From Candidatus Aminicenantales bacterium (GTDB taxonomy: Bacteria > Acidobacteriota > Aminicenantia > Aminicenantales > Saccharicenantaceae), in the NCBI GenBank assembly GCA_049512315.1, contig JBEKXF010000011.1:30180-94179 (forward strand): 64,000 bases of DNA. Reading direction: 5' to 3'. The notes beneath the pieces are model-generated. The model ran no database searches and had not been told where the DNA came from. It saw nothing but the letters and a program-made list of their open reading frames with translations. Positions 1 to 64,000 of this stretch are shown piece after piece. Within the stretch, counting starts at the first letter, position 1, and each line of letters begins with the position of its first letter. A program made the translations under genes and the position numbers.

Positions 1-19
1 CGGCAGGAAAAAGCGGTAC

Positions 20-328
20 GTGTCCGCCGCGGCGATCTGTGGGTTTATCATCTTGGGGGTTTTTTTCTCGTACAGCTGGCTCCTCTGGGGGCTCCTCGGC
101 CTCCTCTTTGTCCTGGTCGTCCGGCTGAAACGGCCCGGTCGCCTCTACCGTCTGGCGATCCGGCTGCGGCACCCGCAGGCCTTCGACGAAGACCTCCCCT
201 TGGGAAGGGGAAGGACGCTCGTGGGCGTTCTCGTCATCGTGGTCTTTATCCTCTCGTTCATCCCGGACCCGATCAAGGGCACCAGCTTGCTGGGGCTTTT
301 AAAGCAGGCCGGCCTGGGTGTAAGATAG
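20..328 (+). CDS. hypothetical small membrane protein (two predicted TM helices); GTG start, frame may continue upstream of window
   Basis: ORF with two long hydrophobic helices (IILGVFFSYSWLLWGLLGLLFVLVV; LVGVLVIVVFILSFI); no recognisable family; ends before an AT-rich non-coding island. Confidence 0.35.
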   Translation: MSAAAICGFIILGVFFSYSWLLWGLLGLLFVLVVRLKRPGRLYRLAIRLRHPQAFDEDLPLGRGRTLVGVLVIVVFILSFIPDPIKGTSLLGLLKQAGLGVR

Positions 329-553
329 GTTCCGTAGTGCTTGAGAGCGGCCGGAAATATTCACATAATTTGTGGAAAAGCTGTGGAAAAGAGGCCCTTT
401 TCCAAATCCAATTCCCGGCCTGTCTTGAAGATACGTCGGATTGCACAAGAATTCGTCACCGGCTGTAAATCATGCCTTTTCAACAAGTTAATAACTCATT
501 GAAAAAGAACGGGTTGCGCGGCGCCGGTCGCCGGGGACCGAAGGACGGGGGCC
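329..553. promoter_or_regulatory. AT-rich non-coding island with tandem direct repeat tgtggaaaag x2 (371-380, 383-392) and small hairpin GGAAAAG/CTTTTCC (385-403); likely promoter/regulatory region for the 554 gene
   Basis: GC content drops sharply relative to ~65% flanks; repeat and palindrome read directly; gene at 554 has GTG start with AAGGA RBS at 541-545. Confidence 0.35.
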
Positions 554-1339
554 GTGGCTAGTCAATTCCGGGAAGTCGAGGCCGCGCTCGGCACTCTGAA
601 GGAAAAGTTCAGCCAGGGCAAGATCTCCCAGAGGGAGTTCATCGACTCTCTCAAAGCCCTCAGGATCAGGGACGACGAGGGCCGCTTCTGGATGATCGGC
701 GCCCAGAGCGGCAAATGGTATTATTTTGAAGGAGACGACTGGGTCCAGGCCAAGCCGCCTTCCTTCGGCGACCGGAAGGCCGTCTGCATCTACTGCGGAT
801 ATGAGAACGAGCTCGAGGCCGAAACCTGCGTCCGCTGCGGCGGCCAAAAAAGCGCGGCCGGGGAGGGCCGGGTCTGCCCCCAGTGCGGCACGAAGCTCGA
901 AGGCCCCGGCTCGCCCTGCCCCGTTTGCGAAACCGATATGGGAACGGCCGCGGCGGGAGCGGACGCCGCTCCGGACGAAAGCGGCCTGGAGCCGGCCGGG
1001 ACTCATCTGGTCATCAAGGCCGTCCGGCCGTCTTCATTCTTCTGGTTCTCTGGGGCCCTGGGCCTTTTCGCCGGGATCATCCTGGGCCTTCTCGTCGGTG
1101 TTACGAATTTCTTCCCCCGCATCGTCTCCGGGCTGCCCGGCTTTTTCGTCGACATTCAGGGAAAGCTCCTCGGCGGAATCGTCTTCACGGTCCTGGGCGG
1201 GCTGACCGGCTTCGCCCTCGCCGGCGCCGCGGGGTTCGTCGCGGCCAATCTTTCCAACTGGGTCCTTTCCCTGGTGGGAGGGGTCAGGATCGACGTTGCG
1301 AGGGCACCGGGTCGCAGGGAAGACAAAGACCGAAATTAA
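554..1339 (+). CDS. hypothetical zinc-ribbon membrane protein (N-terminal SHOCT-like helix, two CxxC..CxxC zinc ribbons, C-terminal TM region)
   Basis: Motifs CIYCGYENELEAETCVRCGG and CPQCGTKLEGPGSPCPVC; C-terminal Gly/hydrophobic TM segments; RBS upstream; stop overlaps convergent hypF stop (TTAA at 1336-1339). Confidence 0.55.
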   Translation: MASQFREVEAALGTLKEKFSQGKISQREFIDSLKALRIRDDEGRFWMIGAQSGKWYYFEGDDWVQAKPPSFGDRKAVCIYCGYENELEAETCVRCGGQKSAAGEGRVCPQCGTKLEGPGSPCPVCETDMGTAAAGADAAPDESGLEPAGTHLVIKAVRPSSFFWFSGALGLFAGIILGLLVGVTNFFPRIVSGLPGFFVDIQGKLLGGIVFTVLGGLTGFALAGAAGFVAANLSNWVLSLVGGVRIDVARAPGRREDKDRN

Positions 1340-3624
1340 CCCTTTGACTTCTTGAACCTAGCCAGCCCGTAAGCGATCTGGCCTAGTGAGAGCGATTCGT
1401 CGTTCGGCGAGTAGAGGGTTGGCCTGAGGACCCGGAACTCGCTCCGAACCAGACGTTCGACCGTCCTTTCCAGAAGCTTCCTGTTGAGGAAGACTCCGCC
1501 GGCCAGCACGACCGTATCGGTTCTATAGCGCTGCCTGGCGTGCCGGGCGACGGTGAGGATGAGGTTGGCCAGGGTGTCATGGACGGCCGACGAGATCCGT
1601 GAAACCGGGACTCCTTTTTGGAGGTTGCGGATGACGGCCCTGATGAGCGGCGCGAAGGAAATATCGAGCGGGCCGGCGGCCTCCTCCGGCCGGCGGATAT
1701 CCAGGGGATAGGCCTTCCCCGTCGCGCTCCCGGCCGCCGCTTCGAACCGCATGGCCGCCTCCGCCTCGTATTCCATCGCCTCCGGCGCCGTGCCGCAGAG
1801 GAATGAGACCGCGTCGAACAGCCGGCCGCAGCTCGAAGCGAGCGGGCTCCGGACCCGGCGGCCGATCATCTCGAGGACTGCGGCCTTTCTCGCCGCGCCG
1901 ATCTTCCGGAGTGAGGCCAGGCCGGGGATCTCGGAACCGAAGGCGTCGGAGAGATAGGACAGGGCCATCCGCCACGGCTCCCGGGCCGCCAGGTCGCCTC
2001 CCGGAAGGGGAACGGGCTTGAACCGGGCCAGCCGCTCGTAGCCCTCGTAGTCGGCCAGGAGGAACTCGCCGCCCCAGGCCGAGCCGTCGTCGCCGTAGCC
2101 GTAACCGTCGAGGGCCACGCCCAGAACTCTCCGCTCCGGCATCACGCCGTGCTCGAGCAGGGGGGCAAGGACATGGGCGAAATGGTGCTGGACCCGGTAG
2201 TGGGGGACGCCCATTTTCGCGGCGTAGCGGGTCGTCCGGAAATCCGGATGAAGGTCGGTGATGACAGCTTCGGGCGCGACCCCGAAAAGATGCCGGAGGT
2301 GGGCGACGGTCTCCTCGAAGTAGCCGAAATTCCTGTAGTCGCCGAGGTCCCCCAGGAACTGGCTCGTGACGACATATCCGTTCCTGTAGACGGAGACCGT
2401 GTCCTTGAGCTCGCCCCCCAGCGCGATGAGCGTGACGTCGCGCCTCAGGCCGTCGGGAACGGGCTGAGGATAGGGGACGTATCCGCGCGCCCTGCGGACG
2501 AAGACGGGCTCGCCCGCGACGACCTTGACGACGGAATCGTCGGCCCGCATCGCGATCGGGCGGTTATGGGTCAGGACGACGTCGCAGAGGCGCCGGATCC
2601 CCTCCTCCTCGTCCTTCATGATAGGCGCGTCCTTGCTGTTCGAGCTCGTGGCGACGATGAGGCCCAGGCGCTCGAGCAGGAGATGATGGAGGGGCGTGTA
2701 CGGCAGCATGAAGCCGACCTCGTCGAGGCCCGGCGCGATGAGCGGGAGGTCCCGCTTCTTTTTGAGGAGGACGATGGGCCGTCGCGACGATCGAAGGAGG
2801 CGGCGCTCGGCGGGGCCGACGAAGGCGTATGTTTCGACGGCGGCGAGGTCCCTCGCCATCAGGGCCAGGGGCTTTGTCTTGCGGTCCTTGACCCTGCGCA
2901 GCCGGAGAACGGCCTTCCGGTTGAACGGGTCGCAGACGAGATGAAAGCCGCCCAGGCCTTTCACGGCCAGGATCTTTCCCTTCCGGATGAGGTCGGCCGC
3001 CTCGTCGATCCCGCCCGGGAGCTTTTGCCCCTTCGCCGCGTCGCGGAGAGTCAGCCGCGGTCCGCAGACGGGGCAGGCGATGGGCTGGGCATGGTGCCTC
3101 CGGTCGAGAGGGTCGCTGTATTCCCTGAGGCAGTCCGGGCACATGGGAAATCCGGCCATGGTCGTCCGGGCCCGGTCGTAGGGGAGGCCTTGGACGATCG
3201 TGTAGCGCGGGCCGCAATTCGTGCAGTTGGTGAAGGGATAATGGAACCGCCGCTCGCCGGGGGTCCGGATTTCCTTCAGGCACTCTGGGCAGGTGGCGAT
3301 GTCCGGGGAGATGAAGACGAAGCTCGTGCCGGCCGTCGTTCCGCGGATCGTGAAGCCGCGGCAGGCCCTCGGTCGGGCCGGGCCGGCCTCCATCTTCTCG
3401 ATCCGAGCCAGGGGAGGGGGGCTTTTCTTGAGGCCGGCCAGGAACCGTTCCCGGGCAGCCGCCGAGCCTCCCTCAACATGGATCTCGACGCCGCCGCCGA
3501 TGTTCTTGACCCAGCCCCTGAGGCCCAGGCGCCGGGCGAGCTTGAAGACGAACGGCCTGAACCCGACCCCCTGGACAACGCCGAAGACGACGACCCGCGT
3601 CGCGCCGCTCTTTGGGGCTCTCAT
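1336..3624 (-). CDS. hypF: [NiFe]-hydrogenase maturation carbamoyltransferase HypF
   Basis: 762 aa with N-terminal acylphosphatase-like domain (VVFGVVQGVGFRPFV), two zinc-finger pairs (CPECL..CTNCGPRYT; CPDCL..CPVCGPRL), YrdC-like and Kae1/YgjD-like C-terminal domain; full-length architecture. Confidence 0.9.
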   Translation of the reverse strand: MRAPKSGATRVVVFGVVQGVGFRPFVFKLARRLGLRGWVKNIGGGVEIHVEGGSAAARERFLAGLKKSPPPLARIEKMEAGPARPRACRGFTIRGTTAGTSFVFISPDIATCPECLKEIRTPGERRFHYPFTNCTNCGPRYTIVQGLPYDRARTTMAGFPMCPDCLREYSDPLDRRHHAQPIACPVCGPRLTLRDAAKGQKLPGGIDEAADLIRKGKILAVKGLGGFHLVCDPFNRKAVLRLRRVKDRKTKPLALMARDLAAVETYAFVGPAERRLLRSSRRPIVLLKKKRDLPLIAPGLDEVGFMLPYTPLHHLLLERLGLIVATSSNSKDAPIMKDEEEGIRRLCDVVLTHNRPIAMRADDSVVKVVAGEPVFVRRARGYVPYPQPVPDGLRRDVTLIALGGELKDTVSVYRNGYVVTSQFLGDLGDYRNFGYFEETVAHLRHLFGVAPEAVITDLHPDFRTTRYAAKMGVPHYRVQHHFAHVLAPLLEHGVMPERRVLGVALDGYGYGDDGSAWGGEFLLADYEGYERLARFKPVPLPGGDLAAREPWRMALSYLSDAFGSEIPGLASLRKIGAARKAAVLEMIGRRVRSPLASSCGRLFDAVSFLCGTAPEAMEYEAEAAMRFEAAAGSATGKAYPLDIRRPEEAAGPLDISFAPLIRAVIRNLQKGVPVSRISSAVHDTLANLILTVARHARQRYRTDTVVLAGGVFLNRKLLERTVERLVRSEFRVLRPTLYSPNDESLSLGQIAYGLARFKKSKG

Positions 3625-3637
3625 CGGGCCGGCCGGC

Positions 3638-4201
3638 TCAGAGGCCCCTTTCCTGCCGGGCGTCCCGGCTGTAGAGACAGCCGCAGTAGCTCTGCCGGTA
3701 AAGCCCGTGACCCCGGCTGAGGTCGACGCTTTTCTTGAAACCGTCCTTTTTCTTGAAATCGGCCTCGAGGAACCGGACGCCGTATCTTTTGCCGAACTGG
3801 CGGCCGATCCGATTGATGACCGCCGCCTTTTTCCAGGGGCTGAGGCTCATGACGGTCGCGAAGACATCGAAGCCCTCCCGGGCCGCCGTCTCGGCCGTCC
3901 TCCGGAGCCTCAGGGCGTAGCAGACGTCGCACCGCCGCCCCTTCTCGGGCTCGGCCTTGAATCTTTCGGTCAGGGCCAGCCACCGGGCGGGGTCGTATCC
4001 GTCCCAGAGGATGGGGACAGCGAGAAGCTCTGCCACTTTCCGCGCTTCATCGAGTCTGAGCGCGTATTCCTCGGCGGGGTGGATGTTGGAGTTCGTGAAA
4101 AAGCCCGTCACCTCGTATTCGTCCTGGAGCAGCCGGAGGACGTACAGCGCGTCCGGGGCGCAGCAGACGTGGACGAGGATCCTGGGTTTCGCCATGCGCA
4201 T
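3638..4201 (-). CDS. queH: epoxyqueuosine reductase QueH (DUF208)
   Basis: 187 aa; motifs HVCCAPD near N-terminus, CDVCYALR and YCGCLYS cysteine clusters characteristic of DUF208/QueH as I recall the family. Confidence 0.65.
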   Translation of the reverse strand: MRMAKPRILVHVCCAPDALYVLRLLQDEYEVTGFFTNSNIHPAEEYALRLDEARKVAELLAVPILWDGYDPARWLALTERFKAEPEKGRRCDVCYALRLRRTAETAAREGFDVFATVMSLSPWKKAAVINRIGRQFGKRYGVRFLEADFKKKDGFKKSVDLSRGHGLYRQSYCGCLYSRDARQERGL

Positions 4202-4243
4202 ATTGTATTCGGCCGGGCCGAATTAATAAAGGGCGGGACGGCC

Positions 4244-5308
4244 CTAGCTCAAGTGTTCGATCCGGTCTTCAAGCTCGCGGATCGCCTTGTTCACGGCGTC
4301 GATCTGGAAGTAGACGACCGTGAGGTCGTTCGCATCGATCCGGGCTTCGTCCAGGACTTCTCCCATGCCCGTGAAAATGGGCTCCATCAGGCGCTGGATC
4401 TCGACGATCCTGTCCTGGGCCCGTTCCTTTCTCGTCAGCCATTCCTGGAGTTCCCGCTCGTGGCTCCGGGCGGCGAGCTTCTGCTCGGCCTCGATCTCCC
4501 GGATCCTCCCGTTGAAGACGTCGATCCGGGCCTCGGAGTCGGCCTGCCGCCTCTCGAGGTCCTGCCGTTCCTCGTGAAGAAGAGGCATCTTTTCCTGGAG
4601 GGCCTTGACGCGGTCGGAGAGAACGCCGGTCTTCTCCTGGATCTTGTTGAGCCTCCCCGCCTTGTCGATCTCGGGCATCTTGGGGTTGTCTTCGACCGTC
4701 CGGGCCTCCCGGTCCAGGGCCTTGATCTGGGATTCGGCCGAATCGATCTCCCAGGCGGCCCCGCCGATGGCGTCCAGGATTTCCGACTTCCGGGCCGCCC
4801 GGGCCCTTCTCTCGTCCTCGAAGGGCTTCCGGCCGTCCTCCTGCTCCTTGATGAGGGCCCGGAAACGCCCGGTCGTCTCCTCGAACTCCCGGCCCAGGGC
4901 CTCGATCCTTGAATAGACCTCATGCCACGTCATCTGGTGGACGTGCATCTCGTCCTCGAGCTCGGCCAGCCTCCCGCAATCGTCGGCGATGCAGGCCGCC
5001 GTCACGTCCTCGCTCCAGGCCTTTTTCCCGAGCTCCGTCCAGAGGGCGGCCTTCTTTTCCGTCTCTTTCTTGAGCTTGGCCTGGAGCCGGAGCCGGAGCA
5101 TCCGGCGCCGGGCCCCGGACAGGAACGCGCTCATTTTCCTGCGGAGGGCCTTGTCCCGGAGGAAGATGAAGGCGAGGAGGAGGAGGATGACGCAGAGGAG
5201 GAACCAGAAGAGCCAGTACGGCAACCCCTCGGCGAGGTCGGGCGCGGCCTGGAGTCCGGCCGCTCCGGCGAAGAGTCCGCTCATCCGAGACACTGGGCGC
5301 ACGAGCAT
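4244..5308 (-). CDS. membrane-anchored coiled-coil protein, hypothetical (start may be the internal Met at 5284)
   Basis: N-terminal TM helix (YWLFWFLLCVILLLLAFIFL) followed by ~270 aa of heptad-like, E/R/K-rich sequence; no enzymatic motifs. Confidence 0.55.
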   Translation of the reverse strand: MLVRPVSRMSGLFAGAAGLQAAPDLAEGLPYWLFWFLLCVILLLLAFIFLRDKALRRKMSAFLSGARRRMLRLRLQAKLKKETEKKAALWTELGKKAWSEDVTAACIADDCGRLAELEDEMHVHQMTWHEVYSRIEALGREFEETTGRFRALIKEQEDGRKPFEDERRARAARKSEILDAIGGAAWEIDSAESQIKALDREARTVEDNPKMPEIDKAGRLNKIQEKTGVLSDRVKALQEKMPLLHEERQDLERRQADSEARIDVFNGRIREIEAEQKLAARSHERELQEWLTRKERAQDRIVEIQRLMEPIFTGMGEVLDEARIDANDLTVVYFQIDAVNKAIRELEDRIEHLS

Positions 5309-5534
5309 AGTTCTATTTCATCCTGGGGGCATTGTCAATTTTCCCGATGAGCTTGAGCTTGTCGGGGGCCCTGAGGCGGCCGTCCCGGCGCCGGCACGTA
5401 GTTCTGGACGGCGTAACCCGCGAGATAGAGCATCGCCGGCAGATTCTCGGTGATGTCGTCCGATATGGTGATCAGGCCTGTCGGATAGGTGGATTCCTCA
5501 AGGACACACCGGGCCAGGACCCATCGGTCTGCGG

Positions 5535-6638
5535 TCACCACTCGATGAGCATGGACGCCCAGGTCAAGCCGCCGCCGAAGCCGATGAGCATGACCAGGTC
5601 CCCCCTTCTGATCCGTCCTTCCTCGAGGGCTTCTCGCAGGGCGAGGAGGACCGAGGTCGATGAGCAATTGCCCCGGCGATCCACGTTGACGTAGAACTTC
5701 TCCAGGGGGATGCCCAGTTTTTTCGCCGGGAATTCGAAGATCCGGGAATTGGCCTGGTGGCAGAAGAAGAGTCCGATGTCTTCGAGCCGGAACGTCCTGG
5801 ACCTCCGGAGGTCCCGGTTGGCCGCCTCGAGGGCCCTCGTGATCAGCTCGGGGATGATTTTCAGGACGAACTTCTGGACGTCGTGGCCCCTGAAGTAGAA
5901 GTTCGGGGGCAGGCCCATCTGGTCCTTGCGGGTCCCCTGCCCGACGCTGAAGGTCGTGTCCGCGGCCCACGCGTCCGTTCCCGTCACGCTGCACAAGATG
6001 CCCTTCTCCGCGTCCGTCCTCTTGAGGACGGCGGCGGCCGCTCCGTCCCCCCACAAATCGGAGTTGGTGTCTTTGAAGTCCAAGAGGCGGCTGGGGACAT
6101 CGGCCCCGATGGCCAATCCGTATTCGTAGCGGGTTTCGGGGAAGAGCAGCGTTTTGCGGACGATGTCGATGGCATAAAGTCCGCCGGTGCAGGCGGCCAG
6201 GACGTCGAAAGCCTGGATCCGGAGCTTCCCCTTGGCTTCGGCGGCCGTCCATTCGCCGGACGCCGTCTTTTTTCGAATGACCTTGTCCAGGAGCAGACAG
6301 GCGGTCGAGGGAAAAAAGGCCTCGGGCGTCGAGCTGCCGATGACCACGATGCCGATGTCCTCCCAGCCGATCCCGGCTTCCCGGAGGGCTTGTTCGGCCG
6401 CGACCAGGGCCAGGTCCGAGGTGTTGACCTCGTCCGCCGCCCAGCGGCGCTCCTTGATTCCGACCAGGTCCGTGATCCTCTGGGGGGTCAATTCCTCGGG
6501 CGTCCAGAGCCTGTCCGTGCCGGGCTTGATCGCCCCGTGGGCCAGGAGGATCTTGACGATATCCTCGTTCGTCACGATCCTGCCCGGGACATCCGTCCCC
6601 GGCAGGCATTTGCCCAGACCAGCTATCTTCACCTGCAT
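5535..6638 (-). CDS. 3-oxoacyl-ACP synthase III family protein (FabH-like KAS III)
   Basis: Catalytic triad context: AACTGGLYAIDIV (Cys), FFCHQANSRI (His), GNCSSTS (Asn); thiolase fold length 367 aa. Confidence 0.8.
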   Translation of the reverse strand: MQVKIAGLGKCLPGTDVPGRIVTNEDIVKILLAHGAIKPGTDRLWTPEELTPQRITDLVGIKERRWAADEVNTSDLALVAAEQALREAGIGWEDIGIVVIGSSTPEAFFPSTACLLLDKVIRKKTASGEWTAAEAKGKLRIQAFDVLAACTGGLYAIDIVRKTLLFPETRYEYGLAIGADVPSRLLDFKDTNSDLWGDGAAAAVLKRTDAEKGILCSVTGTDAWAADTTFSVGQGTRKDQMGLPPNFYFRGHDVQKFVLKIIPELITRALEAANRDLRRSRTFRLEDIGLFFCHQANSRIFEFPAKKLGIPLEKFYVNVDRRGNCSSTSVLLALREALEEGRIRRGDLVMLIGFGGGLTWASMLIEW

Positions 6639-6783
6639 CGCGTCAACATCTCCTTCTCATCCAAGCGCGCCAACTCGAAAGACAATTCGTGGCTATTTAT
6701 TATTAGAGGATCATGGCAGGATGTCAAATTTTCCGGGAGCCGGGGTATTCCGACCAGGACCTCGCGGACCTGGAGGCCCCAGA

Positions 6784-7278
6784 CTAATCCGAATAATCCT
6801 TGAAGAGCCGGACCAGAGTCTCCTTGCCCATCGAGCCGGATGTCCGGTAGCGGATCCGGCCCTTCCTGTCGATGATGATGGTCGCCGGGATGTATTGCCC
6901 CGGCTGGTAATCCATGATGATCTGCCCGGTGGCCATGGCGACGGGATAGATCATCCCGGCCTTCTCGGCCCACTCGCGGAGCCTGTCGAGGGAGATGCGG
7001 TCGACGGAGAGGCCCAGGATCTCGAGGCCCTGGGCATTCAAGCTCTTGTAGGCTTCGATGAAATCGGGGATCTCCTCCCGGCAGGGGGGGCACCACGTAG
7101 CCCAGAAATTCAGGACCAGGACCTTTCCCTTATAGGACGCCAGGGTGAGCGTGTTTCCCTTGAGGTCCTTGACCGAAAAATCAGGGGCCGGCGCGTTATC
7201 TTCCTGCGCCTTGGCACAGGCGGCCGCCCCGGCCGCGATGAGCGCTCCCGCCGCGAGAACGATCAAGAACCTTTTCAT
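6784..7278 (-). CDS. periplasmic thiol:disulfide oxidoreductase, TlpA/ResA-like thioredoxin-fold protein
   Basis: Signal peptide MKRFLIVLAAGALIAAGAAAC then WATWCPPC redox motif; start moved from track ORF (7407) to internal ATG 7278 preceded by GAGGAG RBS. Confidence 0.8.
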   Translation of the reverse strand: MKRFLIVLAAGALIAAGAAACAKAQEDNAPAPDFSVKDLKGNTLTLASYKGKVLVLNFWATWCPPCREEIPDFIEAYKSLNAQGLEILGLSVDRISLDRLREWAEKAGMIYPVAMATGQIIMDYQPGQYIPATIIIDRKGRIRYRTSGSMGKETLVRLFKDYSD

Positions 7279-7417
7279 CTTCTTCTCCTCGGTCTCCGCG
7301 CCTTCGCGGAAGGGCCCGGGACCGGACGACCCACCGTCCGAAATATGACTAATCCGATATGAATTATAAGCTAAGGAGCGGACGGCCGCAAGGCCGCGGC
7401 CGGACAAGGGCAGTGGC

Positions 7418-8314
7418 TCAGGCCCCGCAGCCCTTGAGGAGGCGCTCCCAGCGGGCGTCGACCTCGGCCTGAAGCTCCGCGATCTGGGCTTCGTTCAAAT
7501 GACGGAATCTCCCCTGGAGCCGGAGGTAGTCGTTGATCGGCTTTTTCTCCTTGAGTTTCAAATTCAAGGTCGTCCTCAGGCCGTCCTCGATCTCGAAGAG
7601 CGGGAAATAGGCGTTCTGGACGGCCATCCGGGCCAGCTTCACGGTGTCGTCGGGCCGGCTCTTCCAGCCCGTCGGGCACGGCGCGTAAACGTGGAAGAAG
7701 CGCGTCCCCTTGATCCCCTTGGCCTTCGTCATTTTCTTGAAGAAATCTTCCGGGTGCGAAATGCTGGCGGTCGCGATGTAGGGGATACGGTGGGCCGCGA
7801 GGATCGCCACGATATCCTTTTTCGGCCGGGTCTTGAAATGCTTGACCGGGGTCGTCGTCGTCCAGGCGCCGTAGGGCGTCGCGGAGCTCCGCTGGATGCC
7901 GGTGTTCATGTAGGCTTCGTTGTCGTAGCAGACGTAGATGATATCCTCGTTCCTCTCGGCCGCCCCGGACAGGGCCTGGAGGCCGATGTCGAACGTCCCG
8001 CCGTCGCCGGCCCAGGCGACCACCGTCGTCTCCGTGTCCCCCGTCATTTCCAGCCCGGCCTTGACCCCCGTTGCCGTGGAGGCGGCGGTCTCGAAGGCGC
8101 AGTGGTAGATGGGGACGTCCATGGAGGAATAGGGATAGGGTCCGTCGATGACCGCCCAGCAGCAGGCGGGAATGCAGAGCACGGTCTTCTGGCCGAGCGC
8201 CTTGAGCATGTAGCGCATGGCGAGGGTCGCGCCGCAGCCCTGGCAGGCCAGGTGGCCGCAGGCCATCAGCTCATCCGCGGGAAGCGTCAGGGTCATCTTC
8301 TTTTCTTTTTTCAT
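7418..8314 (-). CDS. porB: pyruvate/2-oxoacid:ferredoxin oxidoreductase beta subunit (TPP-binding)
   Basis: 298 aa; TPP-binding GDGG..NE pattern (WAGDGGTFDIG ... CYDNEAYMNTG), conserved Cys cluster; last gene of G-D-A-B order; 4-nt overlap with porA. Confidence 0.85.
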   Translation of the reverse strand: MKKEKKMTLTLPADELMACGHLACQGCGATLAMRYMLKALGQKTVLCIPACCWAVIDGPYPYSSMDVPIYHCAFETAASTATGVKAGLEMTGDTETTVVAWAGDGGTFDIGLQALSGAAERNEDIIYVCYDNEAYMNTGIQRSSATPYGAWTTTTPVKHFKTRPKKDIVAILAAHRIPYIATASISHPEDFFKKMTKAKGIKGTRFFHVYAPCPTGWKSRPDDTVKLARMAVQNAYFPLFEIEDGLRTTLNLKLKEKKPINDYLRLQGRFRHLNEAQIAELQAEVDARWERLLKGCGA

Positions 8315-9465
8315 TTCTTGACTCCGATCCAGACGATCTCTTCGTCGGCTTTGTCCTTGGACAGAGCGTGGGCGGCGACTTCCTTGAACGTGTCCACGGT
8401 GATGTCTCGTCCGCCGAGCCCGGTGATGTAGCCGAAGAGCGGCGGCATCCCGGCCTCGCCGTAGAGCGCCGATTTCACTTCCTGGTAAAAGATGCCGTGG
8501 GCGCCGTAGGAGCAGTTCCGGTCGACGACGGCCGCCTTCCTGACCTTTTGGAGGACCTCCCGGACCTTGGCGAAGGGGAAGGGCCGGAAGACCTTGATGC
8601 GTAAATTCCCGGCCTTGACGCCGGACATGCGGAGGTCATCGACGGCGACGCGGGCTGTGAATCCGGCCGTCCCCGATGTGACGAAGACGAACTCGGCATC
8701 GTCGCACCGGTAGGGGTCGACGAGACCGAGGTAGCGGCCGAAGAGCTTCTCGTACTCCCGGCCCGTCTCTTCAATCAGGGCCGGGGCCTTTTCCATGTCC
8801 TTCTGGAGCTTGTAGCGGAGCTCGAAATAGTGTTCCGACCCGGTCAGCCCCCCGAAGGCGTGGGGGTCGCTCGGCGTCAGGCGGATGGCCGGCTTGAAGG
8901 GTGGAAGGTACTTGTCGACCTTCTCCTGTTCAGGGATCTCGACGACCTCGTAAGTATGGGAGAGGGCGAAGGCGTCGAGGACGACCATGGCCGGGATCAT
9001 CAACTTCTCGGAGACCTTGAAGGCCTGGATGACGGTGTCGAGGACCTCCTGGTTCGACGAGCAGTAGTACTGCATCCAGCCCGTGTCCCGCTGGGACAGG
9101 CTGTCGTTCTGGTCGGTCCAGATCGACCAGCCCGGGGCCATGGACCGGTTGACGTTGCCCATGACGATGGGGTGGCGGCCGCCCGAGGCCCAGTGAAGCA
9201 TTTCGTGCATGAGGGCCAGCCCCTGAGATGAGGTCGCCGTGAAGGTCCGGGCCCCGGCGACCGAGGCGCCGATGCACGAGGCCATGGCCGAGTGCTCGGA
9301 TTCGACCTTGATGAACTGGGCGGCGAGCGTCCCGTCGGCGCACATCTCGGAGAGGAGCTCGACGACCTGCGTCTGCGGCGTGATCGGGTAGGCGGCGATG
9401 ACCTGGGACCGGGAGAGCATGGCCCCGTATGACAGAGCGTGGTTGCCCATCATGACTTTCTTCAT
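8311..9465 (-). CDS. porA: pyruvate/2-oxoacid:ferredoxin oxidoreductase alpha subunit
   Basis: 385 aa from internal ATG (MKKVMMGNHALSYG...) whose ATG overlaps the porD stop (ATGA); typical PorA N-terminal sequence; track ORF N-extension rejected. Confidence 0.85.
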   Translation of the reverse strand: MKKVMMGNHALSYGAMLSRSQVIAAYPITPQTQVVELLSEMCADGTLAAQFIKVESEHSAMASCIGASVAGARTFTATSSQGLALMHEMLHWASGGRHPIVMGNVNRSMAPGWSIWTDQNDSLSQRDTGWMQYYCSSNQEVLDTVIQAFKVSEKLMIPAMVVLDAFALSHTYEVVEIPEQEKVDKYLPPFKPAIRLTPSDPHAFGGLTGSEHYFELRYKLQKDMEKAPALIEETGREYEKLFGRYLGLVDPYRCDDAEFVFVTSGTAGFTARVAVDDLRMSGVKAGNLRIKVFRPFPFAKVREVLQKVRKAAVVDRNCSYGAHGIFYQEVKSALYGEAGMPPLFGYITGLGGRDITVDTFKEVAAHALSKDKADEEIVWIGVKK

Positions 9466-9758
9466 TTCCGCTCCTCCACCATGACGATGCACTTGGCGGG
9501 ACATTCCTCGGCGCAGATGCCGCAGCCCTTGCAGTAGTCGTAGTCCACGACTGGCCATTCGTCGACGATGTCGATCGACGGTTCGGGGCAGAACTTCCAG
9601 CAGATGCCGCACTTGAGGCACTTAGACAGGTCGATCTCGGGCCGGATGTTCCGCCAGGCGCCCGTCAAGTTATGGGTTTGACTGCCGATGGAGATGACCA
9701 TGGTCGGCATCTCCTCGGCCGACTTGAAAACGATCTTTTTAGCTTTCTTTTCCCTCAT
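9462..9758 (-). CDS. porD: pyruvate:ferredoxin oxidoreductase delta subunit (2x[4Fe-4S] ferredoxin)
   Basis: 98 aa with two CxxCxxCxxxCP motifs (CLKCGICWKFCP; CKGCGICAEECP). Confidence 0.85.
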   Translation of the reverse strand: MREKKAKKIVFKSAEEMPTMVISIGSQTHNLTGAWRNIRPEIDLSKCLKCGICWKFCPEPSIDIVDEWPVVDYDYCKGCGICAEECPAKCIVMVEERK

Positions 9759-9771
9759 GTCTGATCCTCCC

Positions 9772-10314
9772 TCAGGCCCGCGCGTAGGCTTCCTCGGCCG
9801 CCTTGACGTTGTCCTCCGGCTTGATGGAGATGCCCTCGCGGATGGCTTGGGCCAGGGACTCGAGTTTCGTCAGGCCGAGGACCTTGATGACGGCGCCGGC
9901 GATGGCCGTGTTGACGATCGGGGCGGCCAAGCTCCCCAGCCTGTTCTTGACGGCGATTTCGGTGGCGTTGATCGTCCGGACCTTGAACTTGCCGTGGAAG
10001 GGGAAGTCCTCGGGCCGGCGGTCGCTGTTGATGATGATCGTCCCGCCCGCCTTGAGGCCGTCGGTGATGTCGATGGCCTCGACGAGGGTGGGGTCGACGA
10101 CGACGACGTGGTCGGGGGAATAGATCCGGCTCTTGTCGTAGATCGGCTTGTCGTCGATGCGGATGAAGGCGACGACGGGCGAGCCCCGCCGTTCGACGCC
10201 GAATTCGGGGTAGGCCTGGACCCAGTTGCCTTCCTTGGCGATGGCGTCGGCCAGGATCTTGGAGGCGACGACGGTGCCCTGGCCGCCGCGGCCGTGAAAT
10301 CGGATTTCGACCAT
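9772..10314 (-). CDS. porG: pyruvate:ferredoxin oxidoreductase gamma subunit
   Basis: Starts MVEIRFHGRGGQGTVVASKIL (canonical PorG N-terminus) at internal ATG 10314; track N-extension rejected. Confidence 0.85.
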   Translation of the reverse strand: MVEIRFHGRGGQGTVVASKILADAIAKEGNWVQAYPEFGVERRGSPVVAFIRIDDKPIYDKSRIYSPDHVVVVDPTLVEAIDITDGLKAGGTIIINSDRRPEDFPFHGKFKVRTINATEIAVKNRLGSLAAPIVNTAIAGAVIKVLGLTKLESLAQAIREGISIKPEDNVKAAEEAYARA

Positions 10315-10396
10315 GTCCCTCTCCTTTCCGATGTTGGATGAGGCGCTATTATATGCCCGAAGGCCCCCGGAAGGGAAGTGGTCCGGGCGCATTCCA

Positions 10397-10426
10397 TTGA
10401 CTTCCCTCTTTGGCTGAACATATAAT
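10397..10426 (+). promoter_or_regulatory. sigma70-like promoter for the peroxidase gene: -35 TTGACT (10397-10402), 18-nt spacer, -10 TATAAT (10421-10426)
   Basis: Hexamers read directly; located in 145-bp divergent intergenic region between porG and the CCP gene. Confidence 0.4.
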
Positions 10427-10537
10427 CGCGGCTGGATGAGAGATTGGACTCCCGGTTCGTGCGAAAGGGGCGTGAACCGGACAAAAAAACCCTGAGCGCT
10501 ACGCTTTTTCTATCGTTTTAACAAGAAAGGAGGGATC

Positions 10538-11614
10538 ATGTGCCGAAGAATCTGGCTGATGGTCTTGGCCGCCTGCGTGCTTCTGGCCGGCTGGGGCGTC
10601 GTCCGTGCCTCGAACGATGAGAAAGCCCCGCCGCTGACGCAGGTCAACGTACACCTTCTCGGCCCCCAGCGGCTCGGCCCCCTGCCGCCGGTCATTCACC
10701 CGCCGGGGAATCCGCCCTCAAGCCTCAAGATCCATCTGGGCAAGATGCTCTATTTCGATACCCGGCTCTCGGCAGACAACTCGGTCAGCTGTGCCACTTG
10801 CCACACCCCGGCCCTGGGCTGGTCCGACGAGGGCCCGACAAGCAAAGGGATCCACGGCCAGCTCGGCGGCCGACGGGCGCCTCCCGTCTCCAACGCCGCT
10901 TACAGCCCGCTCCAGTTCTGGGATGGGCGGTCGGCGTCCCTCGAAGACCAGGCCAAGGGGCCGATCCAGAACCCGGTCGAGATGGGCAACACGCATCAGG
11001 CCATGATCCAGACCGTGGACAAAATCTCGGGCTACGTCGAGGAGTTCAAGGCCGTGTTCGGGGAGGGCCCGATCACCGTCGATCAGGTCGCCGACGCCAT
11101 CGCCGCCTTCGAGCGCACGGTCGTCACGACCGACTCGCGTTTCGACCGCTATGCCCGCGGCGACCATCAGGCCCTGAGTTGCCTGGAGAAGGAGGGGCTG
11201 GAGATCTTCAACGGCAAGGGGCATTGTACCTCCTGCCACTGGGGCCCGTATTTCAGCGACGGACGCTTCCACAACCTCGGCGTGCCGGCCAAGGACCCCA
11301 AGAACCCCGATGTCGGGCGATATGCGGTGACGAAAGACCCGCGCGACATGGGCGCCTTCAAGACCCCCACCGTCCGCGACGCGGCCCTGCGCGCGCCCTA
11401 CCTCCACGACGGTTCGGAAAAAACGCTCCAATCCCTGATCGATTTTTACGACCGCGGCGGCGGCCGGGACCGCAACCTCGACCCGCTGATGGTCCCCCTG
11501 GGCCTGAGCCAACACGAGAAAAAAGCGCTCGTCGCCTTCATCAAGTCCCTGAACAGCCTCAACCCCGAGGTTGCAGACGTCAAGCCGATCCCGCCGGACG
11601 AGCTGATCAAGTGA
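10538..11614 (+). CDS. di-heme cytochrome c peroxidase (CCP/MauG family), periplasmic
   Basis: Signal peptide; two CxxCH heme motifs (CATCH, CTSCH); 358 aa typical for bacterial di-heme CCP/MauG; AAAGGAGGG RBS. Confidence 0.85.
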   Translation: MCRRIWLMVLAACVLLAGWGVVRASNDEKAPPLTQVNVHLLGPQRLGPLPPVIHPPGNPPSSLKIHLGKMLYFDTRLSADNSVSCATCHTPALGWSDEGPTSKGIHGQLGGRRAPPVSNAAYSPLQFWDGRSASLEDQAKGPIQNPVEMGNTHQAMIQTVDKISGYVEEFKAVFGEGPITVDQVADAIAAFERTVVTTDSRFDRYARGDHQALSCLEKEGLEIFNGKGHCTSCHWGPYFSDGRFHNLGVPAKDPKNPDVGRYAVTKDPRDMGAFKTPTVRDAALRAPYLHDGSEKTLQSLIDFYDRGGGRDRNLDPLMVPLGLSQHEKKALVAFIKSLNSLNPEVADVKPIPPDELIK

Positions 11615-11624
11615 GGAGGGAGCC

Positions 11625-12884
11625 ATGAGAAGAACCCTGACCGCAACACTGTCCGCCGTTTTCGCGCTTCTTCTCCTCAATCAGACCGCCCTGGCCATCC
11701 CGGCCTTCGCCCGGAAATACGGCTTCAACTGCAACATGTGCCACGTCGCCTTCCCCAAGCTCAACGACTGGGGCCAGCGCTTCCGGGACAACGGCTACCA
11801 GGTCCCCGGCCAGGCGGGCCTGGAAAAGACCGTCTTCGAAAACGGAATCCCCTTCGCCCTGCGGACCAACGCCGGATACTCTGTCTATAATGACGGAGCG
11901 GGCACGGCGTCTGGCTTCCATCTCTACAGCCTGGACCTGCTGGCCGCGGGCGTCCTCCACAAGAACATTTCGTTCCTCTTCGTTTACACGCCGCGGATCG
12001 ACGAGCCGGCCGCAAATTGGACGGGGCCCGGTAACGGCGACAACCCGGCCCAGCTGGCGGCCATCGAGTCGGCCAACGTGGTCTTCAGCAATATCATTCG
12101 GGACAAGCTCAACCTGCGCCTCGGCCGCTTCGAGCCGGGCTTTCAGCTCCTCAGTTCCAAGCGCTTGTACTACATCCTCCAGCCGTTCGAGATCTACGGC
12201 TTCGCCGGGACGCGGTCGAGCTTTGATTTTTCCGCCAACCACATCGGGATCGAGGCCACGGGGCGTTTCAATCCCGGCCTCAAATACGCCCTGGGCTACA
12301 TCAACGGGACCGGCGCCAACCCCGACAACAACAGGTTCAACGATCTCTACTTCGCCCTGTCCAAGACATTCGGCAAGGGGGAGGGGCAGTCGGCGGGGCA
12401 GCGCATTGGAGTCTTCGGCTATCTCGGCTGGCAGCCGACGGAGTTCGACGGCACGATCACCTCGCCCTTGGGGGATATCAATGGACACAACAACCGGAAC
12501 TTCACCCGGATCGGCGGCGACATTAGCCTGAACTGGGAAACGCTCAACCTCCAAGCCATGGCCTTCCGCGGCGTAGACGACATGGCCTTCAATATCTTCG
12601 ATCCGACGGCGGATTACACGTTCTGGGGCGGGGTCGTGGAGCTCGACTGGGCTGGCCTGGCCAATAACCGCCTGGTGGGGTCGTTGATGTACAACTGGGT
12701 CCGGCCGCCGAGCTATGATTTCGTCAACCGGATAAACGCCTATTCCGCCCTCGTGCGCTACTATCTCGGCAGCTGGTCGGCGGTGAACGTCGCCCTGCAC
12801 GCGGAGTATACCTATCGTACGGTCGGGGACCTCTACCCGGTCAAGGAGAACCTCTTCACCTTGCTCCTGGATTTTGATTTCTAG
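11625..12884 (+). CDS. putative outer-membrane beta-barrel protein with N-terminal single c-type heme-binding motif (CNMCH), hypothetical
   Basis: Signal peptide (ALLLLNQTALA), CxxCH 13 residues after predicted cleavage site, alternating-hydrophobic/aromatic beta-strand-like sequence throughout, C-terminal ...LLLDFDF ending in Phe (OMP signature); 10 nt after CCP stop with GAGGAGGG RBS. Confidence 0.6.
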   Translation: MRRTLTATLSAVFALLLLNQTALAIPAFARKYGFNCNMCHVAFPKLNDWGQRFRDNGYQVPGQAGLEKTVFENGIPFALRTNAGYSVYNDGAGTASGFHLYSLDLLAAGVLHKNISFLFVYTPRIDEPAANWTGPGNGDNPAQLAAIESANVVFSNIIRDKLNLRLGRFEPGFQLLSSKRLYYILQPFEIYGFAGTRSSFDFSANHIGIEATGRFNPGLKYALGYINGTGANPDNNRFNDLYFALSKTFGKGEGQSAGQRIGVFGYLGWQPTEFDGTITSPLGDINGHNNRNFTRIGGDISLNWETLNLQAMAFRGVDDMAFNIFDPTADYTFWGGVVELDWAGLANNRLVGSLMYNWVRPPSYDFVNRINAYSALVRYYLGSWSAVNVALHAEYTYRTVGDLYPVKENLFTLLLDFDF

Positions 12885-13753
12885 GCCGGCCCGGCGGCGG
12901 ACGGGCCCTTGACTTGCTGGGCCCGGTAGAGGTTCTTGAGCATCAGGGCGTCGGCCTCGAGGTTGGGGCTCTCGCAGATGACCAGGCCCTCGACCGCGAG
13001 GTCCCGGAGGGCCTGGATCCATTCGTCGTACCGGAAGTCCGCCTCGTCGAGGTTGAGGTGCTTAACCTCACCCTTGTCGTTGTAGTGGATTCCGGCGATG
13101 TGGATGTGGGCGTTCTTGAGCGCCCCCGCCCCGAGCTTTTTCGCGACCTTGCTGAGGACGCGGTGGAAATCCGGGTAGGAGTTGACCCGGCCCTCGCGCG
13201 CATGGATGTGGGAGAAGTCCAGGCAGGGCCGGAGGCCGTCGACCTCGCGGCAGATCTGGAGGACCTCGTCGAGCGTCCCGAACTGGGACCGTTTGCCCAT
13301 GGTCTCGACGCGGACGCTCGTGGGAAGCCGCTCGGTCCGGACGATGGACATCACGGCCGCGAGCCCGCTCTTGACGGCGGCGTAGGCCCTTTCGGGAGAG
13401 TCCTTGCCGTAAAACCCCGCGTGGAAGACGACGCTCTCCGCCCCGCACGCCGCCCCGACCCGGGCGGAGCTCAGGAGCCGCTCCTGGCTGTGGAGCCGGA
13501 TCCCCCGGTCCTCGGAGTTGAAGTTGATATAGTAGGGGGCGTGGACGCTCAGGCGGAGGCCCAGGGCCGCCGCCTTCTGGCGGATCTTGCCGGCCGTGTC
13601 GAGGCCCATTTTGACGCCCTTGACGAACTCGATCTCGAGGCCGTCGAGCCCGAGCTCCTTGATGTGGTCGAGGGCCGCGAGGGTCGAAGTGTCGGAAGCT
13701 GAAAGCGGCACGCCGGCCGTCCCGAAGAGAAGGCGCCTAGGAGCACCGGGCAT
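12881..13753 (-). CDS. xylose-isomerase-like TIM-barrel protein, AP endonuclease family 2 (endonuclease IV-like)
   Basis: Motif series resembling Nfo metal ligands ([12 protein letters not shown]; VVFHAGF; RVETMGK; CLDFSHIHA; [11 protein letters not shown]; LVICESPN); start moved to internal ATG 13753 ([14 protein letters not shown]), overlapping thiC 3' end by 17 nt. Confidence 0.65.
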
Positions 13754-15044
13754 CGGCCTCTCCGTCGGGATTGAGAAATTCGCTGACGATCCGCATGGCG
13801 CAGAATTCCCCGCACATGGAGCAGGCCTGGGTCTTCGATCTTCTCCTCTTCCGGACGGCCTCGAACTTGAGGGGGTCGATGGCCAGCTTTTTCTGGCCTT
13901 CCCAGTCCAGGCGCTTCCGGGCCCGGGACAGCTCAAGGTCCCGCTCGAGGGCGCCCGGGACGCGCTTGACGATGTCGGCGGCGTGGGCCGCGATCTTCGA
14001 GGCGATGAGCCCCTCGCGGACGTCGTCGAGCGTCGGCAGGCCGAGGTGCTCGGCAGGCGTCACGTAGCAGAGGAAATCCGCCCCCGCCGCGGCCGCCAGC
14101 GCCCCGCCGATGGCCGAGACGATGTGGTCGTAGCCGGGGGCGATGTCGGTGACGAGGGGTCCGAGCACGTAGAAGGGCGCGTCCTGGCAGAGGCGCTTCT
14201 GGAGCCGGACGTTCATCTCGACCTGGTCGAGAGGAATGTGGCCCGGGCCTTCGACCATGACCTGGACGCCCGCCTCCCGCGCGGTCCGGACGAGCTCGCC
14301 GAGGGTCAGCAGCTCCTCGATCTGGGGACGGTCGGTCGCGTCCAGGATCGATCCCGGCCGGAGCCCGTCGCCCAGGCTGAGGGTGACATCATGCCGCCGG
14401 GCAATCTCGAGAAGGCGGTCAAAGCGGGCGTAAAAGGGATTCTCCTTCCCGTTGTGGAGCATCCAGGCGAGGTGGAAGGCCCCTCCCCGGGAGACGATGT
14501 CCGCGACGCGGCCCTGCTTTTTCAGGCGGTCGACGGCCTTGAGGGTCAAGCCGCTGTGGACGGTCATGAAATCGACACCCTCCGCGGCCTGGGATTCGAT
14601 GGCCTCGAACAGGTCGTCCTCCGTGATGTCGACGATCGTGCCCCGGCGGTCGATGGCCCGGATGGCCGCCTGGTAAATGGGCACGGTCCCTAGAGGGATG
14701 GGTGTCCGCCGGAGGATCGCCCGGCGGATTTTCCTGATGTCTCCTCCCGTGCTCAGGTCCATCAGGGCGTCGGCCCCGTAATCCAGGCTGACCTTCAGTT
14801 TCTTAAGCTCGTCGTCCAGGCGGGGAAAATCACGCGACGTGCCGATGTTGACGTTGACCTTGGTCCGGAGGTTCCGGCCGATCGCCGCGGGCCGGGCGGG
14901 AGAGTGGCCGGGATTATAGGGGATGACGGCCAGGCCTTCCGAGACGAGGCCGGCCAGCGCCTCGGCGGAGATCCCCTCCGCGGCGGCGGCCTTCTTCAGG
15001 ACCCTGGTGAGGACACCTTTCCTGGCCTGCTCGACCTGCGTCAT
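13737..15044 (-). CDS. thiC: phosphomethylpyrimidine synthase ThiC
   Basis: 435 aa from internal ATG ([10 protein letters not shown]...); C-terminal [10 protein letters not shown] radical-SAM-type Cys cluster and strongly conserved ThiC core; track N-extension rejected. Confidence 0.9.
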
Positions 15045-15084
15045 GATTTGTCGCTTCCGAGAGCTTTCTCTTGAGGTAAGTTCA

Positions 15085-15113
15085 AGTATAGAGGAGGGCT
15101 CCGGGGCTGTCAA
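15085..15113 (-). promoter_or_regulatory. consensus sigma70-like promoter for thiC on minus strand: -35 TTGACA (15113-15108), 17-nt spacer, -10 TATACT (15090-15085)
   Basis: Hexamers and spacing read directly from the reverse complement; only ~40 nt between -10 and thiC ATG. Confidence 0.45.
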
Positions 15114-15129
15114 GGAAAGCGTCTCGGGA

Positions 15130-15198
15130 CAGGGGTGAGAAGCCCTCGTTTTTCTCACCTCTAAAAAGGTGATACAATGGGACCGATTTTCACCCCTG
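15130..15198 (-). other. nested stem-loop element upstream of thiC promoter (outer stem CAGGGGUG/CACCCCUG enclosing hairpin GGUGAGAA-N10-UUCUCACC)
   Basis: Inverted repeats read directly; lies upstream of the -35, so not the usual riboswitch position; no THI-box consensus found. Confidence 0.3.
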
Positions 15199-15304
15199 CA
15201 TTCATCCGGCCGGACGATTGCCACAGGGGAAAGGGGGCCGTTATCATACGGTCCTACGATGACCTCCTGACGAGATTAGTTCCATGAGGGATCCGGGTTC
15301 GCCG

Positions 15305-15802
15305 ATGAAAAAGTTCTTGAAATATTTCCTGCCGCCCCTGCTCGTGATGGCCTTCATCTTTCCCGTCGGCAACAAGGCCCTGGCGAGCAGCAAGACCTAC
15401 GAGCTCTTCATGGCGGCTTTCCGATGGGTCCTCCCGCACGCGTCCCGTCACACGGCCGGAGTAGGCTACGTCATCTTCCGGAAATCCGGACACTTCTTCA
15501 CCTACGGTTTTATGGCCTTCCTCCTGTATCGTGCTTTCCGGGGCGGGCGCGGGCCGAGATGGAACCCGGCCTGGCTCGTCCGGGCCGCGGCCGTCGCCAT
15601 CGCTTACGGGTTCGTCGATGAGCTCCTCCAGTCCTTTGTCCCGCACCGCTTCGGGAGCCCCTTCGACTGGGCGGTGGACTGCGCCGGGATCCTGCTGGCG
15701 CTGGCCCTGACGGCTTGGAGTGCCAAGAGGATGGACGAGGCGCGGGGCCCCGCCCCGGGCCCGAGCTCCCCCAGCTCCTCAACATTTTCAGGGGAGACAT
15801 GA
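15305..15802 (+). CDS. VanZ family membrane protein; C-terminal ~35 aa tail atypical (low complexity, overlaps sugar-transferase remnant)
   Basis: VanZ-like TM pattern (FLPPLLVMAFIFPVG ... GHFFTYGFMAFLLY ... VAIAYGFVDELLQSFVPHR ... AVDCAGILLALALTAW); start at MKKF preceded by GAGGGA. Confidence 0.6.
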   Translation: MKKFLKYFLPPLLVMAFIFPVGNKALASSKTYELFMAAFRWVLPHASRHTAGVGYVIFRKSGHFFTYGFMAFLLYRAFRGGRGPRWNPAWLVRAAAVAIAYGFVDELLQSFVPHRFGSPFDWAVDCAGILLALALTAWSAKRMDEARGPAPGPSSPSSSTFSGET

Positions 15803-16113
15803 GCTTCGTCGGCCCCCGGGCCCTGAGGCCGAATGAGGTCGAGGTCGGCGGCGACCCGGCGGCGAGATCGATCGAGACGATCCCCGGCTTCCGGGAGCGC
15901 CACGAGGTCCGGCCGGGGTTGACGGGCTTCACCCAGGTCTTCCTGCCGGGCGAGACGCTGAGGCGGACGAAATTCCGCTACGACCTTTTCTATATCAAGA
16001 AGATGAGCTTTTGGCTGGACCTTGAGCTCATCTTCCTCTCGTTCTGGGTCACGTTCGGTGGCAAGTGGGAATCCCGCGAGGACAAAAAAGACGGGACGCT
16101 GACCCATTATTGA
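15715..16113 (+). pseudogene. C-terminal remnant (~130 aa) of a polyprenyl-phosphate sugar phosphotransferase (bacterial sugar transferase family); N-terminal membrane and most of catalytic domain absent
   Basis: PELPQLLNIFRGDMSFVGPRALRP ... RPGLTGFTQV ... RRTKFRYDLFYIKKMSFWLDLELIFLSFW matches the conserved C-terminal block of WbaP/PglC-type transferases; frame is closed by a stop at ~15619 so no room for the rest; catalytic Asp of the DE dyad replaced (PELPQL vs DELPQL). Confidence 0.5.
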
Positions 16114-16172
16114 GCCCGGCCTGTTGGCCTCCCGGGGGGAATCTGGTAACATGATCTGAAGGACGGAGTTTC

Positions 16173-16751
16173 ATGTTCACGAAAAAATGCGCGGCCGCCG
16201 CTTTGGCCCTCGTCGCCCTGTCCGTCCCCGGCCTCCGGGCGGAAGTCCCTCCGGAGACCCGGGACCGGGCCCTGAAGGTCATCGCCGCCCTGGAGAAGCT
16301 CGAGGCGGACGTGGCCCAGCCGAAAGCCCGTGCTCCCCAAAGCTACACGGTCACCGAGAGCGACCTCAACGCCTGGATCGCCTACCGCGTCGCGACCGAG
16401 ATGGGGAAGTTCGTCAGGTCCATCGAGCTGCGCCTCCTCGATGACAACCGGGCCGAAGGGAAGATCGCGATCGATCTCAGCGGCTCGCCGGCCTCCGTGC
16501 TCCTGCCAGCGCGGGCGGACTTCTTCTTTTCGGCCCGGGGCGAAACGAAGGAGGGGAAGATCAAGATCACCATGGACAGCTTGTTCCTGGGGACCCAGCG
16601 CCTCTCTCCAGCTTTCATCGACACCGTCATCTCCGTCGTGGCGGGCCTCCAGGGGCAGCCGGCCGCGAGCCTCAAAGACTGGTCTCCGCTTCCCTACGGC
16701 ATCCGGCGGCTCCAGTCGCGTTCGGGCCGTCTCATCTGCTATTATCAATAA
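16173..16751 (+). CDS. hypothetical secreted protein
   Basis: Signal peptide MFTKKCAAAALALVALSVPGLRA; moderate-complexity sequence; overlapping opposite-strand ORF is Arg/Gly-rich shadow. Confidence 0.55.
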   Translation: MFTKKCAAAALALVALSVPGLRAEVPPETRDRALKVIAALEKLEADVAQPKARAPQSYTVTESDLNAWIAYRVATEMGKFVRSIELRLLDDNRAEGKIAIDLSGSPASVLLPARADFFFSARGETKEGKIKITMDSLFLGTQRLSPAFIDTVISVVAGLQGQPAASLKDWSPLPYGIRRLQSRSGRLICYYQ

Positions 16752-16779
16752 GGAACCTCCGGAAGCGAAGGAACCTCCC

Positions 16780-17388
16780 ATGATCCGGATCATCAGCGGA
16801 ATTTACAAAGGCCGCCGGCTCAAGCTCGTTTCGAGCCCATCGGTGCGCCCGATGCAGGACAAGGTCAAAGGCACCCTTTTCAACATCGTCCAGGACAGGC
16901 TCAAGGGGAGCATGTGCCTGGACGGTTTCTCGGGCACCGGTTCGGTCGGGCTGGAGGCGCTCAGCCGCGGCGCCGCGACGGTCGTTTTCGTCGACGAGTT
17001 CTACCCGGCCGTGAAAGTCATCAAGGCGAACGTCGAGAAGTGCGGGGCCGAGGACAAAGCCGTCGTCCTCCATCGGGAATTCAACCGGGCCGTCATCGAC
17101 CTGGCCAAAAAAGGGGTCAAGTTCGACCTCATCTTTCTCGACCCGCCCTACCGGCTGCTCGAGGAGCGCAACCCGCTCCGGGTGATAAGGAAAAGGGGCC
17201 TGCTCAAGCCGGGAGGGCTCATCGTCCTCCGCCACTTTTACAGGATCAAGCCCAAGCTCGGGGATTTCCTCCTCGAGCGGCGAGTGGCCCTGGGCGACGA
17301 TGTCCTGTTGTTTTTCGTCCAACCGGAGCGCGGCTTGCCAGGGACGGCTCAATCCATTAAAATGACGGCAGGCAGGGAAAGGATTTGA
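16780..17388 (+). CDS. rsmD: 16S rRNA (guanine966-N2)-methyltransferase RsmD
   Basis: Start MIRIISGIYKGRRL; SAM-binding LDGFSGTGSVGLEALSRGA; DPPY motif (FLDPPYRL). Confidence 0.8.
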   Translation: MIRIISGIYKGRRLKLVSSPSVRPMQDKVKGTLFNIVQDRLKGSMCLDGFSGTGSVGLEALSRGAATVVFVDEFYPAVKVIKANVEKCGAEDKAVVLHREFNRAVIDLAKKGVKFDLIFLDPPYRLLEERNPLRVIRKRGLLKPGGLIVLRHFYRIKPKLGDFLLERRVALGDDVLLFFVQPERGLPGTAQSIKMTAGRERI

Positions 17389-17398
17389 TGCCGGAATC

Positions 17399-18271
17399 AT
17401 GAAAAGATCGGGATCCAAGGCCGCCCCGCTCTGGCAGGAAGCCCCGCTCGTCGAGGAGCGGGAGATCTTCGCCCAGCTGGCCGAGCGAAAAGGGAGCTCG
17501 CTTCTTCTCGGCCGCTACTCCCTGAACGAAGTCATCGCGGTCCTCGCCAAGAAGAGCTTCCTCAAGGAGGCCCGGAAGAGGTTCCTCTGGCCCCTGGAGA
17601 TCGAGCTCAATTCGTCGGAATACCCCCTCCAGCGTCTGCAAATTTTCCTCCGGGAGAAGAAACCCGAAAACTTGATCGTCGACTTCAAGTTCAAGGAGAT
17701 GGACTTCGTCCCCAAGCCCATCCCCGGGTTCCCGCCGCCGCCTCCGCCCCAGAAATCGCTGGCCTTTGAATGGCTGACCCTCCAGAACCCTCTCCACAAG
17801 TTCTCCGAGTCGTTCATCCCGCTCCCCGGGCAGACCCGCCCCGGGCTGAGCATGGCCAAGAAGATCATGGACCTCTTCGTCTATCTGGGCCGGCTCACCC
17901 ACAAGGATTGCCTCCTGGCCTTTCCGGCGTATTTCCATAACGCCCTGCTCTTTTCCCGCTATTTCCATTTCTGGAATCCCGGCAAGGAGGGGGAGGTCCT
18001 GGCCATCCGCCGGCTTTTCAGTCACGCGCCCCTCAAACAGCTGGCCTGGGTCGTCCACTTGAACTGCCTGAAGAGGGAGGACGGCTCGACCTACGAGTGG
18101 GCGGCCGAGGAGCAGGCCTACCCCCTGACCCGGCCCCTCAAAGAATATTTCGGCTCCCGGAGCTACCGGGAGGCCGTGAAAGCCTGCCAAAAAACCCTGT
18201 CCTTCTCCGTCGACTGGGCCGCTTTCGAGAAGAGGTCCGGGGACATCCCCTCGTTTTGCGGCGGCGCCTGA
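17399..18271 (+). CDS. hypothetical protein (lower-GC, K/F/L-rich, contains PGFPPPPPPQ polyproline run)
   Basis: Protein-like composition versus Arg/Gly-rich antisense ORF 17357-18190; no recognisable domain. Confidence 0.5.
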   Translation: MKRSGSKAAPLWQEAPLVEEREIFAQLAERKGSSLLLGRYSLNEVIAVLAKKSFLKEARKRFLWPLEIELNSSEYPLQRLQIFLREKKPENLIVDFKFKEMDFVPKPIPGFPPPPPPQKSLAFEWLTLQNPLHKFSESFIPLPGQTRPGLSMAKKIMDLFVYLGRLTHKDCLLAFPAYFHNALLFSRYFHFWNPGKEGEVLAIRRLFSHAPLKQLAWVVHLNCLKREDGSTYEWAAEEQAYPLTRPLKEYFGSRSYREAVKACQKTLSFSVDWAAFEKRSGDIPSFCGGA

Positions 18272-18284
18272 AATTTGCTATAAT
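18256..18284 (+). promoter_or_regulatory. candidate promoter for rpmE-prfA-prmC: -35 TTGCGG (18256-18261), 17-nt spacer, extended -10 TGcTATAAT (18276-18284)
   Basis: Read directly; AAGGAG RBS at 18294-18299 precedes rpmE ATG 18308. Confidence 0.35.
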
Positions 18285-18307
18285 AGGCCGTCCAAGGAGA
18301 CCGATCC

Positions 18308-18523
18308 ATGAAGAAAGACGTCCATCCGGAATACCAGGAAAGCACCGTGGTCTGCGCCTGCGGCAACACGTTCAAGACCCGGTCCACGAAGAAGGAGATC
18401 CGGGTCGAGATCTGCTCCCAGTGCCATCCCTTCTTCACGGGCAAGCAGAAGTTCATCGACAGCGCCGGCCGGGTCGAGAAGTTCAGGAAAAAATATGGCG
18501 AGATCAAAAAACCCGCCAAATGA
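18308..18523 (+). CDS. rpmE: 50S ribosomal protein L31
   Basis: 71 aa; MKKDVHPEY...CxxC...[13 protein letters not shown] zinc-ribbon L31 signature. Confidence 0.9.
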
Positions 18524-19623
18524 TCCAGGAACTTCGGGCCCTCGAGGAAAAGTACCGCCAGGTCATTCAAGCTCTATCTGAATCCGCTTCCGCCGGCAAC
18601 CCTCAAAAGATCCGCGACCTATCCAAGGAACGGGCGGAGCTCGAGCCCGTGGTCCGCAAATTCGATGAATATCAGAAAGTCCGGCAGGGGATCGAAGAGG
18701 CCCGGCACCTCCTGACCGACCCCGAAGCCGACCCCGAGCTCCGGAAAATGGCCGAGGGGGAGATCGACGTCCTCGGGAAGCGGGAGAAGGCCCTCGAAGC
18801 CGAGCTCCGGACCATGCTCCTCCCGAAAGACCCTTACGACGAGAAAAATGTCATCCTCGAGATCCGGGCCGGGGCCGGCGGGGACGAGGCCTCTCTCTTC
18901 GCCCAGGACCTCCTCCGGATGTACTCGCGTTTCGCCGAGCACAAGGGCTGGAAATTCGAAGTCCTGGACACGAGCCTCTCTCCGATCGGAGGGATCAAGG
19001 AGGCCGTGGTGGGCGTCCGAGGCAAGGGCGTCTGGTCCCGGCTGAAATACGAAAGCGGCGTCCATAGGGTCCAGCGCGTTCCCAAGACGGAAGCTTCCGG
19101 TCGCATCCACACTTCCACGGCCACGATCGCCGTCCTGCCCGAAGCCGATGAGATCGACGTCAAGCTCGACCCGAAGGACCTCAAGATCGATGCCTTCGGG
19201 TCCTCGGGTCCGGGCGGGCAGAATGTCAACCGGAATTACACCGCCATCCGGATCACCCACAAGCCGTCCGGCCTCGTCGTTTCCTGCCAGGACGAAAAGT
19301 CCCAGCACCGGAACAAGGAGAAAGCCCTCAGGGTCCTCAGGTCCCGGCTCATGGACATCGCCCAGCGGGAACAGAAGGCCGAGATCGCCCAGAACAGGCG
19401 CTCCCAGGTCGGGACGGGGGAGAGGAGCGAGAAGATCCGGACCTACAATTTCCCGCAGTCCCGGGTGACGGACCACCGGCTGAACCAGAGCTTCCACAAC
19501 CTCGAAGGGCTCCTCGATGGGGATCTGGATTCTCTTGTCGAAAGCCTCATCCTCCAATCTCAGGCGCAGGCGCTCGGAGAACCGGTCCCGGACGCTGGCC
19601 GGGCAAGGGACGTTGAGCTCTAG
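18520..19623 (+). CDS. prfA: peptide chain release factor 1
   Basis: PxT-equivalent region and GGQ motif ([24 protein letters not shown]); ATG overlaps rpmE stop (ATGA); track N-extension rejected. Confidence 0.9.
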
Positions 19624-20458
19624 AACACTCCAGGAGCTTTTTCGCCATGGAGCCGGCCTCCTCCAGGACAGGCCCCAATCGGTCCTCGAGGCCAAGGTCC
19701 TCCTGCTCCGGGCCGCCCTACTTTCGGAAGAGGATTTTTTCGCCTCCCCGCAATCGCCGGTCGCCTCGAAGACGGAGGCCTTCTTTCTCCGCCTCATCGA
19801 GAAACGCAGGGAGGGGGTGCCGCTTTCCTACCTGACGGGGACCAAGGAGTTCTGGTCCATTCCTCTTCGCGTTTCGCCCTCCGTCCTCATCCCCCGGCCC
19901 GAGACCGAAGTCCTGATCGAAAAAGTCCTCGAGCTTTCCTCACGGGAAGGGGAGAACATCCTCGACCTGGGGACGGGCAGCGGCAATATCGCTATCGCCC
20001 TGGCCAAGGAGCTTCCCCGGGCCCGGATCTTCGCCGCGGACATCTCCGCCCGGGCCCTCAACGTCGCCCGCCGGAACGCGGTCCTCCAAAAAGCCCGGCA
20101 GGTCGACTTCGTCCGGAGCAACCTGTTCTCGGCTTTCCGGAAGACAGGGCTCAGCTTCGACTTCGTCGTCTCCAACCCTCCCTACGTTTCAAAACGCGAT
20201 TGGGAGGGACTCCCTCCTGAAATCCGCGAGTTCGAGCCGCGGCGGGCGCTTCTCGCCGGCGAGTCGGGATTGGAGGTTATCCAGCGGCTGGTCCGGCAGG
20301 CCGGGACTTTTCTCAAGCCCGGTGGCTACCTCATCTTTGAGATCGGGGACGGGCAGCGGGACGACGTCCTGGCCCTCTTCGGGCGGCGGTGGACGGAGAT
20401 CGAAACCGCCTGGGACCTGGCCGGGAAGCCCCGCGTCATCACCGCCCGCCGGGCCTGA
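19613..20458 (+). CDS. prmC: release factor glutamine methyltransferase PrmC (HemK); start uncertain (TTG 19613 overlapping prfA stop, or earlier ATG 19517)
   Basis: SAM MTase motifs ILDLGTGSGNIAIALA and NPPY (VVSNPPYVS); conserved rpmE-prfA-prmC synteny. Confidence 0.75.
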   Translation: MSSRTLQELFRHGAGLLQDRPQSVLEAKVLLLRAALLSEEDFFASPQSPVASKTEAFFLRLIEKRREGVPLSYLTGTKEFWSIPLRVSPSVLIPRPETEVLIEKVLELSSREGENILDLGTGSGNIAIALAKELPRARIFAADISARALNVARRNAVLQKARQVDFVRSNLFSAFRKTGLSFDFVVSNPPYVSKRDWEGLPPEIREFEPRRALLAGESGLEVIQRLVRQAGTFLKPGGYLIFEIGDGQRDDVLALFGRRWTEIETAWDLAGKPRVITARRA

Positions 20459-20484
20459 CGGACGCGGATCTCTCCTCTTTCCCC

Positions 20485-21582
20485 CTATTTCTTCGCGGCC
20501 GGCAGGCTGTAATCCCCCAGGGGCGGCATGATCCGCGTCGTTTCGAAACGGATCTTTTCCCAGACCGCGGCGTCCATGGCGCAGAAGGCGTCGACGACCC
20601 GGGGATCGAACTGGGTCCCGGAGTTGCGGATGATCTCGTAGCGGGCGGCTACGAAATCCTTCCGGCTCCGGTAGGGCCGGTGGGAGGTGATGGCGTCCAG
20701 GGTATCGGCCACGGCAAAGATCCTGGCCTCGAGGGGGATCCGCGACTCTTTCAGGCCCGAGGGATATCCCGTCCCGTCGTACTTTTCGTGGTGGCAGAGG
20801 ATGATGTTCCCGACTTCCTTGACGAGTTTGACGTCCTTGATGAGCCCGTAGCCCAGGGCCGGGTGCCGCTTGATCTTTTCCCATTCCGCCGCCGAGAGCG
20901 GGCCCGGTTTTTTCAGGATGGAATCCGGGATGGCGATCTTTCCCGCGTCGTGGAGGAGGGCACCCTTACGGATGTTGTCCAGGACCTTGGGATCCCGGAT
21001 GCCCAGGGCCTGGGCCAGGACGTGGCTGTAGCGGGCGACGGTCTTGGAATGACCGTAGGTTTCGACGTCCCTCAGGTCGAGGGCCGTCATGAAATTTTCC
21101 AGGGTTGTTTCGTAGATCTCCTCGAGCTCCGCGGTCCGCCGGACATCGCTCAGGTGCTCCTTCTTCATCCGGCGGACGCTCTCCCGGCAGGCCGCGTTCG
21201 TCCGGACGAGCGCGGCCTTGAGCTCCGCGGCCCTGACCGCCGAATAAACCCCGGCCGGGCCGGCCGGATGGGCGACCTGGTCGATGACGCCTTCGTCGAC
21301 GAACGGAAGGGCCGCCTCGGCCGCCTCCGGCGGGACCAGGGCGATGACGGAAAGAGAGGGCCGCGCCCGCTTCAGCTCCCTGAGCGCGGCCAGGACGGGA
21401 CCTTTGGCGTCCGGGATGGAGACGAGGAGGATCGCGGGACTCTCCAGCGGTGCGGCCCGCCCGGCGACGTCCGGGAGCTCCTCGGCGGTCTCTACCCTCA
21501 GTCCTCGTTTCTCCAAGAACGAGGCGAGGGCCTGCCGCCTTCTTCCGCTCTCCTCGACGAGGAGGATGGTCATGTCATTCAT
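20485..21582 (-). CDS. HD-GYP c-di-GMP phosphodiesterase with N-terminal degenerate (pseudo-)receiver domain
   Basis: HD (LLHDAGK) and GYP (HHEKYDGTGYP) motifs; receiver-like N-terminus has EE in place of the DD acid pocket and Ser in the phospho-acceptor position (ILLVS-IPDAKG). Confidence 0.8.
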   Translation of the reverse strand: MNDMTILLVEESGRRRQALASFLEKRGLRVETAEELPDVAGRAAPLESPAILLVSIPDAKGPVLAALRELKRARPSLSVIALVPPEAAEAALPFVDEGVIDQVAHPAGPAGVYSAVRAAELKAALVRTNAACRESVRRMKKEHLSDVRRTAELEEIYETTLENFMTALDLRDVETYGHSKTVARYSHVLAQALGIRDPKVLDNIRKGALLHDAGKIAIPDSILKKPGPLSAAEWEKIKRHPALGYGLIKDVKLVKEVGNIILCHHEKYDGTGYPSGLKESRIPLEARIFAVADTLDAITSHRPYRSRKDFVAARYEIIRNSGTQFDPRVVDAFCAMDAAVWEKIRFETTRIMPPLGDYSLPAAKK

Positions 21583-21707
21583 AGAACGGCTTTCTTATAT
21601 CCTTTTTCCCGGTCCGTTTCAAGCGGGAGCGTGAGGGGGCCGGGCGGGAGCCGGCATCACCCCCGGCGGCCATCCGGCGCATTTCCCGATCAGCCCGTTT
21701 TTCCGCC

Positions 21708-21736
21708 TTGACACGTCATCCGGCGGTTACTAAGAT
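21708..21736 (+). promoter_or_regulatory. candidate promoter: -35 TTGACA (21708-21713), 17-nt spacer, -10 TAAGAT (21731-21736) upstream of coiled-coil gene
   Basis: Read directly; AAGGAG RBS at 21750-21755, ATG 21761. Confidence 0.35.
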
Positions 21737-21760
21737 AATTATCGAAGCTAAGGAGATATC

Positions 21761-23038
21761 ATGGGCCAAGAGCGCGACATCCTCAAAGAACCTACCCGGG
21801 TCATCCAGGAGATCGAAGGCCAGCTGGACAAGCTCCTCCAGAAAAAGGTCGGGGACATCGAGCGCGAGCTCGCCGCCCGCATCGATCAGGAAAAAGAAGC
21901 GGCCCGGAGACGGAAGGAGGAGGTCGAGCGGCAGTTCGTCAAAGAAAGGGAGAGCCTCGGCGAATACCGGAACGTCGTCCGGGCGGCCGAGGAGGAGCGG
22001 GACGGCCTGCTCCGTGAAGCCCGCCAGCACTTCGACAAGGTCGTCCAGCTGCAGGCTCAGATCGAGGGACTGGCGAAGGCCACGGTCGGCGAGATCAAGG
22101 AGGTCACCGAGATCCAGCAGAGGGTCGAGGAGCTCCGGGAGAAGACCGCCGAGCGGGCCGGGTTCCTGAAGACCGACCTGCGGGAGCGCTTCGGGATCGT
22201 CACGGACGCCCTGGACGAGGACGAGAAGCCGCTCCGTCTCGACCTGGACCAGGAGCTCGACAAGCTGAGGAAGATCAAGGAGCTCCTGGCCATCGAGTCC
22301 GCGGCCGTGGGGCTCGGCGGGGCGCCGCCCAAGCTCGCCGGAGCCGAGAGCTTCGAAGCCCTCGACATTCCGGAGGCGCCGGCCGGGTTCCGGATCCCGG
22401 AGATCCAGGACCTCGTCGCGGGGACATCCTCGCCGGTGGAGATAAAAACGACCGCCCGGGATGTCCCGGAGGCGCCCGCGGCCGGCACGGCCGAAGCCGG
22501 ACCGGGGCCGCAGGCCGGGCCCGTTCCGGCCGAAGAGGAGCCCGAGGAAGCCGTCAACGCGGCCCTCGAGTCCTGCCGGAGGTCGGAGCCCGCCAACGGC
22601 AACGGGGAGATCCACTATTTCCAGAAAGACAACAAGATTCTCGTCGACGGCGAGAGCCTTTTTTCCGCCATCGACAAGACCGTGGACGAGGCCCGACGGC
22701 TGTCCGAGAAGCTCGGCCGGACCGAATCCCCGAAAGACCAGTTTTTCATCAAGCAGGAGCTCATCAACTGGCAGGAGGGCCTGCGGGCGCTTTTCCTGAG
22801 GGTCATCAAGATGACCGAGAAGAGGATCTGGAGCTTGCCCGCGTTCGCCGGCGATGTCCTCAACGCTCCGGCTCTCCGGAGCATCCTCGAGCGGCTGAGC
22901 ATGGAGAACTGGAGCAACCCCGAGGAATTCGCCTCATTCCTGGCCGCCGCGACGGACATGAAGAGCGCCTGGCTCGCCCGGATCACCCCCCGCGGCGCCT
23001 ATCTGAGGGCTCTCTGGAAAGAGCTCGAGTCCCGTTAA
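21761..23038 (+). CDS. hypothetical coiled-coil protein (425 aa)
   Basis: N-terminal ~260 aa E/K/R-rich heptad-like (EKEAARRRKEEVERQFVKERE...), Pro/Ala-rich linker, globular C-terminal region; good RBS and promoter-like upstream. Confidence 0.55.
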   Translation: MGQERDILKEPTRVIQEIEGQLDKLLQKKVGDIERELAARIDQEKEAARRRKEEVERQFVKERESLGEYRNVVRAAEEERDGLLREARQHFDKVVQLQAQIEGLAKATVGEIKEVTEIQQRVEELREKTAERAGFLKTDLRERFGIVTDALDEDEKPLRLDLDQELDKLRKIKELLAIESAAVGLGGAPPKLAGAESFEALDIPEAPAGFRIPEIQDLVAGTSSPVEIKTTARDVPEAPAAGTAEAGPGPQAGPVPAEEEPEEAVNAALESCRRSEPANGNGEIHYFQKDNKILVDGESLFSAIDKTVDEARRLSEKLGRTESPKDQFFIKQELINWQEGLRALFLRVIKMTEKRIWSLPAFAGDVLNAPALRSILERLSMENWSNPEEFASFLAAATDMKSAWLARITPRGAYLRALWKELESR

Positions 23039-23046
23039 GGGCGGGA

Positions 23047-25071
23047 TCAGGACGAGGGAACCGTCGTCCTCCGGAAATGGAGGAGGTATTCTTCAAGCCC
23101 CTTGATGTCCTTGTAGCTCAGGTCCCGGAATTTCAGGCCCGAATAAAAGAAGGGCGTTTCGTTCTCCGGGCTCCTCGAGTAAATGACGTCGCTCTTGACA
23201 AGGCAGGCCTTGTCGCCGAGGACGATGATGGCGTCCACGGTGCCGGCCGGAGGCAGCTTCGCGTCCGAGATCACCCTGGCCCCGCCGACGCTCAGGTTCA
23301 CGGTCTTGGCTACCTTGAATTCGCCGTCCTCCTCTATCATCAGCAGGGTTGAGACGCTCCATCGCTCGTGCTTCCGGCGCTCCCGGAGGATCGGCTCCTG
23401 GGCCTGCCGGGCTTCCGCCTTCCTGTGTTCATCATCCTTCTCCCCGAGATAGGTCGAGACGCGGTTCTTCGTCAGGGCCGCCTCCTCGCCCTCCCGCGCC
23501 TTCAGGTCCGGACGGCGCTTCCCCTTCGCTTCCGCCAGGGCCGTGTCGGCCTCCATGGCCAGCCGCTTCAGATCGGCTCTCGTCAGCGGGGGGGGCTGGT
23601 CCGTCTTGTTCTTGGGAAAGACGGTCACGCCGAACGACATGGTCAGGTTGTTCTGCGGCTGGAATTCCTGGAATTCGAAATAGTGGTCCTCGACGTTCTT
23701 GCGGATCCGCTCGGTGAGGACGGCCGCCTCGTCCGGGCTCTTGACGCCCGTCAGGAAGAAGAGGAATTCCTCGCCCCCGTAGCGGCAGAGGAGGTCCTCC
23801 TCGCGGATGGAGAGCTTCAGGACATGGGCCAGCTCGCGGAGGAGCCGGTTGCCCGCTTCCTGCCCGTTACGGTCGTTGTAGTTCTTGAACCAATCGACGT
23901 CCCCCATGACGAGGGCCAGGTCGCCCGCCTCCTGACGCCGCTTGCCCAGGGCGTTGACCTTCTGGAGGACCTTCTCGAAAAAGGGCTCCGGCCGGAGGAG
24001 CCCGGTCAGGGCGTCGTACTGGATGAGGTTGAGCTTCATCATGGCGATGGCCATGTGCTCGGAGATCCCTTCCAGGATCTGCTGGTCCTCGCGGCTGAAG
24101 CCGTCGGCATTCGTCTTGCCCGGCGCGGTCTTGTTGTAGACCTCGACGACGCCGATGACCTTCCGGCTGTGCATGATGGGGACCGCCAGCAGGTTTTTCA
24201 GCGGCGCCTTGAGGAATTCGGTGTAGCGCTTGGTCATCCTCTGGTCGAAGGCGAGGTCGGAGACGTTGATGCCCTGACCGTAGCGGGCGACCGTGGCCGC
24301 GAAATCCTGAGAGCCCCAGAGGGCGATATACTTCGAGAACTCCGCGTGGGTGAGATAGGCGTTGTCCCAGACGAGGGGCTTCAGGTAGCGGCCGAGGACA
24401 TCGTTCTCTTCGATGAGATAGACCGTCGCGCTCGCGGCCTTGACGATGTCCCGGATGTCCGGCAGGATGTCGAGGAGGCTGTTGACGTCGTCGGAGGCGT
24501 AGATCTTCCGGAGGATGGCCTCGATCCGCTGCCGCTCCTTCTGAAACCACACGTACTTGGTCTCGATGGCGATCCGCTTTTCGATCTCCAAAAGGAAGTT
24601 GGAATTGATCAGGCCCTTGATCTCCTGGATCTCCGCGTAGACATCGCGGACCTTGGACTCGTGCTGGGCGAGGGCCCGGCGGAGGTCCTCGGCCTCGGTC
24701 CGCATCCGGGCCTGCCCGAGCGCGCGTTCGAGGGCGACGAGGAACGACCGGTCGCGGGGGGAGTCGGGATCTCTGACAAAGACATCGACGGCAAAGGCCG
24801 GCGGCCATTCGTCGGCCGCCCGTCGCAGCTCGCCTTCGTCGGTGCCCGTCAGGATGACCGCGGTCGTCGGCCGCAGCAGGTCCCGGAAAAGGGAATAACG
24901 GGCGAAGCCGGCCCCCAGGACCGCGACCCCGACCGAAACCCCCTCCAGCCGGCTGCTCAATCCCTCGAGATCCGTCCCGGCCAGGACCGGCCCGAAGACA
25001 GCGGCCAACTTGGAGAGCAGGTCAACGTCAGAGGGAGACGGGTGGAGAATAAGGATCCGTTTCTGACTCAT
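23047..25071 (-). CDS. diguanylate cyclase with GAF sensor domain and C-terminal PilZ domain (GAF-GGDEF-PilZ)
   Basis: GGEEF active site (RYGGEEFLFF), GAF-like region, C-terminal PilZ motifs RRKHER (RxxxR) and NLSVGGARV (D/NxSxGG). Confidence 0.8.
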   Translation of the reverse strand: MSQKRILILHPSPSDVDLLSKLAAVFGPVLAGTDLEGLSSRLEGVSVGVAVLGAGFARYSLFRDLLRPTTAVILTGTDEGELRRAADEWPPAFAVDVFVRDPDSPRDRSFLVALERALGQARMRTEAEDLRRALAQHESKVRDVYAEIQEIKGLINSNFLLEIEKRIAIETKYVWFQKERQRIEAILRKIYASDDVNSLLDILPDIRDIVKAASATVYLIEENDVLGRYLKPLVWDNAYLTHAEFSKYIALWGSQDFAATVARYGQGINVSDLAFDQRMTKRYTEFLKAPLKNLLAVPIMHSRKVIGVVEVYNKTAPGKTNADGFSREDQQILEGISEHMAIAMMKLNLIQYDALTGLLRPEPFFEKVLQKVNALGKRRQEAGDLALVMGDVDWFKNYNDRNGQEAGNRLLRELAHVLKLSIREEDLLCRYGGEEFLFFLTGVKSPDEAAVLTERIRKNVEDHYFEFQEFQPQNNLTMSFGVTVFPKNKTDQPPPLTRADLKRLAMEADTALAEAKGKRRPDLKAREGEEAALTKNRVSTYLGEKDDEHRKAEARQAQEPILRERRKHERWSVSTLLMIEEDGEFKVAKTVNLSVGGARVISDAKLPPAGTVDAIIVLGDKACLVKSDVIYSRSPENETPFFYSGLKFRDLSYKDIKGLEEYLLHFRRTTVPSS

Positions 25072-25275
25072 AGCCCTCGCCGCACCGTCACCATAAGGGG
25101 TGACCGCTCAGCCTTTTCCCTCGTCTTTGAAACCTTAGCTCTATTCCGAATAAAATCCGGCTTCGTTCTTCGGAGCCTGGCGCTCTTCCCGATCCCACTC
25201 TAATCTACATTATTTTTTCGCCCCCCGTCAACCCTTTTTTTAGGGTCCCGCCGGGTCTCCGGAAGGCCGCTTTTT

Positions 25276-25305
25276 TTGAACTTTCACGGGCGGGTGTGAT
25301 ATATT
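25276..25305 (+). promoter_or_regulatory. candidate hutU promoter: -35 TTGAAC (25276-25281), 18-nt spacer, -10 TATATT (25300-25305)
   Basis: Read directly; GAGGAGGA RBS precedes ATG 25362. Confidence 0.35.
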
Positions 25306-25361
25306 CAGAACCCGAGCGCCGCGGCCCTTTCCCGGCCGCGAGACCGCCGAGGAGGACGGAC

Positions 25362-27032
25362 ATGGATCCGGCAAGAAACAGACTCCAGACGAAGATCCGG
25401 GCCCCGCGTGGCTCCCGCCTGCGCACCAAAGGCTGGTCGCAGGAAGGGGCCCTCCGGATGCTCATGAACAACGTCGACCCCGAGGTCGCCGAGAAGCCGC
25501 AGGACCTCATCGTCTACGGCGGGACGGGAAAGGCCGCCCGGAACTGGGAGTGCTTTTGGGCGATCGTCGAAAGCCTCAAGAAGCTCGAGAACGATGAAAC
25601 CCTCGTCGTCCAGTCAGGGAAACCCGTGGCCGTTTTCAAGACCCATGCCGAGGCCCCCCGCGTCCTGATCTCCAACGCCATGATCGTCCCGAAGTGGGCG
25701 ACGTGGGACGAGTTCCGCCGGCTAGAGGCCAAGGGGCTGACGATGTACGGCCAGATGACGGCCGGCAGCTGGATCTACATCGGGACACAGGGGATCCTCC
25801 AGGGGACCTACGAGACGCTAGCCGCCGCGGCCCGGCGGCATTTCGGAGGTTCGCTCAAGGGGAAGCTCGTCCTGACCGCCGGCCTCGGCGGGATGGGCGG
25901 GGCCCAACCCCTGGCCGTGACCATGAACGACGGCGTGGCGATCGTCGTCGAGGTCGACCCGGCCCGGATCCGGCGGCGGCTGGAGACGAAGTACGTCGAC
26001 ACCATGACCGACAGCCTTGACGAGGCCCTGCGGCTCGCCGGCGAGGCCCGGCGCAAGGGCGTGCCCCTGTCGATCGCCCTCCTCGGGAACGCCGCCGATG
26101 TCCTGCCCGAATTCGTCCGCCGGGGGATCACTCCCGATATCCTCACGGACCAGACATCGGCCCACGACGAGCTCAACGGCTATGTCCCCAACGGCTTGCC
26201 CTATGAGGATGCCCTGAGGCTGAGGCGGGACGATCCGGAGGATTACATCCGGCGGTCCTACCAGTCCATGGCCTCCCACGTCGAGGTCATGCTCGAACTC
26301 AAGAAGAGGGGAGCCCGGGTTTTCGACTATGGGAACAACATCCGCGGCCAGGCCCAGAAGGCCGGGGTCCGCGACGCCTTCGACATCCCGGGGTTCGTTC
26401 CGGAATACATCCGGCCGCTGTTCTGTCTCGGCAAGGGCCCGTTCCGCTGGGTCGCGCTTTCCGGAAAGCCGGCCGACATCTACGCCACCGACGAGGCCGT
26501 CCTCCAGGAGTTCCCGGAGGATGATGCCCTGGCGCGATGGATCCGGAAGGCCCGGAACGAGGTCAAGTTCCAGGGGCTGCCGTCGCGGATCTGCTGGCTG
26601 GGCTACGGCGACAGAGCCCGGTTCGGGGCGGTGATCAACCGTCTCGTCCGGAAGGGGAAGATCTCGGCCCCCATCGTCATCGGCCGGGACCATCTGGACA
26701 CCGGCTCCGTGGCCTCCCCGAACCGCGAAACGGAAGGTATGCGCGACGGGTCCGACGCGATCGCCGATTGGCCCATCCTCAACGCCCTCCTCAATGCCGT
26801 CAGCGGGGCTTCCTGGGTTTCGGTCCACCACGGCGGCGGAGTGGGGATCGGCCTGTCCATTCACGCGGGCATGGTCATCGTCGCCGACGGAAGCGCCACG
26901 ATGGGCCGGCGCCTGGAAAGGGTCCTGACCGTGGACCCGGGGCTCGGCGTCGCGAGGCACGCCGATGCCGGATATCCCGAGGCCGTCGCCTGCGCCAGGG
27001 ACAAAGGGATCAAGATCCCGCTCTTGAAATAA
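25362..27032 (+). CDS. hutU: urocanate hydratase
   Basis: 556 aa; highly conserved HutU core ([15 protein letters not shown] ... [23 protein letters not shown] ... NAD-binding [10 protein letters not shown]); start at internal ATG with RBS. Confidence 0.9.
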
Positions 27033-27096
27033 TCCGGACGGCGTACCGGCTTTACCTCCCCACCGGGCTCCTTCGGCCTTTATCCCTCCCTTGCAT

Positions 27097-27174
27097 GTCA
27101 CACATTGTGCCTTGCGGCACCCTTCCATCCTGTTGAAATCAAAGCGGATGGAGGACGGCGGCACAAAGTGTGAC
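27097..27174. other. extended imperfect inverted repeat/stem-loop: GTCACACATTGTGCC (27097-27111) vs GGCACAAAGTGTGAC (27160-27174, 14/15 complementary) with inner stem CCTTCCATCC/GGATGGAGG
   Basis: Read directly in the 278-bp hutU-downstream intergenic region; candidate sRNA, terminator-proximal structure or protein-binding site. Confidence 0.35.
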
Positions 27175-27310
27175 GCGGCGGCCCGGGCGGATGCAGCCCG
27201 GCGGCCGCCGGCTAGGCCATAACCTATTTTAAATCAACGGGATGTGAGCGGGAGGAAAATTTTCGTAGTGGCATGAAGATTGCTTAAGAAAAGGCCGAAA
27301 GGAGACCCCA

Positions 27311-27529
27311 ATGAAAAAAGCGGTTTTGCTGGCCCTCGTCGGGCTCATCTTGTTTTCCACGGCCGTCTTTTATCCGCTCGCCGCGCGCGCTCGTGATGTC
27401 AACGAGTGCTACAACAACCACACGGCCTGCCGCGAGCGGGCGCTCAACATGGATGCCGCCTGGACCAAGATCGCCCTCGCCCTGACCGTCTGCGACCTTG
27501 CCCTCGGCAAATGCATCCTGGCCGCCTAG
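27311..27529 (+). CDS. small secreted Cys-rich peptide (72 aa precursor; ~45-aa mature part with 4 Cys), hypothetical
   Basis: Sec signal MKKAVLLALVGLILFSTAVFYPLAARA; mature RDVNECYNNHTACRERALNMDAAWTKIALALTVCDLALGKCILAA (C-x6-C ... C-x7-C); lower GC than flanks; AAAGGAG RBS. Confidence 0.5.
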   Translation: MKKAVLLALVGLILFSTAVFYPLAARARDVNECYNNHTACRERALNMDAAWTKIALALTVCDLALGKCILAA

Positions 27530-27541
27530 GTCCGAGCCGCA

Positions 27542-27567
27542 GGAGGCCCCCCTCGCCGGGGGCCTCC
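27542..27567 (+). terminator. perfect 10-bp GC hairpin GGAGGCCCCC-ctcgcc-GGGGGCCTCC, 13 nt after the small-peptide stop; attenuator/terminator-like (no strong U-tract)
   Basis: Inverted repeat read directly; placement between a short highly-expressed-type gene and downstream co-directional genes. Confidence 0.4.
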
Positions 27568-27593
27568 CCGATTGTCTTCACGGAGAGCCGACG

Positions 27594-28598
27594 ATGACCC
27601 TGAAGCCCGTTTGGAAGCGAATGTTTTTTCTGCTCGCCCTGGCGGCCGGCTTTCCCCGCTCACCGGGGGCCGCCGCGCTCGATGGCCCTTCGGTCAGGCG
27701 CTACGTCGCTGAGGACGTGACCTCCGCCTTTGAAAAACCCGAGGAGGGCTGCCTCGCCTTGGCCGTCTCCCTGACGTTCGACGCCGATCATATCTACGTC
27801 GCCGACGCGGAGGATTGTGCCGTCAAGATCTTTTTGAAGAACGGCCGGTTCAAGTCCGGGGTCGGCCGGAAAGGCCGCGGGCCGGGGGAATTTTCCTTCC
27901 CTTCGGGCGTTTCGGTCCTCGGAGGGCGGCTCTTCGTGGCCGACAAGCTCAACCATCGGATCCAGGTCCTCGACCCTTCGGGGCGATATCTCCGGAGCTT
28001 CGGGGTCCCCTTTGCCCCGGACCGGGCCATCGTCCTCACGGCGGACAGGATGCTCGTCACTCACATTCCTTCCGGACGGTCGGGTCCGGAGAAGCTCCTC
28101 CACGCTTTCGACGGGAGGGGCAACCTTCTCTGGGAGGGCCTCCCGGCCCGTTTTTCGGGCGACCCCGTGTTCGACACGTTCCGGAACATGATCCTGGTTT
28201 CCGCCGGGCCGCGGGGCGATTTTTTCGTGGTCTTCCGCTGCCAGGAACGATCGATCCTTCATTACGGCCCAGGCGGAGATCTCCTGGCCCGGATCCCGGC
28301 GGACGGGCGCTACGTCTTCAAGACCCTATCCCTTCCGGTCAGGGGGCCGCGGAAAACGATCGACGGCTTCTGCTGGGACTGCTCGTTCGACCGCGAGCGC
28401 TTTTACCTTTTGGCCCCGGCCTACACGGAGGAAAGAGACCTGGGTCCCGGAGATCAGGTCTTTGTCCTCGATGCGACCGGCCGGCTCGAAGCCCAGATCA
28501 GCCTCCCGTCCCAGGTGGGGCGGATGGCCGTGGACGGTGACAGGATCTACGCGGTGGACCGGGCGGGCGGGCTCCGGGTCTTCAGGATCGTCCGATGA
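27594..28598 (+). CDS. NHL-repeat six-bladed beta-propeller protein, secreted
   Basis: Signal peptide MTLKPVWKRMFFLLALAAG; repeated NHL-type blades (YVADAEDCAVKIF, GPGEFSFPSGVSVLGGRLFVADKLNHRIQVLD, RIYAVDRAGGLRVF); start at internal ATG with GGAGAG RBS. Confidence 0.7.
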   Translation: MTLKPVWKRMFFLLALAAGFPRSPGAAALDGPSVRRYVAEDVTSAFEKPEEGCLALAVSLTFDADHIYVADAEDCAVKIFLKNGRFKSGVGRKGRGPGEFSFPSGVSVLGGRLFVADKLNHRIQVLDPSGRYLRSFGVPFAPDRAIVLTADRMLVTHIPSGRSGPEKLLHAFDGRGNLLWEGLPARFSGDPVFDTFRNMILVSAGPRGDFFVVFRCQERSILHYGPGGDLLARIPADGRYVFKTLSLPVRGPRKTIDGFCWDCSFDRERFYLLAPAYTEERDLGPGDQVFVLDATGRLEAQISLPSQVGRMAVDGDRIYAVDRAGGLRVFRIVR

Positions 28599-29062
28599 TC
28601 CCGCGGAGCGCGGCACTGTTCGTTCTCGCCTTGGGGGCGGCCCTCCTGACCGCCTCGCCGGCCGACGTCGAAGTCCGGATCTGTCTGAGCCTCGAGGAAG
28701 CGACCGGTCAGGCCGGACGCCCCGTCCTTCTCGTCTTTTTCTCGACGGAATGCCCCTCCTGTTATGACGACCTTTTCGAAGCGAGATATCTCGTCGAAAA
28801 GGCCGGCTTCGACGTGACCGTCATCGGCGTCTTCTCCGGACCGAGGGATAGGCTCCGGGCCTTCCTCGAAAAATTCGCCTGGACCCTGCCCGTCGTTCTG
28901 GACAGGAGAAAAGCGCTTTTCCGGAAGTTCCGGGTGGACATGGTCCCTTATAAGGCCCTCCTCTCGGGAGGAGAGGCGGTCTATCGCGACGACCCTTACA
29001 AAGATTACGGCCGGCGCCGGGAGGATCTCGAAAGATGCTTGAAAAAAATGTTTTCCCGCTGA
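28595..29062 (+). CDS. periplasmic thioredoxin-fold protein (TlpA/redoxin-like, CPSC motif)
   Basis: Signal peptide; VLLVFFSTECPSCYDDL CxxC motif; ATGA overlap with NHL gene stop. Confidence 0.7.
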   Translation: MIPRSAALFVLALGAALLTASPADVEVRICLSLEEATGQAGRPVLLVFFSTECPSCYDDLFEARYLVEKAGFDVTVIGVFSGPRDRLRAFLEKFAWTLPVVLDRRKALFRKFRVDMVPYKALLSGGEAVYRDDPYKDYGRRREDLERCLKKMFSR

Positions 29063-29769
29063 CGGTCCGGCTGACGCGCCTGAAGCTCCGGGCCTCGAAG
29101 TTCACCCTCGCCTTGGCGGTCTTTCTTCCGGCTTTCCTCGTTTTCCTCGGCGTCCGGACGACCTACGGCACGGCGATGAAGTTTTTCCTCTTTTTCTTTC
29201 CCTATGTTTTTCTCGTCGCCGCCCAGGATATGGTGGGGACGGAGGTCGCGGGCGGGGCCCTGGAGAACGTCCTTTTTCTCCGGGGCGGATTCAGGCGATA
29301 CCTCTGGCAGAAAAATTTCGCCCTGGCCGCGGCGGCCGCGGGCTATGCGGCTTCCCTGTTCTTTCTCGCCGCGCTCTGGGGGGTCGCCTGCGGGAAGTTC
29401 AATCCGCTCTCGGTCCCGCAATTCGGCCTCGGGCTTCTGGCCGGCTTTTATTATGTCGGGGCCGCCGGGGCGCTGAGCTACTTCCTCAAGGCCGGCTCCA
29501 ACGTGGTCGTCATCCTCCTCGCCCAGGCCGCCGCGCTCCTCGGGCTGCTCTTTTCCGCAACCTCGCGGACCGGCTTCATCGATCACCTCGGGACCGGGAG
29601 ATTCCCCGACCTGGGCTCCAGGCTCCTGTTCGTCGGCTTCACCTCCGTTTTTCCAAACCTGATCGTTTCGCCGCGGCTCCTCCGCGGCGGATTCACCGTC
29701 GCCGCGGGCCTGGCCGTCCTCCTTCTTTTTCAGAAGGCGCTGGTCCGGCGGCTCGAGCTCCGGAAATAG
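29035..29769 (+). CDS. ABC-2 type transporter permease (polytopic membrane protein)
   Basis: ~6 hydrophobic helices, no other domains; overlaps upstream gene by 28 nt and is followed 11 nt later by the ABC ATPase. Confidence 0.6.
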   Translation: MLEKNVFPLTVRLTRLKLRASKFTLALAVFLPAFLVFLGVRTTYGTAMKFFLFFFPYVFLVAAQDMVGTEVAGGALENVLFLRGGFRRYLWQKNFALAAAAAGYAASLFFLAALWGVACGKFNPLSVPQFGLGLLAGFYYVGAAGALSYFLKAGSNVVVILLAQAAALLGLLFSATSRTGFIDHLGTGRFPDLGSRLLFVGFTSVFPNLIVSPRLLRGGFTVAAGLAVLLLFQKALVRRLELRK

Positions 29770-29780
29770 GGAAGGACGAG

Positions 29781-30476
29781 ATGCTGTGCGTGAGCGGGCT
29801 TCAGAAAAGCTTCGGCCCAATCCAAGCCGTGCGGGACGTGAGTTTTTCGCTTGAAAAGGGCCGGACGACGGCTTTGCTCGGCGAGAACGGAGCGGGAAAA
29901 ACGACCACGCTGAAGATCATCCTCGGCTTCCTGAGACAGGATTCGGGTACGGTCGAGACGGGCGCCGGCCGCATCGGCTACGTCCCCGACCATCCCGTGT
30001 TTCTCCCCTGGCTCAGCGGGAAGGCCCTCCTGGACCTGACGTCCCGTTCCTCGGGGCTCGGGGGGCCGAAGTGGGCGGCGGGGGTCCGGAGGCTCTGCGA
30101 CCGGCTCCTCTTCGACCCGGCCCTGCTCGAACGAAGGCCCGGGACCTATTCCGCGGGGAACGCCAAGAAGTTCGCCTGCCTCCAGAGCCTGGCCATCGTC
30201 CCCGAGCTCCTCGTCGTCGACGAGCCCTTCTCCGCCCTCGACCCGCCGTCCATCAAAAGGGTCCGCGACCTCTTCGCGGAAACCCGGGACCGGGGGGCGG
30301 CCATCCTTCTGAGCTCGCACATGCTGGCGGAGATGGTCAAGATCAGCGACGATTTCATCGTCATCCGGCGGGGAGAGGTCGTGGTCCGCTCGGGGCTGCC
30401 GGAATTCCTGTCCCGTTTCCGGCCGGCGGGAGCCGGCGAGCTCGAGTCGGCCTTCCTGGGCCTCATGCGGGGCTGA
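29781..30476 (+). CDS. ABC transporter ATP-binding protein
   Basis: Walker A GENGAGKTT, ABC signature-like YSAGNAKK, Walker B LLVVDEPFSALD, H-loop SSHML. Confidence 0.8.
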   Translation: MLCVSGLQKSFGPIQAVRDVSFSLEKGRTTALLGENGAGKTTTLKIILGFLRQDSGTVETGAGRIGYVPDHPVFLPWLSGKALLDLTSRSSGLGGPKWAAGVRRLCDRLLFDPALLERRPGTYSAGNAKKFACLQSLAIVPELLVVDEPFSALDPPSIKRVRDLFAETRDRGAAILLSSHMLAEMVKISDDFIVIRRGEVVVRSGLPEFLSRFRPAGAGELESAFLGLMRG

Positions 30477-30487
30477 GCCGGGCCCGG

Positions 30488-32743
30488 CTATTTGGCCGCC
30501 GTCAGCCTCTCGATGGCCTCCGCGATCCGCCGCCGGTAATCGAGGAGGGCCTGGGGGTCCTTGGTGTATTCCTGGCCGGATTTGAAGAGCGAGGCGGGGA
30601 AATCGAGGAGTTTCTTCGCCTCGCGGGCGGCCTTGGCCGCCGCCCCCGGGGCTTCCCGGGCGGCTTTTTCCAATAGCTTGAAATACTCGTAGTCTTCGAT
30701 CCCCTCCCGCAGGATCTCCCAACGGATCGAATTCACCGGGCCGGTCAGGTACTTCGTCTTGTCCTTCCCGGGATGCCGGTTCGGCGGGTAGAGGAACCGG
30801 CCGTCTCCGTTCCCCCAATAATTGACCTGGCCATAGGGCAGGCCGTAGCCCACGGTGTAGGACATCGGGTCATCCCAGGGGTTCTGGAGCTCTCCGGCCG
30901 GGAAGAGCGTTGGGCTCGACCAGTAGTTGGCCCGCCAGACCAGGATCCCCTTGAGGCCGAACCGCTGCGACATCCAGAGCCAGATCCTCAGGTTGATGGC
31001 CGGGTGGTCGATGAAAAGCGTCACCCACGGCCCCTTGGGCGCGGTGCAGAGGTAGGACCAGAACTCCCGTCCCTGGGGCGCGAGTCTGGCCACGACGGCC
31101 GGGTCGACCTGGTGGAAAATCGTGCAGCTGATCTCGGAGACGTCCATGATGTCCGGCCCCGGTTTGTGTTCGGTGATGAACCGGGTCAGCTTGGAGCCGT
31201 TCTTCCGGATGTTGACCATCCCCGCGCGGACGAACGGATAGTCCTTGGGATCCGGCTCATCGAACCAGTAAATATATTCTTTTCCCAGCCAGCCGTTCTC
31301 TTCGAGGTGCTTCTGGATCTGCCCCAGGTGCGCGCTGAGGAGGTGGTCGTACTCGGGCGTGCCCTGGCGGAAGCCGCCGAACATCCCTTCCTGCTGCGAA
31401 TAGAACGAGCCCGTGCCGAGGCCCTTCAGCGGGAGGTCGAAGGAGTTGAAGCCGAATTCCCCGATATAGCGGCGGGCGGCCCGGTCGAATTCCCGGAAAT
31501 CCGTTTCGACCGCCATCCCGTTCATGTCCATCTCGAAATCCCCGCCCGGGACGAGGTTCGCAGTTCCGCCTGCGGCCGTCAGGGAAATGTCATCGAAATA
31601 GGCCGTCCCCGTAGCGGTCCCCGTCTCGTCGCGGAAGGCCGGGAAAAGATGGAGGACGACAGACTTGACCTCGGCCGGATAGGCCGGCGCCTCCAGCCGC
31701 TCTTCCTTCCATTCCTCTTGACCCTTGAAGACTTTGACCAGGTTGAGAGGGGGGACGGGCGCACCGCTCGCGTCGAGGGCCTGCAGGAAGACCGTATAGT
31801 CCTGCCCCGCTTTTTCCGTCCTGGCCCACCAGGCCAAGCGATAGGGGATCCCGGCGGAGACGGGGATGGGCGCGGCGCTCGCCGCTTCGACCGCCTCGTT
31901 CGGGCTCGAGTCGACGATCTTCAGGCTCCGCCGACCGCCGTGGGCCGGGCCGGACACGAACTCGCCTCCTTGCCACGGGATCCCGGAGAACCTGACTTCG
32001 AGGGGAAACAGGTCGCCGAAAGAGATCGGGGCGACCCGATGGGCCCGGAAGTTCTCCATGTAGAGGCCGTAAACCTTTTCCAATTCCTCCCGGGTGCTCA
32101 GGTTGTGGTAGGCCTTGATGTCGGCTGAGATGAGGCCGAAGGCGGACCGGATGCTCGGCGTCCGCGGGAGGGTGAAGTTCCAGACATGGAGACGGACTGG
32201 GACGGCGACGGACCATTCATCGGACGAAAGGACGACCTGGCCCTCGTAATCCCCCGCCGGCGTCCCCTCCGGCACGAAGACCGTGATCCAGAGCGGGCAG
32301 TTCTCGCCCGCCGGCGCGGTGAACGGCCCTTCGTACGGCGGCAGCGGATCGGGCCAATCGCCGGCGGCGCCGAGGGCGTCCGTGGGGCGGGTGACCTTGA
32401 CATAGCTCACGCGGGCGACGGAAATGTTCGACGCGGCGATCTCCGCTCCCGATCTCCGCCGCAGGGGGCCGGCTTCCAGCCGGACACTGGTCGCGGACTT
32501 CTTCGGGACGAGGACGACCTGGAAAGGCTCGTACTCGTTCCGGGCGGCCTGGATGACGACCGCCGCGCCGCGCCGGGCGGGAAGGGGGTCGGTCTTCCTG
32601 ATCTTGTAGGCCCCCGCCGCCCACCACACGGAAACGAGTGGGCCGTCCTTGATGAGCTCCCCGGCCGCATCCGCCCGCAGACGGGCCGGGGAGAGAATCG
32701 CCAGAGCCAATAAAAGGACCGGCAGAGCGCGCAATCTTTTCAT
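30488..32743 (-). CDS. secreted putative glycoside hydrolase (DUF4091-like), 751 aa
   Basis: Signal peptide MKRLRALPVLLLALAILSPARLRA; large beta-rich N-terminal region and C-terminal TIM-like region; family assignment from memory only. Confidence 0.55.
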   Translation of the reverse strand: MKRLRALPVLLLALAILSPARLRADAAGELIKDGPLVSVWWAAGAYKIRKTDPLPARRGAAVVIQAARNEYEPFQVVLVPKKSATSVRLEAGPLRRRSGAEIAASNISVARVSYVKVTRPTDALGAAGDWPDPLPPYEGPFTAPAGENCPLWITVFVPEGTPAGDYEGQVVLSSDEWSVAVPVRLHVWNFTLPRTPSIRSAFGLISADIKAYHNLSTREELEKVYGLYMENFRAHRVAPISFGDLFPLEVRFSGIPWQGGEFVSGPAHGGRRSLKIVDSSPNEAVEAASAAPIPVSAGIPYRLAWWARTEKAGQDYTVFLQALDASGAPVPPLNLVKVFKGQEEWKEERLEAPAYPAEVKSVVLHLFPAFRDETGTATGTAYFDDISLTAAGGTANLVPGGDFEMDMNGMAVETDFREFDRAARRYIGEFGFNSFDLPLKGLGTGSFYSQQEGMFGGFRQGTPEYDHLLSAHLGQIQKHLEENGWLGKEYIYWFDEPDPKDYPFVRAGMVNIRKNGSKLTRFITEHKPGPDIMDVSEISCTIFHQVDPAVVARLAPQGREFWSYLCTAPKGPWVTLFIDHPAINLRIWLWMSQRFGLKGILVWRANYWSSPTLFPAGELQNPWDDPMSYTVGYGLPYGQVNYWGNGDGRFLYPPNRHPGKDKTKYLTGPVNSIRWEILREGIEDYEYFKLLEKAAREAPGAAAKAAREAKKLLDFPASLFKSGQEYTKDPQALLDYRRRIAEAIERLTAAK

Positions 32744-32769
32744 GTCCGAAACCTCCCGGTTTCCCGAGC

Positions 32770-34044
32770 TCAGATGACCGTCCCGTCGGGAATGACGGCG
32801 TTCTTGGGGACGACGATGATCCCGTTGACGATGGTATAGCTCTCCGCCGACGCCGCGGCGGCCCCGTTCCTGTTGATGAGCTTGACCCCGCTTCCGATTC
32901 GGGCGTTCTTGTCGATGATGGCGTTGCGGACCTCCGAATCGGGGCCGATCCCGATCGCGGGGATGCCGGCCTCCCGGTCCCTCGCGAGGTCCTCGCGGGA
33001 TTCGAAGAAGTCGGCCCCCATGACCACGGTCCGCTCGACCCGGCAGTTCTCCCCGATGCGCGACCGGATCCCAATGATGGACTCCCGGACCCGGGAGCGG
33101 TCGACGATGCTGCCCTCGCAGAGGATGGCGCTCTCGACCTCCGAGGCCAGGATCTTGGAGCCGGGGAGGAAACGGGCGTGGGTGAAGATCGGCTTCTGCT
33201 CGTCGTAAAAGTTGAACTTCGGCAACGGGCGGGTGAGGTCCATGTGGGCCTCGAAGAAGCTCGGGATGGTCCCGATGTCCTCCCAGTAGCCGTCGAAGAA
33301 GTGGCTGAACACCTTCCGGTCCTGGATGGCGTGGGGGATAACCTCCTTGCCGAAGTCCTTGGAGTCGGTGTGGGCCAGGAGCTCCTTGAGAACGCTCCGG
33401 CTGAAGATGTAGACCCCCATGGAGGCGAGGTGGGACCTGTCGGCCGGGAGGCCGGCCCTCCGGAGGACCTCCTCCGGGGCCCGCATCCGCTCGATGTCCG
33501 CCGGGTTTTTCGGCTTCTCGGAAAACTCCGTGATCCGGCCTCGCTGGTTGACTTTCATCACCCCGAAGTCGGGGGCCTGGACGGCCGCGACCGGGGTGAC
33601 GGCGATGCTGATCTCGGCGCCCGAAGCCAGGTGCGATTCGACGAACTTCCTGTAATCCATCCGATAGAGATGGTCGCCGGAAAGGATGAGGACGAGATCG
33701 CCCACGTCTTCGATGAAGCCGAGGTTCTGCCGGACGGCGTCGGCCGTGCCCTGGTACCAGTTCCGGTTCTCGAGGGTCTGCTGGGCCGAGAGGAGGGTGA
33801 TGAAGTCCTGGTGGAAATTGTCGAAGCGATAGGTCGTGAAAATGTGGCGATGGAGCGATTCGCTCGAGAACTGGGTCAGGACGAAGATCTTCCGGAAGTC
33901 GGAGTGGATGCAGTTGCTGATCGAGATGTCGATGAGTCGGAACTTGCCGGCGATGGGGACGGCCGGCTTGCTCCGGACCTTGGTCAGCGGGTAGAGCCGG
34001 CTGCCCTGCCCGCCCGCCATGATGATGGTGACGACGTTGGGCAT
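32770..34044 (-). CDS. glgC: glucose-1-phosphate adenylyltransferase
   Basis: N-terminal IIMAGGQGSRLYPLTKVRSKPAVPIAG nucleotidyltransferase motif and C-terminal left-handed beta-helix repeats. Confidence 0.9.
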   Translation of the reverse strand: MPNVVTIIMAGGQGSRLYPLTKVRSKPAVPIAGKFRLIDISISNCIHSDFRKIFVLTQFSSESLHRHIFTTYRFDNFHQDFITLLSAQQTLENRNWYQGTADAVRQNLGFIEDVGDLVLILSGDHLYRMDYRKFVESHLASGAEISIAVTPVAAVQAPDFGVMKVNQRGRITEFSEKPKNPADIERMRAPEEVLRRAGLPADRSHLASMGVYIFSRSVLKELLAHTDSKDFGKEVIPHAIQDRKVFSHFFDGYWEDIGTIPSFFEAHMDLTRPLPKFNFYDEQKPIFTHARFLPGSKILASEVESAILCEGSIVDRSRVRESIIGIRSRIGENCRVERTVVMGADFFESREDLARDREAGIPAIGIGPDSEVRNAIIDKNARIGSGVKLINRNGAAAASAESYTIVNGIIVVPKNAVIPDGTVI

Positions 34045-34060
34045 GATTGCACCTCCGGGC

Positions 34061-35185
34061 CTAGCGGAGCGCTCTCAAGACGGCTTTGACCGCCTCCCGC
34101 TTTTCCGGAGATCCCTCGAGCGCGGCCCAATTCCAGAAGACGACCCCCCGGGACGGAGGTTTCAGGGCTTCGGTCAGGGCTTCCTTGAATTCGGCCGCCG
34201 ACTCCGGCCCCGGGATGTAGGCCTCCTTGACCTGGATGCTGGGGATGACCGAGGCCTTCGTCGTCCGCTCGACGTCCTCGACGACCGAATGGATCCAGGC
34301 CGGGGTCTGCTTGACCATGTGGTGGTAGCACATCGGCGAGATGTAGTCGGTGAGCGGGGCGAGAAGGGCCAGGTCCTGCCCGGCGATGATCTTGGCGGCC
34401 CCGCCGAAATCGTCACTCCGCCAGGGGACCGCGTGGATGTTGACCTTGATCCCGGGCTTCATTTTGCGCGCTTCGCCCGCCAGGGTCTTGACTACGCCGG
34501 CGATAACGCCGCATTTCCATTCCGTCCATTCGCGGAGATGGTTGGAGAGGATCCAGCGGGCGGTTTCGGCCGTTCCGGCGATCGTCGCCGGGGCCGCGAT
34601 CCCCGTCGCCTTCCGGAAGGATTCGAGGCAGGAGGCATCGAAGCAGGAGTTCTGGAGAGACTCCAGGGTCCGGTCCGGGTAGACCATCTCCCAGAAGACG
34701 AAGAAGCGGATGAAGTCCAGGCTGACGCCCTCCGGGTCCGTCTCCCGGACCAGTTTCCTGAGTTCCCCGACCTTCTCCGCGAGGTAGTCCTTCCGGGTCG
34801 GGCAGACGAATTTCACCCAGTCCTCTTCGGCCCGGATCCCTTTGTCCGTCACGGCGTAAAGGTCGGGCCGTCTCGTGAGCTCCTCGGCGTTGAAGAAAAC
34901 CGGGAAGATGATGAAGGTCGCGATGCCGTTTTTTTTCGCCAGGCCCCTGAACTCGGGATTGGAGATGAGGTCCGGGCTGACGAAGGCGGTGTTGATCCCG
35001 GTTTCCCGCAAGGCCTCGAAAAGGGCCGGGAAGCTTCCGGAATATTCATAGATCTTGGCCCCGACCATGAGCCCGCCCCTGGCCGGATCACGGGCCTGCC
35101 GCCCGAACGTGACCGAGAGCGCAAGGACAACGCCCGCCACGAGGACGACGGCCACCCAGACCCAGGTGCGAAGGGTTCTCATCAC
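34061..35185 (-). CDS. hypothetical membrane-anchored protein, possible glycoside-hydrolase-like TIM barrel
   Basis: N-terminal TM helix; globular 340-aa domain with conserved-looking Cys/His/Trp positions; no confident family. Confidence 0.5.
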   Translation of the reverse strand: MMRTLRTWVWVAVVLVAGVVLALSVTFGRQARDPARGGLMVGAKIYEYSGSFPALFEALRETGINTAFVSPDLISNPEFRGLAKKNGIATFIIFPVFFNAEELTRRPDLYAVTDKGIRAEEDWVKFVCPTRKDYLAEKVGELRKLVRETDPEGVSLDFIRFFVFWEMVYPDRTLESLQNSCFDASCLESFRKATGIAAPATIAGTAETARWILSNHLREWTEWKCGVIAGVVKTLAGEARKMKPGIKVNIHAVPWRSDDFGGAAKIIAGQDLALLAPLTDYISPMCYHHMVKQTPAWIHSVVEDVERTTKASVIPSIQVKEAYIPGPESAAEFKEALTEALKPPSRGVVFWNWAALEGSPEKREAVKAVLRALR

Positions 35186-36132
35186 GGCCGCTTTCCCTCA
35201 CTGAGCGGCAGGACTTCGCGCAGTGAAAAATCGACCCAGATGATCCCCATCTCCTGCCTGACCCTCTTCCGGATGGCGTCGCCGATCGTCTTGGGCGGGT
35301 CGGGGAGCTTCGACCACCAGGGCTTATCGGTGTTGTAACCGATCTGGAAAACGACCAGGTTGGGATAGAACGCCGGGGCCCAGCTTTCGGAGAATTCCTT
35401 GATCATGGGCTCCATGTCCGGGAAGATCTGGCTGTCGTCGACGAAGACGATGTCCCCCCGGTACGTCGGCGGCATCCACTTCTTGTCCCAATGTTTCAGG
35501 AACAGCCGGTAGGCCGGGTTATGGGACTTGACCTTTCCTTCCCAGGCCCGGGCGGTGGCGTCGTCCACGGCCATCCCGGTCTCGGGGTGGTCCGCCGTCT
35601 TGTTCCATTCAACGTCGACACCGAAGCCGATGACCGAGCGGTGGTGTTTGTAGCGGCCGAGGACGAGGTCGATGAGGGCACCTATGTCCGCGTTGGCCGG
35701 CTCCACCTGGAGGAAAACCTTGATCCCGGCCCGATCGAATTCACTGAGATAGCGCTCGTGCTTGTCGGCCTCTTCGAACTCCACGTTGGGGAAGGGCTTT
35801 CCATCGGAGGGGAATTCGAGGTGAGCGAACCGCGGCGTCTTGGCCATGGTGCCGACGATCCAGATGCCGCAGGGCGTCGACCCGGGGAAGTAGGCGGTCA
35901 TGGCCCCGATGGCCTTTTCCCAGGCGGCCGGCTCGGGGAAGGGCTTGAGGCCGTACTTCGACGAGCGGACGCCGGCGTAGACGACCCTGGCCGGGCCGGC
36001 TGGCGCGGCCTGCGGCGGGACGGTCTTTTCCGCCGGCTTTTCGGCGCAGGCCAAGGCGAAAAGAAGAAAGGCGGCGAGGGACGCTATCAAGCACTTCGGC
36101 GGGCGGCTCGGGAATTTTGTTTTCACGGACAT
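35182..36132 (-). CDS. hypothetical secreted/lipoprotein-like protein (possibly polysaccharide-active)
   Basis: Signal peptide with FALAC; 4-nt overlap with upstream gene (operon with 34061 gene). Confidence 0.5.
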   Translation of the reverse strand: MSVKTKFPSRPPKCLIASLAAFLLFALACAEKPAEKTVPPQAAPAGPARVVYAGVRSSKYGLKPFPEPAAWEKAIGAMTAYFPGSTPCGIWIVGTMAKTPRFAHLEFPSDGKPFPNVEFEEADKHERYLSEFDRAGIKVFLQVEPANADIGALIDLVLGRYKHHRSVIGFGVDVEWNKTADHPETGMAVDDATARAWEGKVKSHNPAYRLFLKHWDKKWMPPTYRGDIVFVDDSQIFPDMEPMIKEFSESWAPAFYPNLVVFQIGYNTDKPWWSKLPDPPKTIGDAIRKRVRQEMGIIWVDFSLREVLPLSEGKRP

Positions 36133-36309
36133 GCCATCCCTCCCGGGTTGAATTCTTCACGCCGGACGTTCGGCCTGACGGAATCCTATCCCAGGGCGGG
36201 GACGGCCGTCAAGAACGCGGCCCGATCCAGCACCCATCGTCATCCTCGTTGAACCCGTCCTTCTCAAACGAGGAAGGATTGTCCGCCCCGGTTGTGCTAT
36301 CATGAAAAA

Positions 36310-37842
36310 ATGACTGACGTCATCGTGATCGGCGCCGGCCTGGGCGGGTTGATGGCCGCCGCGAAGCTCGCCCGGCGGGGGAGGAAGGTCCTCGTTCTCG
36401 AAAAAAAATTCCTCCCGGGAGGGACGGGCTACGTCTTCAAGCGCGGCGGATACTCGTTCCCCATGGGGCCTCTCTCGTTCAGCTTTCAGGGCCGCGTCCG
36501 CGATTTCCTGGAAAAAGCCGGCGTCGCCGAGTCCGTCAGTTTCCGGCGGAACGGCTTCGAGCTCCGGACGCCGTTCCTCGACGTCATGATGTCCCAATCC
36601 CTGCCCGACATGGAATCGAGCCTCGTCGCGATCTTCCCGGAAGAGAAGAGCGGTCTCGTCGAGTACTTCGCACAATTGCAGGAGTCCATCGCCGTGGCCA
36701 AGGACATGGACCTCTGGCACCCCGATTTCGGTCCTCGTCCGGGGTCGAGAGATCGCGGCGTGCGTAGGGGCGCCGCCGGGTCGGAGATGGACGTCGCAGC
36801 CCGCGCGGCCGAGGTCCGGCGGCTTTCCGGGACTCCGGCCGCCGAGCTTCTTGACCGGGTGATCGGCAACGCCTCCCTGAGGGATTTTCTGGGGTCCATG
36901 GGGACAAGCCCGCCGGAAATGTCCATGTTGAACCTGGCCCTGATGTGGAACATCATGGCCGAGGAAGGCATCTGGTTCCCTTCCTGCGGCGTCCACGGGA
37001 TGGCCGACCTTCTCCGGAGAAAGATCACGGACCTCGGCGGGGAGGTCAGGCTCTCGGAGCCCGTCCGGAGGATCATCGTCCGGAGAGGCCGGGCCGCGGG
37101 CGTCATGACGGCAGGAGGCCAGGCCCTCGAGTCCCGCTGGGTGGTCTCGAACGCGGACTACAAGACGACATTTCTCGATCTCCTGGACGCCGGGGACATC
37201 CCGGAGGTAGACCTGGGCCCCATCCGGGCCGCCCCTTACACGGGTTCCGAGTTCTGCGTCTACCTCGGGATCAGGCCCGAGGAAGCGGACCTCAGGGCCA
37301 TCCACGCCGAGCACCTCTTTTTCCGGAAGGAGATTCGGGAGGGAACGGCCGGCGGCCCGGAGGATTTCAACAACCGGGAGATCGAGATCTGTTTCTGGTC
37401 GAGGAAAGCTTCCGACTTGGCCCCGGCGGGCCGGGCCTCCCTGGTCCTGAGGGTCGGCTTCCCGTACGAGCACTTCGCGGCCTGGCGGACCGGCGATAAG
37501 GAAAGGAAAGAAGGATACAAGGAATACAAAGCGCGGCTGGCCCGGAGCCTTATCCAAACCGTCGAGACCATCCTCCCGGGGCTCTCGAAGGCCATCGAGG
37601 TCCAGGAGATCGCGACGCCTCTCACGTATCGCGACTGGGGGAGCCGATACCTGGGCTCGATCGCCGGCTGGACCTGGGGTCCCGGGGATTCGGGTCCGCT
37701 TTCAAGAAAAATCCTCGTCCGGACGCCCGTGCCCGGCCTCTTCGCGGCCGGCGTTTACGCGGCCGCGGAGCTTTTCCTCGGCGGGGTCCCGACAGCTCTC
37801 TACACCGGGAGCCTGGCCGCCGACATGGTCCTCGCGGGCTGA
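36310..37842 (+). CDS. NAD(P)/FAD-dependent oxidoreductase (phytoene desaturase/amine oxidase-like family)
   Basis: N-terminal Rossmann DVIVIGAGLGGLMAAAKLARRGRKVLVLEK; ~510 aa; C-terminal FAD-binding GxxxAAGV-like segment (FAAGVYAAAELFLGG). Confidence 0.75.
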   Translation: MTDVIVIGAGLGGLMAAAKLARRGRKVLVLEKKFLPGGTGYVFKRGGYSFPMGPLSFSFQGRVRDFLEKAGVAESVSFRRNGFELRTPFLDVMMSQSLPDMESSLVAIFPEEKSGLVEYFAQLQESIAVAKDMDLWHPDFGPRPGSRDRGVRRGAAGSEMDVAARAAEVRRLSGTPAAELLDRVIGNASLRDFLGSMGTSPPEMSMLNLALMWNIMAEEGIWFPSCGVHGMADLLRRKITDLGGEVRLSEPVRRIIVRRGRAAGVMTAGGQALESRWVVSNADYKTTFLDLLDAGDIPEVDLGPIRAAPYTGSEFCVYLGIRPEEADLRAIHAEHLFFRKEIREGTAGGPEDFNNREIEICFWSRKASDLAPAGRASLVLRVGFPYEHFAAWRTGDKERKEGYKEYKARLARSLIQTVETILPGLSKAIEVQEIATPLTYRDWGSRYLGSIAGWTWGPGDSGPLSRKILVRTPVPGLFAAGVYAAAELFLGGVPTALYTGSLAADMVLAG

Positions 37843-37857
37843 GTCCGCTCGCCGGAT

Positions 37858-40242
37858 TTATTTCACGGCGTTCTGGACGGGCGCGATGTCGTCGATGATC
37901 CACATCCCCCGGCCGTTGGTCGCGATAACCAGGCAGTTGTCCCGCGGGTGGATGGCGATGTCCCAGACGTAGGTCGTCGGCAGGCCGCTGCCAAGGACGC
38001 TCCAGGTCTTCCCGCCGTCGATCGTCACATACATCCCCGTGTCCGTGCCGGCATAGAGGACTTCCTTCTTCCTGGGGTCTTCGCGGACGACGTTGACCGG
38101 GCCGCCGGGGATGTTCCCGGCGATGCTGACCCACGTCTTGCCGTAGTCCCCGGACTTGTAGAGATAAGGATTGAAGTCGTCGTCGTGGCGCCCGACGAGG
38201 GTAACGTAGACGGTCGCGGGATCGTGCTTGGAGGCCACGACCTTCCAGACGTGCTTGTTGAAGGGGAGCCCGGGCGTGATCTCGGTCCAGGGCTCGCCTC
38301 CGGTCTTCGTCACCCAGACCCGGCCGTCGTCCGTTCCGGCGTAGAGGACGCCGAACTTGAAGGGCGATTCGTCAACCGCCGTGATGGTAGCGAAGGGGAT
38401 GCCGTAGGGCCACTTCCCCTGCTGCTCGGGGTTGTTGTAGGTCAAGTCGGGGCTGATGCGGTCCCAAGTCTCCCCCCGGTTCATGGACCGGAACAGGTAC
38501 TGGAATCCGGTGTAAACGACCTGGGAGTTCTGGGGCGAGAGCGTCAACCCGGCCAGCCATTGGCCCCGGTAATCGGGTTCGCCTTTGGCGGCCTTGGGGA
38601 AGACCTCTTTGCTGTCCCAGGCGCCGTTCTTGACCTCCGACCGCATGAGCCGGCCGTAATACGAAGACGAGTACTCGGTCGCTGGGTCCGCGGGGTCGAC
38701 GGCGATCAGGGTGCCTTCGCCGCCGGGTGCCGTCTCCCATTTCGGCTCCGGCCTCTCGAACCTCATCCGCCGGCCCTGCGGCGCCTGTCCCGGCTTGACG
38801 AGCGGGATCAGGCCCCGGTATGTGCCCTGGTCCTGGACGGAGCCGTAGGCCCAGAACGGCGATTGCGAGTCCAAGGTGACGTTGTAGAACTGGACGGCCG
38901 GAATGCCCTTGTGGAAGTCGCGCCAGGTCTTGCCGCCGTCGTAGGAGACGTTGGCCCCGCCGTCGTTGACGTTGATCAGGTAATTGGAGTCGGCCGGGTC
39001 GATCCACAGGCCGTGGTGATCACCGTGGAGCCCCTCATAGTATAGATTCTTGAACGTCTTGGCGCCGTCGATCGATTTGGCCAGCCCCAGCCCCATGATG
39101 TAAACCGTGTTCTCGTCGTTGGGGTCGACCCGGATCTGGCTGAAGACCCAACCGTAGGTGCCGCCGAAGCGCTCGAAGTAGGGTGTCGTCGGACTCGCCT
39201 TACGCCAGGTTTCCCCCTTGTCGTCCGAGCGGTAGATCTCGGCGCCGACGATGCCGCGCTGCCGCGGCCGGCCGTAGGAATCGAGCTCCCCGGCCTGGGC
39301 TTCCTTGCCCGGGGTGTGGTTGTCGACGAAGGCATAGATCACGCCGGGCTTGGTCCGGCAGAGGTCGATCCCGATCCGCCCCGTGAACTGGGTATCGGGG
39401 AGGCCGTTGTTGATGGGTTTCCAGGTCTTGCCGGCGTCGGTCGTCTTGAAAAGCCCGTCCTCGCCGCCCGGCACGGGGTCGCTCCAGCGCTGCCGGGTCC
39501 GGTTCCAGGTCGCCGCGTAGAGCGTGTCCGGGTCCCGAGGGTCCATGACGAGGTCGTTGGAGCCGACCCTCTCGTTGACGTAGAGGACCTTCTGCCAGGT
39601 CTTGCCGCCGTCGGTCGTCTTGAAGACGCCCCGTTCGGGGTTAGAGGTCCACTCATGGCCCGAGGCCGCGACGTAGACGATGTCCGGATTCGTCGGGTGG
39701 ATGATGATCCGGCCGATCGTGTAGGTGGCTTCGAGGCCCATGTGGCTCCAGGTCTTGCCGCCGTCGATCGTCTTGAATACGCCGATCCCCGGCTCGGAGG
39801 CGCGGAAAATATTGGCCTCGCCGGTCCCCACCCAGACGATGTTCGGGTCGGATTCGGCCACGGCGATGTCGCCGATGGACTGGGTCGGCATGTCCTCGAA
39901 AAGCGGCTCCCAGGTGATGCCCGCGTTCGTCGTCTTCCAGACACCGCCCGTCGCGGCGGCGATGTAGAAGACGTTCCGGCCGCCCTTAGCCGGCACGGCG
40001 ATGTCGGTGCAGCGCCCGCCGAGGTCCATCGGGCCGATGAAGCGCCACTTGAGGTCCTTGAAGGGCGACTGATCCTTCATGGCCTTGTGCTGGTCGAACC
40101 ACTTCAGCCGCTGGGACGGGTCGGTGTTCTCGATCTTTTTCTGAGCCTTGGCCGGCGCCTTGGCCTGGACTGCCCAGCCGGCGAGGACGAAGGCCAGAAG
40201 GAAAATCCCGAAAATGAGAAGAGACCTGCGCATCAGGGCCAT
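37858..40242 (-). CDS. secreted BNR/Asp-box repeat protein, sortilin/VPS10-like (xyloglucanase-like) beta-propeller
   Basis: ~10 Asp-box repeats (DGGKTW, TDGGKTWQ, TDAGKTWK, DDKGETW, YDGGKTWR, GDYGKTW, IDGGKTWS); signal peptide from internal ATG MALMRRSLLIFGIFLLAF with GGAGG RBS. Confidence 0.75.
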   Translation of the reverse strand: MALMRRSLLIFGIFLLAFVLAGWAVQAKAPAKAQKKIENTDPSQRLKWFDQHKAMKDQSPFKDLKWRFIGPMDLGGRCTDIAVPAKGGRNVFYIAAATGGVWKTTNAGITWEPLFEDMPTQSIGDIAVAESDPNIVWVGTGEANIFRASEPGIGVFKTIDGGKTWSHMGLEATYTIGRIIIHPTNPDIVYVAASGHEWTSNPERGVFKTTDGGKTWQKVLYVNERVGSNDLVMDPRDPDTLYAATWNRTRQRWSDPVPGGEDGLFKTTDAGKTWKPINNGLPDTQFTGRIGIDLCRTKPGVIYAFVDNHTPGKEAQAGELDSYGRPRQRGIVGAEIYRSDDKGETWRKASPTTPYFERFGGTYGWVFSQIRVDPNDENTVYIMGLGLAKSIDGAKTFKNLYYEGLHGDHHGLWIDPADSNYLINVNDGGANVSYDGGKTWRDFHKGIPAVQFYNVTLDSQSPFWAYGSVQDQGTYRGLIPLVKPGQAPQGRRMRFERPEPKWETAPGGEGTLIAVDPADPATEYSSSYYGRLMRSEVKNGAWDSKEVFPKAAKGEPDYRGQWLAGLTLSPQNSQVVYTGFQYLFRSMNRGETWDRISPDLTYNNPEQQGKWPYGIPFATITAVDESPFKFGVLYAGTDDGRVWVTKTGGEPWTEITPGLPFNKHVWKVVASKHDPATVYVTLVGRHDDDFNPYLYKSGDYGKTWVSIAGNIPGGPVNVVREDPRKKEVLYAGTDTGMYVTIDGGKTWSVLGSGLPTTYVWDIAIHPRDNCLVIATNGRGMWIIDDIAPVQNAVK

Positions 40243-40396
40243 GATGATACCTCCGGGGATGGATTTGACGCGGAGAGAAGATCGTCGGGCGTCATGGTGC
40301 AAGATCACGATACGAAATTCCGGAGGGTCCTGTCAATTGCCCTGCCTCGCGCAAGGATTCGGCGGACGGACCATCGTCGGCGATGGATCGGGAGAG

Positions 40397-41350
40397 CTAA
40401 GCCAGGACTTTGAGCAGGTGGTAGTCGTCCGAGACGTCGCAGGCTTTCGGCAGGATGGAAGTCTCGAGCGGCAGGAGCTCGAGATTCCCGTTCTTGAGGT
40501 GGACGCAGACGTCGGACTTCCCGTCGACAAGGGCTTCGACGGCGGCGTGGCCGAGGCGGGCAGCTAATATCCGGTCCAGGGCCGTCGGGCGGCCGCCCCT
40601 CTGGATGTGACCGAGGACCGCGATCCTCGTCTCGAGTCCCGTGTCCCGGGTGATGGCCGCGGCCACGTCCGACGCGTGCGCCTTCCCCTCGGCGGTGACG
40701 ATGATCCAGCTGACCTTGCCCCGGGCGTGGCCGTTCTTGATCTCGCGGCACATGGACTCGATGTCGACGTCCCGTTCCGGGAGCAGGACCTCCTCGCATC
40801 CGCCCGCCAGGGCCACCTGCATGGCGATGTAGCCGCAGCACCGTCCCATGACCTCGACAACGAAGATCCTCTCGAGGCTCGTGGCCGTATCGCGGATCTT
40901 GTCCAGGGCGTCCAGGGCGACGTTGACGGACGTGTCGGCGCCGATCGTGATATCGACGCCGCTGATGTCGTTATCGATGGTCGCCGGGACGCCGACGGTT
41001 CTGATTCCGCATGCGGAGGCCAGGACGTGGGCGCCGGTGAGGGTCCCGTTCCCGCCGATGACGATGAGGCCCTCGATCCCGCGGGCCTCAATGTTCCTGA
41101 CTGCCCGGGCTTGGCCTTCGGCCGTAAAGAAACGCTCGGAACGGGCGGTCTTCAGGATGGTCCCGCCGAGGTTGATGATGCTCGAGACCGACCGCCGGTC
41201 GAGGGGGACGAAATCTCCGTCGATGAGGCCTTCGTAGCCGCGCAGGACGCCGAGGACCTCGATCCCCGCCGAGGTGGCGGTCCGGACGACGGCCCGGATG
41301 GCGGCGTTGACTCCCGCGCAGTCCCTCGTCAGGATGGCGATCCGTTCCAT
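40397..41350 (-). CDS. pfkA: ATP-dependent 6-phosphofructokinase
   Basis: MERIAILTRDCAGVNAAIRAVV ... GGNGTLTGA ... MGRCCGYIAM ... HIQRGG motifs; start at internal ATG 41350. Confidence 0.9.
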   Translation of the reverse strand: MERIAILTRDCAGVNAAIRAVVRTATSAGIEVLGVLRGYEGLIDGDFVPLDRRSVSSIINLGGTILKTARSERFFTAEGQARAVRNIEARGIEGLIVIGGNGTLTGAHVLASACGIRTVGVPATIDNDISGVDITIGADTSVNVALDALDKIRDTATSLERIFVVEVMGRCCGYIAMQVALAGGCEEVLLPERDVDIESMCREIKNGHARGKVSWIIVTAEGKAHASDVAAAITRDTGLETRIAVLGHIQRGGRPTALDRILAARLGHAAVEALVDGKSDVCVHLKNGNLELLPLETSILPKACDVSDDYHLLKVLA

Positions 41351-41448
41351 GGGACGATTATACCCTTGATATTCGGGTCCGTCCACCTTACAATGGAAGG
41401 CGATCCCCGAGCTCCGGGATTCATCTTCAAAGCAAGGGAGAGACAGGA

Positions 41449-42054
41449 ATGGCCACCAAGAAATTCATGTTCGGCTGCCTGGGTGTCGTCGTCCTGGCGA
41501 TCATCATTCTGGCGCTGTCGGTCAGCGGGACCTACAATCAGCTCGTCCGGCTCGATCAGAAAGTCCAGGCCCAGTGGGCCCAGGTCGAGAACGTCTACCA
41601 GAGGCGGGCGGACCTCGTCCCGAACTTGGTCGAGACCGTCAAGGGGGCCGCGGACTTCGAGAAGTCGACCTTTACGGCCGTCACCGAGGCCCGGGCCAAG
41701 GTCGGCCAGGTCCAGGTTTCGGCCGACAAGATCAATCCCGAGACCTTCGCCAAGTTCCAGCAGGCCCAGGACGGCCTGTCCTCGGCCCTGTCGCGCCTGC
41801 TCGTCGTGATGGAGAAGTACCCAGACCTCAAGGCCACGGAGAACTTCAAGACTCTCCAGGCCCAGCTCGAGGGGACGGAAAACCGGATCGCGACGGAGCG
41901 GATGCGCTTCAACGAGGCGGCCCAGGCCTTCAACACCAAGCGGATGAGCTTCCCGACCGTCCTCATCGCCGGGTTCTTCGGCGCGCGGTTCAACGAAAAG
42001 CCCTACTTCAAGGCCCAGCCCGGCTCGGAAACGGCGCCCAAGGTCAAGTTCTAG
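41449..42054 (+). CDS. lemA: LemA family protein
   Basis: N-terminal TM helix then conserved LemA core (YNQLVRLDQKVQAQWAQVENVYQRRADLVPNLV). Confidence 0.85.
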   Translation: MATKKFMFGCLGVVVLAIIILALSVSGTYNQLVRLDQKVQAQWAQVENVYQRRADLVPNLVETVKGAADFEKSTFTAVTEARAKVGQVQVSADKINPETFAKFQQAQDGLSSALSRLLVVMEKYPDLKATENFKTLQAQLEGTENRIATERMRFNEAAQAFNTKRMSFPTVLIAGFFGARFNEKPYFKAQPGSETAPKVKF

Positions 42055-42068
42055 GTGCAGCGACCCTG

Positions 42069-42821
42069 ATGCCGGCCCGCCTCCGATCGGCTGTCGTCCT
42101 CTCCGTCCTGTTCCTCTGCGCGGGGCTCTTCCTCGCGGCCCAGGACATCAAGATCCCGCCCGCGCCGGACCGCTGGGCCACGGACGAGGCGGGTTTCCTG
42201 TCCCGGGAAACGGTCGCGTCGCTCGATGCCCGTCTTGAGGCCTACGAGAAGGAGACCGGGCACCAGGTCCTCGTCTATGTCGGCCGGACCACGGGCGGCG
42301 TCACCATCGAGGAGTGGGCCGTCAAGGCCTTCGAGGCCTGGAAGGTGGGCCGCAAGGGGCTCGACGACGGCCTGGTCCTCTTCATCATGGCCGAGGACCG
42401 CAAGGCCAGGATCGAGGTCGGCTACGGTCTCGAGGAGCGCGTCCCCGACGCCAGTGCCTTCCGGATCATCAACGAGGTCCTCGTCCCCGGTTTCAGGAGC
42501 GGCCAGCAGGACGCCGCCGTTTCCGAGGCCGTGGCGAGCCTTCTTTCGCTCGCCTCCGGCCGGGAAGAGGCAAGCCCGCCTCAAGAAGGCCCGTCCCGGG
42601 GAGCGCGGGCTAGGTCCACCCTGAGCTCGATCTTCACGGTCGTGGCCGTCATTTTTTTCCTCATCCTCTTGATCACCCATCCGTCCCTGGCCCTATGGCT
42701 TCTCTTTAGTATTTTTTCCGGGGGCCGCGGAGGTGGCGGCGGAGGCTGGGGAGGAGGCGGTGGCGGTTTTAGCGGCGGCGGCGGGCGCTCGGGCGGCGGC
42801 GGCGCGTCCGGGTCGTGGTAA
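42069..42821 (+). CDS. TPM-domain protein (YgcG-like) with C-terminal TM helix and Gly-rich tail
   Basis: Signal peptide; TPM core (VLVYVGRTTGGVTIEEWAVKAFEAWKVGRKGLDDGLVLFIMAEDRKARIEVGYGLE); tail GGRGGGGGGWGGGGGGFSGGGG; start is in-frame internal ATG 42069, 12 nt after the lemA stop. Confidence 0.7.
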   Translation: MPARLRSAVVLSVLFLCAGLFLAAQDIKIPPAPDRWATDEAGFLSRETVASLDARLEAYEKETGHQVLVYVGRTTGGVTIEEWAVKAFEAWKVGRKGLDDGLVLFIMAEDRKARIEVGYGLEERVPDASAFRIINEVLVPGFRSGQQDAAVSEAVASLLSLASGREEASPPQEGPSRGARARSTLSSIFTVVAVIFFLILLITHPSLALWLLFSIFSGGRGGGGGGWGGGGGGFSGGGGRSGGGGASGSW

Positions 42822-42833
42822 GGGAGGTAATGC

Positions 42834-43283
42834 ATGACGGTCCGCAGCAGGCGCAGGCTGATGAAAACGATCGATGCCGAGCGGGTCAAAAAAGCGATCG
42901 TCGACGCCGAGCACGAGACCTCGGGCGAGATCCGCGTTTCGGTCGCCCCGTTTTTCTGGGGGCCGGTCCGGCGCGTGGCCCAGAGAGCTTTCGTCCGGCT
43001 GAAGATGGACCGAACGAAGGACAGGAACGGCATCCTGTTCTTCATCGTCCCGTCGCGGCGGCGCTTCGTCGTCCTCGGGGACGAGGGGATCCACGCCTGC
43101 GTTGGCCAGGAATTCTGGGATTCGCTGGCCTCCCTCCTCGCCGGGCATTTCCGCAAGGGCGAGTTCACCGAGGGCCTCGTCCGGGCGATCGGGGAGGGGG
43201 GGGCGAAGCTCGCCGCCCATTTCCCCTATGACCCGGCCGGCGACGTCAACGAGCTCCCGGACGACATAGATTTCGGAAAATAG
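42834..43283 (+). CDS. TPM-domain protein (DUF477-like), cytoplasmic partner of LemA/TPM pair
   Basis: GEIRVSVAPFF ... NGILFFIVPSRRRFVVLGDEGIH pattern typical of TPM phosphatase-like fold. Confidence 0.65.
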   Translation: MTVRSRRRLMKTIDAERVKKAIVDAEHETSGEIRVSVAPFFWGPVRRVAQRAFVRLKMDRTKDRNGILFFIVPSRRRFVVLGDEGIHACVGQEFWDSLASLLAGHFRKGEFTEGLVRAIGEGGAKLAAHFPYDPAGDVNELPDDIDFGK

Positions 43284-43338
43284 GCACCATTCATCAGCCC
43301 TCGCTCGGGCCTCCGCTTCTGTTGCAGCCACGAGGTTT

Positions 43339-43367
43339 TTGACTGGATTGTGGGCTTGTGCTAATAA
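43339..43367 (+). promoter_or_regulatory. candidate promoter for prolyl oligopeptidase gene: -35 TTGACT (43339-43344), 17-nt spacer, -10 TAATAA (43362-43367)
   Basis: Read directly; AGGGAG RBS 5 nt before ATG 43402. Confidence 0.4.
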
Positions 43368-43401
43368 TGGCCTCATTATGGCTTGAGCGAAGGGAGTGAA
43401 A

Positions 43402-45525
43402 ATGAGAAAAATGATGTCCATCCTTTGTGCGGTGTTTGTCCTGCTGGCCCTCGCCGCCTGCCAGAAAACCGCGGCCAAATTATCCTACCCGGCCACGAAA
43501 AAGGTCGACCAAGTGGACGACTATTTCGGGACCAAGGTCGCCGACCCCTACCGCTGGCTCGAGGACGACAACGCCGCAGACGTGAAGGCCTGGGTCCAGG
43601 CCGAGAACGCCGTGACGTTCGGCTACCTCGGCCAGATCCCGTTCCGGGAGAAGATCAAGCAGAGGCTGACGGAGATCTACAACTACCCCCGATACTCGTC
43701 GCCCTTCCGGGCCGGGGAATGTTATTTTTTCTATAAGAACGACGGCCTCCAGAACCAGTCCGTCTGCTACATCCAGAAGGGGCTGGACGGGGCGCCGGAA
43801 GTCTTTTTCGACCCCAACGCCCTCTCCCCGGACGGGACCGTGCGCCTCGGCATCGTGAGCCTCTCCCGGGACGACCGCTACGTCGCCCTGTCCCGCGGCG
43901 AGGCCGGCTCCGACTGGTCCGAGATCCGCATCATGGAGATCGCGACCAGGAAGGAGCTGCCCGACCGCGTCCAGTGGGTGAAGTTCTCCGGCGCGGCCTG
44001 GCAGGGGAACGGCTTCTATTATAGCCGCTACGACAAGCCCGCCCCGGGCCAGGAGCTCAAGGCCAAGAACGAGTTCCAGAAAGTCTTCTTCCACAGGCTC
44101 GGCGACCCCCAGGAGAAGGACGTCCTGGTCTATGAGGACAAGGAACATCCGCTGCGCTACGTCGGCGCCGAGACGACCGAGGACGAGAAGCTCCTGTTCC
44201 TGACCGTCTCCGAGGGGACGAGCGGCAACGAGCTATACGTCAAGGACCTGACCCGGAAGGCCGCGAAGCTCCAACCCCTCATCCAGGGGTTCGAATACGA
44301 CAGCGCGCCCATCGACGCCGTGGGAGACAAGGTCTTGGTCTACACGAACGTTGACGCCGCGAATTTCCGGGTCGTGCTCATCGATCCCAAAAAACCGGCC
44401 AAGGAGAGCTGGCAGACCGTCATCCCCGAGATGCCCGAAGTCCTGAGCGGGGCCAACGCGTCCGGCGGCTACCTCTTCTGCCACTATCTCAAGGACGCTA
44501 ATACCAAGATCTACCAGCACGGCCTTGACGGAACACTCGTCCGGGAGATCGGGCTGCCCGCCCTGGGCACGGCCAGCGGCTTCGGCGGGAAGCGGGACGA
44601 GAAGATCCTGTTCTACACCTTCACCTCTTTCACCTACCCGCCGACGATCTACAAGTACGACCCGGCTGGCGGCCGGTCCGAGATCTTTCGCCAGAGCGAG
44701 GTCAAGTTCAACCCCGCCGACTACGAGACCAAGCAGGTCTTTTACGCCAGCAAGGACGGGACAAGAGTGCCGATGTTCATCGTCCACAAAAAGGGCCTCA
44801 AGCTCGACGGCCGGAACCCGGCCTACCTCACAGCCTACGGCGGGTTCAATATCAGCGAACAGCCCTCCTTCAGTCCCAGCTATCTCGTCCTCCTCGAGAA
44901 CGGGGGAGTCTTCGCCCTGGCCAACCTCCGTGGCGGCGGCGAGTACGGCGAGGCCTGGCACAAGGCCGGGATGCTCCTCAACAAGCAGAATGTCTTCGAC
45001 GATTTCATCGCCGCGGCCGAATACCTCATCAAGGAAAAGTACACGTCGAAAGACACCCTGGCCGTGGCGGGCGGCTCGAACGGCGGGCTGCTCATCGGGG
45101 CGGTCATGACCCAGCGGCCGGACCTCTTCCGGGTCTGTCTCCCGGCGGTCGGGGTCATGGACATGCTCCGCTACCACAAGTTCACGGTCGGCTGGGGCTG
45201 GGCCGTCGAATACGGATCGAGCGACAACGAGAAGAATTTCAGGAACCTCTACGCCTATTCACCCCTGCACAACCTCAAGGCCGGGGTCTGCTATCCGGCC
45301 ACGCTGGTCACGACGGCCGACCACGACGACCGCGTGGTGCCGGCCCATTCGTTCAAGTTCGCGGCCACCCTCCAGGAAAAGCAGGCCTGCGCAAACCCCG
45401 TCCTCATCCGGATCGAGACGCGCTCCGGCCACGGCTCGAGCAACCTGAGCAAGGCCATCGACGCCCTGACGGACACCTGGGCGTTCATGTTCGCCAATGT
45501 GGGAGTCACGCCGAAGGACAAGTGA
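43402..45525 (+). CDS. prolyl oligopeptidase (S9A), lipoprotein
   Basis: Lipobox LLALAAC; N-terminal beta-propeller and C-terminal alpha/beta hydrolase with GGSNGGLL (Ser nucleophile) and catalytic Asp/His region; ATG 43402 preferred over GTG 43396. Confidence 0.9.
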   Translation: MRKMMSILCAVFVLLALAACQKTAAKLSYPATKKVDQVDDYFGTKVADPYRWLEDDNAADVKAWVQAENAVTFGYLGQIPFREKIKQRLTEIYNYPRYSSPFRAGECYFFYKNDGLQNQSVCYIQKGLDGAPEVFFDPNALSPDGTVRLGIVSLSRDDRYVALSRGEAGSDWSEIRIMEIATRKELPDRVQWVKFSGAAWQGNGFYYSRYDKPAPGQELKAKNEFQKVFFHRLGDPQEKDVLVYEDKEHPLRYVGAETTEDEKLLFLTVSEGTSGNELYVKDLTRKAAKLQPLIQGFEYDSAPIDAVGDKVLVYTNVDAANFRVVLIDPKKPAKESWQTVIPEMPEVLSGANASGGYLFCHYLKDANTKIYQHGLDGTLVREIGLPALGTASGFGGKRDEKILFYTFTSFTYPPTIYKYDPAGGRSEIFRQSEVKFNPADYETKQVFYASKDGTRVPMFIVHKKGLKLDGRNPAYLTAYGGFNISEQPSFSPSYLVLLENGGVFALANLRGGGEYGEAWHKAGMLLNKQNVFDDFIAAAEYLIKEKYTSKDTLAVAGGSNGGLLIGAVMTQRPDLFRVCLPAVGVMDMLRYHKFTVGWGWAVEYGSSDNEKNFRNLYAYSPLHNLKAGVCYPATLVTTADHDDRVVPAHSFKFAATLQEKQACANPVLIRIETRSGHGSSNLSKAIDALTDTWAFMFANVGVTPKDK

Positions 45526-45594
45526 GGAGTCGCCCTGTCGGGGCGTCGGTTTGGAGGGGAGCGGGGACGGGCTCCGGTGGGGGTGCCGGTGCGG

Positions 45595-46185
45595 CTAGTG
45601 CCTGCCCGGCGTGTTTTTCCGGGCCGCGTCGAGCTGGGTTTTCAGCTTGGCGTCGTCGTCCTGGGCCTTGGCGAGCTTCTGGCTCGTATCGTCGACCTGC
45701 TGCATGATAACGTCCCGGGGGGTCATCGAGTTCAGGTCGTTGGATTCCTGCAGGAGCATATTCATCTTGTTCGTCAGGAGGTCGACAAGCTCGTCGGCGG
45801 CCTTGAGCTGGAGTTCGAGGTCCTTCTCAGTCGCCGGCGGCCCCGGGACGGCTCCCGGTCCGTAGAGGGCCGGTCCGTCACGGAGGACGGTCGGCACCAT
45901 CACAACGGGCTCGGAGGAGCCGCCGGCCCCGGGGGGGATGACTCCGGTCGCGTCCGGGCCCTCGACCGACGGGGTGTTCTGGTCCGTCGAGAGGTCCGCC
46001 GAAGCCGTGGAGATCGCCGGGGTTTTCCGGACGGCGGCCAGGTCGGCATTGGTGACGACCTTGGCCCTGTTCACTCCGAGGCCCCCGCGGCGCGCCTTTT
46101 CCTGCTGGGAGAGCTCGGCGACGCTCTGCCCGTAAAGGGAGCCGGCTAGGATCAGGAAGGCAGCGACCGCCAGGGCTTTCTTCAT
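45595..46185 (-). CDS. hypothetical secreted protein (Ala/Pro/Gly-rich, C-terminal coiled-coil), last gene downstream of pilY1
   Basis: Signal peptide MKKALAVAAFLILAGSLYG from internal ATG 46185 with AAGGTGG RBS; composition weakly protein-like. Confidence 0.45.
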   Translation of the reverse strand: MKKALAVAAFLILAGSLYGQSVAELSQQEKARRGGLGVNRAKVVTNADLAAVRKTPAISTASADLSTDQNTPSVEGPDATGVIPPGAGGSSEPVVMVPTVLRDGPALYGPGAVPGPPATEKDLELQLKAADELVDLLTNKMNMLLQESNDLNSMTPRDVIMQQVDDTSQKLAKAQDDDAKLKTQLDAARKNTPGRH

Positions 46186-46309
46186 AAGGATACCACCTTC
46201 TTTATTGTTCCATTTCCGGGGACATCGGTCAAGCCCCGCTCTCGGACCGGCGGCCCGGGAGTCCCGCCTCGGGACCCCGGACCGGCCGCGCTCGGACATT
46301 CGTCCGGCG

Positions 46310-49300
46310 TCAGCGGATGACTTGATAGACCTCGCGCCAGGACTTGATCTTCAGCAGCGCCGCGACGGGGTTGGCCAGCATTTCCATCGTGGAATTGTAT
46401 TCCTGGAGGAAGACCTCTCTCTTGCTGATGCTCTCCGGCGCCGGTGTCCGCTCGACCTCACCGAGGGTCACCGCCCGCCGGGCCTTGCTCACCATCTGGA
46501 GGTAATCGGGGTTGAGGCCAGACGCCCGGAGGGCCGAACCGCCGATCGGAACGCCTCCTGTGTAGCGGAGCTGCCGGGCGTAGAGCCGTCCGGCGGCGCC
46601 CAGGTTGAGGCAGGGGTTGACGTTTTCGATGCTGCCCGGCAGGGTCGTGAAATAGGCGATGAAATCGGCGACGACCGGGTCGGCCCAGACCTTGTACCCC
46701 GCGCCGAGCTCTCCTTCCTTCTTGTCGGCGGTGAGGTTGAGGGATGTCGGGTCACCCATGTACCAGTCGACGCTGGCCCCGCTCGTGCCCCCCAGGTCCG
46801 TCAGGGCGATGAAGGAGTAGTTGGCCGCGGCGGGGGCGTTGTCATCGCCTCCCGTCCCGAAGTAAATCTTCGGAGTTTTTGCCTGTGAGAACGGGTCGAT
46901 CCAGACGGCGGGCTTGGTGATGATCGGGTAGTTGTTGTAGTCCGTATAGAGGGTCGTGAAGGTCCACGAGCTGAGGACGGAGGGCTTCGCGTCCAGGCGG
47001 TAGAGCCGGCCGTCCAGGTCGCCGACATAGACGGAGTTGACATAGCCGTCCGCGTCGGTATCGACGAGGGTCGGCGAGCTGACGATGGCCGCCTTGATGT
47101 TGGCGTAGGCGGTCCGCGGCGCGACGAAGAGGCTGGTGTCGACCTCGGTGACCTCCGTGTTCCAGATGACTTCTCCGGTGTCGATCCGGACAGTGTAGAA
47201 GTAACGCCCGGCGACTCCCTGGCCGATGTTGTCGTAACCGGACCCCATGAAGGCCACCCAGCGGTCCGTCCCGGCGTCACTGACCTTACCGATAACGGGG
47301 GTCGACCAGGTTTCACCCATCGTCTCCTGCCCCGAGGCGTTGAAATGGGTGATCTCCCAGAGCGGCAGGGGGTTGTTGGGGTCCGTGACGTCCAGGGCGA
47401 AATAATAGTTGACGCCGCCGGCCATGGTGCTGCCCTTGCCCGGCCCCTGGCCGCAGACGAGGACCGTCTTCCAGACGCCGGCGATCTGGACGTCGGCGAC
47501 GACGGGCGATCCGTCCACGAAGATATCATGGGCGTAATACCGGTTGGCGTTCACGAGGTCCACGGCCCACTGCTTCTGCAGCTTGGGGAGGAGGTTGTAG
47601 GGGATGAAGGCCCAGAGCTCGGCCCCGGTAGCCGCGTCGAAACAGTGCAACATGCCGTCGTTGGCCCCGACATAGATGACCTTTGTCCGGTTGGTATTGT
47701 CGGTCTTGAACTGGGAGTATCCCGAGCCCATGAGAGACTCGGTCTGGTTGGGGGGGCCGATGACGACCGGCGTCGAATGGTTGATGTCGCCGAGCTTCCA
47801 GTCCCGTCCGGCGCCCCGGGTGAAATTGATGAGGCCTTGGGTGTCGTTGTTGGGGTCCTGGAGAAAGGGGGCCAGAAGGGCCTCGTTCGCAGCCGTGAAA
47901 TCCGTCTTTTGCAGGGGCTGGCTCAGGACTTTGCCGGGACGGATGGCCGTGCAGATTTTCCGGTCGTCCGCGCTGCGGGCGGCGAGGATCTGGCCGGCGT
48001 CCCAGAAGATGGCTGTCCCTGCCGAGATCGTCCGTCCGGTCGAGGAACCCAGGTCCGAGGTGGTCAGGGTGGTCAGCGTCGAATAGCCTCCGGTGCCGAC
48101 GGCGACGCTCGTCACGTCATACGCCCGGAGCTGGCCTTCCCAGCCGGGGTAGATGAACGAGGAGCCGATGGTCAGCTTCTTGGTCTCGCCGCTGCTGGTG
48201 ACGATGGTCGCCGCCGCCGACGACCGCGAATATTCCCGGCGGTTGACGTACTTGTATTCGAGGGCGAGGGAGAAAACCCGCGGCGTGCTGAACGAGGCTC
48301 CGCTATAATCCTGCATGAAGTCCTCGGTCGCGGTCAGGACGATCCGCCACCGGAGGTCGGTGCCGAAATTCTTGAAGTCGTACCAGCCGCTGTCCGCCGT
48401 CGAGTTCGTGACCGTGGTGATCGCGCTCCCGGTCCAGCTTTTATAGAGCTCCCAGTCGACCCCGCCGTTAGGGGAGAAGTACAGGTCGATCGTCAGGCCC
48501 GCGTTGCTCTTGCCCCGCCAGCTCTGGACGAGACTGGTGATGCGGACACTGGTGATGGCGTACTGGTGCGGGTCCAGGGCACCGGCCGTGACGTTCGTGG
48601 ACTGGGCGTGGCCGTGCAGGCCGAACACGTCGGCCAGCATGTTGACCACGAGATAGTAGTCGCCCGAATGGTTGGCGTCGCAGAGGATGATGTCGATATC
48701 GCCGTCGTTGTCGTAGTCGAGCGGCTCCACGATATCATCGTCGTAATAGGGGGGGAGGATGTGCTCGCAGTTGTTCAGGCACTGGAAGGTCCACTGGACG
48801 ACGCCTGCGTTGACCCCGGCGTTCCTGAGGATCCACATGTGGGCCTCGTTGCCGGCGCACCAGCGGTCTCCCGCTCCGAAGATGTCCGGCAGCCCGTCGC
48901 CGGTGAAGTCCACGGCGGTCACGCCGCACGGCCCGGTGCAGGACGCCGTGGGGATGGTGATCGTGCTGCGGGTGAAATGCCCGGTGCCGTCGTTCTTGTA
49001 GTAGACAAGGTAGCCGTAATTGTTGACCGAGCCGCAGACGATGTCGATGTTGCCGTCCCTGTCGAAGTCGGCGGCGGCGATGCACGAGGTCCCCCTGGCA
49101 TCATAATTGTTGTTGTCCGTCCCCTTGACCGTGCCCGTCGCGGCGAAGCCCGTGTTCTGGTTATAGGACAATTCCGCGATGCTGAACTTGTTGAGCGTGA
49201 AATTCGCCTTGCCCGGGTTGCGGACGAGGAAGATCTTGCTCTCGCTGGCGACGAGGATGTCGATGTCACCGTCCTTGTCGATGTCCACGGCGCAGAGGTG

Positions 49301-49981
49301 GTTGGCCGTCCAGTTGGCGTAGATCTTGGCCGTCTGGAAGGCCGAGGTGAAGTCGAGGTTGGAGGAGTTCGTGCGGACGTTGAACTTCGGTTTGGTTTTC
49401 GTCCCGACGTTGATGTACATGATGGCGGCGAAGTTCGTGTAGCCGAACTGGTCGGCGCCGTTCCGCATGTAGAAGAAGTCGAGCAGTCCGTCGCCGTTGA
49501 AGTCCCCGACGCAGATCGAGTTCGGTCCGACGTAGGTCGTGTAGGGGTCGTTGACGACGGTCAGGTCCTCGATCCATTGGGCTACCCCGGCCGTCTTGTA
49601 GTTGTTCCTCAGGTAGACGATGCGGGAGGTATCCTGGTAGCTGCTGGAGCCGGTAAGCTCGAGGCCGACGAGGTCCGGGTAGCCGTCTCCGTCGAAGTCC
49701 CCGGAGGCTGTACAGTAGATGTGGGCGCCGAGGCCGCCCGGCTTGGTCACGGCGAAGTTCGCCCCGAGCCGCGGGAGCTCGATAGGGCTTCCATGGCCGA
49801 TGTCCGGCGTCCAGCCGAAGACGGCGGTATTGTTCGAGTCCTTGAAGGTGACGGTGCTGAAATTCTCCGAGAAGCTCCCGGTTTGCAGCGTGCACGTCTC
49901 CTGGGCGATCGTTCTCAGGGCCAGGGCCCCGGCCGCGATGGCCAGCAGGCAGAAGATCGTCTTTTTCGTTTTTTTACTCAT
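46310..49981 (-). CDS. pilY1: type IV pilus tip adhesin PilY1-like protein with N-terminal FG-GAP/VCBS-like repeats (1223 aa)
   Basis: Multiple DxDxDG calcium-binding FG-GAP-like repeats (DFDGDGYPDL, GDFNGDGLLD, DIDKDGDIDI, DFDRDGNIDI, DFTGDGLPDI, DYDNDGDIDI); C-terminal PilY1-type PQQ-like propeller (NDGMLHCFDAATGAELWAF); operon position after pilX. Confidence 0.8.
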   Translation of the reverse strand: MSKKTKKTIFCLLAIAAGALALRTIAQETCTLQTGSFSENFSTVTFKDSNNTAVFGWTPDIGHGSPIELPRLGANFAVTKPGGLGAHIYCTASGDFDGDGYPDLVGLELTGSSSYQDTSRIVYLRNNYKTAGVAQWIEDLTVVNDPYTTYVGPNSICVGDFNGDGLLDFFYMRNGADQFGYTNFAAIMYINVGTKTKPKFNVRTNSSNLDFTSAFQTAKIYANWTANHLCAVDIDKDGDIDILVASESKIFLVRNPGKANFTLNKFSIAELSYNQNTGFAATGTVKGTDNNNYDARGTSCIAAADFDRDGNIDIVCGSVNNYGYLVYYKNDGTGHFTRSTITIPTASCTGPCGVTAVDFTGDGLPDIFGAGDRWCAGNEAHMWILRNAGVNAGVVQWTFQCLNNCEHILPPYYDDDIVEPLDYDNDGDIDIILCDANHSGDYYLVVNMLADVFGLHGHAQSTNVTAGALDPHQYAITSVRITSLVQSWRGKSNAGLTIDLYFSPNGGVDWELYKSWTGSAITTVTNSTADSGWYDFKNFGTDLRWRIVLTATEDFMQDYSGASFSTPRVFSLALEYKYVNRREYSRSSAAATIVTSSGETKKLTIGSSFIYPGWEGQLRAYDVTSVAVGTGGYSTLTTLTTSDLGSSTGRTISAGTAIFWDAGQILAARSADDRKICTAIRPGKVLSQPLQKTDFTAANEALLAPFLQDPNNDTQGLINFTRGAGRDWKLGDINHSTPVVIGPPNQTESLMGSGYSQFKTDNTNRTKVIYVGANDGMLHCFDAATGAELWAFIPYNLLPKLQKQWAVDLVNANRYYAHDIFVDGSPVVADVQIAGVWKTVLVCGQGPGKGSTMAGGVNYYFALDVTDPNNPLPLWEITHFNASGQETMGETWSTPVIGKVSDAGTDRWVAFMGSGYDNIGQGVAGRYFYTVRIDTGEVIWNTEVTEVDTSLFVAPRTAYANIKAAIVSSPTLVDTDADGYVNSVYVGDLDGRLYRLDAKPSVLSSWTFTTLYTDYNNYPIITKPAVWIDPFSQAKTPKIYFGTGGDDNAPAAANYSFIALTDLGGTSGASVDWYMGDPTSLNLTADKKEGELGAGYKVWADPVVADFIAYFTTLPGSIENVNPCLNLGAAGRLYARQLRYTGGVPIGGSALRASGLNPDYLQMVSKARRAVTLGEVERTPAPESISKREVFLQEYNSTMEMLANPVAALLKIKSWREVYQVIR

Positions 49982-49994
49982 GGTCTTCTCCGTC

Positions 49995-50567
49995 TTACGG
50001 ATTTCCCCCGGTCGCCTCGAGCCCCAGCAGGACCTCGAGCCGTGATGTCGAAAGGACCCGGTTTCCGGACCTGATGACGCCGATGCAGACCAGCAGGACG
50101 TCGGTCGGATCCGCCATTCCGCCGCCGGCCTCGTCGTCGATCAGAAACACGGTGTAGGTCCGGGTCAGGTCGTTCTGGCCGCTGGCCGTTTTGAGGAACG
50201 GCGCGTCTTTGTAGAGGACGCCCGTGGTGCCTTCCGAAAGCGTCTGGGTCAGGGCCACGTCGGACTGCCGCCGGAAGTAGGCGGCATCGAGCGGAAGGTC
50301 GATCCCCGTCGGCGTCCGGAGGCAGTTGTCCTGGAGGTTGGCCCACGTGCCGTCGAGGAGGGCACGTTCGATGGCCAGGCGCGCAGCATCAAAACCTGCT
50401 TCAGCCGTATTGAAGGCCTCCTCCTGGTCACGGACGCTCCCCGAAACCTTGGGCGCGACGCCGGTGATGGTCAGGATCGCGACGCCCACGGCCAGCATGA
50501 AGGCCATGACGAGAATGACGACGATGAGCGAAGATCCCCGCTCCGGGTGTTGGCTTGTTTCTCTCAT
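49995..50567 (-). CDS. pilX: type IV pilus minor pilin PilX-like
   Basis: PilX N-terminal signature ERGSSLIVVILVMAFMLAVGVAIL; 4-nt overlap with pilW. Confidence 0.6.
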   Translation of the reverse strand: MRETSQHPERGSSLIVVILVMAFMLAVGVAILTITGVAPKVSGSVRDQEEAFNTAEAGFDAARLAIERALLDGTWANLQDNCLRTPTGIDLPLDAAYFRRQSDVALTQTLSEGTTGVLYKDAPFLKTASGQNDLTRTYTVFLIDDEAGGGMADPTDVLLVCIGVIRSGNRVLSTSRLEVLLGLEATGGNP

Positions 50568-51691
50568 CGTTCTCCTTGATTGTAAAGACCCAGCGACAGG
50601 TTCCGGATGTTGGACGTGGATTCCAGCAGGAAGCGCCGGTGCAGGTCGTCCGTCTTGGCCCCCTGAGAATTCGCCATGTCCGGCCGCCGGTAGTGATGGA
50701 TCGCGGCGTCGGGCTTCCCCGAAACGCTGACGAAGCGGTTGGCGGTCCGGCCCAGGAGCTGGACCCTGACCTGGCGGATCCGGAAGATATCATCCAGGGT
50801 CCAGCCGGCGTTCCAGTCCTGGAAGCCGTCCAGGATCCCGTCATCGTTGATGTCGCCGTTATACTGGACCTGGAAGTTCTCGATGTTCTGGGCGATCGGG
50901 TTGTGGACCCCGTTGACCGTCACGTAAAAGACGCCGGGCAGGCCGAGGTAGCCGTCGAGGCCCGCCGTCAGCCCCGGCTGGCTTCCCCTCACGTCCAGCC
51001 AGTAGACCTTGACGTCGACGAGCATGACCGTTCCCCCGTCGTAGTCGCTAGCGGGAGAGCATGTTCCTTTCAGGCTTTCCAGCGGGCCGCCGGGATGCGC
51101 GCCCAGGAAGACGTTGTCCAATGTCCCGCCCAAGAAATAAAAGGCCTCGTTTGCCCCCGTTGTGGAGCGGGAGATGTGGCTGATTGTCCGGACTTCTCCG
51201 GTCCTGCAGGCGCCAGCATCGTTGGGAAGGATGAGGGCCGTCTTGTTGACATAGAAGCTGTCGGCGTAAGGGTACTGCTCGAAACTGTAGTCGTTGACCG
51301 TCAGGCTCGTCGCCGACGCCGCTCCCAGGTAGCTCTGGATCTGGGCGTTGAGAGGCCAGTCCATGTTGCCCATCACGATCAGGCGGTCGGGCTGGACTTC
51401 GGAGCCCTGGTCTTCGTTGTCGACGCCTTCAAAGGCGAACATCCGGAACCCCTCGGGGAGGCCGACGCCGGCCATCCGGATGTCCCTCATCGTCAGGAAC
51501 ATCGCCGACCGGACGTCGTTCTGGATCTCCGCGTATTGCTGCTGATCGGCCGCGATCTGGTTGCTCCGGCTGTAGATGGCCAGGGCGGCGATAATGACAA
51601 CGAGCATGATCGTGCTGCCGATGAGGAGCTCGATCAGAGTGAACCCCCGGGGGCGTGCGTGACTCGTATGCTTTTTCATGGGTGTGTTCAT
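50564..51691 (-). CDS. pilW: type IV pilus minor pilin PilW-like (prepilin-type N-terminus)
   Basis: Prepilin cleavage/methylation motif RG|FTLIELLIG; alternative start MKKH at 51679. Confidence 0.6.
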   Translation of the reverse strand: MNTPMKKHTSHARPRGFTLIELLIGSTIMLVVIIAALAIYSRSNQIAADQQQYAEIQNDVRSAMFLTMRDIRMAGVGLPEGFRMFAFEGVDNEDQGSEVQPDRLIVMGNMDWPLNAQIQSYLGAASATSLTVNDYSFEQYPYADSFYVNKTALILPNDAGACRTGEVRTISHISRSTTGANEAFYFLGGTLDNVFLGAHPGGPLESLKGTCSPASDYDGGTVMLVDVKVYWLDVRGSQPGLTAGLDGYLGLPGVFYVTVNGVHNPIAQNIENFQVQYNGDINDDGILDGFQDWNAGWTLDDIFRIRQVRVQLLGRTANRFVSVSGKPDAAIHHYRRPDMANSQGAKTDDLHRRFLLESTSNIRNLSLGLYNQGER

Positions 51692-51695
51692 GGGG

Positions 51696-52166
51696 TCACC
51701 TGCTGATCACCGTTTCCAGCCGGGCCCGGACCCGGTGGCCTTCCGGGTCGGCGACAAGATCGGTCGGGCTGGCCAAGAACTGGGATGGCGGGAAGACGAG
51801 GACCCGGACATCGAAGGCCGGGTTATTGTCCGTGATGACGGTGATGCGGCGGTAATCCGGAGTCCCATCGACGTTGACGTCGATCGTTTCGTCAGAGACC
51901 GAAGTCCCAGTTCCTGAAGCCAATGCCGTAAGCTCGTTGAGCGTCAGCGTCCGGAGGTAATCGATCTCCTGCTGGGCCAGGAAAACGGAGTTGGCGATCT
52001 CGCTGGCCCGGGTGTTGTTCATGATGCCCATCATGTACAGCTGCACCAGGCCGAGGACGGCGACGGCGACGAGGAAGACGCCGATCAGGACCTCGATCAG
52101 GGAAAAGCCTTGCGGCCGGGCCGATTCTTTCTTCTTTGGCTGAACCATCGCGTTCCCTCTTTTCAT
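51696..52166 (-). CDS. pilV: type IV pilus minor pilin PilV-like
   Basis: QG|FSLIEVLIG prepilin motif; leader length depends on start choice (51696-52166 ORF or internal Met). Confidence 0.6.
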   Translation of the reverse strand: MKRGNAMVQPKKKESARPQGFSLIEVLIGVFLVAVAVLGLVQLYMMGIMNNTRASEIANSVFLAQQEIDYLRTLTLNELTALASGTGTSVSDETIDVNVDGTPDYRRITVITDNNPAFDVRVLVFPPSQFLASPTDLVADPEGHRVRARLETVISR

Positions 52167-52173
52167 GCCGGCG

Positions 52174-52686
52174 TCACCCGCTGGCGGCTCTCGCGTAGCT
52201 GACCGTCCCGCCCCCGAAGACCGTCAGGACCCTCAGGTCGGGCTGCCGCTTGCCTTTGAGTTTGAGGCTTTGCAGGGTCAGGGAGTTGTGCGTGCTGTCG
52301 TACCCCTCGACGACCCCGACGGGCGAAAACTCGACCGCCTGGCTCGCCGGGAGGTTGATCGTCACCGTGAAACTCGTGGAGATCGTTTTCTCCAGGAAGC
52401 CGGGGACGGCGGTCCACGTGCCGGCCGTATCCAAGCTTTCGAGGAAGATCCGCCAGAGGCCATGGTCTTGGCCGAAGCGGACGCGGTAATCGATCTTATC
52501 GGTCACGGCCCGGTACCTAGCCTGCTGCAGGGTGGTCTGGATGTCACGGGCGCTGTTGTCCAGGTTCCGGGTCTCCAGGGAGTTCATGATGCTCGGAAAC
52601 GTGACGATCATCATGGTGCCCATGATCGCGACGACGACGAGGACTTCGATCAGCGTGAATCCGTTCTTTCTCATGCGGTTCTCCAT
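52174..52686 (-). CDS. fimT: GspH/FimT-like minor pseudopilin
   Basis: NG|FTLIEVLVVVAIMG prepilin motif; start at ATG 52686 (MENRMRKNG leader) preceded by GGGGAGGG RBS; first gene of minor-pilin operon. Confidence 0.6.
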   Translation of the reverse strand: MENRMRKNGFTLIEVLVVVAIMGTMMIVTFPSIMNSLETRNLDNSARDIQTTLQQARYRAVTDKIDYRVRFGQDHGLWRIFLESLDTAGTWTAVPGFLEKTISTSFTVTINLPASQAVEFSPVGVVEGYDSTHNSLTLQSLKLKGKRQPDLRVLTVFGGGTVSYARAASG

Positions 52687-52731
52687 AGCGTCCCTCCCCA
52701 AACCTGCCGAAAGTCCACACACTTCTTTCGC

Positions 52732-52760
52732 ATTCTATGAATTTCGGAGGCCTGATGCAA
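52732..52760 (-). promoter_or_regulatory. sigma70-like promoter of minor-pilin operon (minus strand): -35 TTGCAT (52760-52755), 17-nt spacer, -10 TAGAAT (52737-52732)
   Basis: Read directly from reverse complement; ~39-nt leader to fimT ATG. Confidence 0.45.
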
Positions 52761-52919
52761 CCGGTTTTTCCCCGGCTCCAGGGGGGATTCCGCTATCTTG
52801 CGGCCATCCGGACTTCCTTGCTTCATGAATGGAGGACCTTCGGCCTCGCGATCCAAGCGCTGTCCCTTTTCCTGTGGAGGAATTTGGCGCGTTCATCATG
52901 ACAGGGGTCGTTTTCGGGC

Positions 52920-52943
52920 GGAATCACCTCGAGGGGTGATTCC
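52920..52943. promoter_or_regulatory. perfect 9-bp inverted repeat GGAATCACC-tcgagg-GGTGATTCC in centre of 380-bp divergent intergenic region; candidate operator
   Basis: Read directly. Confidence 0.35.
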
Positions 52944-53033
52944 GTCGAGCAATTATTGCGTCGGCTCCTTACCCCTAAAGGCTAACCACAGGCAGGGGCA
53001 GGCGGAGCGAAGAAAACGGCTCGGGAAGAGCTG

Positions 53034-53062
53034 TTGTATTTCCGGCCCGGCTGCAATAGAAT
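53034..53062 (+). promoter_or_regulatory. sigma70-like promoter for M24 peptidase: -35 TTGTAT (53034-53039), 17-nt spacer, -10 TAGAAT (53057-53062)
   Basis: Read directly; GAAGGAAGG RBS before ATG 53101. Confidence 0.45.
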
Positions 53063-53100
53063 CTAGGGCCTTGAGATCGAGGAATGAAGGAAGGTCCAGA

Positions 53101-54393
53101 ATGAGCATCAACAGACGGAATTTCCTGAAAATGACGGCCGGCGCGGCCGGGGCCTACGGAGTCGCGGGCGCGGCGATAAGAAACGCGGCGGCCGGGCAGG
53201 CGACGCCCGGGGCCGTCAAGAAGGACACGCCCATCGGCCGGCTCAAGCCCATGACCGCCGGGATCGTCCCGATCTCGGACGGCGAGCGGCTGGCCCGGAT
53301 GGAACGGGCCCGCAAGCTCATGGCGGATAACAAGATCGATGCCATCGTCGTCGAGGGCGGGACGGGCCTCGTCTATTTTGCCGACGTGAGCTGGTGGCTG
53401 AGCGAGCGCGTCCTCGCCTGGATCTTGCCGGCGAAGGGCGAGATGGCCTGGGTCTGCCCGAAGTTCGAAGAGGACCGGGCCCGGGAGCTCATCCGCTTCG
53501 GCACGGACATCCGGACCTGGGAAGAGGACGAGAGCCCCTACAAGGCCATCGCCGGGGTTTTCCGGGACCGGGGGATCCGCACGGGCCGGGTGGGGATCGA
53601 GGAGCGCGTCCGCTTTTTCGTCTATGACGGCCTGCGGAAGGAAGCGTCCGGCCTCGATTTCGTGAGCGCCGACCCGGTGACCGTCGGCTGCCGCTCCATC
53701 AAGACCCCGATCGAGATCGCCCTCATGCAGCGGGCCTGCGACATCACGGTCGAGGCTTACAAGGCGGCCATCGCCATGCTGAGGGAAGGGATGACCAAGG
53801 GGGATTTCGGGGCCGACGCCGCGGCCGCGTTCCGGGCCCTCGGAGTTTCCGGCGGGATCGGGGCGAGCTTCGGCGAACAGTCGTCCCTCCCGCACGGGAG
53901 CATCAAGCCCAGGACCCTCCGGGAAGGCGACGTCGTCCTGATGGACGGCGGCTGCAGCGTCGGCGGCTACCAGTCGGACGTCAGCCGGACGGTCGTCTTC
54001 GGAAAGCCGTCGCCAAAGCAGCGTCATGTGTGGGACGTCGAGCAAAGAACCCAGCTGGCGGCCTTCAAGGCCGCGAAGCCGGGCGTCCCTCACGAGGACG
54101 TGGACGCTGCCGCCCGGAAGGTCCTGACGGAAGCCGGCTACGGTCCGGGCTACAAGCTGCCGGGCTTGCCCCACCGGACGGGCCACGGGCTGGGCATGGA
54201 CGGCCACGAGTGGACCTACCTCGTCAAGGGGAACGAGGCGCCCATCCGGCCCGGGATGTGCTTCACGGATGAGCCGATGATCGTCATCCCCGGCGAGTTC
54301 GGGGTCCGGCTCGAGGACGACCTGCATATTACCGAGGACGGGGCCAAGTGGTTCACTGAGCCCAGCCCGTCCATCGAGAAGCCGTTCGTCTGA
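53101..54393 (+). CDS. M24 family metallopeptidase (Xaa-Pro aminopeptidase/prolidase-like) with twin-arginine (Tat) signal
   Basis: MSINRRNFLKMTAGAAGAYGVAGA Tat motif; creatinase-N-like and pita-bread domains with metal ligands (DGGCSVGGYQSDVSRT ... HRTGHGLG ... E-rich C-terminus); track N-extension rejected. Confidence 0.8.
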   Translation: MSINRRNFLKMTAGAAGAYGVAGAAIRNAAAGQATPGAVKKDTPIGRLKPMTAGIVPISDGERLARMERARKLMADNKIDAIVVEGGTGLVYFADVSWWLSERVLAWILPAKGEMAWVCPKFEEDRARELIRFGTDIRTWEEDESPYKAIAGVFRDRGIRTGRVGIEERVRFFVYDGLRKEASGLDFVSADPVTVGCRSIKTPIEIALMQRACDITVEAYKAAIAMLREGMTKGDFGADAAAAFRALGVSGGIGASFGEQSSLPHGSIKPRTLREGDVVLMDGGCSVGGYQSDVSRTVVFGKPSPKQRHVWDVEQRTQLAAFKAAKPGVPHEDVDAAARKVLTEAGYGPGYKLPGLPHRTGHGLGMDGHEWTYLVKGNEAPIRPGMCFTDEPMIVIPGEFGVRLEDDLHITEDGAKWFTEPSPSIEKPFV

Positions 54394-54435
54394 GATAACC
54401 GCCGGACACCGACGAGGCTGGCCCCCGGGGCCGGT

Positions 54436-54464
54436 TTGACCGTCTTTTTCCCCTGTGTTATAAG
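54436..54464 (+). promoter_or_regulatory. candidate gltX promoter: -35 TTGACC (54436-54441), 17-nt spacer, -10 TATAAG (54459-54464)
   Basis: Read directly; preceded by weak GC hairpin + T-run after the peptidase gene. Confidence 0.4.
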
Positions 54465-54499
54465 AATAAGGATTTCCAGGGCCTGAAGAGAGAGAAACC

Positions 54500-55783
54500 A
54501 TGGTCCGCGTCCGATTCGCCCCCAGCCCGACGGGTTTCCTCCATATCGGGAGCGCCCGGACAGCCATCTTCAACTGGCTCTACGCCCGCCACACCAGCGG
54601 GAACTTCCTGCTCCGGGTCGAGGACACGGACCAGAAGAGGTCCGAACTGCGGTTCCTCGAGGAGATCCTCGAGGACCTTCGCTGGCTCGGCCTCGACTGG
54701 GACGAGGAGCTCCTCTTCCAGAGCCGGCGGTTCGCGGTCTACCGGGAAAAGGCCGAGGAGCTGGTGGCCGCCGGAAAGGCCTACAGGGAGGGCGATGCCG
54801 TCCTCTATCGGGTCGAGCCGGGCCGGACGATCGCCTACGACGACATGATCCACGGCCGGATCACGGTCGGGACCGAGACGATCAAGGACCAGGTCCTGAT
54901 CAAGTCCGACGGCTCCCCGGCCTACAATTTCGCCTGCGTCGTGGACGACAGCCACATGGGGATCACCCACATCCTCAGGGGCGACGACCACATCAGCAAC
55001 ACGCCGAAGCAGATCCTTTTTTATCAGGCCTTCGGGCTCGAGCCGCCGAAGCTCGGCCACATGCCGCTCATCATGGGGGCCGACGGGGCCAAGCTCTCGA
55101 AGCGCCACGGCGGGGTGTCCGTCGAGGAATACAAGCGGGAGGGCTTTCTGCCCGAGGCCCTGGTCAATTACCTCGCCCTCCTCGGCTGGATGCCCCGGGA
55201 CGGTCGCGAGGTCATTCCCCTCGGCGAGGCCGTCAAGCTCTTCGAGATCGGGGAGATGAACGACGTCCAGGCCAAGTTCGACCTCCAGAAGCTCCGCTGG
55301 CTGAACAGCGAATACATCATGAATAAGCCCGACAGGGAACTCCTGCCCCTCGTCAAGAGTCAGCTCGCCGCGTCCGGGATCGATACGTCGGGGATCGCGG
55401 ACGATTATCTCGCCAAGGTCCTCGGCCTCTACAAGGTCCGGCTCAAGACGCTGAGCGATTTCCCGGCCATGACGGACTGCTTCTTCCGCGACGATTACAG
55501 CGTTGAAGAGGAAGGGAAAGTCCATCTGGAAAAGCCGGAGAGCCGCGAGCTGCTGGACGTCCTGGCCGGGCGCCTGGCCGGGCTCGAAGCCTTCACCCAC
55601 GCCGGGATCGAGAAAGTCTTCCGGGATTTCATCGAGGAGCGGAAGATCAAAGCCGGCCAGGTTATCCACCCCGCCCGGATGGCTGTCAGCGGGAAGACCA
55701 AAGGCGCCGGGCTTTTCGAGATGATGGAGGTCCTCGGCCGGGACCGCGTGCTGGAGCGTTTGAGGAGAGCCGCCCATGGATGA
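54500..55783 (+). CDS. gltX: glutamate--tRNA ligase
   Basis: HIGH motif ([15 protein letters not shown]) and KMSKS-type KLSKR; 427 aa. Confidence 0.9.
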
Positions 55784-57470
55784 GACCCCCAAGCCCAAGA
55801 CGAACTTCGTCCGGGAGATCATCGACGAACATTTGCGCAACGGCCGGTTCACGAACGTCCACACCCGCTTCCCCCCCGAGCCGAACGGCTACCTCCATGT
55901 CGGCCACGCCAAGTCCATCTGCCTGAACTTCGGCCTGGCCAGGGATTACCACGGGCTCTGCAACCTCCGGATGGACGACACCAACCCCGAGACCGAGGAT
56001 ATCGAATACGTCAATTCGATCAAGGAGGACATCCGCTGGCTCGGCTTTGACTGGGAGGACAGGGAGTTCTACGCGTCCGATTACTACGAGCAGCTTTACC
56101 AGTGGGCGGTCGTGCTCGTCAAAAAAGGCGTGGCCTACGTCTGCGATCTGAGCGTGGACGAGGTCCGCGAATACCGCGGTACGGTCAACAAGCCCGGCAA
56201 GGCAAGCCCGACCCGCAACCGCTCGGTCGAGGAAAACCTCGACCTTTTCGCCCGGATGAGAGCGGGGGAGTTCTCCGACGGATCGAAGACGCTGCGGGCG
56301 AAGATCGACATGGTCCACCCGAACATGCTCATGCGGGACCCGCTCATGTACCGGATCCGCCGCGAGCACCATTACCGGACGGGCGACGCCTGGTGCATCT
56401 ACCCGACCTACGACTGGGCCCACGGCCAGAGCGATTCGATCGAGGGCGTGACCCACTCGATCTGCACCCTCGAGTTCGAGGTGCACCGGCCGCTTTATGA
56501 CTGGTATCTCGACCAGCTGGGCGTCCATCATCCTCAGCAGATCGAGTTCGCCCGGCTCAACCTGAGCCATACGGTCCTCAGCAAGCGGCGGCTCCTCGAA
56601 CTCGTCGAGGCCGGCCTCGTCAGCGGCTGGGACGACCCCCGGATGCCGACCATCTCGGGCTTCCGGCGGCGTGGCTACACGCCCGAAAGTATCCGCAACT
56701 TCGCCGATATCATCGGCGTCGCCAAGGACAACAGCATCGTCGACATGCCCTTGCTGGAGATGTGCGTCAGAGAACACCTCAACAGGACCGCGCCGCGGAT
56801 GATGGCGGTCCTGAGGCCGCTCAAGGTCGTCATCACGAATTTCCCCGAAGGGAAGACCGAGGAGTTCGATGCCGTCAACAACCCCGAGAACCCTGCGGCC
56901 GGGACGCGGAAGGTCCCGTTCGGCCGCGAGCTCTGGATCGAGCGCGAAGACTTCATGGAAGACCCGCCGGCGAAGTTCTACCGGCTGGCTCTGGGGCGGG
57001 AGGTCAGACTGCGCTACGCTTACTTCATCAAGTGCGAGGGCGTCGTCAAGGACGTGGACGGGAACGTCGTCGAGTTGCGCTGCACGTACGATCCCGCGAC
57101 CAGGGGAGGGGATTCGCCGGACGGCCGGAAGGTCAAGGCCACCCTGCACTGGGTTTCCGCGGCTCACGCCATGGACGCCGAGGTCCGACTTTACGAAACG
57201 CTGTTCACGGTGAGGGACCCGGCGAGTGTCCCGGAAGGCACGGACTGGAAGACGACCCTCAATCCGAACTCGCTCGAGGTCCTGAAGGCGGCCAAACTCG
57301 AGCCCGGCCTGAAGGATGCTGCGCCCGAGAGCCGCTGGCAATTCGAGCGGATGGGCTATTTCGTCGCCGACAAGCGCGACTCCAGGCCCGGACGGCCCAT
57401 TTTCAACCGGACGGTGACTCTGCGCGACGAGTGGGCCAGGATCGTCAGCGCCGGCCGGGAGAATAAATAG
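55776..57470 (+). CDS. glnS: glutamine--tRNA ligase
   Basis: HIGH ([14 protein letters not shown]), VLSKR; class I GlnRS with C-terminal beta-barrel anticodon-binding domains (564 aa); ATG overlaps gltX 3' end by 8 nt. Confidence 0.9.
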
Positions 57471-57499
57471 GGCCCGGTTTTTTTCATCCTGGCGGACCC

Positions 57500-59518
57500 T
57501 TACTTTTTCAAATATTTCTCGAACCAGCCGACGACCCTGTTGAGGACGTCGAGCCGGTGCTTCTCTTCGCGGGGGCCGTGCCCTTCCCGGGGGTAAACCA
57601 CAAGCTCTGTGTCCACGCCATATCGCCTGAGGCCGCGATGAAACTGGTAGCACTGTTCAACCGGGTCGGTCGTATCGTTCTCCCCGCAGAGAAGGAGCGT
57701 CGGGGTTCTGACCTTTTTGACAAATGTCACCGGCGACCGCGCCGTGAAGAGGGGCAGGCGCTCGTAAGGATTGCCCAGGGCCCACGTGTCCCCGATGTTG
57801 ATGCCCGGCGCCTCGGAGCCGTACTCAAAGGCCAGGTCGGTCATGGGCGCGCCCGAAACCGAGGCTTTGAAAAGTGTCGTCTGCGTCACCGCCCAGGCCG
57901 CCATGTAACCGCCGTAGGACCAGCCGCCGATGCCGATGCGGTTGGGGTCGGCGATCCCCTTCTTGATCAGCCAGTCCGCGCCGGCCATGACGTCCTTGAA
58001 ATCGCCGCCGCCCCAGTCGAAGCGGTTGATGACCATGAAATCATAGCCGTAGCCCGTCGAGCCGCGGACGTTCGGGGAGAGAACGACAAAGCCTCGCGCG
58101 GCCAGGAGCTGTCCCCAGGCGTCGAAACGGTCCGTCCAGGCGCCCGTCGGGCCGCCATGGACAAGGATGACGGCGGGCGGCTTAGCCGCGGACGGGGTAC
58201 CTTCAGGCCTGATGAGGGCGGCCTCGATTTTCTTCTTGTCAAAACTCGGGTACCGGACGATTTCTGGTTTGAGCAGTTTGACGTCGTCCCATTCCTTGTT
58301 GAAATGGCTCACCTTCTCGGCGTGTCTGGCAGAAGAGGCAGCCCAGAGCTCGGGGGCCTGAGTCGCGGATTCGCCGACAAAAGCCAGTCCGGTTTTCCCC
58401 TTGGCGCATGAGCCGACCAGGAGAGGCGTCGTCCAATCGGATCTTTCGGCCTTCCCGTCGATCGTCACCGTGAAGAACGCGTTGCCGAATCCCGTGGACG
58501 CGGCCGCAAAGAACCTTTCCGCATCCTCCCAAACATAAGACCCGATGGGCCGGTCGATCGAATGGGAGGTGAGGTTTCGGGCCTCGCCGCCGACGAGCGG
58601 CTGGACGATAATATCGTGAGAATCGGGTCCGTCGCCCCGCGATCCGACATAAGCCAGCATCTTTCCGTCTGGCGAAACCTTGAGGTTCCGGAAGGGGCCG
58701 GCCGGAGTTGCGAAGAGCGTCATCTGGCCGTCGGCCGCACTCGCCCGATAGATCTTTTCTGAAAAAAGCTCCTCCTGCGGATTGTTGGTAGCGGCCACGA
58801 TGAGGGATTCCCCATCAGGGGTCCAGACGTATTCCGATATCCGCCACGCTCCCTGGATGAGCGTTTTAATGGTTTTGGACTCGACGTCAATAACCTGGAG
58901 GAGCATGCGGGCCTCGGGCTGGCCGATGATCCGGGCGTCATCCTTGTCCTTTTCCTTTTTCTCTTCCTCATCGGTCTTCGGTGCCGTTGTCTCGAAGGCG
59001 AGCCGTTTCCCGTCCGGGGCCCAGTCGAACGAGGAAATTCCGGTCTTGCTCTCGGTGAGCGCCCGGGCTTCGCCGCCGTCGACCGGAATCACATAAATTT
59101 GGTTCTCGCCGTCCCGGTTCGAAAGGAAGGCGAGGGTCCGGCCGTCAGGCGACCAACGGGGACGGGTATCGGACTTTGTGGCGGCCGTGAACTGCTTAAG
59201 ACTTCGCGCGGCCAAGTCGTAGATCCAGATGTTACGGCGCTGGCTGGACGGCTTGGCAGGCTCGGAGACGACCATCGCCAGCCGGTTCCCGCCCGGCGAG
59301 AGCTGGAGGTCTGAGATCGACCAGCGGTTGAGGGTCATCTCCGGCGTGAGAGTCTTCGCCGGAAAGCCGGCGAGGACTTCGGCCCGGTCCTGGGCCATGA
59401 GCGCGCCGCGGTCCGCTCCGACGGCCGGAAGAAATGTGAAGGCCGCGATAGAAGCCGCGGTCAGCAGGACCGCCCCCCCGCGGAGACGGGAAGAGTGTTC
59501 GAATCGATGGGCCTTCAT
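57500..59518 (-). CDS. S9 family serine peptidase (acylaminoacyl-peptidase/dipeptidyl-peptidase-like) with N-terminal beta-propeller, secreted
   Basis: Signal peptide; TolB/WD40-like repeats (WSPDGRTLAF, WAPDGKRLAF); catalytic GGWSYGGYMAAW Ser motif and C-terminal Asp/His; start at ATG 59518 with AAGGAGGTG RBS. Confidence 0.85.
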   Translation of the reverse strand: MKAHRFEHSSRLRGGAVLLTAASIAAFTFLPAVGADRGALMAQDRAEVLAGFPAKTLTPEMTLNRWSISDLQLSPGGNRLAMVVSEPAKPSSQRRNIWIYDLAARSLKQFTAATKSDTRPRWSPDGRTLAFLSNRDGENQIYVIPVDGGEARALTESKTGISSFDWAPDGKRLAFETTAPKTDEEEKKEKDKDDARIIGQPEARMLLQVIDVESKTIKTLIQGAWRISEYVWTPDGESLIVAATNNPQEELFSEKIYRASAADGQMTLFATPAGPFRNLKVSPDGKMLAYVGSRGDGPDSHDIIVQPLVGGEARNLTSHSIDRPIGSYVWEDAERFFAAASTGFGNAFFTVTIDGKAERSDWTTPLLVGSCAKGKTGLAFVGESATQAPELWAASSARHAEKVSHFNKEWDDVKLLKPEIVRYPSFDKKKIEAALIRPEGTPSAAKPPAVILVHGGPTGAWTDRFDAWGQLLAARGFVVLSPNVRGSTGYGYDFMVINRFDWGGGDFKDVMAGADWLIKKGIADPNRIGIGGWSYGGYMAAWAVTQTTLFKASVSGAPMTDLAFEYGSEAPGINIGDTWALGNPYERLPLFTARSPVTFVKKVRTPTLLLCGENDTTDPVEQCYQFHRGLRRYGVDTELVVYPREGHGPREEKHRLDVLNRVVGWFEKYLKK

Positions 59519-59699
59519 GTCCACCTCCTTACGGCGCTTGGCCGCTCCTAGATATCCCACGATTCCCTCCCGATTTCAAGTTGCCGCTGCCACGGAGAGG
59601 CCGCGGGCCTGGAACTCCTCAACCCCGGATGCTACAATACAGGTCGTCGAGCGGAAGGCCTGAAATCTGATCGCAGAAAAAGAGCTGAGGAATACGAGC

Positions 59700-61703
59700 A
59701 TGAGTGAAGAGTCCGAGACACGGCCCATCATCAAGGCCGGGCCGGCAGGTGCCAGGAATATCATCCACGGGCCCACTCTATTTAACGAGGACGACATCTA
59801 CCTTTTTAAAGAAGGCAGCCATTTCCGGCTCTACGAGAAAATGGGGGCCCATCCCATGACCGCCGAGGGCCTGGCCGGCACCTGCTTCTCCGTCTGGGCC
59901 CCGAACGCCTCGCGTGTTTCCGTCATCGGGGACTTCAATGGCTGGGATCCGGAGCGGCATCCTCTGGCGGCCCGATGGGATAGCTCCGGCATCTGGGAAG
60001 GGTTCATCCCCGGCCTGGGAAAGGGCGCCGCCTATAAATACGATATCCGTTCGGCGGCGACCGGATTCCGGGCCGAAAAGGGAGATCCCTACGCCTTTTC
60101 CTGGGAAATCCCGCCCCGGTCCGCGTCCGTCGTCTGGGACCTGGACTACCACTGGGCCGACGAGGAATGGCTCGCCGGGCGGGGGAAGCGCAACGGCCTC
60201 AGCGCCCCCCTCTCCATCTACGAGGTCCACCTCGGCTCGTGGCGACGGGTCCCCGAGGAGAATAACCGCTCCCTCACGTACAGGGAGATTGCCCCGCTCC
60301 TGGCCGCCTACGTCAAGGAGATGGGGTTCACCCATGTCGAGATCCTGCCGGTCATGGAACATCCGTTTTACGGGTCGTGGGGTTACCAGACGATCGGCTA
60401 CTTCGCCCCGACAAGCCGCTACGGGTCCCCCCAGGACTTCATGTTCCTCGTCGACCACCTCCATCAGAACGGCATCGGGGTCTTGCTCGACTGGGTGCCG
60501 TCGCACTTCGCGGTCGACGGCCACGGCCTAGGCAATTTCGACGGCACCCAGCTTTACGAGCACACGGACCGCCGTAAGGGATTCCATCCCGACTGGAAAA
60601 GCGCCATCTTCAACTACGGGAGGCACGAAGTCCGGGAGTTCCTTATCAGCAGCGCCTTCTTCTGGCTCGACCGCTTCCACGCCGACGGCCTCCGGATCGA
60701 CGCGGTGGCCTCCATGCTCTACCTTGACTATTCGCGGAAAGCGGGGGAGTGGGTCCCGAATCCGTTCGGGGGCCGGGAAAACCTCGACGCCCTGGGCTTC
60801 ATCAAGCGCCTCAACGAAGCGGTCTACGGCGCCTTCCCCGACGTCCAGACGATCGCCGAGGAATCCACGGCCTGGCCCATGGTCACCCGCCCCGTTTACG
60901 TGGGGGGGCTGGGCTTCGGCCTGAAGTGGAAGATGGGTTGGATGCACGACACTCTCGAATACTTCCAGAGAGACCCGATCTTCCGCAAGTTCCGGCACGA
61001 TGACCTGACCTTCAGCCTGTGGTACGCCTACACCGAAAACTTCGTCCTGCCGCTGTCGCACGACGAGGTCGTCCACGGCAAGGGGTCGCTCGTCGGCAAG
61101 ATGCCCGGGTCCGAGATGGAGAAGTACGCCAACCTCAGGGCGCTTTTCGGTGTCATGTACACCCAGCCGGGGAAAAAACTCCTGTTCATGGGCGGCGAGT
61201 TCGCCCAATGGAAAGAATGGGTTCACGAGGAAAGCCTGGAATGGCACGCCCTCGAATACCAACCGCACGCGGGCGTGCAGCGCTGGGTCAAGGACCTCAA
61301 CGAGCTCTACCGGAGCGAGCCGGCCCTGCACGAGCTCGATTTCGACCCCGCCGGGTTCGAGTGGGTGGATTTCAACGATGTCGACCGGAGTATCGTCAGC
61401 TACCTGAGGAAGGGCGTCTCGACCCGGGACATCATCCTCATCGTCGGCAATTTCACCCCGGTTCCCCACTGGGACTACCGGGTCGGCGTTCCCGAGGGCG
61501 GGCTGTGGAAAGAGGTCCTGAACAGCGACGGCCGGGAATACGGCGGCGGCGGGTTGGGCAACGCCGGGTCCGCCGAGGCCCAGCCGCATCCGATCCACGG
61601 CCGGACCTATTCTCTCAGCCTGACGCTGCCGCCGTTGGCCGTCCTGATCTTCAAGAAAGAGACGAGCCGGGAACGGACCGTCCCGACGGGAGGCGCAGCA
61701 TGA
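59700..61703 (+). CDS. glgB: 1,4-alpha-glucan branching enzyme
   Basis: GH13 catalytic motifs ([17 protein letters not shown]; GGEFAQW; [14 protein letters not shown]) and N-terminal CBM48. Confidence 0.9.
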
Positions 61704-64000
61704 ACCGCCTGATCTGCATCCACGGCCACTTTTACCAGCCCCCCCGCGAAAACGCCTGGCTCGAGGAAGTCGAAGTCCAGGACTCGGCCCACCCGTATCA
61801 CGACTGGAACGAACGGGTGACCGCCGAGAGCTACGAGCCCAACTCCGCGTCGCGGATCCTGGACGCCGAAGACCGGATCATTGACATCGTCAACAACTAC
61901 GCCTCGATCAGCTTCGACGCCGGGCCCACGCTCCTCGCCTGGATGGAGAAATCGAGCCCCGCCGTTTATCGGGCCATCCTCGACGCCGACCGGCAGAGCC
62001 GGGCCAGGTTCCGCGGGCACGGCGGCGCGATGGCCCAGGCTTACAACCATCTCATCATGCCCCTGGCCGGAAGCCGCGACAAGCGGACCCAGGTCATCTG
62101 GGGGATCCGGGATTTCGAATTCCGGTTCGGCCGGAAGCCCGAGGGGATGTGGCTGCCGGAGACCGCGGTGGACCTCGAATCGCTGGACATCATGGCCGAG
62201 CACGGCATCCTGTTCACGGTGCTTTCCCCTTACCAGGGGTGCCAAGTCAGGGAGATCAAAGGCGGCGAATGGAAGGACGTGAGCCGGGGCCGGATCGACC
62301 CTCGAATGCCCTATCTTTGCCGGCTCCCTTCGGGCCGGGACATCGCCCTCTTTTTCTATGACGGCCCGATCTCCCACGATGTCGCCTTCGGCGACCTCCT
62401 CCGGAACGGCGAGCTTTTCGCCAAGAGGCTGGTGAAGGCCTTTTCCAACGACCCGGCCCGGCCCGAGCTCGTCCACATTGCCACCGACGGGGAAACCTAT
62501 GGACACCACCACCGCTTTGGAGACATGGCGCTGGCGTACTGCCTGAACTACCTCCAAGCGAACAAGCTCGCCGAAATTACCGTGTACGGCGATTACCTCG
62601 AGCGGTTTCCGCCCACCCGGGAGGTCACGATCGTTGAGAGCAGCGCCTGGAGCTGCGCCCACGGCGTCGAGCGCTGGCGGAGCGACTGCGGCGACAGCAC
62701 AGGGGCGAATCCAGGCTGGAACCAGGAATGGCGCGCTCCGCTGCGGGACGCCATGGACTGGCTCGGATCCAAGGCGACAGCCGTCTACGAAAAGGAGATG
62801 GCTCTTTTTTCCAGCGACCCCTGGGGGCTCAGGGATGATTACGTCCAGGTGGTTCTAGACCGCTCGCCGGAGACGGTCGATGCCTTCATCGCCGGGAACG
62901 CCCGGCGGCCTCTCGCCCCGCCGGAAAAGACCACTTTTCTCAAGCTCCTTGAACTCGAGCGGCACGCCATGCTCATCTTTACGAGCGACGGCTGGTTTTT
63001 CGACGACATCTCGAATGTCGAGACCGTCCAGATCATCCAATACGCCAGCAGGGCCATGCAGCTTGTCCGGGACGTCACGGGCATGGACCTCGAACCTGAA
63101 TACGTCCGGATGCTGAAGAAGGCAGCGAGCAACGTGCCCGAATACGACGACGGCGCCAAGATCTACGACCAATTCGTCCGGCCGGCCTTCGTCGACTTTC
63201 TCCGCCTCGGCGCCCATTACGCCGTCTCCTCGCTGTTCGAGGAGTACCCCAAAGCGACGAAGATCGCCCAATATTCGGCGAGGGCCGACGTTTGCGAACA
63301 GGCCGAGGTCGGGAAACGGAAGCTGGCCCTCGGCATGGTGACGCTCAAATCGACGGTCACCCTGGAAGAGCGGACGGTCTGCTATGCCGTCCTCCATTTC
63401 GGCGACCAGAACTTGACCGCCGGCGTCAGGGACTTCGACGGGGAGAGTCGGTTTCAGCGCATGTGCCGGGGGATCCGGGAGGCCTTCGCCAAGGGCGACA
63501 TGACCACGGTCATCCGGCTGATCGACCAGGATTTCGGGACCCGCAGTTATTCCCTGTGGCACCTCTTCAAGGATGAGAAGAGGAAGGTCCTGAACCAGAT
63601 CCTCGACGACACGCTGCGCGGGCTCGAAGCGGTCTTCCGTCAGATCTTCCAGAGCAACTACGCAGTCATGCAGGCCATGAACGAGATGCAGATCCCCCTT
63701 CCCGAGGCGCTGGCCGCTCCCGCCGCCTTCGTCCTCAATGCCGACTTCCGCCGTCTCGTGGGACAGGACGAGATCGATGTCGAAGAGCTCCGGAAGGTTG
63801 TGGGCGAATACCGGACCTGGTCCTTTGAACCCGGCAAGACCGGCCTGGGTTTTGCCGTCAGCAGGAAGATCGGTCTCTTGATGTCGAGGCTGGCCGCGAA
63901 TCCTGATGACCCGAAGTTCCTTCGTTCCATCGTGGACATCTTCGAGGCCTTGAAACCGCTCCGGCTGGACCTCGACCTCTGGAAGAGCCAGAACATCTAT
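61700..64000 (+). CDS. glycoside hydrolase family 57 protein (large, >766 aa; 3' end beyond window)
   Basis: GH57 N-terminal signature [20 protein letters not shown]...; frame open to window end; ATG overlaps glgB stop (ATGA). Confidence 0.8.

Follow-up and report, generated by a model that had tools for sequence, protein, structure and literature searches.

A haem-bearing outer-membrane barrel is not new in itself: Cyc2, a family of fused cytochrome-porins regarded as putative Fe(II) oxidases, has already been described. Its members Cyc2PV-1 of Mariprofundus, Cyc2 of Acidithiobacillus ferrooxidans and Cyt572 of Leptospirillum (McAllister 2020; Keffer 2021), have a signal peptide, a signature motif, a single CXXCH, a PxL motif, more than 365 residues, a 16-strand barrel whose closest structural match is OprP and a C-terminal aromatic residue, all of which recur in the protein described here. 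The signature, AxPxFAR[Q/K][T/Y], is found shortly before the haem site and was defined as unique to Cyc2 by Keffer et al. (2021), who also described the PxL motif and reported OprP as the template for Cyc2PV-1. In the rus operon of A. ferrooxidans, the outer-membrane cyc2 gene adjoins, on the same strand, cyc1, which encodes a periplasmic di-haem c-type cytochrome (cytochrome c4). Homologues from Nitrospira are called Cyc2 in the literature, and FeGenie-based reports place cyc2 in Aminicenantes, Krumholzibacteria, Ignavibacteriales and Zixibacteria; the function of the 'Cluster 3'-like Cyc2 proteins is explicitly described as uncertain.

The other group of systems that bears on this locus is the CCP_MauG family of di-haem enzymes, in which canonical bacterial cytochrome c peroxidases (CCPs) are told apart from MauG-like enzymes by Met-His as against Tyr-His ligation. 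MauG, the enzyme of TTQ biosynthesis, is encoded alongside its protein substrate and oxidises specific Trp residues of preMADH. MbnH is similarly co-encoded with its substrate MbnP and acts on this partner. BthA of Burkholderia (6nx0) is a Tyr-His member of the family, distinct from both the canonical CCPs and MauG; it forms bis-Fe(IV), yet catalytically reduces H2O2. Two further enzymes deserve mention, namely Escherichia coli YhjA, a periplasmic haem peroxidase that uses H2O2 as terminal acceptor at low oxygen with electrons from the quinone pool, and EfeB of the EfeUOB system, a peroxidase that couples H2O2 to Fe(II) oxidation and feeds an iron importer.

At the locus described here, these two families meet. 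In the window (the whole stretch of DNA that was analysed, 64 kb from a Candidatus Aminicenantales bacterium), two forward-strand ORFs encode a 358-aa di-haem enzyme with the haem motifs CATCH and CTSCH and, after a spacer of 10 nt, a 419-aa protein (Table 1), exactly as given in the preliminary description. They are a two-gene operon, and the window holds no further CxxCH ORF of at least 100 aa. What appears to be new is the pairing of Cyc2 with a MauG-like di-haem peroxidase.

Table 1. Features of the two-gene locus (positions within the window)
Feature	Position	Strand	Basis or remark
Promoter-like TTGACT-18-TATAAT	10397..10426	+	sigma-70-like; sits in the divergent intergenic region; weak
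Ribosome-binding site AGGAGG of the di-haem gene	10528..10533	+	4 nt 5' of the ATG; read from the sequence
Periplasmic di-haem CCP_MauG-family enzyme, 358 aa	10538..11614	+	Pfam CCP_MauG, 1.9e-60
Predicted Sec signal peptide, di-haem enzyme, residues 1-24 (...VVRA, then SN)	10538..10609	+	heuristic reading of the translation, n/h/c layout
Haem 1 motif C85-A-T-C88-H89 (CATCH)	10790..10804	+	peroxide-binding five-coordinate haem by homology
Haem 2 motif C230-T-S-C233-H234 (CTSCH) with Trp235	11225..11242	+	Trp235 module-specific
Tyr304 codon	11447..11449	+	predicted to ligate haem 2 axially (Tyr-His, like MauG and BthA)
Ribosome-binding site GGAGGGAG (contains GGAGG) of the Cyc2 gene	11615..11622	+	inside the 10-nt intergenic gap; tight operon
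Cyc2-family fused cytochrome-porin, 419 aa	11625..12884	+	motif, length, single haem site, 16-strand barrel, OprP-like fold
Predicted signal peptide, Cyc2-family protein, residues 1-24 (...QTALA, then IP)	11625..11696	+	read from the translation, n/h/c Sec layout
Cyc2 signature A24-I-P-A-F-A-R-K-Y32	11694..11720	+	exact AxPxFAR[Q/K][T/Y]; three residues before C36
Small N-terminal cytochrome domain, residues 25-73	11697..11843	+	model: short helices 26-32, 36-39, 48-55 and 70-73
Single haem c attachment site C36-N-M-C39-H40 (CNMCH)	11730..11744	+	sole CxxCH of the protein
PxL motif P44-K-L46	11754..11762	+	Pro is the fourth residue after CxxCH
16-strand beta-barrel, residues 77-418	11853..12878	+	AlphaFold2 model; ends in the C-terminal Phe signature
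Turn between strands 8 and 9, G250-K-G-E-G-Q-S-A-G-Q-R260	12372..12404	+	long; position from the model; highly conserved

Conservation of the gene pair had been suggested as a check, and it proved to be strict. From the Cyc2 side, the di-haem gene lies directly upstream in 26/26 testable genomic loci that encode a Cyc2-like protein of at least 52% identity; from the enzyme side, a Cyc2-like gene lies directly downstream in 39/39 testable metagenomic loci. The pair is missing from all 56 more distant Cyc2 loci and from all 31 out-group peroxidase loci. All 65 testable loci, from at least seven phylum-level lineages, keep the gene order, the strand and a spacing of roughly 10 nt while the flanks vary; the distance from the CCP stop to the Cyc2 start is mostly 10-11 nt, with a range of -17 to +27 among 51 related loci. 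The hosts are found in Aminicenantes, other Acidobacteriota, Ignavibacteriota, Bacteroidota, Zixibacteria, Krumholzibacteriia and Phycisphaerae, and one MAG labelled Proteobacteria also has the pair. The pair is a self-contained module, its flanking genes being unrelated between loci. This record, together with the absence of the pairing from both out-groups, effectively refutes the notion that two unrelated haem proteins have become neighbours by chance, with no functional tie. The constant position of this Cyc2 directly 3' of a MauG-like di-haem peroxidase suggests that electrons from outside the cell are passed to H2O2 and not to a respiratory chain. Both proteins have clade-specific invariant residues, which are consistent with co-adaptation.

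The second protein had been described as an outer-membrane barrel with a signal peptide, a CNMCH site near the mature N terminus and a C-terminal Phe (...LLLDFDF). These features were all borne out, but its place in the Cyc2 family had been missed, even though the published signature is matched exactly. Pfam and NCBIfam give no match for the 419-aa protein. Its AlphaFold2 model (mean pLDDT 89.6, pTM 0.85) has 16 strands and a small N-terminal helical domain, the most conserved portion of the protein, and the best Foldseek match in the PDB is the 16-strand porin OprP (2o4v_A, E 3.2e-11). Other general porins come next, most of them also 16-stranded. The model shows a helix at residues 2-17 and pLDDT values below 50 for residues 18-25; the predicted cleavage (...TALA, then IPAF) leaves 11 residues ahead of the CxxCH in the mature protein. 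This motif, whose conservation was another point on which the preliminary description could have failed, is invariant in 27 close and 100 diverse homologues and in all four alignments of the family (A1-A4). It is a single N-terminal motif in 102/104 full-length representatives, and CxxCH+3+PxL is found in 93/104. Among 88 distant family members, P26, F28, A29 and R30 of the signature are 89-99% conserved. The closest distant relatives are Nitrospira/Acidobacteriota proteins, and the homologue from Nitrospira defluvii is 33% identical over the full length (E 1e-41). With the exact signature, the single N-terminal CXXCH, the PxL motif, a length of at least 365 aa with a signal peptide and the 16-strand OprP-like fold, the 419-aa barrel is, as judged from sequence and predicted structure, a member of the Cyc2 fused cytochrome-porins, the family homology resting on the Nitrospira homologues.

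Compared with the described Cyc2 proteins, the peroxidase-linked clade has invariant residues of its own and always has a di-haem CCP_MauG gene upstream in place of a class-I cytochrome c. For a porin, the degree of conservation is unusual, with 63 invariant residues among sequences that are 49-84% identical to the window protein. Clade-specific residues include Asn35 and Met38 around the haem site, Gln51, Arg52, a YTPRxDxP motif and the GxGQxxGQR turn between strands 8 and 9; Tyr121 is an invariant aromatic, and Phe71 is conserved in at least 95% of the sequences. In the turn, G252, G254 and G258 are invariant, G250, Q255, Q259 and R260 are conserved to at least 95%, and Gln255 is specific to the clade. 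If the topology is porin-like, this turn would be periplasmic and could be where the di-haem enzyme docks.

Elsewhere in the family, a class-I cytochrome c gene adjoins Cyc2 on the same strand in 31 of 52 distant cases; it is of the c4 di-haem type in Acidobacteriota and Gemmatimonadota and mono-haem in Nitrospira. The slot beside Cyc2 thus normally belongs to a periplasmic electron acceptor, mirroring cyc2-cyc1 (c4) of Acidithiobacillus. The present locus differs from the latter in that the partner is a peroxidase-fold enzyme whose catalytic haem is open, its gene comes first, and no rusticyanin or oxidase gene is linked. Still, the di-haem protein might be a mere periplasmic shuttle that hands Fe(II) electrons to an inner-membrane oxidase or reductase in an energy-conserving pathway, as in canonical Cyc2 systems. 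Geobacter MacA was once proposed to be such a periplasmic electron shuttle. This is the default reading of FeGenie cyc2 hits in the host taxa, and the enzyme does hold the genomic slot of Cyc1-like cytochromes. We regard it as quite improbable: the peroxidase catalytic residues (Gln138, Glu148, Trp128 and the open haem 1) are invariant, which would be unexpected for a shuttle; a low-potential Tyr-His haem is ill suited to take electrons from Fe(II)/Cyc2 in its resting state; and no oxidase or other cytochrome genes are linked to the pair in the loci whose neighbours were listed.

The di-haem enzyme scores 204 bits against the CCP_MauG profile (PF03150, cut-off 25.6) and has two CxxCH motifs, an inter-haem Trp and the distal Gln/Glu residues. 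All 68 module enzymes keep the haem motifs, Trp128, Gln138, Glu148 and Tyr304. In the PDB, its best matches are bacterial CCPs (8.6e-61), followed by the MbnH-type 6e1c (7e-39), MauG (1e-26) and BthA (2e-12). The canonical CCPs, represented by Geobacter CcpA (3hq9), Shewanella CcpA (3o5c) and the Nitrosomonas (1iqc) and Pseudomonas (1eb7) enzymes (E 1e-54 to 1e-61), share with it both haem motifs, the inter-haem Trp and the Gln/Glu distal residues. They differ, however, in the ligand of the electron-transfer haem, which is Met in the CCPs and the invariant Tyr304 here: this residue aligns with the Met of AVAVMGS in the Geobacter CCP, and the only nearby Met (Met318) varies (M/L/I), so that the enzyme is not a canonical Met-His CCP. 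They differ also in the distal His: His106, which we take to be close to where activatable CCPs have their distal His ligand, is not conserved among the module enzymes. Finally, Arg113 and Arg285 align at what we take to be the Asn/Thr ligand positions of the Ca2+ site.

The relationship to MauG anticipated in the preliminary description is borne out at Tyr304, which aligns in BLASTP with MauG Tyr294 (the MauG sequence used was 100% identical to 3l4m_A). Similarly, the first haem motif aligns with the first CxxCH of MauG, and Trp128, Gln138, Pro142 and Glu148 correspond to Trp93, Gln103, Pro107 and Glu113 of its catalytic set. On the other hand, identity to MauG is only 29%, the position of MauG Trp199 is Gly, and a different Trp, Trp235, flanks the second haem motif; it is present in 66/68 module enzymes and 0/31 out-group enzymes, and is Glu in MauG. 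In NCBIfam, the enzyme reaches 236 against MauG (TIGR03791, cut-off 444) and 214 against MbnH (TIGR04039, cut-off 363). Assignment to MauG itself was rejected on this score and on the lack of a mau operon context: no mau genes were found in the window, where the other ORFs were annotated in part, or in the examined loci, as judged from NCBIfam MauG-family matches above cut-off. MbnH was rejected on its score and because the adjacent gene encodes a Cyc2-family porin and not an MbnP-like protein. BthA, also distant in sequence, does not have the inter-haem Trp that is invariant here. Overall, the enzyme resembles bacterial CCPs in sequence, with MauG/BthA-type Tyr-His ligation predicted at the second haem. 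Such ligation lowers the haem potential, and a conventional reduce-first peroxidase cycle is therefore unlikely.

These same features also raise the main alternative, namely that the enzyme is a MauG/MbnH-like protein-modifying oxidase whose substrate is the Cyc2-like protein. It would use H2O2 to install a cross-link, to hydroxylate or oxidise an aromatic residue or to alter the haem, and would thereby create the functional redox site of the Cyc2 clade. Tyr-His ligation is best known from modifiers of a co-encoded protein such as MauG and MbnH, and the invariant Tyr304 together with the MauG-like catalytic set would suit this role, as would the precedents of MauG and preMADH and of MbnH and MbnP and the strict one-to-one genetic coupling of enzyme and Cyc2. 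The barrel is unusually conserved and offers its own invariant aromatics, and the Cyc2 homologue Cyt572 has been reported to contain an unusual haem. We nevertheless consider maturation unlikely, if worth serious attention. The sequence is far closer to catalytic CCPs than to MbnH or MauG and stays below both NCBIfam cut-offs, BthA makes Tyr-His ligation compatible with catalytic H2O2 reduction, neither an invariant Trp pair nor any other evident target like the tryptophans of MADH stands out in the cytochrome domain, and the gene adjacent to Cyc2 elsewhere in the family is that of an electron carrier, not a maturase. The preliminary description had listed an electron donor, a modification substrate and a redox conduit as possible roles of the barrel; this shortlist still holds, and the cytochromes c encoded beside other Cyc2 genes favour, by analogy, a donor or conduit over a modification substrate.

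The reading we prefer, to which we give a probability of about one half, is that electrons pass from extracellular Fe(II) through the Cyc2 haem to the di-haem enzyme and on to H2O2. Dissolved Fe(II) at the cell surface would give up electrons one at a time to the Cyc2 haem, a step demonstrated for other Cyc2 proteins. From there they would go to the di-haem enzyme, docked at the periplasmic side of the barrel, rather than to a c4-type or mono-haem cytochrome c and thence to a terminal oxidase. The enzyme would bind H2O2 at a constitutively open five-coordinate haem 1, and reductive activation would not be needed because the conserved distal His is absent. Tyr304 and Trp128 would stabilise the high-valent, bis-Fe(IV)-like state that forms, and two electrons arriving via haem 2 and the clade-specific Trp235 would reset the enzyme. 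The net reaction would be 2 Fe(II) + H2O2 + 2 H+ -> 2 Fe(III) + 2 H2O, removing both peroxide and Fe(II) at the envelope without Fenton chemistry. The module has no inner-membrane link and may therefore serve for protection, as an Fe(II):H2O2 oxidoreductase, and not for energy conservation by iron oxidation; anaerobes of Fe(II)-rich, intermittently oxidised habitats would probably benefit from it. An electron donor other than Fe(II) could also serve. Points against this reading are the Tyr-His ligation, with its precedents in protein-modifying enzymes, the uncertain role of 'Cluster 3'-like Cyc2 proteins and the lack of an upstream operator responsive to peroxide or iron. Such a module would differ from EfeB in that no transporter is linked, and from both EfeB and YhjA in that the proposed donor is an outer-membrane cytochrome-porin.

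The same two proteins could also work in the outward direction as a trans-outer-membrane peroxidase, with unchanged electron flow: periplasmic H2O2 would turn the Cyc2 haem into a strong oxidant, and extracellular Mn(II), humic or phenolic matter, sulfide or Fe(II) minerals would be oxidised for nutrition or detoxification. A Tyr-His enzyme capable of bis-Fe(IV) would supply about 1 V of oxidising power, Cyc2 has been proposed in the literature to act in Mn(II) oxidation in Manganitrophaceae, and the host taxa live as organotrophs in sediments and soils. This model is improbable, as the Cyc2 pore is thought to pass only small dissolved ions, and no transport or catabolic genes are conserved beside the pair in the loci with listed neighbours. 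More broadly, it is a tentative possibility that the enzyme is either a MauG-like maturase modifying the protein or haem of the Cyc2 clade or a permanently docked subunit of a trans-outer-membrane peroxidase that oxidises extracellular substrates other than Fe(II) at the bis-Fe(IV) level. If so, it would be the first link between MauG-type chemistry and an outer-membrane beta-barrel, and 'cyc2' marker-gene hits in heterotrophs of sediments would have to be read differently.

The near-consensus promoter noted earlier does exist, with 11/12 consensus matches, but it is the 1 such site in this 3-kb stretch against a mean of 0.7 in shuffled sequence, and the upstream DNA of 11 related loci could not be aligned and is not conserved. 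The site is therefore without weight on its own. Comparison of the upstream regions of related loci revealed no peroxide- or iron-responsive operator before the di-haem gene; the sole conserved upstream element was the AGGAGG-like block preceding the start. The annotated neighbours of the pair in the window are oxidoreductase, AP_endonuc_2, ThiC and VanZ genes. The divergent neighbour encodes an oxygen-sensitive 2-oxoacid:ferredoxin oxidoreductase, which is consistent with an anaerobic host.

The di-haem enzyme and the outer-membrane cytochrome encoded next to it proved to be strictly coupled. Both ORFs lie where the preliminary description had placed them (358 and 419 aa), with the haem motifs CATCH (residues 85-89) and CTSCH (residues 230-234) in the first protein, and CNMCH (residues 36-40) and the C-terminus LLLDFDF in the second; they are the only CxxCH-bearing ORFs of at least 100 aa in the whole 64-kb window. 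Conservation of the pair, which had been put forward as a point to check, was borne out from the Cyc2 side in 80 loci from a scan that took a single genome for each species plus three from exact-sequence look-ups, the scan being seeded with a 7-sequence alignment of Cyc2-like proteins (A3) after an 18-sequence one (A2) was dropped as too diverse. A di-haem gene is located immediately upstream, on the same strand, in 26 of the 26 loci in which the Cyc2-like protein shares at least 52% identity with that of the window (a 27th, interrupted by a contig end, was left out), and these upstream enzymes are 64-87% identical to the window enzyme. From the enzyme side, among 80 loci of a metagenome scan, a Cyc2-like gene follows directly in all of the loci in which the enzyme shares 57% identity or more and no less than 200 nt are available downstream (39/39); ten further loci were left out because their downstream sequence was too short. 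On the other hand, no CCP homologue was found within the flanks examined of 56 distant Cyc2 loci (27-35% identity; 0/56), and no Cyc2-like neighbour among 31 loci of out-group enzymes (46-54% identical; 0/31). Taken together, these counts exclude chance adjacency of the two genes. The spacing between them is most commonly 10-11 nt (51 loci); in the window, the 10-nt gap contains a GGAGG ribosome-binding site, and AGGAGG also precedes the di-haem gene. The flanking genes vary between loci, and the pair is found in Aminicenantes, other Acidobacteriota, Ignavibacteriota, Bacteroidota, Zixibacteria, Krumholzibacteriia and Phycisphaerae, as well as in one MAG labelled Proteobacteria. The two genes form an obligate, mobile unit of a secreted outer-membrane Cyc2-type cytochrome-porin and a periplasmic peroxidase-fold enzyme. 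The enzyme is the better conserved partner, yet across sequences that share 49-84% identity with the window protein 63 barrel residues are invariant, many of them clade-specific, including the turn between strands 8 and 9 (G250-KGEGQSAGQ-R260). In two MAG loci the di-haem gene is split into two frames, and the Cyc2-like gene that follows it in L025 is likewise garbled beyond approximately residue 318; the cause is either a frameshift from sequencing or assembly, or decay of that copy of the module.

As first worded, the haem-bearing outer-membrane barrel is not new, both protein families being known. Searches of Pfam and NCBIfam with the Cyc2-like protein gave zero matches. A large protein collection holds 629 homologues, the best 120 of which are all about 419 aa long, 67-88% identical, annotated as hypothetical and, where the source is named, from Aminicenantes/Acidobacteriota; a profile search over 1.8 billion cluster representatives returned 2,900 related clusters. 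Among the 104 full-length representatives of the best 150 clusters, 102 carry a single CxxCH close to the N-terminus, usually in the context AIPAFARKY..C..CH...P.LN.FG..FR.NGY, and most end in an aromatic residue. Keffer et al. (2021) described AxPxFAR[Q/K][T/Y] ahead of CXXCH as a motif unique to Cyc2, together with a PxL motif four residues beyond CXXCH, and the window protein has this signature (A24-I-P-A-F-A-R-K-Y32, C36NMCH40, P44-K-L46). A first AlphaFold2 model, with 27 close homologues as input, was poor (pLDDT 56) and was discarded for one from a diverse 100-sequence alignment (pLDDT 89.6, pTM 0.85), in which the anticipated barrel appears as exactly 16 beta-strands following a small helical N-terminal domain (residues 26-73). 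Among solved structures, the phosphate porin OprP (2o4v_A) matches the model best and other general porins come next; OprP is the template given by Keffer et al. for Cyc2PV-1. The motif ahead of the haem site, CxxCH, PxL and the 16-strand OprP-like fold together assign the barrel to a known family: as far as sequence and model can tell, it is a genuine haem-bearing member of Cyc2, its homology to named sequences being to Nitrospira homologues. The Nitrospira defluvii protein aligns with it over the full length (33% identity, E 1e-41), and Nitrospira homologues are counted as Cyc2 in the literature; FeGenie-based studies have already reported cyc2 from Aminicenantes, Krumholzibacteria, Ignavibacteriales and Zixibacteria. 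A search from the 'FARQT' representative P0249 returned only 27 proteins, unnamed or hypothetical, and no functionally verified Cyc2. Two distant relatives, P0282 and P0283, have a precomputed Pfam match to Porin_O_P (PF07396), consistent with an OprP-like barrel fold.

The di-haem enzyme is a clear CCP_MauG member (Pfam, 1.9e-60). Among solved structures, it is matched best by canonical bacterial cytochrome c peroxidases (8.6e-61 to 1e-54) and far less well by an MbnH-type enzyme (7e-39), MauG (1e-26) and BthA (2e-12). It is not a canonical peroxidase, as the Met ligand of the electron-transfer haem (AVAVMGS in Geobacter CcpA) is replaced by Tyr304, and it falls outside MauG and MbnH proper both by operon context and by HMM, scoring under the NCBIfam cut-offs for the two. 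Tyr304 aligns with Tyr294 of MauG, the MauG sequence used being 100% identical to 3l4m_A. Both haem motifs, Trp128 (MauG Trp93), Gln138, Glu148 and Tyr304 align with MauG and are invariant in 68 clade enzymes; Met318 and His106 were considered as an alternative haem ligand and a CCP-type distal ligand, respectively, and rejected, since both positions vary. According to Rizzolo et al. (2019), canonical peroxidases are told apart from MauG by the ligation of the six-coordinate haem, Met-His in the former and Tyr-His in the latter, and the Tyr-His enzyme BthA makes bis-Fe(IV), yet retains catalytic H2O2 reduction. Judged by its sequence, the enzyme appears to be a peroxidase-like superfamily member with MauG-type ligation; the periplasmic partner in the module retains every catalytic residue, and its second haem is of the Tyr-His type. 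Its clade-specific residues include Trp95, Arg113, Arg285 and Trp235, which comes directly after the haem 2 proximal His. The two arginines are invariant in the Cyc2-linked clade, their positions being occupied by Asn/Ser/Gln and Thr in the out-group and by Asn66 and Thr275 in MauG, which we take to be Ca2+-site ligands; arginines may have replaced the Ca2+ site between the haems in this clade. In part of the out-group (46-54% identical), the position of Tyr304 is taken by Leu, Phe or Lys (DFLDxGG, DFFDxGG, DFKNAGG), so that second-haem ligation varies within this superfamily branch. In an out-group sub-clade, the di-haem gene is preceded by that of a conserved secreted protein of ~175 aa without CxxCH (MKK...GILxPxMxVExGTY...), which may be a different dedicated partner. 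Large ORFs (~770 aa) with signal-peptide-like N-termini follow two other out-group enzyme genes, a hint that large secreted or envelope proteins may be partners in further branches of the family too.

An adjacent same-strand CxxCH-bearing ORF is present at 31/52 distant Cyc2 loci, and all ten of these neighbours that were scanned are class-I cytochromes c. In Acidobacteriota and Gemmatimonadota, a di-haem c4-like protein of ~300 aa is encoded downstream of cyc2 (two Cytochrom_C/Cytochrome_CBB3 domains in each of six ORFs scanned with Pfam), while in Nitrospira the neighbour is a mono-haem cytochrome c, in one case with a PepSY domain (L038). In the rus operon of Acidithiobacillus, cyc2 adjoins cyc1, which encodes a periplasmic cytochrome c4, the electron acceptor of Cyc2. 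Such distant loci resemble this operon in having a class-I cytochrome c beside cyc2; in the peroxidase-linked clade, however, the cytochrome c slot is occupied by the Tyr-His di-haem enzyme. We found no literature account of such strict, reciprocal and phylogenetically broad coupling of a Cyc2 clade to a Tyr-His enzyme, although absence there is not proof, nor of how this differs from the rest of the family, with its cytochrome c partners, or of the clade-specific substitutions in the enzyme. The pairing is the part of the present results that goes beyond anything found described.

We infer, with a probability of about one half, that the module is an Fe(II):H2O2 oxidoreductase in which the Cyc2 haem feeds the di-haem enzyme. 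Electrons from extracellular Fe(II) would enter via the Cyc2 haem and be handed to the enzyme, where H2O2 would react at the open haem 1; the resulting high-valent state would be reset by two electrons via haem 2 and Trp235, so that peroxide would be removed without Fenton chemistry and without an inner-membrane link. Such a role fits a self-contained module with no other cytochrome genes nearby, and it agrees with where the hosts live and with a neighbouring oxidoreductase of anaerobic character. The main rival is maturation, with the enzyme acting like MauG or MbnH to modify the Cyc2-like protein covalently. The Tyr ligand and the one-to-one gene coupling would suit it, but three points argue against it: the enzyme is closer to catalytic peroxidases, BthA sets a contrary precedent, and elsewhere in the Cyc2 family the adjacent partner is an electron carrier. 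We regard it as rather improbable. The lesser rivals are that the pair generates oxidant facing outward, for a substrate that is not Fe(II), or that the di-haem protein is simply an electron shuttle serving a canonical energy-conserving pathway.

Through FeGenie, cyc2 is a widely used marker gene of microbial iron oxidation, and a match in Aminicenantes, Ignavibacteriales, Zixibacteria or Krumholzibacteria is routinely taken as potential for iron-oxidising energy metabolism. The authors who described the Cyc2 family called the function of divergent clusters uncertain. In those taxa, the Cyc2 clade is tied at the gene level to a MauG-like di-haem peroxidase rather than to a chain of cytochrome c and oxidase, which points to a different physiological role, either protective peroxide-linked Fe(II) oxidation or protein modification. 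The pairing bears directly on how cyc2 marker matches in sediment and subsurface heterotrophs are read. If confirmed, it would correct ecological inferences from metagenomes, identify the long-sought physiological electron partner of one Cyc2 clade and, with the outer-membrane cytochrome-porin, bring to three the kinds of partner known for Tyr-His di-haem enzymes, a small set so far. Being small and self-contained, the module lends itself to direct testing in E. coli, for which the Cyc2PV-1 expression system has been published, and it offers a test system for the role of Cyc2 proteins outside the classic iron oxidisers.

Positions of the module, its surroundings and features of related loci (entries without a locus name are in window coordinates)
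Feature	Position or loci	Strand	Remark
2-oxoacid:ferredoxin oxidoreductase cluster	7418-10392	-	four genes, divergent from haem operon
TPP-binding beta	7418-8314	-
POR_N/PFOR_II alpha	8311-9621	-
4Fe-4S delta	9462-9758	-
POR gamma	9772-10392	-
Promoter-like site	10397-10426		TTGACT-18-TATAAT
Di-haem enzyme	10538-11614	+	358 aa
Arg113 codon	10874-10876
Arg285 codon	11390-11392
Cyc2-like protein	11625-12884	+	419 aa
Stop codon, Cyc2-like gene	12882-12884
Overlap of convergent stops	12881-12884
AP_endonuc_2 TIM-barrel ORF	12881-13936	-	convergent to Cyc2-like gene
c4-like gene directly after distant Cyc2	L047, L051, L054, L057-L059, L062, L063, L065, L066, L068-L071, L074, L078, L080-L083		~6200-7400 in most; Acidobacteriota, Gemmatimonadota, relatives
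Leu/Phe/Lys at Tyr304 position	L132, L135, L137, L138, L141, L148, L149, L157-L159		out-group
~175-aa secreted protein	L133:862-1389, L134:932-1471, L140:2364-2888		out-group
~770-aa ORF	L136:4065-6371, L152:1272-3587		out-group
Split di-haem gene	L001:4912-5905, L025:3928-4909		MAG loci
AT-rich upstream region	L090:2801-3003

The near-consensus promoter noted earlier is present in the DNA upstream of the operon, but its significance did not hold up: a single site in 3 kb is no more than shuffled sequence yields, and the upstream DNA is unconserved in relatives, so the site was rejected as evidence. When the 200 nt ahead of the operon were compared across 12 loci by phylogenetic footprinting, the ribosome-binding site was the sole conserved element, and no Fur/PerR/OxyR-like operator can be claimed from these 12 regions. 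In L090, the region upstream of the module has a very high AT content and contains repeats of TTATAAT/ATAATTT-like palindromic units that are reminiscent of Fur/PerR-type boxes and absent from the other loci. Downstream of the module in the window, the AP_endonuc_2 gene and thiC are convergent to it, and the overlapping stop codons leave no space for an intrinsic terminator between the Cyc2-like gene and the AP_endonuc_2 ORF. The divergent upstream neighbour, a four-subunit 2-oxoacid:ferredoxin oxidoreductase, is an oxygen-sensitive enzyme typical of anaerobes.

What the first reader, a model, noticed from the sequence alone, without database searches (positions are those of the whole stretch)
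27311..30476. Candidate secreted Cys-peptide maturation/export locus: small 4-Cys peptide + GC hairpin + NHL propeller + periplasmic thioredoxin + ABC-2 exporter
A low-GC 72-codon gene encodes a Sec-signal peptide whose ~45-aa mature part carries a C-x6-C...C-x7-C pattern. That pattern suggests a helical hairpin fixed by two disulfides. A perfect 10-bp GC hairpin (27542-27567) follows 13 nt after its stop. Precursor genes are often followed by attenuator-like hairpins so that they are made in excess over their processing genes. Downstream on the same strand are four more genes: an NHL six-bladed beta-propeller (the NHL fold is used by the peptide-amidating lyase PAL and by peptide/protein-binding scaffolds), a periplasmic CPSC thioredoxin-fold protein, an ABC-2 permease and an ABC ATPase. 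The last four nearly abut one another (ATGA overlap at 28595-28598, a 28-nt overlap at 29035-29062, an 11-nt gap before 29781). I do not recognise this combination as a described RiPP, bacteriocin or nos/ccm-type system.
Basis: partly seen in the sequence, partly recalled or inferred. Interest (0 to 1): 0.72.

Follow-up and report, generated by a model that had tools for sequence, protein, structure and literature searches.

The report
Twin-CX6C hairpin peptide maturation cassette
A small secreted four-cysteine peptide gene sits at the head of a five-gene cassette (beta-propeller, periplasmic thioredoxin, two-part ABC pump) that recurs intact in very different uncultivated bacteria and has not been described; the peptide has the cysteine framework of the glycocin bacteriocins but none of their other machinery.

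Summary
The window comes from a Candidatus Aminicenantes genome. ORF 27311-27529 encodes a Sec-signal peptide followed by a ~46-aa domain with four invariant Cys. The spacing is C-x6-C-x20-C-x6-C, not x7, and the gene is not low-GC. AlphaFold predicts a confident helical hairpin.

Every full-length orthologue of the NHL/DUF5128 propeller that has upstream DNA carries this peptide gene just before it. The peptide-propeller-CxxC thioredoxin triad recurs in at least five unrelated genomic contexts. These include 29-36% GC contigs and a Candidatus Omnitrophica genome, usually with the same ABC-2 permease and ATPase. Propeller and thioredoxin are fused in some lineages.

The GC hairpin after the peptide stop is conserved with compensatory changes. 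I also found a conserved sigma-54 promoter and, in close relatives, two enhancer-like palindromes upstream.

Best reading: the peptide is the dedicated client of a periplasmic propeller-plus-thioredoxin oxidoreductase of the NHLRC2/SOQ1 type. That enzyme sets or edits two nested disulfides on a glycocin-like (C-x6-C)2 hairpin. The ABC pump handles something other than primary export.

The cassette is not a glycocin, PAL, Ccm, Nos or bufferin system. What the peptide itself does is unknown. I rate it a new variant of known kinds, moderately to highly interesting.

The parts
27097..27111 (+). Palindromic site 1 (GTCACACATTGTGCC), a candidate binding site for a sigma-54 enhancer-binding protein
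   Evidence: GKCACA-N3-TGTGMC occurs only twice in the window, against 0 expected. The same pair, 63-64 bp apart, sits in the hutU-peptide spacer of L001-L011, L013, L016 and L017 and nowhere else in those loci. Function is inferred.
27160..27174 (+). Palindromic site 2 (GGCACAAAGTGTGAC), 63 bp from site 1 and ~96 bp upstream of the -24 element
   Evidence: The two sites together explain the long 'hairpin' with z = -3.9 and the weak hits on both strands to a miRNA model in Rfam.
27269..27284 (+). Sigma-54 type -24/-12 promoter TGGCATGAAGATTGCT
   Evidence: It is the only match to TGGCAY-N5-TTGCW in 64 kb, against 0.03 expected. A strict match lies 36-54 nt (mostly ~42) before the peptide ATG in 32 of 42 unique loci, with near-matches in at least six of the other ten. 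It is also present in the sister subfamily loci L047, L053 and L063.
27300..27304 (+). Shine-Dalgarno AGGAG, 6 nt before the ATG
   Evidence: Read directly from the sequence. GAAAGGAG is conserved in nearly all orthologous loci.
27311..27529 (+). Precursor of the twin-CX6C peptide. Residues 1-26 form a Sec signal (A-R-A, likely signal-peptidase I site). The mature ~46 aa carry C33, C40, C61 and C68.
   Evidence: Searches show conservation and four invariant Cys. AlphaFold helices 30-45 and 51-71 with pLDDT 94-96. GC3 0.84. There is no Pfam, NCBIfam or PDB match.
27542..27567 (+). GC-rich stem-loop (10 bp, 6-nt loop) between the peptide and propeller genes. It is either a leaky intrinsic terminator or an mRNA 3'-stabiliser.
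   Evidence: An equivalent hairpin with a different stem sequence is present in ~35 of ~38 unique loci, including loci at 29-35% GC, and is often followed by a T-run. 5 of 8 consensus pairs show double-sided changes. The T-tract is weak in the window (CCCCGATTGTCTTC).
27594..28598 (+). Periplasmic six-bladed NHL/DUF5128 beta-propeller (334 aa, with signal peptide)
   Evidence: Pfam; profile against PDB: TRIM-NHL, NHLRC2, BF0058, SOQ1, PAL; model of a 47%-identical fusion homologue; propeller pLDDT above 90; best Foldseek hits Brat/TRIM NHL. No invariant His; C260 is conserved in 32 of 36.
28595..29062 (+). Periplasmic TlpA-like thioredoxin-fold protein (155 aa), CPSC at residues 53-56 (nt 28751-28762)
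   Evidence: AhpC-TSA, Redoxin; weak StoA/ResA/MauD hits. The CxxC is invariant in 35 of 35 orthologues. It is fused to the C-terminus of the propeller in P0116, P0117, P0121, P0124, P0129, P0136 and P0146.
29035..29769 (+). Divergent ABC-2-type permease (244 aa, ~6 TM). It overlaps the thioredoxin gene by 28 nt.
   Evidence: Orthologues hit ABC2_membrane_4 (7 of 13) and ABC2_membrane_2 (3 of 13). Orthologues in the distant cassettes L100, L102 and L103 score E = 1e-30 to 1e-81. The 28-nt overlap is also present in the fused locus L012.
29781..30476 (+). ABC ATPase (231 aa) with Walker A GENGAGKT, Walker B LLVVDE, H-loop SSH and an atypical signature YSAGN
   Evidence: ABC_tran; closest NCBIfam families DrrA, LptB, lantibiotic-protection and GldA, all far below their cut-offs. 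Motifs were read from the translation.

Best explanation
This is a conserved periplasmic peptide-handling cassette. I give the steps in order and mark which are shown and which are inferred.

1. Transcription. A sigma-54 promoter transcribes the small gene when an unidentified enhancer-binding protein is active. In the window, that protein probably binds the two upstream palindromes. Motif evidence only.

2. Stoichiometry. A conserved stem-loop directly after the stop codon terminates or stabilises most transcripts. The peptide is therefore made in excess over the four downstream genes, which depend on read-through. Inferred.

3. Export and folding. The precursor is exported by Sec and cut after A-x-A. 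This leaves a ~46-aa helix-loop-helix. C33/C40 on the polar helix 1 face C68/C61 on the hydrophobic helix 2. Heptad spacing and symmetric distances from the turn put the four Cys in position for two nested disulfides, C33-C68 and C40-C61. Inferred from sequence and model.

4. Redox chemistry. The NHL propeller acts as the peptide-binding platform. The TlpA-like CxxC protein docked on it (fused to it in some lineages) carries out thiol-disulfide exchange on those four Cys. This parallels the Trx-like + NHL pairs NHLRC2 and SOQ1, and the thioredoxin-like isomerases of glycocin clusters. The direction (forming or isomerising versus reducing) is unresolved. CPSC and TlpA/CcmG-type similarity lean towards reduction.

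5. The ABC-2 permease and ATPase. These are translationally coupled to the thioredoxin gene. They do not perform primary export. Most likely they clear or hand over the amphipathic peptide at the membrane, or supply a small molecule. Some lineages have lost them.

The physiological role of the finished peptide is not established.
For: Gene linkage:
- The peptide lies immediately upstream of every full-length propeller orthologue that has upstream DNA.
- All 42 signal-peptide twin-CX6C ORFs found in 80 propeller-centred loci lie directly upstream, on the same strand, of a propeller gene.
- The triad occurs in at least five unrelated contexts: the hutU...glgC block; the Saccharicenans PpiD-OPT-M29 block; and L098, L099 (Omnitrophica), L100, L102 and L103.
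- The whole five-gene order is kept at 29-36% GC.
- Propeller-thioredoxin fusions exist.

Co-evolution: identity of the mature peptide tracks propeller identity with r = 0.92.

Chemistry and structure:
- The four peptide Cys and the CxxC are invariant.
- The helical-hairpin model has pLDDT 94-96.
- All three proteins carry N-terminal signal sequences.

Expression signals:
- Conserved hairpin.
- Conserved sigma-54 promoter.

Precedents from papers:
- In NHLRC2 the Trx-like active site faces the propeller cleft (PMC6107167).
- The SOQ1 lumenal Trx-like/NHL domains act on a protein client (bioRxiv 10.1101/2024.11.01.621559).
- Glycocins have two nested disulfides between two helices, and their clusters encode thioredoxin-like isomerases (PMC6405829, PMC12457901).
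Against: - No direct evidence shows that the peptide binds the propeller or is a substrate of the thioredoxin.
- The Trx part of the fusion model was poorly predicted (pLDDT below 50 over much of it). The geometry of the CxxC relative to the propeller is therefore unknown.
- One distant family member (P0179, L096) is an orphan with no propeller or thioredoxin nearby.
- In the sister subfamily only 6 of 10 loci show a recognisable CxxC protein downstream.
- The hairpin in the window lacks a good U-tract. Its fold energy is not exceptional for this GC content (z = -1.4).
- No electron donor or acceptor (CcdA/DsbD/DsbB) was identified.
- The role of the ABC pump is a guess.
Confidence: 0.55

Rival explanations
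1. It is a Sec-dependent bacteriocin-like or other membrane-active peptide: a sugar-free relative of the glycocins. The thioredoxin staples it. The propeller is an immunity or carrier protein. The ABC-2 pump is a LanFEG-type self-protection transporter.
For: - It has the same (C-x6-C)...(C-x6-C) framework as sublancin (sequence in PMC5964538) and plantaricin ASM1/glycocin F (sequence in PMC11727157).
- Glycocins have nested disulfides, and their clusters encode Trx-like genes and an ABC transporter (PMC6405829, PMC12457901).
- Helix 2 is hydrophobic enough to score as TM-like (KD 1.98).
- The structural gene is followed by a terminator.
- The ATPase hits the lantibiotic-protection family at 4e-27.
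- Orthologues of the permease hit ABC2_membrane_4.
Against: - The peptide is as conserved as its partner enzymes and co-diverges with them.
- It is single-copy and has been vertically inherited in a stable syntenic site across a whole class. That is unlike arms-race toxins.
- The pump, the supposed immunity element, is absent in several lineages that keep the peptide.
- The producers are presumably diderm, and no outer-membrane export step is encoded.
- There is no sequence homology to glycocins.
- The ATPase score is far below the family cut-off (95 against 310 bits).
Confidence: 0.2
2. The peptide is a periplasmic metal- or cofactor-binding small protein, or a small subunit of a propeller enzyme. 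It would be comparable to bufferins, or to MauA with the MauB propeller and MauD thioredoxin. The reductase would keep the Cys reduced for loading, and the ABC pump would deliver the ligand.
For: - Sec-signal Cys peptides that act in the periplasm as copper buffers exist (bufferins, bioRxiv 10.1101/2024.03.18.585515).
- TlpA-type proteins reduce Cys for metallation (cited in PMC6107167, ref. 40).
- The thioredoxin hits MauD weakly (1.4e-3).
- An invariant Asp follows C61.
- A TonB-dependent receptor follows the triad in Saccharicenans loci.
- The CPSC motif is of the reducing CcmG type (my own knowledge).
Against: - There is no MNIO/DUF692 or any other cofactor-forming enzyme in the cassette.
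- Cys at i and i+7 on one helix are too far apart to share a metal, so the geometry favours disulfides (inference).
- The terminator implies the peptide is made in excess over the propeller, which does not fit a 1:1 subunit.
- The single Trp is not invariant, so a TTQ-type cofactor is unlikely.
Confidence: 0.12
3. It is an inducible periplasmic redox or oxidative-stress module of anaerobes. The abundant 4-Cys peptide would be a sacrificial thiol/disulfide buffer that the propeller-thioredoxin pair recycles.
For: - The sigma-54 promoter implies inducible expression.
- The peptide is made in excess.
- The thioredoxin is of the AhpC/TSA-Redoxin type.
- SOQ1's lumenal domains are reported to have a protein-repair (methionine sulfoxide reductase) activity, assigned there to its C-terminal domain, with the Trx-like domain as reductant (bioRxiv 10.1101/2024.11.01.621559).
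- The orphan family member lies beside two rubrerythrin genes.
- L098 is flanked by a thioredoxin and MarR genes.
Against: - The flanking-gene hints are anecdotal and differ between contexts.
- A buffer role does not explain the ABC pump or the hydrophobic helix.
- No source of reducing power was identified.
Confidence: 0.1
4. The genes are merely neighbours, or the four downstream genes belong to a known operon (Ccm cytochrome maturation, Nos, or copper handling) that has nothing to do with the small ORF.
For: Within Aminicenantes the locus sits in a conserved hutU...glgC synteny block. Co-occurrence there alone would not prove linkage.
Against: - The cassette recurs outside that block, in unrelated contexts and phyla.
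- Gene fusions exist.
- CcmA is not among the 25 best NCBIfam families listed for the ATPase and no CcmB-type Pfam family matches the permease. No NosD/L/Z or CcmC/E/F/H genes lie next to the cassette.
Confidence: 0.03

Closest known systems
Glycocins (sublancin 168, glycocin F/plantaricin ASM1, pallidocin, thermoglycocin)
   Same: - A ribosomal peptide with two C-x6-C pairs on two antiparallel helices. In glycocins these are joined by two nested disulfides.
- The gene cluster includes thioredoxin-like thiol-disulfide oxidoreductases and an ABC transporter.
- Sources: sequences in PMC5964538 and PMC11727157; clusters and disulfides in PMC6405829 and PMC12457901.
   Different: - No SunS/GccA-type glycosyltransferase.
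- A Sec signal instead of a double-glycine leader.
- A two-gene ABC-2 pump instead of a C39-peptidase ABC exporter.
- A 20-aa inter-Cys loop instead of 8-14.
- An added NHL propeller.
- Hosts are Aminicenantes/Omnitrophica rather than Firmicutes.
- No detectable sequence homology.
- Highly conserved rather than patchy.
NHLRC2 / SOQ1 (Trx-like domain + NHL six-bladed propeller proteins)
   Same: - A thioredoxin-fold module physically coupled to an NHL propeller. Here they are separate overlapping genes, or fused.
- The propeller profile hits NHLRC2 (3e-9) and SOQ1 (8e-5).
- SOQ1 works in a periplasm-like compartment on a protein client.
   Different: - The domain order is reversed (propeller first).
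- The motif is CPSC/CxxC, not CC(I/V)NC.
- There is no C-terminal beta-stranded domain.
- There is a dedicated small peptide partner and an ABC pump. The NHLRC2 paper found no conserved gene neighbours in bacteria (PMC6107167).
DUF5128 / BF0058-type exported six-bladed propellers of Bacteroides (PDB 4raa)
   Same: A Pfam DUF5128 hit. 4raa is among both the sequence and the fold matches.
   Different: The function of that family is unknown. From memory only, Bacteroides DUF5128 genes neighbour small 'NVEALA' proteins. I could not test this here, and the peptide does not hit PF14055.
Peptidyl-alpha-hydroxyglycine alpha-amidating lyase (PAL)
   Same: The NHL-type six-bladed fold. There are weak sequence and fold matches to 3fvz.
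   Different: There is no invariant His to build PAL's zinc site. The peptide C-termini are variable and do not end in Gly.
Bufferins (Sec-signal, Cys-containing periplasmic RiPPs)
   Same: A small precursor with a Sec signal peptide and conserved Cys that acts in the periplasm (bioRxiv 10.1101/2024.03.18.585515).
   Different: No MNIO (DUF692) or DUF2063 partner. The Cys framework and the partner proteins are different.

Membership tests
Glycocins | Two C-x6-C pairs on a helix-loop-helix (nested disulfides) | tested here: met
   C33-x6-C40-x20-C61-x6-C68 is invariant. The model shows helices 30-45 and 51-71. The disulfides themselves cannot be tested in silico.
Glycocins | A SunS/GccA-type S/O-glycosyltransferase in the cluster, and a glycosylated loop residue | tested here: not met
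   None of the five cassette genes is a glycosyltransferase. The distant cassettes L100, L102 and L103 also lack one.
Glycocins | A double-glycine leader removed by a C39-peptidase ABC exporter | tested here: not met
   The N-terminus is a Sec signal with an AxA site. The ABC system is a separate ~6-TM permease plus a 231-aa ATPase with no peptidase domain.
Glycocins | Sequence relatedness to known glycocin precursors | tested here: not met
   The family HMM against sublancin and ASM1 scores about 1-2 bits.
NHLRC2/SOQ1-type Trx-NHL oxidoreductases | A thioredoxin-fold domain coupled to an NHL six-bladed propeller | tested here: met
   The genes are adjacent and overlapping in the window. Natural fusions exist. 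The propeller profile hits NHLRC2 and SOQ1. The domain order is reversed.
NHLRC2/SOQ1-type Trx-NHL oxidoreductases | A CC(I/V)NC active-site motif (PMC6107167) | tested here: not met
   The motif is CPSC in the window and CxxC (CHVC, CSVC, CLVC, CPVC) elsewhere.
NHLRC2/SOQ1-type Trx-NHL oxidoreductases | The Trx active site faces the propeller cleft | tested here: inconclusive
   In the fusion model the Trx part has low confidence, and no coordinates were available to measure.
PAL (peptide amidating lyase) | A His-ligated zinc site and a Gly-extended substrate | tested here: not met
   No His is invariant in 36 propeller orthologues. The peptide C-termini are variable.
Ccm cytochrome c maturation (CcmA/B/G) | CcmA/CcmB family transporter, CcmG, and neighbouring CcmC/E/F/H | tested here: not met
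   The 25 best NCBIfam families listed for the ATPase do not include CcmA. The permease has no CcmB hit. The neighbours are hutU and GH123.
Nos (NosDFYL) ABC-2 system | A NosD beta-helix protein, NosY permease, NosL, and NosZ nearby | tested here: not met
   Only a weak ABC2_membrane_2 hit in 3 of 13 permease orthologues. No NosD, NosL or NosZ in the cassette.
LanFEG-type lantibiotic immunity ABC transporters | Membership of the lantibiotic-protection ATPase/permease families | tested here: inconclusive
   TIGR03740 scores 95 bits against a cut-off of 310, no better than DrrA, LptB or GldA. Permease orthologues hit ABC2_membrane_4 weakly.
Bufferins | An MNIO (DUF692) modifying enzyme next to a Sec-signal Cys peptide | tested here: not met
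   No such domain in the cassette.
Sigma-54-dependent promoters | GG at -24 and GC at -12 with fixed spacing (TGGCAC-N5-TTGCW) | tested here: met
   27269-27284 is the only match in the window, against 0.03 expected. It is positionally conserved in orthologues. The activator was not found: no GAFTGA protein is encoded in the window.
Intrinsic terminators | A GC-rich stem-loop followed by a U-tract | tested here: inconclusive
   The stem is perfect and conserved. The U-tract is weak in the window but clear in many orthologues, e.g. L007, L018-L020 and L036.

The most novel reading that the evidence does not exclude
This would be a previously unrecognised class of Sec-exported, periplasmically matured ribosomal peptides. 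An NHL propeller working with a thioredoxin would be the maturation enzyme, possibly doing more than disulfide chemistry. It would also be the first bacterial case in which an NHLRC2/SOQ1-type Trx-NHL machine has an identifiable, genetically linked client. That would give a tractable model for the unknown biochemical function of human NHLRC2 (FINCA disease).
Probability: 0.2. Interest if true: 0.85.

Novelty: new variant of a known kind. Interest (0 to 1): 0.62.

Why it matters
1. The peptide family has no Pfam, NCBIfam or PDB match, and every source that names it calls it a hypothetical protein. Yet it is strictly conserved with its partners across Aminicenantes and reaches Omnitrophica and unrelated low-GC genomes.

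2. It extends the glycocin-type (C-x6-C)2 hairpin beyond Firmicutes bacteriocins. Here the hairpin appears with a different secretion route and different partner proteins.

3. Thioredoxin-NHL proteins are widespread. They are medically relevant (NHLRC2) and agriculturally relevant (SOQ1), but their substrates are poorly known. A bacterial cassette that names its own small client would make the chemistry directly testable by heterologous expression and mass spectrometry.

4. The compact control region is a clean model for regulated over-production of a small gene product within an operon. It consists of enhancer sites, a sigma-54 promoter and a conserved post-gene hairpin.

Tried and rejected
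- Pfam, NCBIfam and a PDB profile search for the peptide found nothing.
- Foldseek of the peptide model against PDB gave no significant match. Only generic helical hairpins appeared, with plant alpha-hairpinins among the weak hits.
- A PDB sequence search for the permease found nothing.
- The fusion-protein model did not resolve the Trx domain or the inter-domain geometry. No model coordinates were available for distance checks.
I used the propeller alignment instead.
- Codon-position counts across orthologues were saturated and uninformative.
- Rfam found no known RNA family in the leader or hairpin region.
- Literature searches for DUF5128/NVEALA and for CX6C periplasmic hairpins found nothing relevant.
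- I considered PAL-type amidation, Ccm, Nos, bufferin and TTQ/CTQ small-subunit models and rejected each; the reasons are in the membership table and the rival explanations.
- The idea that the ABC pair is a late, lineage-specific add-on was dropped. Distant low-GC cassettes carry orthologous permease and ATPase genes.

Full report
**What is in the sequence.** The window is a ~64% GC stretch whose closest public relatives are Candidatus Aminicenantes MAGs. The region has five same-strand genes:
- a 72-codon ORF (27311-27529);
- a 334-aa NHL/DUF5128 propeller (true start ATG 27594, end 28598);
- a 155-aa thioredoxin-fold protein with CPSC (28595-29062);
- a 244-aa membrane protein (29035-29769);
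- a 231-aa ABC ATPase (29781-30476).

A perfect 10-bp, 6-nt-loop GC hairpin lies at 27542-27567. Pfam and NCBIfam confirm NHL + DUF5128, AhpC-TSA/Redoxin and ABC_tran. The membrane protein has no hit itself. It has about six hydrophobic segments, and its orthologues weakly match ABC2_membrane_4 and ABC2_membrane_2.

Two details in the finding are wrong. Both Cys pairs are C-x6-C. The small gene is not low-GC: 62.1% against 63.9% for the window, with GC3 0.84 like its neighbours.

**The small ORF is a real gene family.**
- It has 26 homologues at 61-96% identity.
- A profile search of 1.8 billion representatives found 36 clusters.
- Every member has an N-terminal signal sequence ending in an AxA-type site, followed by x3-5-C-x6-C-x20-C-x6-C-x3-10. 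The four Cys are invariant, and Leu58, Thr59 and Asp62 nearly so.
- AlphaFold predicts helices 30-45 and 51-71 with pLDDT 94-96.
- The i/i+7 spacing puts both Cys of each helix on one face, and the pairs are symmetric about the turn. Nested C33-C68 and C40-C61 disulfides are therefore the natural reading (inference).
- Helix 1 is polar. Helix 2 is hydrophobic enough to score as TM-like.
- Nothing in Pfam, NCBIfam or the PDB resembles it.

**Linkage to the downstream genes.**
- Exact and near copies of the peptide always sit in the same five-gene order. That is within one synteny block (hutU upstream, glgC-like downstream), so I looked further.
- A propeller-centred scan of one genome per GTDB species returned 80 loci. 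In every locus with a full-length orthologue and upstream DNA, my HMM found the peptide gene just upstream.
- A pattern scan for signal-peptide twin-CX6C ORFs over all 80 loci found 42. All 42 lie directly upstream of a propeller gene on the same strand, and none lies elsewhere.
- The peptide-propeller-thioredoxin triad also occurs outside the hutU block:
  - in Saccharicenans-type genomes, between PpiD-OPT-M29 and a TonB-dependent receptor;
  - in a 35% GC contig between NIF3 and thioredoxin/MarR genes;
  - in a Candidatus Omnitrophica MAG;
  - in three further contigs at 29-50% GC.
- Two of those contigs (L102, L103) carry the whole five-gene cassette. L100 carries the first four genes up to its contig end. 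All three permeases are orthologous (E 1e-30 to 1e-81).
- The ABC pair is absent from L014, L015, L020, the Saccharicenans group and L098. It is therefore an ancestral but dispensable part.
- In seven protein clusters the propeller and thioredoxin are one polypeptide.
- Identity of the mature peptide tracks propeller identity across 35 loci (r = 0.92; means 51% and 45%). The peptide is thus under purifying selection at least as strong as that on its partners.
- One distant member is an orphan beside rubrerythrin genes.

**A sister subfamily.** Where hutU is followed by a more distant propeller paralogue, the spacer holds one or two signal-peptide ORFs with a related framework, CExAxxxC...CxxG[YFW]xFC[RK][KE]Y, and a loop of 14-22 residues. 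In 6 of 10 such loci the propeller is followed by a divergent ~170-aa CxxC protein that Pfam does not recognise. The pairing of a twin-CX6C peptide with an NHL propeller is therefore broader than the window's own family.

**Expression signals.**
- The hairpin alone is only mildly unusual: 2 perfect 10-bp hairpins in 64 kb against ~0.7 expected, and a fold z-score of -1.4.
- However, an equivalent strong stem-loop follows the peptide stop in about 35 of 38 unique loci, with different stem sequences. This includes loci at 29-35% GC. It is missing only where the gap is 17-29 nt.
- Five of eight consensus pairs show double-sided changes, and many orthologues have a T-run after the stem.
- Only 26 nt separate the stem from the propeller start codon. 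The downstream genes therefore probably depend on read-through (inference).
- Upstream, TGGCATGAAGATTGCT (27269-27284) is the only match to the sigma-54 -24/-12 consensus in the window, against 0.03 expected.
- A strict match lies 36-54 nt (mostly ~42) before the ATG in 32 of 42 unique loci, with near-matches in at least six of the other ten. It is also present in three sister-subfamily loci, but not in the four lowest-GC contigs.
- Two 15-bp palindromes, GKCACA-N3-TGTGMC, lie 63 bp apart about 100-170 nt upstream of the promoter. They are the only two in the window (0 expected). The same pair recurs in the same spacer of the closer relatives.
- This looks like an enhancer for a sigma-54 activator. 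None is encoded in the window.

**What the proteins resemble.**
- The propeller profile matches TRIM-type NHL domains best. It then matches NHLRC2, the Bacteroides exported protein BF0058, SOQ1 and PAL.
- A model of a fused homologue gives a confident six-bladed propeller with the same neighbours by Foldseek. The thioredoxin part was poorly modelled.
- No His is invariant in the propeller family, so a PAL-like zinc site is excluded. One Cys (C260) is nearly invariant. The thioredoxin CxxC is invariant in 35 of 35.
- NHLRC2 and SOQ1 are thioredoxin-like + NHL proteins. In NHLRC2 the conserved residues line the cleft between the two domains (PMC6107167). The SOQ1 lumenal domains act on a protein client (bioRxiv 10.1101/2024.11.01.621559).

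**The peptide framework is that of the glycocins.**
- Sublancin is GLGKAQCAALWLQC...CQNYRQFCR (PMC5964538).
- Plantaricin ASM1/glycocin F is ...CWYTLAMC-x8-CDYMYSHC... (PMC11727157).
- Glycocins have two nested disulfides between two helices. Their clusters encode thioredoxin-like isomerases, a glycosyltransferase and a peptidase-ABC exporter (PMC6405829, PMC12457901).
- Here the glycosyltransferase, the double-glycine leader and the peptidase-ABC exporter are all absent, and there is no sequence homology. This is a resemblance in design, not membership.

**Interpretation.** I commit to the following model. The peptide is the dedicated client of a two-component periplasmic oxidoreductase: the propeller as binding platform and the CxxC protein as catalyst. 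That enzyme sets or edits the two nested disulfides. The peptide is produced in excess from a sigma-54 promoter, with a leaky terminator or stabiliser before the enzyme genes. The ABC-2 pump has an auxiliary role at the membrane.
- Shown: gene linkage, fusions, co-evolution, invariant Cys, the predicted fold and the conserved cis-elements.
- Inferred: binding, the direction of the redox chemistry, the pump's role and the biological purpose of the peptide.
- Rivals, scored in their own section: a bacteriocin-like peptide with immunity, a metal- or cofactor-binding peptide, and a redox-stress buffer.
- Coincidental adjacency, and membership of Ccm or Nos, are effectively excluded.

**Verdict.** It is wrong on ABC-mediated export, on PAL chemistry and on two sequence details. 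I rate it a new variant of known kinds (glycocin-type hairpin peptides and NHLRC2/SOQ1-type Trx-NHL enzymes), with interest 0.62.

Noticed in passing
L047 5381-5865; L053 4071-4565; L063 3489-3938; L081 5322-5826; L073 2802-3044; also L045, L046, L049, L050, L054: A sister subfamily of signal-peptide twin-CX6C ORFs (CExAxxxC...CxxG[YFW]xFC[RK][KE]Y), often as tandem pairs. They lie directly upstream of more distant NHL propeller paralogues. In 6 of 10 loci a divergent CxxC protein that Pfam does not recognise follows the propeller.
   Followed up: partly
window 27097-27111 and 27160-27174: Two 15-bp palindromes 63 bp apart in the hutU-peptide spacer. They are the only two in the window and are conserved as a pair in close relatives. 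Other lineages instead show GTCAAC/CGTCAAAAG-type motifs in the same spacer (seen by eye). The regulator that binds them was not identified.
   Followed up: partly
window 30488-32743 (-): The GH123-family glycoside hydrolase gene between the cassette and the glgC-like gene is present only in the closest relatives. It is absent in L009-L010, L013 and most other loci, so it is a recent insertion into the synteny block.
   Followed up: partly
window 6784-7407 (-): A second, more canonical TlpA-like AhpC-TSA/Redoxin protein (E 1.5e-29). It is adjacent to 2-oxoacid:ferredoxin oxidoreductase subunit genes (7418-10392), which fits an anaerobic lifestyle.
   Followed up: no
window 52919-52944: The only other perfect 10-bp hairpin (6-nt loop) in the window. 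It lies in or near the start of a long ORF (52798-54393).
   Followed up: no
L048 11022-11273; L041 6531-6776: In Saccharicenans-type loci a second signal-peptide ORF (~82 aa) lies ~4-5 kb downstream of the triad. It follows a TonB-dependent receptor and an unknown 348-aa protein. It matches the peptide HMM weakly but has only 2-3 Cys.
   Followed up: partly
L096 6957-7178: An orphan member of the peptide family (P0179, 32% identity) with no propeller or thioredoxin gene nearby. It sits beside two rubrerythrin genes and Fe-S assembly genes.
   Followed up: no
window 23047-25071 (-): A GAF-GGDEF-PilZ protein (674 aa), divergently placed upstream of hutU. It is conserved in the same position across the Aminicenantes synteny block. 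A diguanylate cyclase carrying its own c-di-GMP receptor domain is an unusual combination.
   Followed up: no
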